Source: Paraspadella gotoi
Taxonomy: Eukaryota > Animalia > Chaetognatha
Assembly: GCA_051294375.1 (NCBI GenBank)
Contig: CM119263.1
Location: 22,780,833-22,844,832, forward strand
Direction: 5' to 3'
DNA length: 64,000 nt
Numbering within the stretch: the first letter of the stretch is position 1; every line of letters starts with the position of its first letter. Below are positions 1 through 64,000 of the stretch, piece after piece. The position numbers were made by a program, and so were the translations under genes. The notes below the pieces were generated by a model, which saw nothing but the letters and a program-made list of their open reading frames with translations, was not told the DNA's origin and made no database searches.

Positions 1-3000
1 AAGCTTCCGAGGCCAACCTCGCTCAGGTCCAGGGGCAAATGAGGGGAAAAGATAAAGGAGAATTTAGTTAAGGACATATATTCAATTTTTAGCAAATTTA
101 AAAAAGAAAAGAAAAAAATAGATAATTAACGTTTAATTTACGACGCAGGTATCACGAATCAAGACCCAATTGGCCGCCCAATACGAAGAGGCACGCGCTC
201 AGTACGAGGAAGAGGCCAAGCAACGCAATGCCCTCGTAGTTCAGTTCCGTAACCTGCAACAAGAAAACGACGGCCTCCACGGATCGCTCAAGGATGTTGA
301 AGAGCAGAAGGCGATGTTACAGGTACAAATAACGTGACTTTTTTTTTAACATCATAGGGAAACCATTACAGAAAACTGCTTGTTTATAAATTAATATTAA
401 TTTAATTTGTTAAAACTTTTGTTTTGCACTCCAATTTAAGGGAACCGTCTCTAAATTGAGCAATGATCTTCAAGCCATGAAGATCAAGTACGAGGCGGAG
501 TTGACCACGCGAGCTGAAGAATACGAGGACATGAAGAGAAAGTTGAGCATTCAGCTCCAGGAGACCGAGGAAGCCTACAATGGCGCCATGGCCAAAGTTT
601 CCAACCTGGAGAAAGTGCGCATTCGTATGGCCAGCGAAATCGACGCTCTTGCAGCTGACCTCGACAACGTGAGTTATACTACATCACCGAAATTATTAAT
701 GGAATAATCAATGTAGATTTAGTTTCTAATTATTAAAAATTACAATCGTTAATTTCAGCGAGTCGTAAGTATTTTTTTTTATAGGAGTACCAAAAAATGA
801 AAACTTTATCAATACTAGTTATAGATATTCCCGCTGTTTCTTGTCTTCCCATTTAGTCAAACAATGTCTTTTGACTCTTTTGACCCATACAGTTAGCCTA
901 CCCTCGTGACTTATTGCTGTTTTCAGATACAACTGTTGAACCATTCATTCATTCATTCTAACCATATTTTAATGAGCCACACTAATTTTTTTATTCCCCG
1001 AAAAGTATGCAAGCGAATCTAGTTTTCGCAATCGAAATCTCTTTTTCCTCATTCCTCAGCCATACTTTTCGTTGTCGTCACACCCAAAAGTTCTCAGAGA
1101 ACCATCGTCCCCCGTTCGTCTCAAAGTTTTATCTCTGATAGAATGTAGCTGAAGGGACTAAGTGAATAGCAATGTTTTTTTAAGGTCACTAATAGTCTAA
1201 TGTTACATTTCCTACCCCAATATTTGAACGTTTTCCTACATCACACGATCAATCGATGCTACGAAACAACAACAACATCGAAAACCGCAGGCCAACGCGA
1301 CGATTGATGGCATGTTAAAAAAGGAGAAGCAGATGCAGCGCACTATCGACGAGGTAAACATGAAGCTGCGTGACCTGCAGAACGAATTAGAGTCGTCTCA
1401 GCGCGAATACAAGAAGCTCCACGGCGAGCATTTCGCTCTGCGTAAGTCTCACGAAGACGCGCTGGAGGCGATCGAGAGCCTGCGACGGGACCTCAAGCAT
1501 GCCCAAGACGAACTGGCCGAAGCCGGAGAGATGGTCCGAACCAAGGATATGCAGATCGCCGAGCTCTACAAGGTCAAGCAGCGGCTCGAGTTCGAGAAGG
1601 AAGAGCTCCATAACGTCATCGCCGAGCTCGAGGAGAAGTTCAAGGCCGAGTCGGACAAAGTGGCCAAGCTCCAGATTGAAATCCAAAACATCCGCGTCTC
1701 GATGGAGAAGACCCTCCGCGCCAAGGAAGAGGAGCTGGAGAAGATGAGGCGCGACCTTCTGCGAGAGATGGAGCAGATCCAAGCCAACTTGGAGATCGAG
1801 ATCAAGCTGAAGAATGACGCCCTCAAGATCAAAAAGAAACTGGAGATGGAGTACAAAGAATTGGAATACACCCTGGAAACTGCCAACAAGACGATCGCTG
1901 ACTACCTACGCGAGATCAAAAAGTTGGAAGCGGAGATTGCCAACTTTCAGTCAGCGCTCGACGCGGAGTCGGCGCAGAAGGAGGAGGCCCGCAATCAGTT
2001 GTCCATCTCCCAGAAGAAGCTGTCGCAAGCCTATGCGGAGCTGGAGGAGTTGAGGGCCGTGCTGGACGCGACCACTCGCTCCAAGCAGTCGCTCGAACAA
2101 GAGCTAAGCGAGACCCAGGACCGGATCAACGATCTAAACATGCAGTTGGGTTCCGTGGCAAGCGCAAAGAGAAAGATCGAGGGCGACTACGCCTCGCTCA
2201 CCAGGTACGGAAGATGGACATTTTATTTTAAAAACACTTTCACTCAATAAATTTACTTAGATATGAAGCTATTTTATTTAACTACGGATTGTGCATTCAA
2301 TGAGTCAAAACCAGACTTTTCCCGTAATGCAGCGAGTACGAGGAAGCAATGCTTCGCCTACGTACGCAAGAGGAGACCCTGATGAAGGCCATGAACGACG
2401 CGGGCCGATTGGCAGACGAACTGCGTGCAGAGCAAGAGCACAGCGCACAGATCGAGGGACTCCGCAAGGGGCTGGAATGTCAAGTGCGCGACCTTCAAAC
2501 TTCTCTCGAGGAAGCCGAAGCTATCGCCCTTAGATCCGGGAAGAAACTTGTCGCCAAGATGGAAGCTCGAGTAAGATAAATGAATGTAATACCTAATGTT
2601 ACCCTTTGAGAGAATATTTTTTCACTTTTTACAGATTCGCGATCTAGAAAACGACCTAAACACTGAAGCAAAACGGCATTCCGAAACCATGAACAACGCC
2701 ATTCGTCACGAGAGGCGCGCAAAAGAACTTGAACTTCAAACCGAGGAAGATCAAAAGAACATGAAGCGACTACAAGAGATGGTGGAAAAACTAAGCAACA
2801 AAGTCAAACTTTATAAACGCAAAGTTGAAGAAGCGGTAAGCCGATATGCAACTATATATATACACGGATATATATCATATATATATATTATACACGGATT
2901 TCAAATGAGAGGGAAATGAAAAGATTAAGTGCTGTTGCTTTAAATTTAATTTAAGTTTAATTGGCAACAACGATTTATTAAATAATAAAATCGGGCATGT

Positions 3001-4124
3001 TTCGACTCATTTTTTTCCGAGTCAATAATAAGCACTAAGGCGGCCCAAAATTGAACACTTATATATCTTTTAGTTCTCTCAAAAAATTTTCTTTTTTCCT
3101 TCTATTACTAAATCGATTTTCAATGCAACTTTTGAATAAATTCATTGGGTTGTTGCACTGAAGCTTTTCAATATTTATTAATATATAAGAAATGAAAAAT
3201 TTTTGATTTAATTTTATTTTTTAAGAACGGATTCCTATAGAGCTTAAAAAGTTAAATGAAAGTTAGTACTACAATTTTTTTAAATTTTAACAATAAATTG
3301 ATTAAAAATAAGAAAAACCTTAAAAAATCATCATCATCATTGGCTGAATTTTATAGTTTTTTAAATTTTTTATCAATAATACAAAAAAAAATTTAAAAAG
3401 TTGTATTAATAACCTTTTTCATACTTTTAAAGCTATCAGAATCTATTTAAAAAATTTAAAAATTTAAACTTTATATATAACTTTATATAATCTTTAAATG
3501 CTTCCGTGCGCGTATCAATAAGATAAATTTTTAAAATTATTTTTATTTTCATATTCTTTAACAGTCACTAAACCATTATTTATTTGAGAGAACTTAAAGT
3601 TTTCAACCGGTTCCGGCCTAAATTGTATATATTTAAAAAATAATAACCAAAAAACAGATTCGTCAATTCAATGATGCTCTTTATCGAATCTCAGGAGGAA
3701 GTGGCTTGTGTGAGCGTCGGGAAAGCGCGTCGTTTCCAACAGGAACTGGAAGAAGCTGAAGAACGCGCGGATCAAGCCGAAAACACAGTCATGTCGTTGC
3801 GAACACGTTCGACGCGATCCATGTCTGTTTCTAGATACGCCGGGTCCATCCGAGCGGCGTCGATAAGCAGGTTGGTAACATTTCTTGGCAGCCCATCGGC
3901 TGAATTTGTTTAAATTAAAGAGGTAAGAGATCCCTGACGAAGGAATTTTCAGCGAGTCCAATAAAATTATGAAAATTAAAATACTATTTTATTTCAGATG
4001 CGATTTTCTCGAAACCAACATCTCAAGTCTTTCTCTTCCAACGCCATCACGGCGGTTTTACCCATCCCTTAGTTTCAGGGAATCAGCTTTTGACATTTAT
4101 AGTCATAGAAACAGAAAACCCTAA
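1..4124 (+). CDS. Myosin II heavy chain, coiled-coil rod/tail (3' part of gene; paramyosin not fully excluded)
   Basis: Exons read by eye with consistent phases: 149-322, 441-668, 1291-2204, 2333-2570, 2635-2835, 3695-3870, and a probable last exon 3998-4124 (TAA). A partial exon at 1-26 is tentative. Myosin_tail_1 motifs: KNDALKIKKKLE, LEEAEAIALRSGKKLVAKMEARIRDLE, QTEEDQKNMKRLQEMVEKL, QQELEEAEERADQAE. The gene starts upstream of the window. Confidence 0.88.
3036..3621. mobile_element. Degenerate MITE-like element with imperfect terminal inverted repeats, in a myosin intron
   Basis: TAAGGCGGCCCAAAATTGAACAC at 3036 is imperfectly inverted by GTTTTCAACCGGTTCCGGCCTAA at ~3599-3621. The same terminus occurs inverted at ~9290-9382. 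Confidence 0.45.
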
Positions 4125-6837
4125 TTCGCCAAACTCCCTTCTAATTATCTCAATCATATTGTCTGTTGTATAACAAATATTAAGCTACAAGGTGACACAC
4201 GACAGCCCGCCGCGAAAAAAAAATCGTCATTTGCAAACTTGTGAAGATTCTTTTAATCTGAAAGATTATTTCTGTAATAAAAACTTAAATTTATATATCC
4301 AAATTTCATATTGATTGGTTATGATTTAAGTTGGCAATGAGCGGGAAAAAGTTGCTTTAAAAATCGTCTTTGATTTTAAAAAAAATCTTTTTTTTTTAAA
4401 TATTTTTATCTAACTTTATAAACATTTTTGAAAGGTATCAATATTAATAATTATTAATATTTTCTGAAAGCTATTGAAAATTTGAAGAACATAACTTATT
4501 TAAAAATAATATAACATAAAAATAAACCTAACCAGCTTTTGTTTATTCAAAATAATCCAAATTAAAATAAAATCTTAATATATATTTTATTATAATGATC
4601 TCACCAATTATTGTTCATAAAGAAGCTTAAAAAAAACTAAATTAAAATGGCTAACAATAATCTAATAATTATTTTAAAACTGCTCTTTAAAAAAATTAAT
4701 TTAAAAATAATTTTAATTTTAATTACCTTTTTTATATAAAGCTGGATAAGCTAATTTTATATTACAGTATTTTTTATTATATCATTCTCTTCATATTTTT
4801 AAAAGCTTTCAAAAGATATTAATATTTTTATATAAATTTAAAAAAAAATAAATAAAATAAATAATATAAAATTTGGATATATAAATGATTTAGGTTTTTA
4901 TTACAGAAAAAACCTTTCAGATTAAAAAAATATTTACAAGTTTGCAAATAACAATTATTTTTAACCGAGGGCTGTCGTGTGTGACCTTGTAAGAGAAACG
5001 GACTCGAGAAAGACTTGAGGTACATCAGGTATTAAAATATAAAAAATCATTTAAACACAGATTAGATTTAACTGGAACTTGGACGAATGTCTTAGGTGAA
5101 AATTCAATTGTAGGGGTATCTTACCGATTTTTAAAAGCATGTGCATGGCAGCTTGGCATTGTACAAATTTGGATGATGAACTTTGTACAATTTGGTATTG
5201 AAAACCAGCATAGTAAATTAAGGCTGGCTTGGGAAGCTTAACTTTTTCTCAAGCTAAGCCTTCTCTCATTATCTTGCACGTTAATGACATATCTTAAATT
5301 TAATGTAACAAATACTTGGCTATAACTGCACGAAGCTTGTTATCAAATTTTTTTTTTTCAATTCCTAACCAACGCTCATCCGTCAATCTGGGCTCCACAC
5401 AATTAATATGCTCACCGACAGAGACTTTGATGATGAAGAAGACTCATATTCCGCTTATGGCGCCGCAGCCCCTTTTCCAGCTCCTATTCCCCGAGCCCAA
5501 TCAAGCGCCCCCACATCCAATTATCTTTCAAGTTATAGATCTTCCAGGTATGAAAGTTAACAACTATAATTTTTTTTGGAAAAATTTAGAAACGAAAATT
5601 CACGATAGCATGACTGCATCTGCCTGCAAACAATTGTAGATATTAACACATTTTTGCTTGCTCACTCAAATTTGCTATGCTGGAAATCAACCTGCAGAAC
5701 GGCCGGTGCTGAAGGCGGTGTGTTAGATGATACAAGGTCACAATATTCCAGAAAATCCTACAGTGGCAGAACAGATATTGATTCAGGGAGGTCCACCTAC
5801 AGGTAAACTTAATACTATGACGTGAACTCTAAGGGCGTCCAAATGAAGTGTAGAGTACATTGAAAATAAGAAGCTGATTTGCCTGGGGTATTTTTTTTTC
5901 CAGATACAGCCCCGACGACTAAGCGAAAGATGACAGAAGTTATCACTTCGTTTCTGTGATGAAACGCTCTCACGCCGAGGGCGCCCTCTGAGGCCTCATA
6001 CCATGGAGACAAAGGAACAAAAGCTTATCGGATTCAAAGCTTTGAATTTTTCATTCATTTTATATTTAGAAATATCGCGCACCATTGATTGCAATCTAAA
6101 GCCTTCACAATATGAATGCTAATTATAAAAATAAGGGTGGTCTGTGGGCAGTCTCAATGCTATGAAATTAATAAGAATCAAAATATTTCAAACTTAAATT
6201 TGCTTTAAGTGGTCTTTGGTTATTGTCACTGTGAATCGATGCATGGAATGATTAAAATGTAAATTGAAATTGTTTATAACTGCACCTTGTAAAACAGTTA
6301 AATGAGTTTTTATATTTTTTAGATAGCTTCATGTTCAAGTTTATCTGAGAATGGTAATGAATTTAGGGAGCTGTTACATGAAAAATTACATGAAAAATCG
6401 GATGCAATCGAAAGTTTTTTGTGCCATTTTTTTAAATTTAAAAAAGAAAACTGATTTTAGCTGATGTGACTTATCTTTCTTAACATATGAACTGATAAAA
6501 ACATTTTTAAATAGTCAAGGTATAGTCTATTTGTCAGCAGGGTATATAAACGTCCAAGAAAATTTTTTATCGTCCCGAATGTTCATAACTTTCAAAAACA
6601 CAATATTTATGAATTACTCGAGCAAATAAAATTGACAAAGAAAACCAATAGCATCTTTTTGTTGGAGCAAATACTCTCAAAACTTTGACTAAAAGGAATG
6701 TACTACCTTTAACATTTTTTGTAAACACAAATACTTTAAAAACTTTAAAAAAGAATGGTAATTTCAATGTGTTACACCGCATTACTTTCTTTTCACATAT
6801 ATTTCCGGGGAATTACGTGCTTACATAATTATTATAT

Positions 6838-7165
6838 ATATGAAATTTTTACAACCAATATAAAAATTATCCATTCATTTAATAAATAAGCTATCTTGCC
6901 CCTGACTTTGAACAGGCTTTGGTGGTTTAAGGCCTCATCACTCTTACAAGATAATGATATAACAGGTCCCTGCAAGCTTTCAATCAAGTCTCTCTCACAA
7001 TCTTATTTATTCACTCCCAGAGTACCTGGCTTCCCTATCAATGTAGTGGTATAATATTTCAAAGAATGTTTCAATTGTATGAAAAGACCACTCCCTTAAG
7101 TATTAGATCGGGGAATACTATATTGTATTCCGCCCCGCATCAAAATACAAGGAGCTGAATTTTAT
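6838..7165 (+). repeat. Dispersed repeat fragments
   Basis: 6838-6965 matches 16487-16610 and partly 13714-13750. 7060-7165 matches 16385-16490. Confidence 0.7.
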
Positions 7166-7289
7166 AATTTTATATATAATAAACATCCTATAATTGATTA
7201 CATACAACCAATTATTATAAAAAATCTTAAAGTATAATAATCTCGCTAGACGTTACTAACAAAAAAAAATTAATAAAAAAAACTAAAAT

Positions 7290-7480
7290 GATTGAGATAA
7301 CAAATAATTGATATAATAATAATTGATTGATTTAATAGTAATTGATTAATTGATATAATAGTAACTGATTGACTGATATAATAATAATTGATTAATGTTA
7401 TACTAATACTAACAATTATTGAATATTATCCAACCAAATATTGATGCGATGATAACCAAAGGATTGATGCAATGATTATA
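7290..7480. repeat. AATTGATTG/TAATA-type minisatellite
   Basis: Degenerate tandem ~20-bp units. The same family occurs at 10170-10325, and related tracts at ~35300-35460 and ~39310-39430. Confidence 0.65.
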
Positions 7481-9085
7481 AAAATATAAAACATACAAGA
7501 TTCATTTACAATACTTTATTAATCTGCCAAGCATTAACTAAAATAATTTAATATTTAATAAATTAAACCATTTAGGATTTTGGTTCATATGATCGATTTT
7601 TAAAAAGATTACTTACCTACTAATTAGCAGGACTTCGCAAGGGCTCGCGGCTTAACTAAAAAGTTCAATCCACCATTTCAATTACGGATAATATTTTGAT
7701 TACCTCCTAAACATAAATTTAATAAAATATTAATTAATAAGGTAATAGGTATTATCCAAATTAAACATACCGACCGACCAAAAAGTGACTTATTAAGTTG
7801 CTTCGCAAGGACTCGCGTCTTAACTAAAAAGTTAAATCCACCATTTTAATTACGGACAATATTTTAATTTTTCGTTAAATTTACGAATGAACTTTTTTAT
7901 ACCATAACATACTATAAAAACAATCATTTTCATTAAAATTTATAAAAGCTAATCTTTAGTCAAAGAGGATTGTTGCAAAAAATCGCGATTAAACATTCGA
8001 GTAAAGTAATGGAATTATACCAAGAGAAAACTTCATAAAAAAACAACCAACTTTAACAGCGGCGGCAACTCATGTCGTGCATTTTATTATTAATTAAAAA
8101 AAAGTCGCTTGTTGAAAAAAAAATCATTTTATTTTGCAATTGACGGGGTACTCGCTTCTATAATGATTCGAAAGTAGCTAACCACTGAAACCAAAAAGCT
8201 TAACAAAAGAGGACCCAGTGGGGATGACAATACCGCTTTAAAAATAACTTAAACCGTATCAGATCAAATGCACTCCGCATTCCGTAATATAAGTCGTGCT
8301 CTTTCTATAAAAGTATATCTTGGCCGATGAGTTAAACACTTTAGTCTAAAGAAACGCTTGGCACAATCAAAGAGAGATATAGCCCAGATTAATAATAACT
8401 TAAAGCTAGAATCGAGACACTCAGACAAAATTTTACAAAGCAGACATCAAAAATAAAGAACATCAACATTTCGAAACTATCGATTCTTTAGAACAAATTA
8501 TTCAACTCAATTCGGATTTATAATCCATTACGATTACCTGAATTATTCTTTTGGCATTCGTCAATTATAATAAAATCTTTAAGGCTCAATAACAAGAAGT
8601 TTCCCGATAGAAATATTCCAAACCCAACTTTTCAAAATTTGAACAATAAATTTAAAAATTACAAATTTTTAACCATCTAATTTGTTACGTATATAATGCC
8701 GAGTAGTAACGTTTACAAAGCGAGTGTGCTATTATTTAAAGAAAAAAAAATAACTTATTTCTTGTTTCATATTCATTTTTTATCAAAGGAGGAAACAGTT
8801 TTATAAAATTAAAAATGGGAAACTTTTTACAAGTTTATTATATTATTTCCCCAAACTGGTAAAGACTAGAAAACAGAACATGCTCTGAAAATAATTTCGT
8901 CGAGTCAAAACAAAACCTTCATAAAATCATTGTGTCACAATCATCATTGCAAAGGTTATCGCACATAGTTGATAACGAATCTGCTATCAGCAAAGATTAA
9001 TATATCAAGTCAAACTGTACAATGGGATTTTCATTTTGGTTCAAAGGAAAGGGACGGGGAAAATGGGAGAGAGGAAAGTCGAAGT

Positions 9086-12000
9086 TCAGCCTTCTTCCTT
9101 TGGCGGCGTAAACCATCCTGAAAAAAATTATTTTCATACATAACGGATTCAGTTAAATTTAATAAAAGTAAATTGGCTTCTAAATTTTTATTTTTTCAAA
9201 AGAAATACCGATTACCCCTCTTATAGTATTTTGTATTATTAAATTAATAAATAGAAAGATATTAAATTGTTGCTGTTCTGAACTAATTCAAAAAGTTGCA
9301 TTGAAAAACTATTTAATACATGAAGAAAAAAAGAAATTTTTTTGAAAGAACTTAAAAAAGTGTTCAATTTTGGCTGGCCTTAATGGGTATTAGACCTTTC
9401 CAAATATGAAAAGTTTTGAAATAAAAAAACGAGTATTGTGTAAAATGTGCCCATACATCATATGAATTTTTGGAACATTTTTTTTAAAAAACAAATTTAC
9501 AGTAAATAGTAAAAAATGGTAAAAAATTGACTTTTTGCTAAATATCTTTTAAAGCTTTATTTCTAGAAGGACGAAATTTAAATCTGGTAAAGCAGAAAAT
9601 ATTGACTATGTTACATACCTCGCATTATAAATTAAGTTAGTTTTTTACTAAGTAAAATTTTTTTAAAAGCCTATTGTTTTAAGCAATTTTTGATAAAATT
9701 TTTAAAAAATGATATTTTTAACAATGTTCGTAAAATATTTTTTTAACAAAAATTATTTAAAAAAAATCATTTTCCTTAATAATTATTTTTATTAAATAGG
9801 TTTGAACTTGGTTAAAGGGAAAAAGGGAATGCACTTTATTAAGAGTAAATAAAAAAATAGTAAAATCTGATTTGACAATGGGTCACTTTAATATCTTATC
9901 TCACCAGGTCATTGAAGTTTTTTAAAATTTTTATTATTTTATAATAGAATTATGACTAAAATAAGGTAGTTTTTTAATTTTTTTATAGGAGAAAAACAGT
10001 TTTATACATAATTTTTTTATATAAAATAAAAAGAAAATTGACAAAAGCGATTAAATAATTAAAAATTGACAAAATGAGACAAAAAGAGTAAAATTAATAA
10101 AATTTTAAAAGTATAATGATTTTGACAGACGTTACTATCAAAGAAAATGAAAAAATCCGATGCGATAACGATTAATTGTAATAATAATTGATTGATGTAA
10201 TAATAATTGATTGATTGATGTAATAATAATTGATTGATTGATGTAATAATAATTGATTGATTGATGTAATAATGATTGATTTAATAATAATTGATTGATT
10301 GATGTAATAATAATTGATTGATATAATTTAAAAATTTTTGCTACGCTAGTATCCACTGCCTATCATAAGCCTGTCTATGAAAAAACCGAAAAAGCAGGAG
10401 TGGGTTATGGTAAGATAACAGCATCTATTGTATAAAAAGTTTTTGACCCTAATTTTACAGAAAAAAAAAAAGCTCCAGAAGTGAGCATATTCCGTAGTCA
10501 TCCTGAGGTTCCATCTTAATATTTTCTTATGGTGATTCATAACTGGAATGGTATATGAGCACTAACCAAGGTTTTTATCATTATTCGACTGTTGTAATGT
10601 ATATCAAATAAATAAATAATTTTTTTAAGATTGAGCGATTTAACATTATTTTTTTGCTGCCTATGGACATGTAATTAATTTAAAATCCTTTAAAATTTTT
10701 TTTAAGCATAACAGTATAGTAAATTCAATTATTTATGTAGTAATATCCTAAAAAAATTATAAAATTTCAAAATAATTTTTTTTATTTAAAGAACAGATTT
10801 GGGTTTGCCATAAAAAAACTTTTATAAAATATGTTATATTATATTTTAATGTTTAAAAACGAAAAAAAATGACAAACGTTTTAACATGTATAAGTTTTTA
10901 GTACAGAGAATTAAAAAATCCTGAATTTTTATCTTTTTTCCAGTTTTAAATGCTGAAGACGACAAATTTTTAATAACATGTTTGTATTTTTGATTTAACT
11001 TTTTATGAAGAATGTGAATCTTTGTTAAAGTTTAAATTTTTTAAAAAATTTACTATTTTATAAAAATATTACAACAATTATATTGTATTTTACTATAGTG
11101 TTCCCAAGACTATATTAACAAAATATTTTTTATTCAAGTTAATCATACTATGTCACATTTAAATATCCTTATTCGATCATTCAAATAGATTTTTTGTTCT
11201 TGAGTGCTCCACTCTATTATGCAAATTAATAAAAATATTTCAGTTGACCTAATTATTCCAGTTGACCTGTAGTCGGCATTGCCTAGGTTCACCCCGCCTA
11301 TAAGCATGACACCTTTAGTCCTGACCCGGTGGCTCATTGAGTAAAGCCATCAGCTCATGACCACTAGGTACCGGGTTCAATCCCAACCCGGTACCTACCC
11401 TGTGGGAAGCGTGAGGACGGCCGTAAGCCGCCTTGGGGGCGTGGCAACCCCTCAAGCCTGGTTCCAAGCCCAGGACCCGTTCCATGGCTACTAAAAGGGG
11501 GTTATAGAAGTTACGGATAGTCATCTTCAGCCCACTTAGCGCCTTATCCACACTGGTGAGCCCATCCTGTCGAGCGTATTCCAACCTTCTGATTCCAGGC
11601 CCATGGACGTGCTGAAGATTGCTCCCCTCCCTCCACTGGAAGCAGTGCAGGGTGGGTTACAATCTGGGGGGCATGTAGTCGGGCATTGCCTAGGTTCACC
11701 CCGCCTATAAGCATGACACCTTTAGTCCTGACCGGTGGCTCATTGAGTAAAGCCATCAGCTCATGACCACTAGGTACCGGGTTCAATCCCAACCCGGTAC
11801 CTACCCTGTGGGAAGCGTGAGGACGGCCGTAAGCAGCCTTGGGGGCGTGGCAACCCCTCAAGCCTGGTTCCAAGCCCAGGACCCGTTCCATGGCTACTAA
11901 AGGGGGTTATAGAAGTTACGGATAGTCATCTTCAGCCCACTGAGCGCCTTATCCACAGACCAAATAAAGCATGTTGATCAAATTATGCAAAATTAGCAAA

Positions 12001-15000
12001 TTATGCAAGTTGACCAAATTATGCAAGTTGTATTGGCTTAGCTACTGGTAATGATTGAAAGATAATTGATTTATAGGTTTTTTCATAGATTTATAAGAAG
12101 TCTGTTATGATATGATTTGTTATGATCTTTTAATATCACAAATTGAAAATCAGAAAAAATAACCGTGATTTATCATCGGATTAGCTTATTACCGCTTAAT
12201 TATCGTAGGCAGATCTGACGTTGTTTGCTCAAACTTGTACTATCAAATGTGGCATAAATTTTATCTATTGGCGTATAGTTTAAGTATCAGTTGATTTTGT
12301 AAAAAGATTTATAGCTAACCTAATTAAAAAACAAACAAATTTTATGATTTCTTTAAAAAGAAAAAAATATAAGTAAAATATATTGTAACAATAATACATA
12401 AATAAAGAGTAAGACCACAATAATTAAATTTAAGTTACTAAAGGAAAAAAGTATAGTACATAAGAATAATCCCTCAATTTTAATTTTCCGAATTAAAAAA
12501 CCTTTTTTCCTTTACCGTTTTTCTCGTGGATTGCTACAAGGGATTTGAAGGATGCCTGGGCACGGGCAAGGCTGTATTGGCTTTTGGCTCCAAAAGTAAT
12601 CCGAGCTTTTCCTTTAACCAGCGTAGCAGCAATTTGTGTAATAACGGATTCTATGCTGTAGGCGCTGCTCCAACCCTTAAAATTTAACAGGAGAAAGTCA
12701 AAATAACCAGAAAAAAAGATAATAGAGAGAAGACTACATCTACCTTACGCTATAATACTTTTTCATCAATTTATGACTAAGTTTAACAAGACAGTAGCAA
12801 GCATCGACTAAAAGAATAATTTTTTTACTCGCCTGCTTTGTGAGAAGCTCCATACAAATGGCGCCACCAGCAAGTACATATCCACCGCTTACAACTGGGC
12901 TGATCACACGACAGAAAGGGGGTTCAAAGGGAAAGTTTTCTTTGAAAGTCATGTTAAGTAGAAGGGAATCTTTCCCTTCTTTCTCCTTAAACAAGGCGAG
13001 ATCGTTGTAGAGCGCACTATCTGGGTCGAAACTGAAAAAAAAAAACACAAAAAACCAAGATTATATTTTCATTTTAAGCTATTATCAAATTCTCATGTTA
13101 TATTTTAATTATGAATTTTATTCTATGTTTTTATGATTAATTATATACAAAAGTTTTATTATTAACCAAACTACCTTAACTCTAACCCACCCTTAATTAC
13201 CCTTAACCTTAAGGCCCCCAATTTTTGAATTTAAACCGAAACTTTTTGATAAGGTAATGTTATGGCAGCGAAAATAACTAAACGTATGGTGGACTAAAAT
13301 CCACCAACCGTCTCATCAGCGGCCATTGGTGCCAAAGCAAGTCATTCGCCTCCCAACCCAAAGGTCCGGGGTTCTAGCCCGGTGGTCGCTCTGGCAGTAA
13401 GAGGGACGGGGCGCTTAACCCGCCTGTAACATAGTGTTACAGCCTGATCCGAAGCTCAGGGACTGCTTATATTGAACGGTTCTGTCACTAACACATAATA
13501 ATTTACTGTCTCTTCAAAACGTTCACATATTATTTAAAGAATAAAAAATCGAAATTTTGGACGTATTTCTTTATACGAAAGACATAATTTTAAAAATATT
13601 TTTACAATTTCTGTCTAAAGTTTATTAAATTTTTTATTTAAAATTTCAAAAATTTTTTCAGTTATCTATTATGAACAAAATATTTGTTTTATCTTTTATT
13701 ATACATACTATATATGAAATTGGTACAACCAAATAAAAATTATATATGGGTAAATTATGGTTTAATGTTGACTACAACTTTTTGTTCTCTCTAATTTACA
13801 AAATCAACACAAAAAAGACACGTCAGTTCGTGGTGTTGCGATCCAGCGCCTCCTGGCGGACGCCCACATCAGTAACACCTGAACAACTTCGACATCAATC
13901 TGCGCATGTCAGTTCAGGCAGAGCGCGCCCCTTGGTATCCCCGCCAAATTGGCGCCGTGAACTCATATGATGCCATTACAACCTAGATCACCCGAGTGTG
14001 AGATACACAAAAAAGCTGGTAAACAGAGATGTTTTGGTCCAATAAGCCGCGTCAGACGTTTGTCAAAAATAGGCTCAGGAATGCCTTGACAGCTGTGGAA
14101 CGCAAATTGATAAGGTTACGATCTCTTTAATTTCTCTTTAATCCACAACCGTTCATCAGCGGCCATTTGGTGCGGAGCAAGTCATTCGCCTCCCAACCAA
14201 AGGTGTTACAGCCTGCATCCGCAACCTCAGGGACTGCTTTATATTGAACGGTCTTCTGGTCACTCCTAACGTAACAATAATTAGCTGTCTATTCTATCAC
14301 AAGTCAGTACTATTTATTATATAAGCTTTAAAACAGGGATATTGACAGGCGTCATATGGCTCCGAGACATGTTTTTTCCAGTTTTGCTTAATTTTTAGCA
14401 AATTTTTATAAAAAAATACTTCGCTTTTAGAATGAATCAATAATTTATTAACAAACTAATATTCTTCTGTTTAAAATTTTAACAAAATACATACGTATTA
14501 CTACGCGTTGTCTTGGGTGCAGGGAATCACTCTCGCTCGAGGGAACCGAAACAAAACGGGGGCGGAAAAAAAAGGATTGAAATTAGTATTTATATTGTAC
14601 AATGTACATTTTCCCGTCATTAATGAAGATATACCTGTACAATCTCATATTCCACTCGTAAAGCGAATCGTTAACTAATTCCACAGTGAAAATGTTTTTT
14701 TTGTAAGATTCTGATTTAAAGATATCTTTCAACTCCTTCATTAGCCTACAAAACAAAATTAATGCAAGATTAATGATTATTAATGATTATATATTTATTT
14801 AATGCTTTTAAAGCAGTAATGATGAAGTAACAGGAAACTACTAATACTACCAATCTGTCATTATGCCATAATTTATGGTGGACCAATATCCACCAATCGT
14901 TTATCAGCGGCCTTGGTCCAGGAGGCAAGTCATTTACCTCCCAACCCAAAGGACCGGGGTTCGAGCCCGGTGGCCGCCTAGCAGTTAAGAGGGACGAGGC

Positions 15001-17945
15001 GCTTAACCGGCCTGTAACACGGTGTCACAGCCTGATCGCAGCTCAGGGACTGCTTCTATTGAACGGTTCTGTCACGAACTCATTATTTCTGTCTCTGAAC
15101 CATGTCGATTGTGTAATGGATGGGAGACTATTATAATATTAATAATAATGTCTTCGAAAAAAGGCATACCTGTCAGTTCCTGAACGGAACCGGACACAGA
15201 TCCTCGTAAATAGTCTTGGCGTTGGGTCTGTTTTAATTTATCAAGAATTCCAGCATTTTCTTCATCAATACCTTCGTCCTTTCACCTAATAGAGGTGATT
15301 ATTGGTTATCAACTAAATAATAATATATATATTTATCTTAAAAAATTAGCTTCACAACACATGACCATAGACAGACGTATATGTCTTACCTTTTTCTCTT
15401 CCTCTTCCATTTCATAATGGAAAGCATCTTCCTCTTCAGCGTCCATCTCATCTTCAGAGGTTTCGTTCCACTTTCCACTCGCGATCCGTCATCTCCTCTG
15501 TCATAACCTGGAAAATATGACAACTGAATATGTTATAAGAAAGAAAATAAAATCGCCAAACGAATTTAGAAATTTCATTGCCAGCTGCGGAAATTATTTT
15601 CAATTCGTTTGGTAAGGATTTGTCTACAAATGTAACCTAAGTTTCTCTCTCCCTTTAAAATAAATCCCAGCTTGAACAAATAGCTGTTTCTTGAAGGCTC
15701 AAGCTTTTTTTATACAGACAGAATAATAATAGTATAGTTCCCGATGATTCTAACAGACCCTGTGCAGAAAAAACCTAAAAAAGAACCGCGCGCTCAATTC
15801 ATTCACTGATATAAAAAAAGAATAATATAATATATTTGCTTTGGAAAGTTCTCGCGCAGAAGATTTATTCTTGATCGTAACGCTCTTAGAAAAATCATGT
15901 TTTCTACTGACTCTTAAACCTAGAAAATTCCGTGATGCACGAGTTACTCAACTAAATTTGGTAAAAAATTTTTAAAGGGTGCTGTCCAGTAATGTTTACA
16001 CAGTTTGTTCTATTGATGCGCACTATAGAGTTGATACAGGTTTGTGACGTATAAAATGTGTATCTTGCAAAAATCGGGCCATCCGTTTAAGAGCAGAGAT
16101 CTTTTAAAATGAAATACTCTACCAGAAAGCTGAACAAAAAAAAATCTGATAGATATTTTATAATACTTTTATTAAAAATGAAAAAAAATTACACTGGACA
16201 TCCCGAGGGATAGCTGGATAACTGGATTACCCCAAATCTTTAAATAATAATGTTAAGGTTATAAAAACATACGATGAAAGACAAGTCCATGATTCTGAAG
16301 CTTTTATAAGGATTTCAAATGAGAGTTAAATGAAATGATCTCAAACTGTCGTTAAATTATCTGATAAAACAACTTCAGATTTTTCAAAAAATGTTTCAAT
16401 TGTATAAAAAGACGACTCCCTTAAGTATTAGATCGGGGAATACTTATTGTACTCTGCACTAGCATCAAAATACAAGGAGATGAATTTTATGAAATTGGTA
16501 CAACCAATATAAAAATTATCCATTCATTTAATAAATAAGCTATCTTGCCCCTGACTTTTGACAGGCTTTGGTTGTTTAAAACCTCCATCACTATTACAAG
16601 ATAATGACATAGCAATTTTTAATTTTTTTAAATTTTTTAAAAAATGTCTGGAATTTAAAGTTATGAAGTGGCGAATTTTTTTTGCACAGGACTGTACTTC
16701 GTTTCCCAACGCTACGTTCAGAATAAATCAGGGTTGGCATTAAAAAACCCACCCAAAAAAACCAAAAAAACCCAGCTAAAAATTTAAAAATTACCTAATT
16801 TTTTTAATATGAAACATTAAATTGTTGAAACAAAAATTTAAATCATATAAGATCTATTATTTTTATAAAGTTTAATATATAATTTAATGATAAAAAATAA
16901 CCCTAAACGTATGTTTTACATGTTTACTATCAGTATCACTTTCGTTGCTGGCTTCTGTACCATTTTCCTTATATTAAGTAATTCTAATCGTGAATCGCAA
17001 ATTATGTTAAGAGCAACACAATAATCAGTATATTTTTATATATTTTTATCAGTAATCACTTAAGAAGTATAAATATTTTAAATTTGTATATTAAAAAGAA
17101 ATAATATGACAGTCTGCTATCTATAATTTAAAAAAAAACCAAAAAAACCAAAAAAACCCAGGTTTTTGCCAACCCAGGAATAATTTCTACGTACAAGTAC
17201 GTTGCGCTATTTAATTTATAACCTTGCCCTTGAGCTCCACGGGGTCTTGAGGAATGTCCGCTAGGTCCTGGGCAGGATTCGTCTAATCTTGAAAGCTCTT
17301 CGGGGTGCGGCAGGCCGACTGATTTGCATAATTCATTTATCAGCAATTTCACTTGACGAGTAATCTGAAAAACGCATTTTCAACTTAAAGTAGTATTTTT
17401 AGACCAAGACACACTTGAGACTAAATGCAAAAAGTTAAAGTAAAACCAACCCTAAAATTTTCAGGAGATGTTTCTTGAAGCTTCGATAAGGCCGAGGAAA
17501 TCTGCACGTCGTCAGCATCTGAGTACCACATCGGTGGCATTTGGGGATAGGTTTCCTAAATGTAAGTAATTAACATTTTCGAACAGTGACCAACTTTTCT
17601 ATTACAAATATCCAAACTTATTTAAAGATTATTTTAAAATTGTATTCCAGGGATAATAGGAAGTTTTAATAACATAAAAATTCCATTTTCATAAGCTCAG
17701 TGGTTAAAAAGTCATTGAAAAAATTATTGATCGCTCTTTTGTTGCTAGATATGATATTAAAAAAAAGTATCATTACTTACTATGATGTTAGCATGAATAT
17801 CGTTTCTCTCTCCCTTTTTCCCAATAAATCTGCAAGTTATTTCATCGACAGAAGCAGAGATTATCTGGAATCGTGCGTGATTTCGGGGGAAGAGGCCCTC
17901 AAGAAGTTTGATATCTTGCTTCAGCGTTTGGAAACAAGCCATCAT
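9086..17945 (-). CDS. UBE2Q: Ubiquitin-conjugating enzyme E2 Q (RWD + UBC domains)
   Basis: Exons (minus): 17945-17781, 17555-17451, 17364-17223, 15507-15390, 15285-15170, 14745-14635, 13031-12833, 12675-12516, 9117-9086. Diagnostic sequences: [82 protein letters not shown] (catalytic Cys), [14 protein letters not shown]. Single-base indels appear in the two exons at 15.2-15.5 kb. Confidence 0.93.
11299..11397 (+). promoter_or_regulatory. tRNA-derived (Met-like) Pol III promoter in the family A LTR
   Basis: TATAA at 11299, 24 nt before a tRNA-like start at 11323. A-box-like TGGCTCATTGAG (11330), CT-CAT-GA loop (CAT at 11356), B box GGTTCAATCCC (11374). Repeated in the 3' LTR. No TTTT on the sense strand of the whole 690-bp element. 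Confidence 0.75.
11402..11480 (+). ncRNA. Twister ribozyme, type P5 (family A, 5' LTR)
   Basis: P5 GUGGG/CCCGU; AA; P2 G(C)GU/GCC; conserved GA (11413-14); T1 GGA/UCC; U^AA with predicted cut at 11424/11425; GCC forming T2 with L4 GC; P3 UUGGGGG/CCCUCAA; P4 CCUGG/CCAGG; L4 UUCCAAGC. Aligns position by position with the Osa-1-4 twister core (UAA-P2-GCC...G-P4-UCCCAAGC-P4...P2-GA-GGG). Confidence 0.85.
11808..11886 (+). ncRNA. Twister ribozyme, type P5 (family A, 3' LTR)
   Basis: Same as the 5' copy except P2 GCC>GCA. Predicted cut at 11830/11831, 406 nt after the first site. Confidence 0.8.
13285..13516 (+). mobile_element. Family B solo LTR (tRNA-Gly-like head + twister)
   Basis: TATGG...TCTTCA, 232 bp, with 5-bp TSD AAACG (13280-13284 and 13517-13521). 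The tRNA-like domain at 13319-13389 has acceptor stem GCGGCCA/TGGTCGC, TCGCCT-CCC-A and T-arm CCGGG-GTTCTAG-CCCGG. Confidence 0.85.
13393..13467 (+). ncRNA. Twister ribozyme, type P5 (family B)
   Basis: P5 GGCAGU/ACUGCU; P2 G(A)GG/CCC; GA; T1 CGG/CCG; U^AA cut at 13416/13417; GCC; P3 UGUAACA/UGUUACA; P4 CCUGA/UCAGG; L4 UCCGAAGC. Confidence 0.88.
14140..14296 (+). mobile_element. Family B LTR, internally deleted
   Basis: Matches the family B 5' and 3' parts. A deletion between two GGT words (~14202) removes the B box and the 5' half of the twister. Confidence 0.75.
14874..15098 (+). mobile_element. Family B solo LTR, diverged
   Basis: Full-length match with canonical B box GGTTCGAGCCC and A-box-like TGGTCCAGGAGG. 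The twister carries substitutions. No clear TSD. Confidence 0.82.
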
Positions 17946-18147
17946 CCCATGGACCTAAATCAAATCAATAAATTAGCAGAACCCTGAGGGTCATGATGGC
18001 ATTAATGTATAGAATTATTCAATGTCATTGAGAGTGTGCTTACGTTATCCATCGATTGAAAAGAAACTCATGCTCTCGCGTAGTTTTTAAAGATGATCAG
18101 TTAGGGAAGACAAGTGAGTTAGTAAAAACTAAGATTGTTTTAGTTAC

Positions 18148-19790
18148 CTGGAAGTTGCACACGAGAGCCAATTCAAGCACGAATTAGGTAGGAGTATTTC
18201 GTTGACTGTCAAACTTGAAGCTGAAGTTGAAAGGAATTGCTTATGGAATGTCATAAATTTAATCATGAGAAGAGCAAACAATACAACATGGAATTCTGTA
18301 AAAATAAAATAAAAAAATCTAAGTTATGGCCATTAACGTCGCACAAAATTTAAAACAAAGACCAAAAGAGGAAATTTGTAAGAAATAAAGGAGATGCTCG
18401 TTGTTTTTCTATAAATTTGAGAATTATCGTGATTTTTTCGTAATTTCGTGTCATTTCTTTTCAGCGAGAGGAATTTTTAGCTTAGGAATAAAGAAATGGT
18501 AGTTAATAATGATAATCGGTGGTTCGTGTCTGGCACAGCTGAAGAGAGCAGACTAACGCCAGTCAGTTCAACGCTGAGATCAGAAGAGAAGAGAAGAAGA
18601 GAAGAGAGACAGACCCTGAATCTTGATGCTGTACAAGACTAAACCCTCTCGAAAAGCCAACTGCAACAAACATATACTAAAATTAATAACCACAAAAATA
18701 AATTCTGTCCGAAAAATTAGAAATTCCTTTTTCGAATGTAGTATATAGGCGTCCATCGCAATTCCGATAAGGTTTTGTGTTTTGATACTTAGGAAAAAAC
18801 TTGCCTAGTAAACATCATGGTAATTATAATGATAATGTAAAAGTCCTGACGACCATCAATAATTCCTAAATCCAAGTCTGAGAATCGTATTAAGAATCTA
18901 ACGATTTCAAAATATACAAACAAAAATTGTCACAACAAATTAGACAAATTACCAAAATGAATATACCAATTTCCGAAAAAAGAAATTATCAATTCATTCT
19001 ATTAACTAAGTTGTTAAATCCGAATGCCTTTTCTTCCCTAAAATGAAATACGGATTTATAATAGGGAAAGTAGAATGTATAATATTGCCCTTCTTTTGCT
19101 GAAACAATTCTCATTTATTCTGTGAATCTTAATAAATAATCGTAAACGAGTATAAATCTATCAAAAAACAATAATCCTTATAAAAACAATCAGCATCGAG
19201 AATAATTAAAATTGAATATCCTCGCAGTGATTCATGGAAGACTAGTCCTGGGTTCTCACAAAAAAGCCCGGCCATTCTGGCTCGCCTCACACTCCTCCTT
19301 CGGTGATGCCCGCTCGCGTGGCGCGGGGATCTCGCGTATTATGAGCACGCGCTGGCGACGAGGAGGACGAAGGAGAACATGGTGCCAATGCCTGGGACTC
19401 ACGTCGTCTCCCCTCCACTTAGGGAAACCGCGTCTCTTCCTTCCTATCGCCACGGCGCCCATGACGCTTTTGACGTCTTAACGTTGATTCTTAAAAATCC
19501 TGGTCCTTGAGTCGAGGCGTTCGACGTCTGTTCACCAACTCGTTTCGCCTTTTAATTTTTTGCCAATCGTCACTCGTTAATCCTCTTATAAGAAGAAATA
19601 CCAAATTGAAAATGGGCCAGTTTTTTCAACATCCTCGAAGATTTGTGGTTTTCACTGTCTCTGCTCATTTCGGAAGGAAAAGACGAGACTGATGATGTAC
19701 TTTGATTTCAGTTATTATTCAGCTATTACTCTGGCATAAACGTAGGATAAATCACGATCGTCAAACAGAATGCAATCAACGTAATTTAAG
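18148..19790. promoter_or_regulatory. Intergenic region between divergently oriented UBE2Q and formin, with a CpG-rich patch at ~19220-19560
   Basis: Head-to-head gene arrangement. A minus-strand splice donor near 18147 and plus-strand donors at 19790 and 20110 suggest 5' UTR exons. Local GC/CpG enrichment. TSS positions are not determinable from sequence. Confidence 0.4.
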
Positions 19791-20471
19791 GTAAGTATTA
19801 TTTACTAATATTTAAGTATTTTAAAAAAAAAAATTAATGTTAGCACACTTTTCAGCAGACTGGTGCTATAAAAATTGTTATGGAAAACGGCTCCAACGAA
19901 CACTTTTTTAATGTTTCGCACGTCCATTATGCCTTTATTTTCATATCGAGAAGGTGAGTCGACTGTTAAATCCTTAAGTTTAAAATCATCGTATTTACTA
20001 TATTTGATTGAACCGCTTGCAGCCGATATGTACAATAACACCATCCATGTCCATGACCGTATATCATGTCATTCGAACCGCGAAGAAGATTGATCCAGTC
20101 GTACTATTCGGTAAGCCATTTGCCGTTTGTCATTGCTTAAAATTGTATTGATTGATAGTATTATTATTCAGAACCGAGGAGAATTATTTGTGGGTTCCTC
20201 GCCCTTGCCGAGTTATTGGAGAGCTCCTCCCCTTGACTATTCCAACGAGGTTTACGAATTTCTGCGAAGGAGTTTCGAGAAAGAGGAGGAAGTTTGCACC
20301 TGCCATCAATACTATCATAGTACGCGGAACCCGCAGCCGTTGGCACCGGCGGGCGGGTATCCGCTAACTCCCCCGTCAAGCTTGACGCACGGAGCCAGGA
20401 GAAAAGGCCATAGAAGAAGCGTTTCCTATGGTGGTCACATAATTGTCGACAAACCATTCATTAGAGAAAGA

Positions 20472-23400
20472 ATGGGGAATGCGCAAGGAAGCGAAGGAAA
20501 GTCGGGCAAGAAGGAGAAGGGAAGCAAGAAAGATAAACGGGGACATTTCGAAGCTCAGGTTCAGGTATGATAGCAATGATAGATACAATTTTAGTAACTG
20601 CGGTTCCGTCCATACCCCTCACGGCAAAATTTTACTTTCGCCGACCGGGGTTTTGGTGTTTTTAAAAAAAATTATTTAAAAATATTTAATTTAAAAAAAA
20701 TAAATTATTACCTAATTATTTTAACCCTAAACTACCTTTAAATAATTTTTAACCCTAACCCCCTTCTAACCCCGGTCGGCGAAAGTAAAATTAACCCCAC
20801 CACGTTACATTAGGATTCAAACACGCCTACTCGTTATGCTCCCGGATTTGAAGCAGAACAGTTTCGGAATTCGACTCGACTTGACGAGGCTTATAGTAGA
20901 GTGCACGGGGCTCCCATAAGAGAGCCACCGGTTACTTTACGCGAATCACAGCGGGGTAGAAAAAGTCCTGTTTCGGAGCGTAAATCGCCAAGCGCCGCCG
21001 CGGCTCGTGCAGAACGCGCAGAGCGCGAGCGCTTGGAACGTGACCGCGCCATTCAGCAGCAGCAACTTCAGCAAAGTCAGCAAGTGCCGTCAATGGAAGG
21101 TGATGATCCACGTGGAAAACATCTGCATATTTCTAGCGCACCGTCTCCTGTGCACGACGCTGTCATTCACCGCTCCCCTTATGTTGTGGGGCCAGTCGAG
21201 AATATCAACAATGACCTTAAAATGTCGTCTTCCTCCTCTGGCGAAGCCTTCGTAACTCCAGTTGACAAGAGTCCCGTCTCGTACGTATCTGCAAAATCGT
21301 TGACCAGTCCGAAGACAGTAGATGATGTGGAAACTTATCAAGTTAGACAAATTGAACTGGCTCCTCACCAAGCAATAGGGTATTACGTCTGTAATTTTTC
21401 CTCATTTTCCAACACAAGACTAAAAAAAAATGTTACTCGTTTTATTCAGAGTGGCGGAAAATCAAATTGAGCGCGGGGATGCTGGACTCAAAATTGATGC
21501 TGGAGATGCGAGCGGAAAACCGGGCCTTTCTCCTAGACCATCCAGGTCTTTTTCACGGACTCCGTCTCCAGGTAACCGCTGGGCGTGGTTCAATTGATAG
21601 TTAACATTCGAGATTATCGTAAAACGTAAAAATAATCTTCCAGGTAAGAGCGAACGTCGGCCGATTGAACGACTACATAGTCGCGAATCGTTAAACAAAG
21701 AAAAAGTCTCCCGAGAAAAGAGTCCGGGTGCAACACAACGCCGAGAATCTTGGAGAGAGCGTAGTAAAAGTCCGGGAAGTCGACGAGCCGCGCGAAATTC
21801 TCGTGCAGATTCCGAGGATAGCTTCGAAGGTCTGGTCGACGGCAATCCGCTCAGCCCAAGCCTTCGTCGTCGGCGGTTTCACGAACGAAAAATCCCGATC
21901 ACTCGAAGATCTTCGTCAATGTCCATCGGCGATCCCACGGACATTTATAGAGCAGTCAAGCCCTATAAGAGTGTCGACCATGCTTACGAAAGGGAAAAGA
22001 AAACCATAATGGTTACTGATCTCGACAACGCCGAAGTTCAAATGACCAAAGCGACACGGTCAACTCCAAACCTCAGCGAACTTGCATGGGCTAAAGAGGT
22101 CGTTAGTGCCGGCTTCCAAGCTGCAACGCAATCTAAGTCAAAAGATTTTAACTCTGCATCTTCTTTGGTGTCTCTAAAGAATCCTGTTGGAGGAGTTGAA
22201 ACTGTGGATGGCGAAAATCTAAACGGAGGAGAGCGAGAAGGAAACAAAACGTCGGAGAACGAAGGCGACGCAAAGCCTTCCTCACCCAAACGCAGAGGCG
22301 AAAATTTCGAGATTTCTTCAGGAACTGTCAAAAATAAGGAAGATAGTCCTTCACCCGCTTCCTCGAAAGCTCCACTCAAATCAGCTTCTGCTTCGCAGGC
22401 ACGTCAAATCTCTTAAATTCTTTACATTAAGCCTTGTTTTTAAACCGAAGTATCCCCCAAATTTTTTTCACAGCTTGAGATTGAAAAGCACGTATCTAAA
22501 CCAGCGTTTATTCCGGAAAAGGTAGATTTCAAACAGCTGGAAAAGTTTGAAGGTGCCATGTTGGTCAACTGGTTTTCTACGGCCTTTGAAGGAGACGTCT
22601 ACATTTCGCAAAGGCTAACCTCAGATGATTTAAAGGTTAAACAAAAAGTAGATACGTATTAAGTGCTACAATCAGACTTAGATTATGTTAATTAGGATTT
22701 TTTTATTAAACAGGTGATATCAACTCAGTTTTGTACTCATCTCATGGCTGCTGGTGTTCTCAAACCTTTAGAATCAGAAGGTGGAGCTCAAAGACGTGGC
22801 GTTTTTCGCATGGACGAGATGTATCACTGGGCACGTTCTGAGGTTCAACGGCGCCTGTCCATCTCCTCAGATACGACGCCCTCAAAAATAGACGTCTCGC
22901 AGTGGCCACCAGCTGTGGCATCCTTGCTAGTAGCGGAGAAGGAAAAACAATTGCTGGAAGTCGGCAAGTTGAAGAAAGATAAAATGGAAGCTTTCGGAAA
23001 GTCGAGTGAATATGACAGAGTTGATCCCGAATACCAAAATAAATTGCAAAATCTCGAAGAAAAAATACAGATATTGAGCAAAGAAATAGAAAAGTACCAA
23101 GTATTGTCGGGAATCGAAGGTTTGGCAAGTTTTGGTAAATTATCGGCGACGACATCCACTACTGATTTGCCTAAAGGCCAGGAGGCCTCAGTAGGTTAGT
23201 TTAAAGTTTTCAAGTTCAAGTCGTTTTTAAAATTGTAGCTAGTTTAAAAAAAAAATATGCTTTAGAAATTCATAACCGTCAAAAATCAAAATCCGTATTT
23301 CCGAAGGTGTTCTGATGTTAATTAGTTGGTGACATTCAATTTTGAATAACCGAAACATTTTTAAACTTCTCCATAATCAAGGCTTAATCAACAATCACGA

Positions 23401-26390
23401 ATTAATATATTTTTTTTTAAATTGAATGTAGTAATAAATATTTTTATATATCGGTTCTACAAATTATATTACGTAATTAGTACATAATTAGTATCTGTTA
23501 GTTTTAAGCAATGCCAGTCAATTTATATTTTTAAGAAAACTAGCTACAATTTTGCTCCTTTTATGAAAATACTGCTTTTTTATTAAAACAAGTTCAATTC
23601 AGAATTATATCATGTCAGGGTTAGAGTCGTCAAACTTATTCTAAATACGAATGATAAAAGAAAAACCTATCTATTTTTTAAATTTAGTTATTTTTCAATA
23701 TTGAGTTACGGAAAGAAACTAACTTCTTATAATTATTAAAATTCATTAAAAATTAAGAAACTTATTAAAATATATTTTTAGCTACGTTATGGCTGTTAAT
23801 TCTATTTGTTTAGGTTTGAATCTTGATGCACGCTTTAAACTTAATGTTATTCAGAATCACGGCCAAAGCTTCCATTTTTTCCCTATAGTGTAGACAGTAG
23901 ATGTTAGTTTGCATGCTCCCAACGTATTTAACAAACAACCTCTTTAATCCTCGGGCACTTCATCCATGCTTTACTGTATGTCTAGACATAAATAACGTTC
24001 ATTTTTCACCCCCCGGCTTTGGTTCTGGGAATCCCCCTTATTTTCCTTCAGGAATCCAAAGTTCTCAAGCAGGAATATCCCCTTCACAATCTCAGCTTCC
24101 TTTTGGAATTTCTGCATATCCTGGACTCTCGGAAATCCCTCCTGCTCCTCCTCCGCCTACACAAGGAGGGATACGTGCTCTATCTCCGCCCGGCGTGATA
24201 CCTCCTGCTCCACCAGCACCACCTGGGGGGAAACCTCCTGCACCACCACCACCGCCACCACCACCACCGCCTATTCCATCTGGTGCAATTCCTCCTGCGC
24301 CTCCTCCTCCACCGCTTGGGGGAGTTCCGCGCGCACCTCCTCCACCTCCTGGGGGAGTTCCGCGCGCACCTCCTCCACCTCCTGGGGGAATTCCGCGCGC
24401 ACCTCCTCCACCTCCACCGCCTGGGGGAGTTCCTCGCGCACCTCCCCCGCCACCACCACCGGGAGGAATTCCTCGTGCGCCTCCTCCACCTCCGCCTCCC
24501 GGGGGAATCCCAGCCGCCCCTCCCACGCCCAGCGGAATACCTCCACCACCTCCTCCCCCTGGAGTTTTACACCCGCGACTGATTCGAGGGCCAGGAGCTC
24601 CGTTGACGGTTCCACGAAAGCCAGTAATTACCCCCGCGGTACCAATGAAGGGTTTACACTGGAACAAAATTCAGATTCCAGTGAGCGATCCATCAAAAAA
24701 CGTCTTGTGGACGACTATAGAAGAACCAGATCTCGAGGCTGAAGAGTTTGCCACTTTGTTTGGTCGCAGAGCCGCGGTTGCTATAAAGAAAAGAGAAGTC
24801 AAAGCCGAGGATAAGAAGGAAGCCTCACAGGCCAAGCAATTCAAAAAGATTCTGGATTCAAAACGATCTCAAGCAGTCGGTATTCTCATTCAAAGTCTTC
24901 GCATTACCGTGCCAATGGTGGAAGAGGCCGTTTTTCAACTTGATACTTCCATCCTCGACATCGAGGCTTTGCAGTCCCTTTTTGACATCAGAGCGACGAA
25001 GGAAGAGTTAGAAATGATTAGGCGACATCTCAATGAAAAAGACGCACAGGAACCTCTGGACAAGCCAGAACAGTTTGTGTGGGACTTGGCTCAAATTAAC
25101 CATTTTCAAGAGAGGGTTTCCTGTTTTGTTTTTCAATCCAGCTTCCCGGAAAAGATAAACGAGGTTTCGAAAAAGTTGGACAACCTCAAAATGACCATGG
25201 ACGCTTTGATGAAATCGGAAAATGTCAAAAAGATTTTGGGCATTATTTTAGCCTTAGGAAATTATATGAACGGTGGGAACGCACAAAAGGGTCAGGCAGA
25301 CGGGTTTAACTTGGACATTCTTCCGAAATTAAAGGACGTAAAAAGCTCTGACAATTCTTCCAATTTATTAAATTATGTTGTCGTACAATACTTACAAAAG
25401 TATGATAAAGAAAACATGGGTACTGAAAAAGCGATGTTACCATTTCCTGACCATTCCGATCTGAGGCAGGCTTCGCTTGTCAGCTTTGACGACTTAGGGA
25501 ATGAGATGCTTGGTATAGGTCGACAATTAAAGGATTGCAAAGACAAGATGGAGCGAGTTTTCGACGAGTCAACCGAGTCAAACCTTGAACCGTTCAAAGA
25601 ACTAATGGTAGCTTTCGTTTCTAAGGCCACTCAAGAGCTCAAAGAACAAACGGAAAATCTCACAGAAAGTCGAGAAAAGTTTCGCGAAATGGTGTCGGCT
25701 TTCTGTTTTTCCGTTGGGAAAGGAAAAACCGTTGAACCGAAGGATTTCTTCGACGTTTGGGTCCCGTTCGCTTCTGACTTTAAGGACTTGTGGAAACGGG
25801 AGCAACAAAAGGCAGTCAAGAGAATCCAAGCGGAAGCCAGGGCGAAGGTTAAAGAGAAGCGAGAGGAAAAGCGAACGAGCATAGTAACGTCCCAGAAACG
25901 AGCCGGCGGCCTCAAAGACCGCTTGCTCAAGAAGATGGATCGTCGTCTTAGCCTCCCCACGGATACGAAAGGAGGTCAAGATGAACTCGCTTCGGTTTTC
26001 GCTCGGAAGGCAGCGACACGAAAATTGTCGTTGGAGCCAGGATCGGACACGCCTACGTCTTCGACCGGAGGTCTGTCCCCGGCAGTATCCCCTGCTTCGT
26101 CGACACCATCGTCTCCTCGGGCGAAGACGTGGAATGCGGCGGAGCAACCCACCTCGAACGTTAATATCGCGAGCAAAGAGAATGACACGAATACGGTCAT
26201 GGAATCACCAATTGTCGAAACGTGCGAATTTGAGTCTTGCGAGTATGTTGATAGTTGTGAGTTTATCGAGAAGAAAGAGCAAGACGAGGAAGAAAAACAA
26301 TCTCAGGAGGAGGAAAGGGGATACAGCCTTGGATGGATCGCTCCCATTGGCGGGTCAAGAAAATTATTTGACGATGATGATTATTTTTAA
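20472..26390 (+). CDS. FMN: Formin, Cappuccino/FMN subfamily (DEP-like, FH1, FH2, FSI tail)
   Basis: Exons 20472-20564, 20814-21379, 21450-21571, 21644-22398, 22474-22635, 22714-23194 and 24052-26390 with consistent phases. MGN start as in FMN2. DEP-like segment FEGAMLVNW...QFCTHLMAAGVL. Poly-Pro FH1 at ~24140-24570. FH2 motifs MKGLHWNKI, KILDSKRSQAVGI, LALGNYMNGG..GQADGF, LPKLKDVKS. FSI-like GGLKDRL. The start may extend upstream (open frame from the acceptor at ~20172). Confidence 0.9.
20628..20792. mobile_element. MITE in formin intron
   Basis: Perfect 25-bp inverted repeat AATTTTACTTTCGCCGACCGGGGTT (20628-20652 / 20768-20792) around an AT-rich core with AACCCTAA words. Confidence 0.7.
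24300..24560 (+). repeat. Coding minisatellite of the formin FH1 (GG[V/I]PRAPPPPP units, 33-39 bp)
   Basis: Tandem units visible in DNA and protein. Confidence 0.85.
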
Positions 26391-27080
26391 TTGGAGATGA
26401 AAAGCTGTAGACATATATTTTACACTATAAGTGAAAGAAAATGGTACATACATTTTTACATCATATGTACTGCGTGTCCTAATTTTTTTTAAATTTTCAT
26501 TTTAGCTACATCAAAAGAGTATACAGATTATGATCTCTAAAAAAAGGGACCAATTAGAAAACTTAAAATAATTTAGTTGTTGGTGTCCAAAGGGTCAACC
26601 TTGGTTCTCCTCAATTTATTAGTAATGTTTTTATGTGGATTTGTGGTCATCCCTGCTGTTCATTAAATTTTTGAAGCAATAAATACAAGCATTGCATACT
26701 TTTTAGTCCATCTGCGCGCATGTGTTTAAAAGTCAGTAAAATAAGTTTTAAGGTTACTCAATACATGTATAGTTTCTGTCGTCCTCTGTTTGCTTTTCCC
26801 TTATTATTTTTTTTATTCCATATCCAAATTTGTAAGGGGGTGTAACGTTGCACTTGAAGCTTGCATTGCGCTCATAACCTTTGTAAATCATATCCCATCA
26901 ATTTGGACCACCGACACACCCTCTTACAAAAACGTTATGTTTGTATACCCTTTGTAACAGTTAAGCATTTATCCATTTTGTATGGGGTATGGTATTAACA
27001 TTGATGCGCACCCTTCCCCCCGCCGTTTCTTTTCGTCCCTCTTCCATTCTCTCTCTACTTTTCTTGTCTTAATTTAAAAG

Positions 27081-30000
27081 CTGCGCCGGAGCCTCCTCCG
27101 CCTACCGCGTTGAGCAATGGCCGATCTTCTTACGCCAAATCAAAGCACGGGTCTTCTTTCATTCCGGTTAAGGAACCGATCATCTTCCCTTCATTGGGAA
27201 ATTTTACCGGATCTCGCTCTGTCGATGCCGACGTTGCGCGTCCAGTCGAACCGACTCTACATACGGCAACCTCACACTTCAAGAATATAACCCAGCCAAA
27301 TAGTTTCGACTGCTGTACCTCCGTAGTTTTCTCGGAAGCAAGCTCTCGTCAGAAACCCTCACCGAGAATGAAGAGGGAACAGAGTTTGAGCTGTCAAGGA
27401 AACATCGCTATAGGAAAGTCTTTGAAAGTTCCGGGAAGGGAAAATACTCATGGGCGTTTAAACGGAGAAAACAAGGATGTGAAGGTAAAATAAGAGATGG
27501 AAAATTAAAATTCTTCATGTGGAAACATCCGCTGAAAAGTATAAATATAAATATAAATTGTTAGTGGCAAAATTTTATATTTTTCACTATGTATCTTTTT
27601 AGTCACTTTTATTTCGCTTCTTACGAGAAAAATTAAATTACTCGAAATAGAAAAAAGAAAGAAGAAACATTTTAAAAAAAACTACCCTTAACCCTAACTA
27701 CATCTAACCCTCACCGCCCTTAACAATAATCACTAGTGTAAAGCAAAAGTTTGGAATCAAAATTTAGTAATATCTTAACAACTATTTAATTCGTAAATAT
27801 TATTAAATTTTTATCGTTGCAATCGACGATGGTCCCCATAGATGGCGTAGTCATTGTCGTCGTTGTCGGTGTTCCAAATTATAGATCGCTTTTTAGTCGG
27901 ATCTGCTTAACAGCAGATTCCGACTCTGTTCTCGATTCTTGGTTCGTTCTTTAGTGCAGCTCTCGAACCACTGCCGTCAAAATCCGCGGTACTTCAGGAA
28001 CTGGAGTCCAGACAAAGCCAAAAGGAGCTATGGCTCAAAGGCCCGGGAGGCCACCCCTTATACCTTCTTACAAATCAATATCAGGTACGTGACCGACAAA
28101 CATGAACCGCCTTACTTAAGTGTCGGTTTCTCTCATGAATTAGATTAATTTTCAAATTGCGGAAATAATATTGACTTAATATTATTGAGCATACGAGAGA
28201 GACAATGGGGGAAATAATCTGAAGCTTATACACGAGTTAATTTTGTTAAGTTCTTTCTGACAGAACAAAAATAAAGAGTTGTATTTGTTGTAACTTTGAT
28301 AGAATTTTTATCTTAAAAATAAAAGGTTTTAAAAAGTTGGGTTTGGTTCTTCAGACTAAAGTAGGTGTCGGGCAAAGCCGAAGTCAAAGCCTTTGACAAA
28401 GGCGAAAAGGAGCCTCTGGAAGAGACAGTGATAATTGTTGTGTTAGTGACAGAACCGTTCAATATAAGCAGTCCCTGAGCTTCGGATCAGGCTGTAACAC
28501 CATGTTACAGGCGGGTTAAGCGCCCCGTCCCTCTTAACTGCCAGACGACCACCGGGCTAGAACCCCGGACCTTTGGGTTGGGAGGCGAATGACTTGCCTC
28601 CGGCACCAATGGCCGCTGATGAGCGGTTGGTGGATTTCAGTCCACCATACTCTGCTATTTTTTGCGACCCAAGTTGAGCTTTTGTTTATTTTCTATTTGA
28701 CCACTACTACTACTACTACTACTACTACGACCAGTACTAGTTCTATATGCACAACTGACAAAACTTCTTTAAAAATTCTAAAAGTTTTGTTTTTTATTTG
28801 TTTTTATTATATATTTTATATTATATATAAAAATTAATATTTAGTAATAAACTTATAAATTTAGCCAATTTTTTAAATTTTTATTATTTCCTTTTTTCCA
28901 TTTAATTTTTTTTTTTGTTCATACATATCGCATTTCTCAAATAGCTATGATTTTTTTTTCAAGATTTTTTAAAAAATACCTTGAGTTTTTTAAATTCCAT
29001 TACGGACTAAAAAAGTCAGCAAGTAGGCATAATTTGGGTTAATTTTACTTTCTATAAGGCAACAGAGGAACTAAGAGGGCCACCGAAAAGTTTCTAATCT
29101 TGTGCAAAGACAGGCCATGAGCTTACCCTCTAATGTATGTTCTTACAGAAAAAAGCGGTGCAATAAGTTNNNNNNNNNNTCTAGTTGTAAATTGATTACA
29201 ATAAATTACAATGACGATGGTATAAAATTTTGTCACCGTTTTAAGCTACTTTTAGCCTGATTTTTTACATATTTTGATTATCTGTGCGATCTTACTGATT
29301 AAAAACAGTCATGGTAAAAAAAGCCTATGTTCTTTCGAATATAAGGCATATGTTAGTAATCAGACAGAGTAAAAATTTTGGTCACAAGATAAAGAATTTT
29401 GCATGAGAAGAGCGTGAATAAAATTTTCCACGAGACTGTGCACCGCGACATAATTCATCTGCTATCATTTTTATGACTTCATGAGTAAATTACTTGTCAC
29501 GGGTTTTCTTTAATTAGGTTCCTCAGGAAACAAGCCAGTACCTTTGGCTCAGCATCACACATCCAACAATGATTGGACTGACGTTATGCTCGCTACTGCT
29601 GCCTCTGACTTTGCCGGAATTCCCCAAACTCAAGTCGATGATCATCAAAACTCGATCAACAGTTATTATTTTACAGATCAATCGCAACCTGTAAGTCAAC
29701 GCATGTCACTTCGAAAAAAAATGTTAGTTAGTAAAAACCAATATTAACATGAGGTCATGATGATCCAGGCTAAAAACAGTGCGGCGCCGTCTAACGGCCA
29801 TTTGGCTCAATTTACATCACCTTCACTTCATCAAAATCGCCTTAAACTAGCACCCGTTAATGATACACAACCTTCAAGCTCTAACAACAACAACAACAAC
29901 AGGGGTAGAGCCTCTTCTCGTCAAAGGTACTTGTTCTCCTAAGCTGCTCTTTCAGTTAAATGAAACGACTCATAAAAAAAATTTAGGCGAGCAAGCGGAA

Positions 30001-30744
30001 TGACATCTCGATGTTGCGAGCATCGCGATTGCGAGGAAAGGACCTGCCAGTCTCGTCAGGCAGTTTTGAAACATTCAAGAAGCGCATCGACTGACAGGTG
30101 GCGATTTGACATCATTTGTTCTGGCGGATTCTAGCATTTTCTATGCACCAACGTATAACTATGCGGGGAATCGTTCGTAATAATAATAATTATCGATTTT
30201 AGATCATTGCATCATCGTCAGCGATCGAAGAGTGGCTCCACGAGCGCGTCAACGCACAATCTTCACGTTCAGATCTCACTCAGCCATCAACTCGTGCCCC
30301 TCAAGCACGGAGACGACTACTCTAAGCCCAACAAACTGTCGCCTCTAAAAGTCGAGAATCGCGCCACGACTCCCATACGAGGTCGAAATCGTTGGGTCTA
30401 AAATTTGAATTCTTGGTTTAGTGAAGTGAAACGATGGACGTCTTTGATTTTCAGGTCTTACCAGTCTGGACGTCCTTCCTGCTCCCGATGTTCCTATTTC
30501 TCATACGCGAGGAATGAAGTTGGGAGCGCTACAACTAGCCTTGCCCCGTAGTTTCGAGTTAACGGCGCCATCTTACGGATTGGAGTCGGAAAGATCGAAA
30601 GCCGCTGTCACGAGGCGTCAAGGGTCGACGACGGTCGAAGCTGCGTCGAGGGACGATTGCGCTCCCGTAGCAGAAATGAAACCTAGGCCCAGAATATGTC
30701 GAACAAGAAGCACCACGTATTTGGAAACTATGTTTCCGTGCTGA
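27081..30744 (+). CDS. Spliced exon chain encoding a Ser/Pro/Arg-rich protein of unknown function (separate gene or alternative formin 3' end)
   Basis: Candidate exons 27081-27484, 27917-28084, 29518-29690, 29769-29926, 29987-30097, 30203-30381 and 30455-30744 (TGA). The last five have GT-AG borders with matching phases. The 28084-to-29518 junction is phase-incompatible, and an N gap lies at 29170. No recognisable domain. Confidence 0.6.
28419..28649 (-). mobile_element. Family B solo LTR, intact
   Basis: Reverse-complement match to 13285-13516. 5-bp TSD CTCTG (28414-28418 and 28650-28654). The terminal A of the LTR appears to be missing. Confidence 0.87.
28467..28542 (-). ncRNA. Twister ribozyme, type P5 (family B)
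   Basis: All helices and core nucleotides are intact. Predicted cut between 28518 and 28517. Confidence 0.88.
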
Positions 30745-31894
30745 TATATGTTTAAAATTAAGAAATAATTATTTAAATATAACCATTAGTAGCAGCTGTA
30801 GTTGCGCGTTGCATGATAATATTTTACCTTTAGAAATAATATTAAGCAAAGAGATTAATTAAGAATATTCAACCAACCAAAACACCCTATTTAATCTATA
30901 GTACGTTTCAAAAACATTCAACCAGGCAAAAATGTTAAAACTTTTCAAAGACTACAACATAAATGTTTACAAAAATATTAAAAAAGTTAGCTATTGATTT
31001 ATAAATAATTTTCTTCAGTTTCGAAAAAAATGATGTCACTGTTAAGTTTAGTTTTATGAATGAATTTATTAAATTAAATTATGAAATAAAGTTTATTAAT
31101 AATTAATAAACAGACAGAAATCTAACCTTGTGTTGTGGAGATGCGCCCTCTATTTCCCGAAGACAACACTAACGTCCCCATCCCAACAGATAAATAATAT
31201 TATATTTAAATATTTAACACAAAAAATATTTTAACAAATAAATAAAATTATAAATAATAATTATTTTTAAATCTAAAAAAATAAAGATAGTGAAACAAGT
31301 AATTTTGCAACAACCTTAGGGTGCAATAGTTAAGTGACCGAAAAAATATTATATTTGAAACCGTACAATCAAAATATTCGAGCGGAAATTATTTTCCGTT
31401 TATTTAAAGGTATTATTATCATGTTGCGTAGAAGAGAATAACATTTTGTTTTATTAAACTCATTTAACTTAATATTTAAATGAAAAAATCGGAATAATTG
31501 AATTCTGGGCATTAATAACTAATTAAGTAACTTCCATTAAAATAGCTGTTTCGTTCAGGCTTATTTATTTTGGCAGTTTTTACTCTGGTTTTTCGAGTTT
31601 TCTCAGTATATTGTTTTTATAAAATCTGTTATAGTCAATATTGCAGCCGGCTTCATTAACTTAGCGAAGGTGTTGATTCATTCTGATGTTTAAGTTAATA
31701 ATATTGATATTTTAAACCGAGTTACAACGTCACCAAAGAGTTAATTGAGTTGGTAAAAGATGTTCAACTGTAGTCTGTATGTATGTTTCTCAAAAAAAAT
31801 TTTGTTGGAGGAATTCTTGAATTCAGAAGTTGCGCCACTTTCGGTTAGAAACAAAATTTCAAACCAAGCTCTTAAAATATATGTAACTTGTTTA

Positions 31895-32544
31895 ATAGAG
31901 CGTTCAAAGATAACAAAATATAAGATATTAAATTCCATTCATAATTATTTTATTGCAATAAGGTCTGAAAAATTTGATGGTGATGATCATTTTTTTGTAT
32001 AATTTCATCTTTCTAGTCGGAAATGACGATTTTTAATATATATAAAATGCTAATAAAATAGCGCAAACATTATAAGTTATAATAATCATTATAATCATTC
32101 AAACTATTCCTTTAAGTAATGAAAAATAAAATTATTAAAATTTTAAACCAAAAATGGTAAAATTAAACAAAAATTAAACATTAAAAGAATTTATTAAAAT
32201 GGATTTTACTTTATCTCAACTTTTTGCAAGGAATTCAAATCTGGTTTTAAAATTTAAAATTTTTTTACTTTAGCTTATTTTTTACTAACACTAACAAGCT
32301 GTTAATTAAATATAAAATTTGTAAATAAAATTACCAAAATATTTTTATGGGTATTTATTTTCATATTATGTAAGCTACAACGTTTGCGCCATTTTAATAG
32401 CACCTTATATGCTTCAAAAATCGCCATTTCCGACAAAGAAGATGAAACTATACCATCATCATCGGATTCTTCAGACCATATTACATTAAAATAATAATTA
32501 ATGGAATTAAATATCTTATATTTTGTTATCTTTGAACGCTCTAT
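31895..32544. mobile_element. Non-autonomous DNA transposon with long (~180 bp) TIRs
   Basis: ATAGAGCGTTCAAAGATAACAAAATATAAGATAT... is inverted at 32544, with similarity extending to ~32070/32380. Flanked by a 6-bp direct repeat TGTTTA (31889-31894 and 32545-32550). Confidence 0.8.
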
Positions 32545-32894
32545 TGTTTAAGTATCATTTTCCCCTCTGTTTGGCAGAAGCTCTTTCCCCCTTTTGGATA
32601 AAAATGTTTTAGGTAGAAGCAAAGAAAATTGTTGTAAAACCTCTGTGATATGCTTTAATCCTGTGTATTTTATGTTCAATTTATTTATTACTAAATAGAA
32701 TCTAGATGAGCAAATTTCAGAATTTTAGTCACCCAATTTTTTTATTCTTATATTTTTGGTTGTTTTCCCTTGCCTTTGATATTTGTTATTTACCGATTAA
32801 AAATGAACCACTATGACTATGTTTACGAGCAGTAAATGTCCTGTTACGGGCAAGTTTTAGGTTGAATTTTCGGACAATGACTGAATGAGGAAAA

Positions 32895-33075
32895 TAAGAA
32901 AACCAGTGGCTTCGCCAATACATGTAAATCACTTCCAAGGGCTTAAACTGAACTGTTACTGCGATACTAATAATATTTTAATATTTGTAAAAATATTTCA
33001 TAAATTAAAACGATATTATTTTTGTTTTGATATATGATATGTGATTAAAATTCTTTGATCAAGACATAGAATAAA
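32895..33075 (+). repeat. Dispersed repeat
   Basis: Matches ~40113-40290. 33958-34075 matches ~40300-40375. Confidence 0.7.
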
Positions 33076-33318
33076 ATTTTTAAAAATATTAAAAAAAGAT
33101 TTAAGATAATAAAAATTTAAAAAAACAATTGCCATTTTGTTGTAAAGCAGGTGCAAATAAAGATCTAGTGGGTGCAGATAAAGTTTATTTTGAATGTTCC
33201 TTGATCTTACAAAAAACTTTTTTTAGAGCCCTTTAGTAAGATAGAGTGAATTATTATAATAATATTATAATGGGATTGTTTTTGTTTCCGAAAAAAAGAT
33301 TAAAACTTCCGGTGGATA

Positions 33319-33815
33319 TGTAGTCGGGCATAGCATAAATTCACCCCGCCTATAAGCATGATACCTTCAGTTTTGACCCGGTGGATCATTGAGTAAAGCC
33401 ATCAACTCATGACCATTAGGTACCGGGTTCAATCCCAACCCGGTAATTACCCTGCGGGAAGCGTGAGGATGGCTGTAAGCCGCCTTGGGGGCGTGGAAAA
33501 CCCTCAATCCTGGTTCCAAGCCCAGGACCCGTTCCATGGCTGCTAGAAGGGTTAAAAAAGTTGCGGATATTTATCTTCAGCCTACTTAGCACCTCATCCA
33601 CACTGGTGCGCCTATCCTATCCTGGAAGCAGTTCAGTCGTGACCCGGTGGCTCTTTGTGTAAAGCCATCAGCTCATTACCACTACGTACCGGGTTTAATC
33701 CAAACCCGGTACCACGGTGGAAAACCCTCAAGCCTGGTTCCAAGCCCAGGACCCGTTCCATGGGTTAAAGAAGTTGCGGATAGTCATCTTCAGCCCACTT
33801 AGCGCCTTATCCACA
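33319..33815 (+). mobile_element. Family A element, second independent insertion, internally deleted
   Basis: TGT...ACA ends with TSD GATA (33315-33318 and 33816-33819). 5' LTR 33319-33602, PBS-like TGGTGCGCCTA at 33604. Deletions remove most of the internal region and parts of the 3' LTR. The 5' twister at 33454-33532 has P5 GCGGG/CCCGU and a G>T change at 33508. Confidence 0.88.
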
Positions 33816-34575
33816 GATATACGTAAATTAAAATTGATTGCTATTTTGTTTTTCAAAATGTGGAGCCTTCTGGTTATTAAGATTAAAACATGCAAAATAG
33901 GTGCAAGTGAAGATCGAGTGAGTGCAGACAGAAGAAAATATTTCTATAGAGATTAAAGGAAAATGCTCATAGTAGAGAAAGTAAGAGACAAATCCTCCTA
34001 GTAGGAAGAAAAAAATTAAGAAAAAAAAATCGTACATTTTCAGGGGTTAAGGAAAGCACTAAAGTGATTTACAATAATTCTTTGCCCTTTAGCATAAATT
34101 ATGGATAATGCTAACCCGCAATAAAAAAACTATTTCAGCCTAGCAACTTGGCAACAGCAGATATACATATTACACATACTGCTGGTAAATTCCAATTTTT
34201 CGTCCCACTTACTGATTGATCTTTCCCGAGCAGAATTTTGAAGAAAACATCAGAAAACTTTTTTCCCTTTCAAAGATACAAAAATGCGACCGTCGCCTCC
34301 GGATAAAATTGTTCTTTTTCATAGCGGATTTAATCCAAAAAAAATTAAAAACTTACTCGTTGCTGAGAACTATGAAATAAAATACTCGTAAATCGTTTTG
34401 GTATTATTTTTTTTGAATATGTTTAGTATATTTAAATGTTAAATTTTAATAATTCAAATCTACTTTCTCAATTATTTAACGGAAACAATCCATGTTAGCT
34501 ACTAGTTAGATTAAAGTAAACCATCTAATAAATGGTACGTACATGTAACTCATGCCCATAATTTATGATGTAAAG

Positions 34576-34578
<3 letters not shown>

Positions 34579-34630
<52 letters not shown>
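34579..34630. repeat. (CT)n/(GA)n microsatellite
   Basis: Directly visible. Others at 40630-40720, 41577-41621, 56585-56630 and 63898-63935, plus (GAAA)n at ~40758-40798. Confidence 0.95.
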
Positions 34631-34632
<2 letters not shown>

Positions 34633-35896
34633 ACGACGAGAAACGTGAGAATTGAAGACGAGGAAAAGGACGACGACGTCGCGTTTGCGCCTCGGAGAAT
34701 CCACGACGTTGATGGTTGAGAACGCCGCTCAGACTTTTCGCGCAAGAAAACCCCGAAAAGATAACAATTGCGGATTATTTGTTTGGTGCTCAAAAAATGT
34801 TTTTCAATAAAAAGTTAACATGACGTATATCACGCGTCAGTTTTCGGAAATATTAAATAAGGTGAAAGGTCAGTAAAATAAATTATTATTATTAATATTA
34901 TTTTTTTTAGCAATCGAATGAATGATTTTTTAAAAAAATTTTGAAGCAATCGGAAGAATTTTTTTTCCTAGAAAAACTAGGTTTAATTAGTAAAATTGTA
35001 TTAACTTTTTTTAATGCTATGTCAGATTTTATTGATTCTTCCGTCCACTGAATATCCGCCATTGTTTAACAGTTTCTCAGAGACTATTATTAGCTATTAT
35101 TTATTTATTATTTACTAAATTTGTTTAGTTATCGCAGTGTTTATCTTTTAAGGCCAATAATTGTACAAAGTTCATGCGAACAGTAACTGTTTCCTATAGA
35201 AGCGTGTGGAGAACAACAGTCTGGCCCCAGCAAGAATTTAACTTAACAACACGTTTAACAATTAATTTATTAATTATGCAATAATAACCCTTCATTGTTG
35301 GATGATTGTCATTGATGCGATGATAGTAATTGATACAATGATAGTCATTTATTGATGATAATCATTTATTGGTGCGACGATCATCATTCATTAATGCAAT
35401 TATAAGGATTTATTGATGCGATAATAGTGAAATGCAATGATAATCGCTCAATGATGCGAGAGAGAGAGAGAGACGTAACAAATCAACAGAAACCTTAATA
35501 AATCAATTAAAGAATCTGTCAATCAAGAGAGAGAGAGAAAGAAACTTTAAAATTGAAAAAGAATTAAAATAAATGTGACCAGAGTGACTCTATTCCACTT
35601 GGACGATTCCATTGAAACTTTAAATCTTGCTCAATCACCCCATCCACTCACGAGTAATTGGCGTTCAAAGCTGAGAGACAGACAGACGGACGGACATCGA
35701 TTTTTTTGCATAATTTATCATAATTCGATGTACTGACATGATTTAAGTGACTTACCGACAAGATTTTGGGAACGGACCGACAAAGTGAATTATAGAGCCG
35801 CAATCTGCTGTAAGCTAAAAATTATTTAGGTGTCAGGGGTATATTGGTTTATTTGAATTTTATTCACTTTTAAAGGGGAGAAAAAATGCTATATTA

Positions 35897-37030
35897 TGGC
35901 AACAGCCGGTTCTAGTTGGTTGGCGACTTCGCCATGGCGATATCGCCAGGGCTTTGGCGATGTCGCCAGTCCCCCCACTGGCGACCTCGCCAGTGATAAA
36001 AGTAGCGAATATAATGAAAAGCGCAGCTAACACGGGGATGAACATCACCTTCAGGCTCCTCTCCCAACCCTAACCCTAAACCAAACCTCCCGTTCAACTC
36101 TGTGCCTCTCCCCTAACCCTAACCCGGGCCTGGGCCTCCCGTACATCTCCATGCCTCAACCCTAACCCTAACCGCCTTTGATGCATCAACCACGGGCCCC
36201 TCCCCAACCCTAACCCTAAACCAAGCCTTCCGTTCAACTCTGTGCCTCTCCTCTAACCCTAACCCAGGCCCAGCCTCCCGTACATCTCCGTGCCTTAACC
36301 CTAACCCTAACCGCCTTCGATGCATCAACCACGGGCCCCTCCCCCAACCCTAACCCTAAACTAAGCCTCCCGTTCAACTCCATGCCTCTCCCCTAACCCT
36401 AACCCAGGCCCAGCCTCCCGTACATCTCCGTGCCTCAACCCTAACCCTAACCGCCTTCGATGCATCAACCATGGGTCCCTCCCGCAACCCTAACCCTAAA
36501 CCAAGCCTCCCGTTCAACTCCATGCCTCTCCCCTAACCCTAAACCAGGCCCGGCCTCCCGTACATCTCCGTACCTCAACCCTAACCCTAATTGCCTTCGA
36601 TATATAACCACGGGCCTCTCTCCCAACCCTAACCCTAAATCGGGCCCAGGCCTCCCGTACATCTCCGTGCCTCAACCCTAACCCTAACGCGGGCCTCTTG
36701 GTCATCAAAAACACCCTCCCTACCCCTATTCCTAAAATTGACATTAATAATAAGCCTAAAATAAACTTAACTTAACTCAACCCTAACCCTAAACTACTCA
36801 ACCCTAACCCTAAACTACTCAACCCTAACCCTAACTACTACCAACTCAACCCTAACCCAACTCAACCCTAACCCTAATCTGAGTTTAGTTTAGGCGAAAT
36901 TGCCATAACTAGAACGCTAGATGTAGTTCACAGCTAAACCGCCAAATGGGGAGGGCGTGATGGCTAAGTCGCGATTTGGCGATTTCACACTGAACTACAT
37001 CTAGCGTTCTAGTTATGGCGATTTCGCCTC
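35897..37030. repeat. Repeat element with a 140-bp satellite built on (CCCTAA)2 telomere-like words and hairpin-forming ends
   Basis: Period 140 bp (CCCTAAA ending at 36080, 36220, 36360, 36500), ~4.5 units with three subunits each. TGGCGACTTCGCCA hairpin cluster at ~35921-35991. A ~38-bp-arm inverted repeat at ~36892-37028. Confidence 0.85.
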
Positions 37031-37097
37031 GATTGGTCGTTTTAACTAATTACATTTCAAAAAAGTAATTTTTTTTCATAAACTTAAACATCTACAT

Positions 37098-37268
37098 TGA
37101 AGAGACAGTAATTATTGTTATGTGTTAGTGACAGAACGGTTTAATATAAGAGAGTCCCTGAAATCGGATCAGGCTGTTAACACCATATTACAGGCGAGTT
37201 AACTGCTAGGCCGACCACCGGGCTAGAACCCCGGGCCTTTGGGTTGGGCGAGTCGAATGACTTTGCCT
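37098..37268 (-). mobile_element. Family B LTR truncated by an N gap, with the twister core deleted
   Basis: Begins TGAAGAGACAG (LTR 3' end TCTTCA). An 18-bp deletion between two TTAA words at ~37200 removes the GA/T1/P1 strand. Confidence 0.8.
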
Positions 37269-37294
37269 NNNNNNNNNNNNNNNNNNNNNNNNNG

Positions 37295-38133
37295 CGAATT
37301 TCGCCTAAACTAAACTCAGATTGGGTTAGGGTTGAGGGTTAGGTTTGGTAGTAGGGGTGAGTAGTTTAGGTTAGGGTTAGGGTTAGTTGAGTTAAGTTAA
37401 GTTTATTTTAGGCTTATTATTAATGTCAATTTTAGGGATAGGGTAGGGAGGGTGTTGTTGATGACCAAGAGGCCGCGTTAGTTAGTTAGAGGTATGAGGT
37501 TAGAGGTTGACGGCACGGAGATGTAAAGGGAGGCCTGGGCCCGGTTTAGGGTTAGGGTTGGGAGAGAGACCCGTGGTTATATATCGAAGGCAATTAGGGT
37601 TAGGGTTGAGGTACGGAGATGTACGGGAGGCGGGCCTGGTTTAGGGTTAGGGGAGAGGCATGGAGTTGAACGAGAAGGCTTAGGTTTAGGGTATGGGGTT
37701 GGGGACGTGGTGTGATGCATCGAAGGCGGTTAGGTTAGGGTTGAGGCAGGAGATGTAGGAGGCGGCCTGGGTTAGGGTTAGGGGAGAGGCAAGAGTTGAA
37801 CGGAAGACTTAGGTTTGGTTAGGGTTGGGGGAGGGGCCCGTGTTGATGCATCAAAGGCGGTTAGGGTTAGGGTTGAGGCATGGAGATGTACGGGAGGCCC
37901 AGGCCCGGTTAGGGTTAGGGAGAGGGCACAGAGTTGAACGGGGGTTTGGTTTAGGGTTAGGGTTGGGAGAGGAGCCTGAAGGTGATGTTCATCCCCGTGT
38001 TAGCTGCGCCTTATTCATTATATTTCGCTACTTTTATCACTGCGAGTCGCCAGTGGGGGGACTGGCGACATCGCCAAAGCCCTGGCGATATCGCCATGGC
38101 GAAGTCGCCAACCAACGAACCGGCTTTTGCCAT
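37295..38133. repeat. Inverted second copy of the TTAGGG-satellite element
   Basis: Reverse complement of ~35897-36900. Noisier than the first copy and starts immediately after an N gap. Confidence 0.8.
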
Positions 38134-38700
38134 TTTATTAGATTTTTTTTATTGTGAAATCTTTTACAATTCGTCCAATTAAAAAAAATTTGCTGTCCTG
38201 AGCATGTCTTGACTGTTTTGAATAATTAATTTTTTATCGTTAAGGATTCCGAGTATATCTTAATTAATGTGTAATTGGAATTTTTAATAATTTTAAGTAT
38301 TTTATTGAATATTAATTTATTAATTAATTTTCCTCTTTTATGCTTAGCAATGCTGAGCGTTGCGATTATATTGTAACGCTTTGTGCATAACTTGGCGTTC
38401 TCGTTGTAAGATTCCCCTTTTTGGATTTGAAAGTTTGATGATCGATGATCCAAAGATTTAGTGAGTTAATTAAAATATTTTTTCAGTTTTAGTAAAAATA
38501 TATCATGATCGAAGAGATAGTTTTAGTTAGCTTTATTAAGCTTTATAAAGCCTTTAATGTCCATTAAGATTAGTCCTTCATTATTAATTTTTTTTATTAA
38601 TTTATTTTCATTTATTTTTTAATAATTTTTTCATTGGTTTTATTTCATTTCTTCTTTTCGTTTAAAGAGTGATGAATTAAAAAATAGCAAAATAGGATAT

Positions 38701-38950
38701 TATGGTGGAATAAAAAATCACCCAATCGTTCATCAGCGCCATTGGTGCGGAGGCAAGTCATTCGCTCCACACCCAAAGGCCGGCGGTTCTAGCCGGTGGT
38801 CGATCTGGCAGTTAAGAGGACGGGCGGCTATGACAAGCCGGGCCGAAACAAGCGGAATAAGCATTGTGTTACAGCCTAGAATCCGAAGAGATCTTCGTGA
38901 GAGGAGTGACTGCTTACATGTGAACGCCGTTGTCTCATTAACCCAGCACA
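38701..38950 (+). mobile_element. Family B LTR, error-rich copy
   Basis: TATGGTGG start, tRNA-like head and twister remnants, with many indels. Confidence 0.7.
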
Positions 38951-39617
38951 TGGTATTCAATAGGACTGGGGTGATCGTATGCTACTATCAAAGGTGAGAG
39001 GTATAAATATTAAATAAAGTATATAAAGGCCATGTAATAATTTACAGCAAGAAAATGTATGCATGAGCGGGTCAGTATAGAAGATGTCAAGTATATTATA
39101 TTTCATTATTAAAGGAATTTACAACTTAAAAGAGCCAGGGATAGTGGGGATACAAGGAGAACCAACGTTGTCCGATGGTAACCATAGAGTATTACATGCG
39201 TGATTATAAGGATAGGAACTAAATTATAATGAACTGCGGAATGATTAATCGTGCAGCAATAAAATATGAAGTGGCGGATGATATGATAAATAAGTCTGAT
39301 TTGTTATGGATAATCAAATGATTGATGCGATGATAGTCATATCAGAATTGAGTGTCTCGCAGTAAATAAAATTACAATTTCAATTAGAAAATATTGATGA
39401 TAATTCATTCACTGTGATGCGATATGATAGTCATTCTAGAAGAGCAAGCGATGAGCCTCCATTCAAATACGAACGTAAATAAGAACAAGGACAGGAAGTG
39501 CGTGTTATGAAAAATGAAAGAGATGGATGAAAGAGAGAGAGAGAGGAGGGAAAGAAAGTAGGTCCGAAAGAAAAAGAGCTGCGTGCGAGCCGTTTATCAC
39601 ATCTCGTTTATTATAAG

Positions 39618-39662
39618 ACCAATGGCCGCTGATGAACGGTTGGCGGATTTTAGTCCAACATA
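39618..39662 (-). mobile_element. Family B LTR 5' fragment
   Basis: ACCAATGGCCGCTGATGAACGGTTGGCGGATTTTAGTCCAACATA matches the LTR 5' end. Confidence 0.7.
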
Positions 39663-40626
39663 ACATATTAATATTTTTATTATATTTATAATGCTTACTC
39701 ATTTCTCTTTTCATTTCTAATGAACAAGTAATTATAAAGAAAAAGTTTAGAATTTGTCCTTGCTATTAGATGGTATAAAATCATATTAATTTAACCAAAT
39801 GTAATTTAAATTCTAATCGAAAGCCTGCTACGATGTTTGGCTCTCCCTGCAACCTGTCATGGGGCTGACTTGGCCCGACGCCATTAAAACTTTTTCTTCT
39901 TTTTTCACAATTGTTTTTTTTTCTTTTTTCTTAATAATAAAGTTTTTCTTGATAATAATAACAATAACCAATCACAAAGATTTTTACTTGAAAATATATT
40001 TAATTATGATGAGAATAAATAACATTTTAAAAAAGAAGATGTTTTAGGAAACAGAATGAATGAACAACAAGATGATTAATATAAAACGAGTAAGACAAAA
40101 TAGCGAATATAAAAAGAAACCAGTGGTTTCGCCAATACATGTAAATCACTTTCAAGGGCTTAAACTGAACTGTTACTACGGCAATAATAACATTTTGGTA
40201 CTTTTAAAGATATTTTATAAATCAAAACAATATTATTTTAGTTTTGATATATGATTTATCATTAAAATTCTTTGATCAAGACATAGAATAGAAAATAGAA
40301 GAAAATGCTCACACTAGAGAAAGTAAGAGACAAATACTCCTATTGTACAATTTCAGGGGTTAAGTGATTTACAATTACAATAACACTGGAAAAAAATAAA
40401 ACGGAAGAACTCGGAACAGGAAAAACTCATAAGACGCGAAATAAAATAGAGAACAAAGTCGTGGGGGAGAGACGACGACGACGATGACGACGATGTCGAT
40501 GACGATGATTGTTCGACTCTAAAAATGGAACAAACGAAGAAAGTGATCAACGAAAATGACATCCATGGAGTCCGTTGGGCTTTGCAAACATTGTTTGATG
40601 GAGAGCGTCAGGGAGAGAGAGAGGGA

Positions 40627-40725
<99 letters not shown>

Positions 40726-40756
40726 CGGGGTGAGAGAGAAAGACGAAGATAGAAAA

Positions 40757-40796
<40 letters not shown>

Positions 40797-40937
40797 AAAT
40801 GTGAGGGGAATAAAGGGGAAGGAGTTAAAAAATATAAACGAGAGAAAGAAGAAAGAAAAGCTAGAAAAGAAAAAGATAGAGAAAAATAGAGAAAAAAAGT
40901 ATAGAATGAAAAAAAGGGAGAAAATAGAGACCATAAC

Positions 40938-41576
40938 GCGAATATTATTCCATATCCCGAGTCTGACGAGCGGCCATTACGAGACTCAACTTATCTCCGG
41001 TTCATTTTTCACTTCCGGTTGACCTTCGACCTCCCAGTCGTATTCCACCTCTTCCTCCACCTTCTCCTCCTCCTCATCGCCTTTCCCATTGCTGTCCTTA
41101 TCCTCTTCTTCTACATTCACCTTTTCATCCTTTTCCTCCTCCTACGTATCTGAGATCATATCAATGGAAACTTTACTATTTATAAGTAGTATTTACACGC
41201 TTTAAAAATTAATTAAAACCTTCATTCTTTCAAAATAATTCTTGTCAGTGGCTTACCTAACAGCTAAGTTAGTCCATGTTTCTACATCTTTTCAAGAATT
41301 GTGGGGAAGTTGATATTTTTTTATTCGGTCTTCGGTCATTTGATGGTGAAACTCAATGTTCCGCTTGTCCTCTCTCTCTCTCTCTCTCTCTCTCTCACTT
41401 TCCTTTTCCTTACTGTCCTGTCCATTTACCCCAACTACTATCTCCTTCGATGGATAGAAGCCTCTCTTTGACCGGCAGTGGAGGAGGCCAACAAGGAGGA
41501 TGCTAACGAGGGTCCCAAGAAGGGGCCACGGAGGGCGGAGGGTGATAAGCAAGCCTTTCGGCAAGCGAGGGAACCC

Positions 41577-41624
<48 letters not shown>

Positions 41625-44250
41625 TAATGAACGAAGGGGCGACGTTGGGGACGCTTTTTTTTGTGGGATAAGATAGGAGTCTACGTCGTTCTTAGAAATC
41701 GAGGAAGACTTTTTCAATGGAATTTTCGTTAAAAATCTGACTACCAAACAATGTCAACGCCCCTGGGAAATAATCAGGTAAAAAATAGATGTAAAAACAC
41801 TCGATTCCGATCCTGTTGCATCTGAAGGGCTCGCATTTTTTTTCTCTGACAAATAACCATCATTTTGACATCAAACCATCAGATTCAAATGGACTGGTCC
41901 CTCGGGAAAATATTTCGATGCAATTTTTATATATAAAATAAAGGGATTTCTCAACTTCAATACAATGTCAACGCATTTAACATATGTTGTGATTTTACAA
42001 TAAACTTCAAATCAGGAATCGATAGCCATATGTCTGAAGGCTCTCTCAAAATTTTCTCTTACATTTTATTTGGTTATTTTGATATGATACGATCATGGGA
42101 AAGTGAATTAGTCATTTTGGTGAAATTTTTATTTAAAGTAAAAGTAAAAGAGAGCTAACGATCGGAATTCTAAGAGTTTCAACCGGGAGTCAGATTCAGT
42201 AAAAATCTTCTATGCGAAAATCTTCCAAAGAAGGGGGGGATTTTTCCGAAGATCTTGGTTGAATTTCTATATTTATGGTAGGATTTTTTTGAAACTTAAT
42301 ATTAACAATATTGCCATCATTCTACCTTGGCCGGTATAAGAATATATTAATAAAAACCTCTGGCTTTGTTCGTCAGAGCTTAGTCCTAGATAAGACGAAT
42401 TGCCCGACCATAGGAGTCTATCGGTCAGACATTAAATCGACGTGGCGTGTCGGAATAGCGAAAGTGAAGAGGTGAAAAGTGTGTTTAAGAAAACAAGCAT
42501 ATGAGCGTGTGAAGCAGAATATCGAGAATTGGTGATAGATTATGCAAACGCGAGGGAGGAAAAGATGAAGAAAATCTGAGAAGCGGTTTTGCAATTAGCT
42601 CATTCGGCTTTCGTGGCACCGTTCGCAACAGCAATGCTTCCATTCGATTCATGGACTTAAATTAAGCCACTGATTTAAAAATTTAAAACATATATAAAAG
42701 AATCCATGTTAATATATTGCTGCAAAAATAACAATTTTAAAAATATCAAGTATTTTTAAAAATAAGGCTCGTCGAGATGAATTTGAACGTTTTTTTTTCG
42801 TTCCCTCGTTTTGTTTTTCTTGAAGGGATCGACCATAAATTTTCTATTCTGAATTCTAACAACATACGCCAAACAAAAGACTATGGGTCGGCGAGGGCAC
42901 TATCCATCGATTAGCATCTAAAGTCGGAAAAAGGGTAGTACATCATACAATAATACTTATACTTTTAATCTATGAGGAAGTATCATAAGAAACCTCTCGT
43001 GCAATATCAGTTTTTCAAAAATCAGTTTTTTCTGGACATATAGGGTTTTCCTTATTTTGGACTCACTTTTGTCGAGCTATATCCAGGAAGTTTATGATAT
43101 ATTTCCAATTTTTTTAAAATCATAGTAAGTAACTGAATATCTAGCATGGATTGAATTAAAACTTTATTTAAAAACTGTTTTACTGTATCTGAGTTTTCAA
43201 AAATATAGCTGAGAAACTAGGTTGAAACACGCGGAAAAATATGATCATTCTTATTAATTTAATGATTGATTTTATTATGTGTTTTATTCGTTTACAACAA
43301 TTAGTTGAAACAGTACATTCAAAAGGGCATACAGCATTACAGATAAAACGCATAAATTGTACAGTTTACAATTCAACAAAATATAAATTAATATACAGAA
43401 CGAAAAAAGAAAAAATCAACATATATAATATAACTATATATATAATATATAACTATAACGCACATGATAATAGATCTTTCCGCAAACTTACCGCTTATAA
43501 GTAAATACCAAAATGATTTTCAAAATTAATTATTTTTCAACACATACCGATAAGAAAATTTATAAATTGTAATATTGTCGATTTTCTCACAAGCAATATT
43601 ACAAGCGAGGATTACATTCGTATTCAGGAGGCATGAGAGAGCGTACCACGACAACGACCAAATGAAGGGCAGTTAATGTCTTGTAATTTAGAAATAAAAG
43701 AATATGTATAATAAAAATAATAAAAAGAGCAACAATTCATTGAGGAATAGAGAGAAAGTAGAGCTAATGATATAGTAAAGATCGGGGAATGAATCGAGCA
43801 AAGGATCGGGGAATGGATCGAGCAAAGGATCGGTCAAAGGATGAGGCAAACCGTGCGGACATTGTCCAAAGATCAAGCTAAGTATTTGGTAATGAAATTA
43901 ACGATGGGACTTCGAAAAAAGAATCTTATGTAAATTTTATTTTTAATTTACATATTAATGGCTTTAAAGGCCAATCTAAATAAGCATTTCAAAAAATTTT
44001 AAAAGTTTTTGGGTAACGAAAATGGCAAAATCTACATATTGTAAACTCTCATTTATAATTTTACTAAAATTATTTTACTTAAAATTAATCTGCATACCTG
44101 CTTTATTTTATGCAATCAAAATCTTTTCATTTGATAGTTTTTATTTTTGAAGAAAATGATTTCTTAGATATAATTATAATTATACCTACGTTTAGTATTT
44201 ATAAATACTCCAGATTAATTGATTGTAATCAATATTTCCTCTTTTATTTA
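40938..44250 (+). repeat. ~3.3-kb direct duplication of ~55949-59235
   Basis: Collinear near-identity that differs mostly by 1-bp indels. Includes a GATCGGGGAATG(A/G)ATCGAGCAAAG minisatellite at ~43780-43840 and ~58794-58855. Confidence 0.9.
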
Positions 44251-46654
44251 GTCTTACGTATTTTTGAAGACAAAAATAATAAGAGAAAGCTAAAAAATGC
44301 TTTTAATATAGTAGACGAGAAATCTTCGTCTTTAAAAAAAAAATTCAACATTTTTTTTCTTAATATGAGATTTCCGTTATAAATAATTCATCATCCCTCA
44401 AATTGCAACTAGTAAATTGCCGAAATTTCGGGCAATAAATCTCTGTTAAAAATACACACGATTCTCGGATTGCGTTTAATATTATGCTTAATAGTTAGTC
44501 CAAATAAAATTCGCTTCTTATGCTATTTTGATAAAGCGATTTTATATATTTTTAACAAATGCCCATGGGTTTATAAATTGCCTACTAGTCATCTCCTGGG
44601 AGAATATTTTCAAATCTTGTTTTACTATAGAAATGAAAGTGCGCAATTTTGCTTTTTTCAAAAATTGTAAAACGGGTGCTTTAGGGTTTATTGTTAATTT
44701 TTATTAAATATTACTAATCGTAATTTTGAGTTTAATAAAGCCTCTGTTTCTCATGAAGCTCTCTCAAATTTTCTTATAATCATTATTGATCCCAATAAAC
44801 TTCTTTATAGTAATACCATACATTAGTATAAGATCCATTGGTCTGGTTTGATACAACATGAAATTTTTTTTTTTAATAAGAAATTTAAAAGGTAAGGAAA
44901 TTTTGAGCATGAATAAAAACTGATTTTCCTAAGGATTATCTCTTGAAGGATACAAAGTATACAGGGATGGCTAATAGCTATCAAAAATGAAGCCATAATC
45001 ATTATTGCACATACATAGTTTTACAAATATTAGAATTTAAATATTTTTGTCTGAAACCTCTTTACATGGTGAGTGTCAAACTAAAGTTCAAAATTATTAT
45101 ATATGAATTTTAAAATACTAATGAAACCCCATTAAAATAAATGATAAAATTAAATTCTTTTTAGTGATTCTGCAAAAGAATAAAAGGCTAAATTTGCTTA
45201 CTATATAGTTAAAACTTTAAATTTTTTGGTAATTAAAGGAATTATATAATTTTATTTTTTTTATAATTTTATTTTCACTTAAATTAATTTGCTCACTGAT
45301 ATTACAAGCATGTCTTATCAAAAATTCTACATATTATATTATTCACTACCCATCACAGTCTAACTAAAATTTATCTTTCTTTTTTCCAATCAGCAAAAAG
45401 TTAAAACATTTTTATTGTTACTTGAGAACAGGGATGTGTTTTAACTTGTAAATGAAAGCTGGAAGACGTTCAATCTACTTCAAACTTAAATGGTCATTTT
45501 TCATATATTTAAAATAGTAGCGCTATATTTTTTTTTTATTTATTTAAAACTTCTCACCTGGATCTATACAAATAATGACATTTTTTACTTTTTATTATAT
45601 AATTCCCTAATGTTAATGTTTATTCATATTATTTTGTTACGCCTAGAAATCATAAAAAACAGAAAGTTATTGGTTATTCCCTTTCGCTCGATTTAGAGAA
45701 ATAAAAAATATAACTAGCTGGATATTATAAAAGTTTGCTAAGAAGGTAATGTCAGAATTAATCAGTGCGAAAATCTTAAATAAATATGGCATTGCAGAAT
45801 GTGAAAAATAAAGGTGGTGCCGAATTCTGATGTGTGGTAATTCCTAAGATTCTCCTCTATGTTGAATGTGTCCGATTAAGTGCGAATACTTGAGATTTAC
45901 TTAATTATTCCCGTTCATTCCCACATCTTATCGCATATATAATAATATAAGAAAAAAGTCACTTGGCCTCTTTCTTTTAAATAGCGGCTTATTGTCCGAC
46001 TTTAATTATTAGGCGTTTAGTTATTTTTATGAATTCATTAAAAAAATAATAATGAAACATTTTTGTTTCCTTTAATGGATAAATAACGAATTTTATGAGA
46101 GAAACCACTTTAAGTTTTTCTCAAGAATTACTCATGCGTGGTTAAGGCTATTTTAAGCTGCTAATTATACCTATTAGTATAATTTTCTGATTTTTAATCG
46201 TGCGTGCTTCGATGTTATTGATAAGAATTTTTATAGGTCGTCTCTTTAATCTCTCTAATAATTAGACTCTTTTCTGGTTCATTTTAAAATGCACCACTTA
46301 AGCTTATTTAAAATACTCCTATTTTTGATTTTTACTTTCGTGAGAGCTTTTGCTGATATAAGTTTTTTCTAAGTTTTCTCTTCAGAGCTCAAAATCTGTT
46401 TGTACCCTCTTCGAAAACCCGTTTTTTAAGGGTCTTCCGCGTAGTTTGATTTTGTACTTAATAATAGTTTCATCTAATTAAAAAAGTAGAATAACTGTCA
46501 TTTCTATTCTGCGGTCCTCATGCTAAATGAAGACATGTCGGAACGGCAACGTTCGTAAAATGTTTTGCCTTCTGCGAGCGTGAGACCAAATAATATCTCA
46601 CTCAATGCATTGTGAATGCAGTATTTTTTTTCCTGAATATCAAATTATTTAAGA

Positions 46655-47090
46655 TAAGAGGACTATGTAATTTTTGTTTATGCTTGTTTAATGATCAGAA
46701 CCGTTTCAATTATAAAGTGCATGGGTCCTGATGCAATTCGGATCTAGGCCTTGTATAACACTCGTGTTACAGGCGCGCTGGATTTATCGCAACCGTCCTT
46801 CTTTAATCTGTCCTAAGCGGCCATTCCGGGCAAGACTCCCGGAACTTTGGGTTGCAGAGGAAGTTCTTGAATGGCACTTTGCCTAGCTCGGCACCTAATG
46901 GCCGGTCCTGTATGTAACTCGTGGTGGATTTTTAGTTCTACCATACACTCTCCCCCACTCCCGTATGGCGAAAGTCTGTTGCGTCTCTTCAGTGAATTGT
47001 TGTGTTGGTGAAATGTTCGTTCACCAATTGCAGGGCATGTCGTTCTTTCTGATTGTGTTTGTGGGCTGGAAGAAGTGCTATGCGTCATGT
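46655..47090 (-). mobile_element. Family B 3' LTR plus PPT and part of the internal region (error-rich)
   Basis: LTR at ~46655-46945, preceded on the minus strand by a purine tract (revcomp of CACTCTCCCCCACTCCC). The following ~150 bp match the internal region at 50242-50400. Confidence 0.65.
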
Positions 47091-47896
47091 TTAATCTGTG
47101 GATTATATATTTTATTTCTTTATGCTCCATAAACTATTAATCATTATTAAACTTACTTAAGTTATACCATTGTATTTGAAGGCTATTATTCTAGTTCTAG
47201 GTAATGTCCCTTTATTAATTTAAAGTTTATATTCTTCCTATTTCATTTGGCATTATTATAAGCCTCTCGAATTGTGAATTCATAAAAGGCTCGATATTGA
47301 TTCTCTCGGTAGGCTTCTTTTGTTGAAGCATAGTCGTCGTCGCTCGTTGTCAGTGTTCTAATGGTTCGTCACTCATTTTTTTTTAAATTTAAATAAAAAA
47401 CTTTCTACAGCTTTTTTTATAGTTTAGCTGGGATCTTTAACCATTTTTTTGTATAATAAATATTATTTATATATAATACTAATGAAAGTTTTATTAAATC
47501 GTTGCGATCATAGTAACTGCTTAAAAAATTTGAGTATGGTCTTCTTCATCTTTGAAATTAGTTCCTCTTCAAATTATTCATATTACATTTGGATTTCATT
47601 AGTATTTTTTGTTTGAATTCTTCATCTTCTTTATTGATATTATACATGCAATATGCTCATAATGAAGCTATTTTTAGTACTTCATTTTATTAAATAACCA
47701 AATTTAGTATTTTATAGATAATTGCTTTTAATCTTTATTTTACATACTTCTCAGTTAAGTATATTTGAAGAGAATTCAATAATTTTTTTAAAATCTAAAA
47801 AAAAATGGCTAATCAAAGGACCCTTTAGCTATAGAAAAGACGCTATAATATTTCTTAATTTTTTAATACATAAATAAATAAAATATAAATGATTTC

Positions 47897-48299
47897 TGTG
47901 CGATAGTGCGTCCTAAGTGGGTCAAATGAAGTATGCCACTTACCCGTAACTTCTTTTTTATTAATCTGCTCCTTTTATGTGTAGCACATTTGGTACAGCG
48001 TCCTTGGCTTTGGATACCAGGCTTTTGTGAGGGTTGTTTATAGCCACGTCCCCAAATATTCGCGCTTATCTGCGTGTCTCAACGTCCTCATGTCTTTCCC
48101 ACAGGCGTATTTCTGTTACCGTGGTTTTGGGATTAAACCCTTGTATTCTAGTTTGAAGTGCATGAGCTTGGATGGCTTTTAATAACTCTAATGAGCCACC
48201 GCTGGTAAGGTACTGAATTTGGTGGTTCATGCTTATAGGCGGGTTGTGTGCATAATCCTAAGATGCGTATGCTTAATTTTTGATTTAATCCGACTTACA
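47897..48299 (-). mobile_element. Family A solo LTR (error-rich)
   Basis: Collinear reverse-complement blocks: CCTAAGTGGG, CCGTAACTTC, CCAGGCTT, CGTCCTCA, TTCCCACAGG, CATGAGCT, AATGAGCCACCG, CATGCTTATAGGCGGG, CCGACTTACA. Confidence 0.72.
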
Positions 48300-49924
48300 A
48301 ATTCTTTTATCAAGCGCTGTTATTATTTTGGATAAAAATAAATGTTAAAATTTTCTAATTGTATAATACTAATTGTAACATTTTTCCTTTCTTATTTTCT
48401 TTTATATATTTATTTATTTTAGTTATATTATTATATGTATATGTATTATATTATAAGGCAATTTGTGTCATGTGCTCTTTCTCTCTAAATCAAATTGTTG
48501 AAACTGTTTGGTATTTTAAGCGCTATTGCATGATTACCAATTTATTATTATAATGCAAATATGTGAGCGGATTCAGTTATGGTTTTATTAGTTTTAAAGT
48601 CGTTTTAGTAATATAGTTTTAGAACTGATGGAAATTTGCAGACTGTTTTTTTTGTCATATTTTGAACATTATCCAATGAATGAGTGGAAAATGCGATTTT
48701 GTTTATGCCAATTGTTAGATGTTGATGGTGAGCATAGTTAAAACATTAAATTTCCCAATCTTGATCATCCTCTCTGTACTTCATTTGTAGATGTGTACAG
48801 GGGTTATTTCTTATTTTCTAATCGAACAGTGGAGTGTTGAAAGTGATAATATTCTATTTTAGTCAGTTAAACTTATTCTCTAATTTGTAATTAATGTTTT
48901 ACTAAGTATTTTAGTAAGTAGCTTGTAATTTAATGGCCATTTATTGAATGATTGAATTATAGGATCTGTTAATAAATACTATTGTAGTCCCAGGGCCATC
49001 TGTGGAGCAAATTATTAAGTTACTCTCTGATCCACTTTATGTTAGATCTTTCTATTTTTATGCGGTCCATGGTTTAACTTAAATTTAAGACTAGCATACG
49101 TATGGATTTTGCCTATTGAGGTGAATGGTGATTTGCGTATTTTGTGATCTTTATAAATTTGTTGCTTGTTAATTTGTTAGCCACTGTGATACGATGCGTC
49201 TACTATTTTTGACTCAGTTTGTGATATGGTTGAAGACTTTGTGAGGGAGCAAGTTGCTGTGTGACATCTTTTAAAAAATTTATGATATGTTAAGAAGTAA
49301 TATAACCGAGATATGAAGCTTTAGGCTTAATGGTGACAAGTGGCTATGGTGAGTGTTATAGAAATTACATTAGGATTTACTTTTAAGTATCTGTATTATT
49401 CAAAGCATTGAGAGCTGTGAAAGGAATTTGGTATGTTAAGTTTGCCGGTTTGATATAGATCTTTATAATTCATTAAAGTGGTGGAAAATATTTTATCATT
49501 TGTTCGATGAAAGGATTTTAGAACAAAGCATTATTGTGTGGCCAATATTAAATTTGGCCAAATGCGTAATCAAGTTTTTAATATAAACGAATCTTATTGT
49601 TTGGTAATTGTAAATCTGTCGGTTACATTAAATGGATGTGACTACAGAGTGAAGTGAATCGTTAAATTAAACGTGGTTTAATTAATCGCTATTGCGACTT
49701 ATTAATAATCTCAATGAGTAATACTTCTTATTGTGGTATGAGTGGGTAACCATCATATTTTTGTATTTTTTTATTGTGTATTTTTATTTACTTTGCGTCT
49801 CAATTTGTTTTAATATTAGCTGTTCTTGTTTTTATTATTTATTCTTTATTTATTGTGATTAAATCATTTATCCCATTATCATTAATGTATTTTGTTTGAT
49901 TAGCGTTTTGTTTTTATTATATTA

Positions 49925-50809
49925 TAGTAGACAGTTAGATTATTGTGCATATATGTTAATACAGAAACCGTTCAATATTAATTTTGTGCAGTTTCCCTTG
50001 AGCTTCGGCATTCAGATGCTAATTGTTAATTCCATGTTACTAGGCGGCTGTTATAGCGCCCAAAAACGTTCCCTCCCTTAACTGCACAGACCTGCGATCA
50101 CCGCCCGTGCTAGATTACCTCTAGAAACACTATTTGTGGTTTTTGGATAGATGCGATATTTTAATTGTAAACTTTTGCTTCTTCCTGGCTACCAATTTGC
50201 GCTTGTCATAAACGGTTGCGTGGATTTTATGTTCCACCATACATCCCCCCTCTTTCCCATAGGATGATGTCTGTTGTCGTTCTCTTCAGTTAAATTGTAT
50301 GTTGCGTGGGAAAGTGCCTCGTCACCAAGTTGTGAGGCATGTCGCTTTTTTTTTTTAGCTCTGCATGTTATTTATGTGGGTCGGAAATGTTGCATTCATC
50401 CGCTCAGGTTTGTAGGTCATGTCGCCTGAAATGTGTTGTTGCTTTAATGCTGTTTTGTGTAATCGGATTTAGTTCTTGCGTTTTTCTCAGCCAATGTATA
50501 AGATGACTCTCATTATGATTTATTTGATATAATGTAATTGACAGATTACACCTGATTCCAATAAATTAAGCAGCATAAAATCCCTGCAGCTTTCGGTATC
50601 AGGCTTGTATACATCTCCATGTTACCAGGCGTGTCAAAGTTAGCGCCCTCGTCTCCTTTCAATTAACTGTGCCAGACGACTACCGCGGTCTTTAGAACCT
50701 CTGACCCTAATGTTAGTTGGGTGAGGCGATATGACTTGCCTCTCAGCTCCAACCAATGTGCCTCTTGATAAAATAACGTGTTTGAAGTGGATTTTGTCCA
50801 AATACCATA
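49925..50809 (-). mobile_element. Family B complete two-LTR element (error-rich)
   Basis: LTRs at ~50495-50809 (5') and ~49925-50241 (3'). The internal ~250 bp starts with T-TGG (PBS-like, 50493) and ends with a purine tract (PPT, ~50244-50257). Confidence 0.7.
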
Positions 50810-51599
50810 ATTTAATTATCATTTATTTTTTTTTTAGCGTTTCTTTGTTTTTATATACGTGAATTTAGTCTGTTTCATTAGACGTGATGCTATCTCTAAA
50901 TTAAATTTTTAAGTATTGTTATTATACTTTATGTGAAATATAAGTATTTTTGTTTTTTATTTGTTATAGCATATCTCATTTCATTTTAGCACTGTCTCAT
51001 TTTAATGTGTATTTGTATGTGTTCCATTTCTTTTTAAACGTCTCTTTGATCTCTTGTTTTATTAGTCGTTAAACTTTTCTTTTTATTAAATGTCTCTTTT
51101 CTGTTGATTTGCTGTTGCTTGTCTATATATGTTATGTTATTAAGGCGTTAGTGATATACAGTTGCCATACGAAAATTCTATAAAGTCAATTTTAATGAAC
51201 TAACTATACAACAAGTCAGTGAACATTTATTTGTAAAAAATATTAATTTTAGTTTTTATATTTTGCCTAGTATGCTATATTTTAAATTATTAGCTTACTA
51301 TCCTTATTAAAATCGAATATAATTTTCAATAAAATTATTGGTTTTAGTAATTTTTTTCTTTCTTAATGTTTGATTGCAGATTTGAATTTCCTCGTTCAAA
51401 TGTTGATTATAAAGAAAATATTAAATCATATGTTAAAAATTTTCTTTCATTTAAAATGTGGAAGATTAAAAATTTTAACAAAAAATCTATATTTAATAAT
51501 TTAAATAAGTTAATTTTTCATGGCTCTTTATATATATAGGCTTTTTTCTCATTTTTTGGCTACCAATCTAATGACAGGAAAATATTTTTCAAAATAATG

Positions 51600-54500
51600 A
51601 GTTCTATAATTCATTTTTTGTTATATCAACTTTTTATGTCGAATTCAACTAATATCTGTTCAAAAAAATTCTCTTTAATAAATACTGTTTTTGAATAATA
51701 TCTATACATTTTTAATTATCTTTATATTTTGGTTTTTTTTTTCTTATTATTGTATAAGTCTTAATTTTTTTTTTATTTTATCAGATTATTGCTTTTATTA
51801 TATTACTTATTTAGTTTTTGAACTTACATTATTAGTTCTTTAGTATTTTTTTTTATTATTAATTTTTTTTAGTTATTTTTTTTTTTTAATTTAATTTAAA
51901 TGATATGCACGATTTTTCTTTAGAGTTTTGTTCTAACTCTCCTCTCTTATATTCTTTTTAGTTTATTTTATTCTCTTTTTTTATTTTTATTATTAGTTTT
52001 ATACTATTTTTTTTTTTTTTTTATTTTTTTTTTTACTTATTTTTTTTAATTATTTAATTTTGTTTTATTTCAATATTTTTAATTATTTTTTATTTTTTCC
52101 TATATCTTTTATTTCTTATAATTTTTTTTTTTTATTTATTTTTTTGTATATAATCTTTAATTCATTTTATTTTTTTATTTTTTGATTCCCTTCTAATATA
52201 TTTTCTATTTCTTTATAGTTTATTTGAATTTTTTATTTTTGTTCTATTGTCTTATTATATAGTTTTTATTACTACTTCGTAATATATTACATGTTATTAA
52301 TTCAGTTGTTTATCTGTGCTTATATGTTTTTCACTATTTTTTTTAGGTTTTATATTTTATTTTATATATATTTATTATACTTCATCTCTTCATTCTATTT
52401 TGTTGTGTCCTATTTTTAATTTTTGTTTATAAATTTTATTTTTATATAGTATTTTTATTTTATTAGCTTTATATTATTTAATTAGTTTTTATTAATGATT
52501 ATTTATGTTTTTTTATTTAGTTTTTAGTTATTTTATTTATATTTTCTTATATTTTTCTATTCTTTAAAATAATTTTTTTTATTTTTTTTTTATTTTATTT
52601 TTTCTTATTAATTTATTTTTTATATTAGTAATTTTTTATTATATTACTATTTTATTTTATTAGTAATCTTTATAATTTTAATATTTTATTAATTAAATTC
52701 TTTTTTTTATTTATTAGATTTTTTTTTACTATATATTTTTGTTTATTGTTTTTTCCATTTATTTATTATTATATATATTTATATTTTATTTTTCATTTGT
52801 ATCTTCTTTATTTTATATTATTTTTTCTGTTATTTAAATTCTTTATGGTTTCTTAGTATCTATTTGTAAGCATTCCTGCCACGAGTTAAGTCTTTTTGTA
52901 TCTATATTCATTTAATTTACTCTTTTTAGATTTATATCAGCCGATATATTTTTAACTCTTTTATTTTTATTTTCTTTTTTTTATTTTATATATTATATTT
53001 AATATTCTTCCACTTTGATTTCTATATACATATTTATTCTTCGCTAATAGTTATATTTTCTCTTTTCTGTATTTTTTCTTTTAGTCACATGTTTTTTGTG
53101 TTATTTTTCTCTTTTTTATATATTGTCTAAATATTATATTCCTATTCTTAAGTTCTCTTGTTTATATGTATTTTAATTTATAGTTCTCATTGTAATCTTT
53201 TTAGGATGTGTCTCTTTAATACGTATTTCTTTTTTTCTTATATAGTTTATTTTTTTTTCATTTTTCTTATTTTTTGATTCTCTTCTTATTTATTTAAGTT
53301 ACCTACTCAGTCTTTCAGTTGTACTCTATTATTTCTTTATTATTCTTCTGTCTTTTTCATATTTTATTCATTTTTTTTTTAATTATATTTTATTAGTTTT
53401 TTCTTCTCTTTTATTATTCCCTTAAATTTTCGTTCTTTCATTATGTTGAATCATTTCGTGTTTTCAATGTTATTATTTAGTTTTGTATATTATTATTACT
53501 TTATTTCTTTTATTTATTTTGGTTATAATAACTTTATTGTCTTCTCTTTGTTTATGGTAATCTATTTATCTTATTCTACTTATTTTTTAATATATTATAT
53601 AATCTATATTTTATTTATTAGAATTTTCATATTCATTGTCTCTTATACCATTTTTTTTTTATTTAAGTAGTGGGATACTACTTTACTTTTAGTATTTATT
53701 ATTTGGCGTTTTTAATAGATTCCCTAGAAATCTTATTAATATGTAATTATTCTTTATTTTTTTATTTAGTAATTTCTATTCGATTTGTATTTTTCTTAAT
53801 AAATTTTTATTTTTTTAGAATATGACATAAAAATATTAAATATTTTTACTGTAATTTTTTGTAAATTTTTGTTAGATGTTCTCACTTTTTTTCTTTATAA
53901 TGTTCCTTTCTTGATACGTTTTATCCTTCTTATTGATCTGTATCTATTTTCTTGTGTTTATTTATTTTTTATATCCTTCTCTCCACTTTCTTCACGAATG
54001 TTCGTGTTTTCTTATCTCTTATTTTTGTTTTTCCTCCGTTTTTTCTGTTATTCTCATCCGTTTTATTATATAGTTTTATATATTATTTGTATTTTTCTTT
54101 TATTAATACTCTTCTTGTTTTTTACTTATTCTTATTTTTTTTTTTTTTTAAAGATACATATTTTATACTTATTTACATCTTTTTAATATGTGGTAATTTT
54201 TTATATAATTTTAGTTAATTATACTTTATCTAAAGCTATTATTTTTATATTTTAATAGATACTTTTATTTTTTTTTTTTCTTAAGTTAATTTTTATTTTA
54301 TATAGTATAATTTTTATGTAATATAATTAATTAATATTTCTTTAATTTAATATATTATGATAGTTTATCGGCGGAAAAAATAAAACTTCTTTTTATTTTT
54401 GATTCTTGTTTTATATTATTGTATTTTTTTAGAAATCACTTTTTATTATTTACTATTTTCTTTATTATGTTTGTAATATTGTGTACTAAATTTCCTTTTT

Positions 54501-55673
54501 TTTTATTATTTTTTTTCATAATTACTTTTATATCTGACCACTTATTTTTTTTTTTTCGTATTTCATAGACTTTTTAATCTTTTATTTTTTGTATTTTTGT
54601 TTTTTTTATATGATTTAAAATATTTTATATAAATATAAATTATATACGTAGAATTAGTATTGATATTAGTTCAATAAACGATTTTTTTTCTATTTCTTTT
54701 TCGGGTTTTTAGTTATTTTTATTTTTTCTCTTTTTACTTATTTTTTTCTTTATTATATTATAATTCTAATTTTACATTTTCTTTTTTTCTCTTATACAAT
54801 ATCTTAGTTTTTAAACTTTTAAGTTTAATATTGTCCAAACTTTTTGTTTCTTGTTTTTTGATATTTTTTATTTTTTAAATATTTTTTAGTTTAGTTTTTT
54901 AATCTTGTTCTTATATTGTATCATTTTTTTTTATTTAATTATCTTTTTTATTGTCATAAATTTGTTACATCCAATTATTATAATTTATTCTCATTTTTTT
55001 AATAATTAATCTATCTCATGCCCTCTATCTGACTTTATTTATCTTTGTTTGGACACGTCTTTTTGATTCTGGTTTGGGCTTTTAGGGCCTCCATCCATCT
55101 GTCTTACTAAGAATATAATGTTTCTTTCATAGCAGTTCTCTTTGCCAAGTTTATCTTTAACTCCAATCTGAGACTACTCTTTTCACTAGTTATAATCTTT
55201 TTCTTTCGTTTTATATACATTTATCTTCCCAAGTATTTTTATTTTTAATTTACCTGGGTCTTTAAATTATAATTTTTTATCTTTCTCTTTTATCCTTTTC
55301 ATTCAATGATTTTTTAATATAGTTTAGTATATTTGCGTTTATTTTTATAGTTAAATTTATTATTTTTATTTTTAATATTTCATTTATTATTTTATTGTAT
55401 TTCATATTTTTGTTTATTATTGATATTAAGATCCTACATTCCCTTAAGAGTTATTTATAGATTCGTTGGGTTTATAAGCTTTATTTTTTGTTACTACTCG
55501 CTTTTTAAAATCATTAAGGCTATCAAAATTACAAGGATTCTAATTTTTATATTAGTTATATATTATTATTTTTTTTGTTGTTTTTATAATTTTTTGTATT
55601 TTATACAAGATCCCTTGGTATGAATATACGTTTTATTATGGTCATATTTTGTACAATTTCATGATAAAGAGGT
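51600..55673. other. Extremely T-rich low-complexity tract, probably a low-quality raw read used for gap filling
   Basis: Strong single-strand T skew, no periodicity, progressive decay of recognisable repeats from ~44 kb onward, and it ends at an N gap. Confidence 0.7.
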
Positions 55674-56584
55674 NNNNNNNNNNNNNNNNNNNNNNNNNAT
55701 AATATAATATATCCACGTTAGTATTATAAACTTCCCAGCTTAATTGATTGAATCAAATTTTCTCTTTTAAACTTTAGTAGATACCTCACCCGAGAGCTAA
55801 TATCATATATATTTTAAAGAGAGAGATACTGTTTTTACCCACGCGAATTTCTGGCAATCTCGTTTGCAATTTGGGTAGTCAGATTTTAACGGAAATCTCT
55901 TTAGAAAAATGTTGATTTTTTTTTAAGCGAGATTCTCGTCTACGATAAGCGAATATTATTCCATAATCCGAGTCTGACGAGCGCCATTACGAGACTCAAC
56001 TTATCCTCGGTTCATTTTTCACTTCCGGTTGACCTTCGACCTCCCAGTCGTATTCCACCTCTTCCTCCACCTTCTCTCCTCCTCATCGCCTTTCCCATTG
56101 CTGTCCTTATCCTCTTCTTCTACATTCACCTTTTCATCCTTTTCCTCCTCCTACGTATCTGAGATCATATCAATGGAAACTTTACTATTTATAAGTAGTA
56201 TTTACACGCTTTAAAAATTAATTAAAACCTTCATTCTTTCAAAATAATTCTTGTCAGTGGCTTACCCTAACAGCTAAGTTAGTCCATGTTTCTACATCTT
56301 TTCAAGATTGTGGGAAGTTGATATTTTTTTTATTCGGTCTTCGGTCATTTGATGGTGAAACTCAATTGTTCCGCTTGTCCTCCTCTCTCTCTCTCTCTCT
56401 CTCTCACTTTCCTTTTCCTTACTGTCCTGTCCATTTACCCCAACTACTATCTCCTTCGATGGATAGAAGCCTCTCTTTGACCGGCAGTGGAGGAGGCCAA
56501 CAAGAGGATGCTAACGAGGGTCCCAAGAAGGGGCCACGGAGGGCGGAGGGTGATAAGCAAGCCTTTCGGCAAGCGAGGGAACCC

Positions 56585-56634
<50 letters not shown>

Positions 56635-59600
56635 TAAATGAACGAAGGGCGACGTTTGGGGGACGCTTTTTTTTGTGGATAAGAATAGGAGTCTACCGTC
56701 GTTCTTAGAAAATCGAGGAAGACTTTTCTAATGGAGATTTTCGTTAAAATCTGACTACCAAACAATGTCAACGCCCCATGGGAATAATTCAGGAAAAAAA
56801 TAGATGTAAAAACACTCGATTCCGATCCGTTTGCATCTGAAGGGCTCGCATTTTTTTTCTCTTGACAAATAACCATCATTTTGACATCAAACATCAGATT
56901 CAAATGGACTGGTCCGTCGGGAAAATATTTTCGATGAATTTTATATATAAAATAAAGGGCAATTTCTCACTTCAATACAATGTCAACGCATTTAACATAT
57001 GTTGTGATTTTACAATAAACTTCAAATTCAGGAATCCGATGCCATATGCTCTGAAGGGGCTTCAAATTTTTCTTACATTTTATTTGGTTATTTTGATATG
57101 AATACGATCATGGGAAAAGTGAATTAGTCCATTTTGGTGAAATTTTTTTATTTAAAGTAAAAGTAAAAGAGGAGCTAACGATCGGAATTCTAAGAGTTTT
57201 CAACCGGGAGTAGATCAGTAAAAATTTCTATGGCGAAAATCCTTCCAAAGAAGGGGTGGATTTCCGAAGATTTTGGTTGATATTTCTATATTTATGGTAG
57301 GATTTTTTTGAAACTTAATATTAACAATATTGCCATCATTCTACCTTGGCGGTATACAGAATATATAAAAAAACCTCTGGCTTTGTTCGTCAGAGCTTAG
57401 TCCTAGATAAGACGAATTGCCCGACCATAGGAGTCTATCGGTCAGACATTAAATCGACGTGGCGTGTCGGAATAGCGAAAGTGAAGAGGTGAAAAGTGTG
57501 TTTAAGAAAACAAGCATATGAGCGTGTGAAGCAGAATATCGAATTGGTGATAGATTATGCAAACGAGGAGAAAAAAGATGAGAAAATCTGAGAAGGCGGT
57601 TTTGCAATTAGCTCATTCGGCTTTCGTGGCACCGTTCGCAAACAGCAATGCTTCCATTCGATTCATGGACTTAAATTATAAGCCAACTGATTTAAAATTT
57701 AAACATATATAAAGAAATCCATGTTAATATATGCTGCAAAAAATAACAATTTTAAAATATCAAGTATTTTTAAAAATAAGGCTCGTCGAGATGAATTTTG
57801 AACGTTTTTTTTTTTCGTTCCCTCGTTTTGTTTTTCTTGAAGGGATCGACCATAAAATTTTCTTATTCTGAATTCTAACAACATACGCCAAAACAAAAGA
57901 CTATTGGTCGGGCGAGGCACTATCATCGATTTAGCATCTAAAGTCGGAAAAAAGGGTAGTACATCATACAATAATACTTATACTTTTAATCTATGAGGAA
58001 GTATCATAAGAAACCTCTCGTGCAATATCAGTTTTCAAAAAATCAGTTTTCTGGAACATATAGGGGTTTCCTTATTTTGGACTCACTTTGTCGAGCTATA
58101 ATCCAGGAAGTTTATGATATATTTCCAATTTTTTTTAAATCATAGTAAGTAACTGAAATCTAGCATGGATTGAATTAAAATTTATTTAAAAACTGTTTTA
58201 TAACTGTATCTGAGTTTTCAAAATTAGCTGAGAAACTATATGGAAACACGCGGAAACATGATCATTCTTATTTAATTTAATGATTGATTTTATATATGTG
58301 TTTTATGTCGTTTACAACAATTAGTTGAAACAGTAACATTCAAAAGGGCATACAGCATTACAGCATAAACGCATAAATTGTACAGTTTACAATTCAACAA
58401 AATATAAAATATTTAAATTAACAGAAGAAAAAAGAAAAAAAAATCAACATATATATATATAAATATATATATTATATAACTTATAACGCACATGATATAT
58501 TTGGGAGATCTTCCGCAAAACTTCCGCTTCATAGTAAATACCAAAATGATTTTCAAAATTAATTATTTTACACAAATCCGATAAGACTAATTTATAAAGT
58601 AAATTTCGTTTTTAAGAGCAATTTTTCAACTGATCAGTGATTCGCAAAGCTAAATTTTCTACCACGACAACGACCAAATGTAAGCGTCAGTTATGTCTTG
58701 TAATTTAGAAATAAAAGAATATGTATAATAAAAATAATAAAAAGACACAATTCATTGAGGAATAGAGGAAAGTAGAGCTAATGATATAGTAAAGATCGGG
58801 AATGAATCGAGCAAAGGATCGGGGAATGGATCGAGCAAAGGATCGGTCAAAGGATGAGGCAAACCGTGCGGACCATTGTCCAAAGATCAACTAAGTATTT
58901 GGTAATGAAATTAACGATGGGACTTCGAAAAAAAATCTTATGTAAATTTTTTTTAATTTACATATTAATGGCTTTAAAGGCCAATCTAAATAAGCATTTC
59001 AAAAATTTTTAAAAGTTTTTGGGTACGAAAATGGCAAAATCTACATATTGTAAACTCTCATTTATAATTTTACTAAAATTATATTCTGATACCTGCTTAT
59101 TTATGAAATCAAAATCTTTTTCATGGATAGTTTATTTGAGAAAATGATTTCGTAGTTATAATATAATATATCCACGTTAGTAATTATAAACTTCCCAGCT
59201 TAATTGATTGAAATCAAATTTTCTCTTTTAAACTTAGTAGATACCTCACCCGAGAGCTAATATCGATATAATATTTTTTATATATTTTTATGCGGTCCCT
59301 TGAGGATGATAATCATTATTCACTTGCAAAAAACCGTTTTTAAATTCCTACCATGATTTCTGAGATATAGTCATAAACGTCAGCCTTGAAAGGCAAAATT
59401 TGTCAGAATAAAATTTTCGAGTTTCCTTCTTAGATTTCTGACGCGCTAGTACAAACTATTTAAAAAAGAGGAAACGTTTCACTAGATTTCTTCCAACTAA
59501 TCCATAAAATGAGTAAGACAATTGGGTACACCTGATAGTCATAAGTCTCTAGAGGGCAGAAAATTTTCTTTAGGTTTTATTTTGAAATTTAGGTAATTGT

Positions 59601-61979
59601 ACAAATAGGATAAATTGAGATACTCCTGCTCTGCCGAAATTTTTATTTAACAAAGATTTGTACTGCGTAGTTCAAATTTTAGTTCTCTAACGGTAAAAAA
59701 AGTTATTTTTTCTGAATAACTTTTGAGAGAAAAAGAGATAGGAACGTGGGCGAGGTATTAAATTTAAGCCCTAATCATGGGACACCTTTCTAAATAAGTT
59801 TTATTAAATTTTATCCATAAATCTTTACACAGCCTTTATTTAAATCGGAGTTAAAAGTATAACAGTTTTTTGGATTAAAAATTTCATTGAAGCTATATGA
59901 AATTGTTTGTTTCTTTCTTAATTTGAAAAAGGAAAGCCTAAATTTACATTTTGATTACCATTAAATTTTCTCTACTGCATAAAATTGCTTGCATTTTTCA
60001 GTTAAAGTAAAAAACAAGCAAAAATTTATGTAGTAGCTTGATAAAATGTTTTTTTAAAATATAAAAAATGATAATAACAAAAATTGTTTTCAGCTTAATA
60101 TAAACAGTCTGGACGTCTACCTTCTGTCTGTGGAGAAAAAATCGTCATTTTTCATTATCTTCAACTGCAAACAAAAAGCTTGACACACTGCTTGTTTATA
60201 TAATAAATTTTAAAAAATTACATAGCTGGGGACATATTTGACAAAGCAAGACATCATTGTGTTAATTTGTATTGATAATTTTTTTTTAGCTTTTCTTTTA
60301 TTTCTTCTTAAATAAAAATTTCAGTGGAGAAAAAAAATTAAAATCTACTCATCTTGAATGTCATTGTTAACTGATTAAAAGGTAAAATTTTTTAATTCGC
60401 CCTTTTGCCCCAAGCCCCAAGACATGGAAGTGCCCAAAACTTTTAAAACATTTTTATTTGATGTGCATACAAGGCGGAACCCGCCATTCTGAATTTTTGT
60501 ATTTTCCCTTTCAAACATATTAAATAAAAATAATTATTTTCGAGATGTTTGACGTGACAATGCCACTGGTAAGGCTTCGTTACCTCACTTCCGAATGAAT
60601 TTTTAAACGAGGATTTTTTTCGCGTCTATTCGAGACATAACACTAACTATTGATATTACTAGTTTTTGATTCACACAATCTACTTCGCGTATCAGAGAAA
60701 CGTTTAGCGTGTCAAAAAATAGGGTAAAAATGAGTAAAACGTTCTGACAAAATTAAAATCGATGGAGGAATCTAACTTTAGTCTTACCGGTATTTGTGAG
60801 CGCAAAAATATTTAGAGAAAGCTAAAAAAAATGCGTATAGCGTTCAGTTATTCTTTAGGAATCATAAAAAATAATATGAAACATTTTTGTCCTTTTTAGA
60901 AATATTAAGAATTTGAAGCCTCCGGAATGAAAACTAAATCGGGCGGCCTTAGTATTTTAAATACATTCAAATACTTTAATTCGAACTTTACCTAAATAAC
61001 AAAACACATTTTTCAATATTTCAGAGCTTATTCGAGATGCTCTCGTTAAGGTCGCGATCAGTATTTTAACTTTTATTAGAAATGTTGCGAGGTGCTCTCG
61101 TTAAGGTTCGATCGTTTTTTGCCTCTGTAGAATTTTGTATTTTTCACTCTCTCTCGCTTTCTTGTTTATTTGCTGACGCGAAATAAATTCTTTAAAAGAA
61201 ATTCCTGCTTTTCGATGTTAGAATAGCTCAGGAAAAGGGAGCTCTTCAATTTATGAGAAGAACCACTTAAGTTTTTCAAGAATTACTCTGGTTAAGCTAT
61301 CTGAATATACCATTAGTNNNNNNNNNNNNNNNNNNNNNNNNNATAATTTTTCCGATTTTAACGTGCGCTTCGATGATAGTGCGAGGGGCGCCGGGGGGAG
61401 CGTGGCTCGAAAGCGTGATATCATTGCGAGAGGTCAGGAAGAAGTGACGGTGAAAACGACAGGTGAGATGGAGAATGGTGACGGGTGGAGTCACGGAGGA
61501 AAGAGATGATGTTAGAAGAGGAAAGGAAAGGAAATTATGAGGAAAAAAAATGAAAGGAAAGAAGTTACATAAACGAAGATAAAGTAAAGAAGAGATTAGG
61601 AAATTTTGAGAAAAATAAGGACAGGTTATAAGATGAGGAAAGTAGAGGAAGAAGAATGGGAGGAAGTGATCAAATTATGGGAGGAAGTTGGAAAGGGATG
61701 AGGTTAAAGGAAGGAAAGGAAAGAAAAGTAAAGAAAATAGAAGGAAAAGGAAATTATGAGAGGAAATATAAAAAGAAGTTGGAGAGAATGTGGAGATGGA
61801 ATGGAGAGAAGAAAATAAAATGGAAGAGTACAGGTATGACCGAGATGAGAAGTGAATAGAAATGCTTGAGACTTGGAATTTGATATTTAAGTTTTCCTTT
61901 CGAAAATAAGTTTATGTAGGAAGCCGCTATAGAAAAAGAAGCCAGTGACTTTTTTCTTATATTTTTATATCGATAGATG

Positions 61980-63200
61980 TGGAATGACGGGAATATTGTA
62001 AATCTCAAGTTTCGCTTTAATCGGACCTCACATTGTGGAGAAATCTTAGGAAAACCGATTCTGACTTCCTCTTACAAACTTATAATTTTGCTAGTTAATT
62101 TTTTTTCTTAAACGAGCGAAGGGAATCCACAACTTTCTGTTATTTTAAAATTTCTGGGTAAAAAATATAATAAATTACATTAACATTGGGATATTATGAA
62201 AGTGTAATATCTTATGAAGCCTGCGAGAGTTAAATAATTTAAAAAAATGCTTATTTTATTATTGAAAAATAACATCAAAGTGAAGAAGTTGAATGGCTTC
62301 CGGCTCCTTTCAGTAAACATCCCTGTTCTCTTCAATAAGATAATATTTACTTTTTGCTAGTAGAAAAGAAGGTTAAATACTTAGGCTGTGATGGGGTAAA
62401 TAATATTTTGTAGAATTTTGTAAGCATGCTTGTAAAATCAGACAAACAAATATTTAAGTGACAAAAAATTCACATTTTCTTTATCCAAAAAACTTTAAAA
62501 TTTTACTAGAGTACAATTTAGCCTTTTTTCTTTCAGAATCATTAAAAAGAATTAAATTTTCATTTATTCTTATGGGGTATCATTAGTTTTAAAATTCATT
62601 ATAATTTTGACTTAGTTTGACACTCACCCTGTAAGAAGGTTTCAGCATGAGTGATTCTAAAATTGTATCTTGTATGTGCCCTCTGATTATGGCTTCATTT
62701 TGGTACTATTGCCATCCCTTTATCTTTATTCCTTCAAAAGATATTAGGAAAAATCAGTTTTTTCTCAACCTTCCTTTTAATTTCTTTTTAAATAAAAATT
62801 TTGTGATTCAAACCGGACTATTTCATTTAAACCTGATCATTTTATGTCAAAATCATTATAAAATGAAAAATAGAAAAATAGGACAAGCTCTTCAGACACA
62901 AAGCTATCAGAATCGCAAAATTCGAAGTTGCTCATGTAACAGGAACATATAGCAATCCCGTTTGCAATTTTAAGTTTGTAAACTTTCCCTTTCATTTCTA
63001 TAGTAAAAATGAGGTTTGAAAATTCTCCGGAAATGAGTAGTGCATTTCCCCTGGCTTGTTTGATATTAAATCCTTTATCAAATGCCATAAAATGAATAGG
63101 ACAAGCTCTTCAGATGTAACGCTATCGGAATCGTGTGTTTTTACAAGTGTTTTTTAACCGAATTTCTGGCAAACGCGTTTGCAATTTGGGTAGTCAGATT
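61980..63200 (-). repeat. Inverted duplicate of ~44400-45900
   Basis: For example, 62600-62645 is the reverse complement of ~45050-45100, and the match is collinear over more than 1 kb. Confidence 0.7.
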
Positions 63201-63690
63201 TGAACGGAATTCTCTATTAGTAATAGTATTAGAAAAAATGTAAAATTTTTTTTAAGCAAGATTCTCGTCTATTTTATGTCAAAATCATTATAAAATGAAA
63301 AAAGAAAAATAGGACAAGCTCTTCAGACACAAAGATATCAGAATCGCGAAATTCGAAGTCGCTCATGTAACAGGAACATATAGCAATCCCGTTTGCAATT
63401 TTAAGTTGTCAACTTTCATTTCTATAGTAAAAATGAGGTTTGAAAATTCTCTGAAGATGAGGAGTGCATTTTCCCTGGCTTGTTTGATATCAAATCCTTC
63501 ATCAAATGTGATAAAACGAATAGGACAAGCTCTTCAGATGTAACGCTATCGGAATCTTGCGTTTTTACAACTGATTTCTACCCGAATTTCTAGCAATCGT
63601 GTTTGCAATTTGGGTAGTCAGATTTGAACGGAACTCTCTATTAAAAAAATGTTGAATCTTTTTTAAATCGAGATTCTCGTCTAGTTTATG
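62840..63690 (+). repeat. Tandem repeat, ~430-bp unit, two copies
   Basis: TTTTATGTCAAAATCATTATAAAATGAAAA at ~62840 and ~63272. Internal sub-repeat AATAGGACAAGCTCTTCAGA twice per unit. Fragment also at ~55830-55942. Confidence 0.85.
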
Positions 63691-63893
63691 GCTTCTGAAC
63701 TCTTTTTGCGATAAAATTCGGGTTTCAGCCTAAGTGATATGTGATATGATAACATTTGAAAAACTTTATTCCTTCGGGTGAGCGAAAACCTTCTTTTCTC
63801 CTTTCTAAATATGGAAAGTCAATAATTTTGCTTCGCAGACGTCGGAGTTAACTTCACAACATCGCAATCTCTGGAGAATTTAAAACGTTGACC

Positions 63894-63937
<44 letters not shown>

Positions 63938-64000
63938 GAGAACGATGAAAAATGAATGAGTTGTTATGTCGGTCTAAAAATAAACAAAAAAAGTCGAAGA

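Follow-up and report, generated by a model that had tools for sequence, protein, structure and literature searches.

A non-coding element of 690 bp from Paraspadella gotoi carries a twister-type ribozyme motif in each of its two LTRs. The element, here called family 1, otherwise resembles the Helenus TRIMs, and the twister-type ribozyme is its new part. We assign a probability of roughly 0.58 to the complete reading presented here, in which a Helenus-type TRIM spreads as an LTR retrozyme by means of paired twisters and the resulting RNA circle is copied by an LTR helper. All positions refer to the window, i.e. the whole 64-kb stretch of DNA that was analysed, and comparisons with published systems refer to those parts of the cited sources that were accessible.

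A dispersed family of short LTR elements

The original prediction had described a non-coding element at 11268-11957 with TG..CA LTRs, PBS, PPT and a 4-bp TSD. Comparison of the two LTRs (98.25% identity) and the presence of GACC on both sides confirmed this LTR/PBS-like/PPT/TSD layout at the same coordinates. The parts of the element and its further copies in the window are:

11264..11267, no strand: left TSD GACC; the site lies inside a short AT-rich tandem repeat, itself multi-copy
11268..11552, plus strand: 5' LTR, TG..CA, 285 bp
11330..11383, plus strand: tRNA-type A box (11330) and B box (11374) of the 5' LTR, 44 nt apart
11554..11567, plus strand: PBS-like site, recognised from sequence, starting with TGG 1 nt past the 5' LTR
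11666..11671, plus strand: short PPT (G6), 2 nt ahead of the 3' LTR, resembling the short G-rich PPTs of Helenus consensuses
11674..11957, plus strand: 3' LTR, 284 bp, with boxes at 11736/11780, a second twister motif at 11809-11885 and a predicted cut at 11830/11831
11958..11961, no strand: right TSD GACC
11425..11830, plus strand: predicted monomer of 406 nt from cut to cut, deduced from the two cut sites and equal to exactly one LTR plus the internal part
33319..33815, plus strand: older, deleted copy with a GATA duplication and a whole 5' LTR
48083..48246, minus strand: strongly decayed lone LTR (BLAST-matched part; by eye about 47895-48300)

The internal part between the LTRs comprises 121 bp. 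ORFs overlapping the element are short and chance-like only, and a simple pattern search detected no reverse-transcriptase motif in the six frames of the 64-kb window. A formin FH2 region elsewhere in the window marks the host as an animal; its identity to 7 environmental proteins is 66-71%, and with named animals it does not exceed 47%. The PBS-like site may resemble the end of tRNA-Ile, an identity that we do not claim. The 406-nt monomer has no terminal redundancy, i.e. no repeated end. Compared with shuffled sequences its circular fold revealed no excess stability (z -1.0), so that a rod-like or unusually stable monomer is unsupported.

Family 1 is a real mobile TRIM present in multiple copies. 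Matches to the element were detected in 12 of the 14 public-run rows listed, originating from 4 studies. In two of these runs (X4 and X5), 99 and 77 contigs respectively continue past 11552 into unrelated AT-rich flanks, and 106 and 81 contigs begin at 11674 with unrelated flanks. These fixed ends combined with differing flanks indicate that family 1 is dispersed; fixed ends across copies had been set beforehand as a check, and the public contigs provided about 100 different flanks. Both two-LTR copies of the window (2/2) are bordered by a 4-bp TSD, GACC and GATA respectively. The second insertion at 33319-33815, from which integrase-type mobility had been proposed, is indeed flanked by GATA on both sides, which supports integrase-type insertion, but the copy itself is decayed. 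Its LTRs differ from each other by 20 mismatches and 3 gaps, the 3' LTR has lost its first ~46 nt together with the catalytic half of its ribozyme, and the PPT is gone.

The A and B boxes that had been proposed for each LTR were found at 11330/11374 and 11736/11780, and a loose A+B pattern occurred in 31 of 20000 shuffles. Their distance of 44 nt corresponds to the spacing in tRNAs, from which a Pol III start is predicted near 11323. ARAGORN returned no tRNA call, and Rfam no tRNA match for the family 1 LTR at E<=10. A T4 run is absent from the family 1 element; this was likewise the case for 2477 of 5000 shuffles, so the absence is not significant and was rejected as a meaningful signal.

A stunted twister motif in both LTRs

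The twister-type motif of the 5' LTR was assigned from Rfam alignment, folding and covariation with a second family described below. Its elements, all on the plus strand, are:

11403..11479: twister-type motif, P5 permutation
11403-06/11476-79: P5
11411-12 (5') and 11427-28 (3'): P2 strands
G11413: catalytic G
11415-17: T1 strand
11418-23: palindrome, 6 nt
11424/11425: predicted cut, U^A
11430-31: T2 strand
11432-56: P3
11457-61/11470-74: P4, with L4 at 11462-69
11413..11434: rival "off" hairpin, which buries the catalytic strands and places the cut site in a 5-nt loop (-10.2 kcal/mol alone)

A check with the Rfam twister models, as suggested by the original prediction, revealed no match at gathering level in the 64-kb window. 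In a relaxed scan (E<=10), Twister-P5 (RF02684) aligned over its full length to 11410-11473 (16.8 bits, E 0.81) and to 11816-11879 (16.0 bits, E 1.3). These were the lowest E-values of the relaxed scan, and both scores lie below the gathering cut-off of 37.6 bits. The Rfam alignment of the family 1 motif contains a 22-nt insertion in P3 and a collapsed P1. The core nucleotides and strand order of RF02684 are present in both LTRs (catalytic G, U^AA, P3, P4, L4), and the T1 and T2 pseudoknot strands are complementary in all copies. The core positions G11413 and U11424^A11425 are thus as originally stated, and even a loose form of the twister anatomy was found in none of 20000 LTR shuffles.

Within one strand P1 amounts to 1 bp, and 6 bp can form only between copies, through the palindrome. 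P2 has two of its three pairs, the third position being mismatched. The short P1, the mismatch in P2, the dominant rival hairpin predicted for the single motif and the fold cost given below show that the description as a "complete type-P5 twister fold" had been overstated. Other identities were considered and rejected. A type-P1 reading using a G-rich stretch near 11495 has no adjacent P2 partner and lies in a variable region, and for twister-sister, hammerhead and HDV ribozymes there was no Rfam match at E<=10.

Natural P5-type twisters from a metagenome scan served as controls. The scan comprised 80 loci; 23 motif matches were unparsed, 45 unique motifs were kept and 38 of these, with a P1 of at least 4 bp, were used. 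All six control loci that were checked (6/6) passed Rfam gathering. P1 has at least 4 bp in 38/45 motifs, as opposed to the 6-nt palindrome in family 1, and P2 is fully paired in 37 of the 38 motifs used, compared to 2/3 pairs in family 1. The set is biased to the query and its P3 alignment is out of register, which spoke against deriving a covariance model from it. Because only motifs with complementary T1 strands were parsed and P4/L4 were set by the search pattern, the split into 25 CCC/GGG and 13 UCC/GGA motifs is partly built in. No relatives of the element were detected among the metagenome loci (best BLAST match 20 nt), and a scan of viral contigs gave 0 matches.

Sequence variation and a second family point to structural constraint

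Substitutions reaching at least 2% of depth within 11398-11497 were found in 2586 and 1186 contigs of two runs only at 11440, 11441, 11445 and 11448, with variants near the edges of the aligned stretch being under-reported. All four belong to the P3 loop of 9 nt, and a G inserted after 11472 was found in addition. The rough chance of such a placement of the variants is 7e-5 to 9e-4. Family 1 is young, and therefore little variation would be expected anywhere, which makes the contig data supportive of constraint and not decisive. In a biofilm run, a G-U pair of P3 is changed to G-C in four small contigs.

A second family was detected with a relaxed descriptor, after the structure had been drawn. 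Its main copies are:

13285..13516, plus strand: copy a, lone-LTR-like repeat of ~230 bp with a 4-5-bp flanking direct repeat; motif with G13405, palindrome 13410-15, predicted cut 13416/13417 and L4 13448-55
28419..28650, minus strand: copy b, 94% identity to copy a, motif intact, with its own 4-5-bp flanking repeat
14874..15096, plus strand: copy c, more decayed, L4 one base short

Three further partial copies lie in the window; a descriptor match at 42624 looks like chance. BLAST of family 1 against family 2 showed no similarity beyond words of 7-11 nt. Family 2 has the same layout of a tRNA-like head followed by the twister design of family 1, and the tRNA-like part of copy c gave a weak Rfam tRNA match (15.2 bits, E 7.7).

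An alignment of six sequences with MAFFT brought the cores of both families into the register that had been drawn before. Across 17 named pairs 99% of cells were paired, and changes on both sides were observed at 6/17 pairs (two of three in T1, one in P2, one in P4 and two of three in the palindrome). The six sequences represent two lineages, which reduces each covarying pair to a single event, and the shuffle counts should not be read as probabilities. Both families share the same invariant bases at the unpaired catalytic positions (G-A, U-A-A and the A-A of L4). In family 2, P3 and P5 remain paired although their sequences differ from those of family 1, the mismatch at position three of P2 recurs, and an off hairpin analogous to that of family 1 is the predicted fold.

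The sequence comparison therefore supports a twister-derived motif kept under structural constraint, and we consider a twister origin under structural selection to be highly probable. Compared with RF02684, family 1 shares strand order, catalytic G, the U^AA site, both pseudoknots, P4 and L4; it differs in the palindrome that stands for P1, in the mismatch at the third position of P2 and in its score under gathering.

Folding of single and paired motifs

The off hairpin was predicted with a pair probability of 0.99 in the 5' LTR, 1.0 in the 33319 copy and 0.0 in the 3' LTR, which differs by one base. Adopting a twister-compatible fold costs 6.1-12.8 kcal/mol in three copies of the window, compared to 1.1-3.8 kcal/mol in 40 natural motifs. 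With flanks included, the respective values are 7.0-10.6 kcal/mol and up to 8.0 kcal/mol; all these costs were computed without pseudoknots and Mg2+.

The presence of a six-base palindrome in each LTR means that two repeats of one transcript would likely pair. Duplexes of the palindrome alone have -10.7 kcal/mol in family 1 and -8.3 kcal/mol in family 2. With P2 and P4 enforced, a double twister reaches -177.2 kcal/mol, compared to -166.1 kcal/mol for two monomers, a gain of 11.1; the minimum fold is nevertheless more stable than the double twister by 12.4 kcal/mol, pseudoknots being uncounted. With P2 unenforced the swapped form brings no gain (-231.8 vs -232.7 kcal/mol). When the monomer is folded as a circle, its junction is predicted to lie in a loop closed by the inner stem of the off hairpin, which forms across it.

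On these models the family 1 motif is a stunted twister variant that is predicted to be blocked as a single copy and would probably work as a pair. That it cleaves in some form is predicted, and we regard this as probable.

A proposed cycle and its alternatives

In the cycle that we propose, transcription by Pol III would begin within the 5' LTR, and the two LTR motifs of one transcript would pair through their six-base palindromes to form a double twister. Each of the two active sites would then combine strands from both LTRs, one LTR supplying the G-A strand and its partner the strand that is cut. By analogy, cuts at U^A (11424/11425 and 11830/11831) would free the 406-nt monomer, and the loop of the off hairpin would hold the two ends of the monomer together so that a host RNA ligase could close it into a circle. 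The same hairpin, again by analogy, would keep the circle and lone-LTR transcripts from cutting themselves. One hairpin could serve both silencing and ligation, as its inner stem spans the circle junction in the predicted fold. A helper LTR element might then carry out tRNA-primed reverse transcription round the circle, as in the analogous cases of Helenus and the retrozymes, and a Gypsy-type integrase, likewise by analogy, might insert the copy with a 4-bp TSD. We lean towards pairing being needed for efficient cutting, and give comparable credence to the circle as the template for transposition. Somewhat below even odds, and thus tentative, is the more specific proposal of a natural obligate double twister in an animal, Pol III-driven LTR retrozyme, in which only the full two-LTR transcript would cut and one hairpin would both silence the lone motif and splint the ends.

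Alternatively, each twister may act alone, slowly or aided by protein, with the palindrome being incidental and the element still a retrozyme-like TRIM. P1-less twisters can cleave inefficiently and natural variants tolerate mismatches in P1, according to the available part of the Schistosoma study (PMC8501958). Opening of the core strands costs just 3.2-4.7 kcal/mol when P2 is unenforced, and P3 formation removes part of the off hairpin. Against solitary action, exactly six self-complementary bases replace P1 in two dissimilar families, with changes on both sides, and the cost for a single motif with P2 enforced is above that of all 40 natural motifs; we judge it unlikely. The strength of the off hairpin in the 5' LTR and its disruption in the 3' LTR of the 11268 copy would also suit a ribozyme that merely trims ends and replaces the Pol III terminator. 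The 3' LTR motif would then cut and the 5' motif mostly not, giving a linear RNA with a short R (~11323-11424) and ordinary LTR copying with no circle. Most of the Helenus LTRs inspected in the available material have a run of at least four T past the B box (by eye; PMC10886601), and among 12 Helenus LTRs in part 9 of the supplement the 2 without T4 are the 2 that bear a hammerhead-like motif (by eye). The family 1 element has no T4 run either, but this is ordinary among shuffles, as noted above. The base difference of the 3' LTR is not among the family variants, which implies that the two LTRs are normally alike, and a double twister would cut both sites. End trimming is therefore rather improbable.

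The sub-threshold Rfam score, the mismatch in P2 and the dominant rival hairpin could finally be taken as signs of an inactive twister relic in an ordinary Helenus TRIM, or of a motif repurposed as a pairing or packaging signal. Short palindromes are known dimerisation signals of LTR-element RNAs, Ty1 among them. Such an origin leaves unexplained that the unpaired catalytic positions are invariant in both families and that the T1 pseudoknot, needless for a packaging palindrome, covaries on both sides, and we give it a slightly lower chance still. The paired-twister retrozyme remains our preferred reading.

Relation to known elements

Helenus (TRIMp3; Kojima 2024), which its description treats as multiply born, comprises TRIMs whose LTRs include a tRNA-like segment; in animals the TSD measures 4 bp, and a Gypsy element has been proposed as the helper (PMC10886601). 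Family 1 shares with it the non-coding nature, a length below 1.3 kb, two LTRs with A and B boxes, PBS, PPT and a 4-bp TSD (PMC10886601). It differs in that most Helenus LTRs, in the material available, stop soon past the B box with a T-run, whereas family 1 adds ~170 nt including the twister. The combination of LTR, tRNA promoter and twister had been proposed as novel. Its part made up of an LTR with tRNA promoter and 4-bp TSD is already known from the description of Helenus (PMC10886601), and the novelty holds for the twister. In the accessible text of the Helenus paper, "twister" occurs 0 times and "ribozyme" and "hammerhead" once each, in a reference (PMC10886601). Twister loop words are absent from the Helenus consensus file, a search that words broken across lines would escape (PMC10886601). 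Short-word searches and 3 of the 11 supplement parts gave no match of family 1 to a described Helenus family (PMC10886601). Two LTRs from gall wasps (Helenus-2_SyJa-LTR and Helenus-2_SyUm-LTR) in the part of the supplement seen contain a type III hammerhead-like motif just past the B box. By eye it has the core, three stems and loop-loop pairing, and it is unmentioned in the accessible text of the paper (PMC10886601).

Plant LTR retrozymes have type III hammerheads and RNAs of 600-1000 nt, for which cleavage and circles were shown; their missing R region is an argument for the circle as template, and in their RNAs the hammerhead is folded "in a blocked conformation" (PMC4918200). Family 1 resembles them as a non-autonomous element with one self-cleaving motif per LTR (predicted here), PBS, PPT, 4-bp TSD, a predicted monomer without R and a ribozyme that is blocked in the monomer fold (PMC4918200). 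It differs from the plant elements, as far as the source was accessible, in being from an animal and in its twister-type motif, predicted 406-nt monomer and tRNA-type boxes. Most likely, family 1 works like a retrozyme without being a member of that class as defined, its ribozyme not being a type III hammerhead.

Known twisters include some that sit 5' in RTE elements, at the very end (PMC8501958, PMC7761336), and others that belong to viroid-like circles (bioRxiv 10.1101/2022.07.19.500677). In Schistosoma, the RTE element Perere-3 contains twister variants with P1 weakened or missing (PMC8501958). Perere-3 and family 1 have in common a weak-P1 twister that serves, or in family 1 would serve, an animal retroelement; Perere-3 differs as an autonomous non-LTR element with one 5' ribozyme, a P1 formed with the flank and, in the part of the source available, no Pol III boxes (PMC8501958). 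Metazoan hammerheads with weak stems cut as dimers (PMC7761336). Metazoan non-LTR retrozymes and the SINE-like hammerhead repeats of Schistosoma have one weak helix and cut as dimers, as is proposed for family 1, and in schistosomes a Pol III promoter lies before the ribozyme. They differ in being arranged in tandem, in their type I hammerheads, in lacking LTR, PBS and PPT, and in their link to Penelope-like elements (accessible parts of PMC7761336, PMC6765202, bioRxiv 10.64898/2026.07.22.740005). A July 2026 preprint still recognises two kinds of retrozyme, LTR elements of the plant type and non-LTR hammerhead elements of the animal type, with twister unmentioned in its available part (bioRxiv 10.64898/2026.07.22.740005). 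Neither an LTR-borne twister nor a natural double twister is described in the literature searched; the family may be present in Dfam, Repbase, supplements of bioRxiv preprints or subscription papers, which lay outside the search.

A multi-copy ribozyme variant that standard Rfam thresholds miss implies that others may hide in repeat libraries. One short RNA makes two questions testable, namely retrozyme circles as template and the definition of RNA ends in Pol III TRIMs. If the proposed cycle is true, LTR retrozymes would no longer be confined to plants and hammerheads but would include animals and twisters. The twister would gain a second defined role in retrotransposition, and the double hammerhead would have a natural counterpart in a dimeric twister. 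Together with the Helenus elements of gall wasps, the cycle would mean that Pol III TRIMs independently captured different ribozymes and switched to a circular RNA intermediate.

Repeats of the second family

The repeats of the second family in the window (family 2) share with the 690-bp Helenus-type element its palindromic twister design, in which a six-base palindrome replaces P1 of a P5-type motif. Their head is tRNA-like.

Family 2 copies
13285-13516, + strand
14141-14294, + strand
14874-15096, + strand
28419-28650, - strand
37097-37268, - strand
38700-38824, + strand

These repeats resemble lone LTRs and start with the bases TA; repeats of 4-5 bp flank two of the copies, and two among the decayed copies lack the catalytic half of the twister motif.

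Sequence surroundings in the window

A short AT-rich tandem repeat surrounds the Helenus-type element (11228-11267 and 11958-12030). It is itself multi-copy in the public sequencing runs, and some run contigs bridge the element. Elsewhere, a 3.3-kb duplication (40930-44246 vs 55942-59230) shows 92% identity, a 650-bp self-complementary stretch (31894-32545) is possibly a foldback or MITE-like element, and a GC-rich tandem repeat with a unit of ~140 bp in both orientations (35881-38148) lies close to an N gap.

Protein-coding stretches
1228-2919, + strand, coiled-coil exons, presumably resembling paramyosin or myosin tail
12740-13060, - strand, exon that we take to resemble an E2Q-type ubiquitin-conjugating enzyme
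23901-26390, + strand, uninterrupted formin frame of 829 aa with FH1 and FH2 regions

The formin is of the FMN/cappuccino type and shares at most 47% identity with any named relative.

Ribozyme motifs in other sequences

Inspection by eye of the Helenus-2_SyJa and Helenus-2_SyUm LTRs from wasps (supplement of Kojima 2024, PMC10886601) revealed a type III hammerhead-like motif directly 3' of the B box, which that paper's text does not mention. By eye only, the 3' ends of these LTRs have a few short words in common with the LTR 3' end of the P. gotoi element. Several dispersed P5-type twisters per contig were seen in the metagenomes from which our natural controls derive (L069-L071 on contig Ga0194131_10012484, L054, L059 and L046), and one 9.9-kb metagenome contig carries at least five, ~500-600 bp apart.
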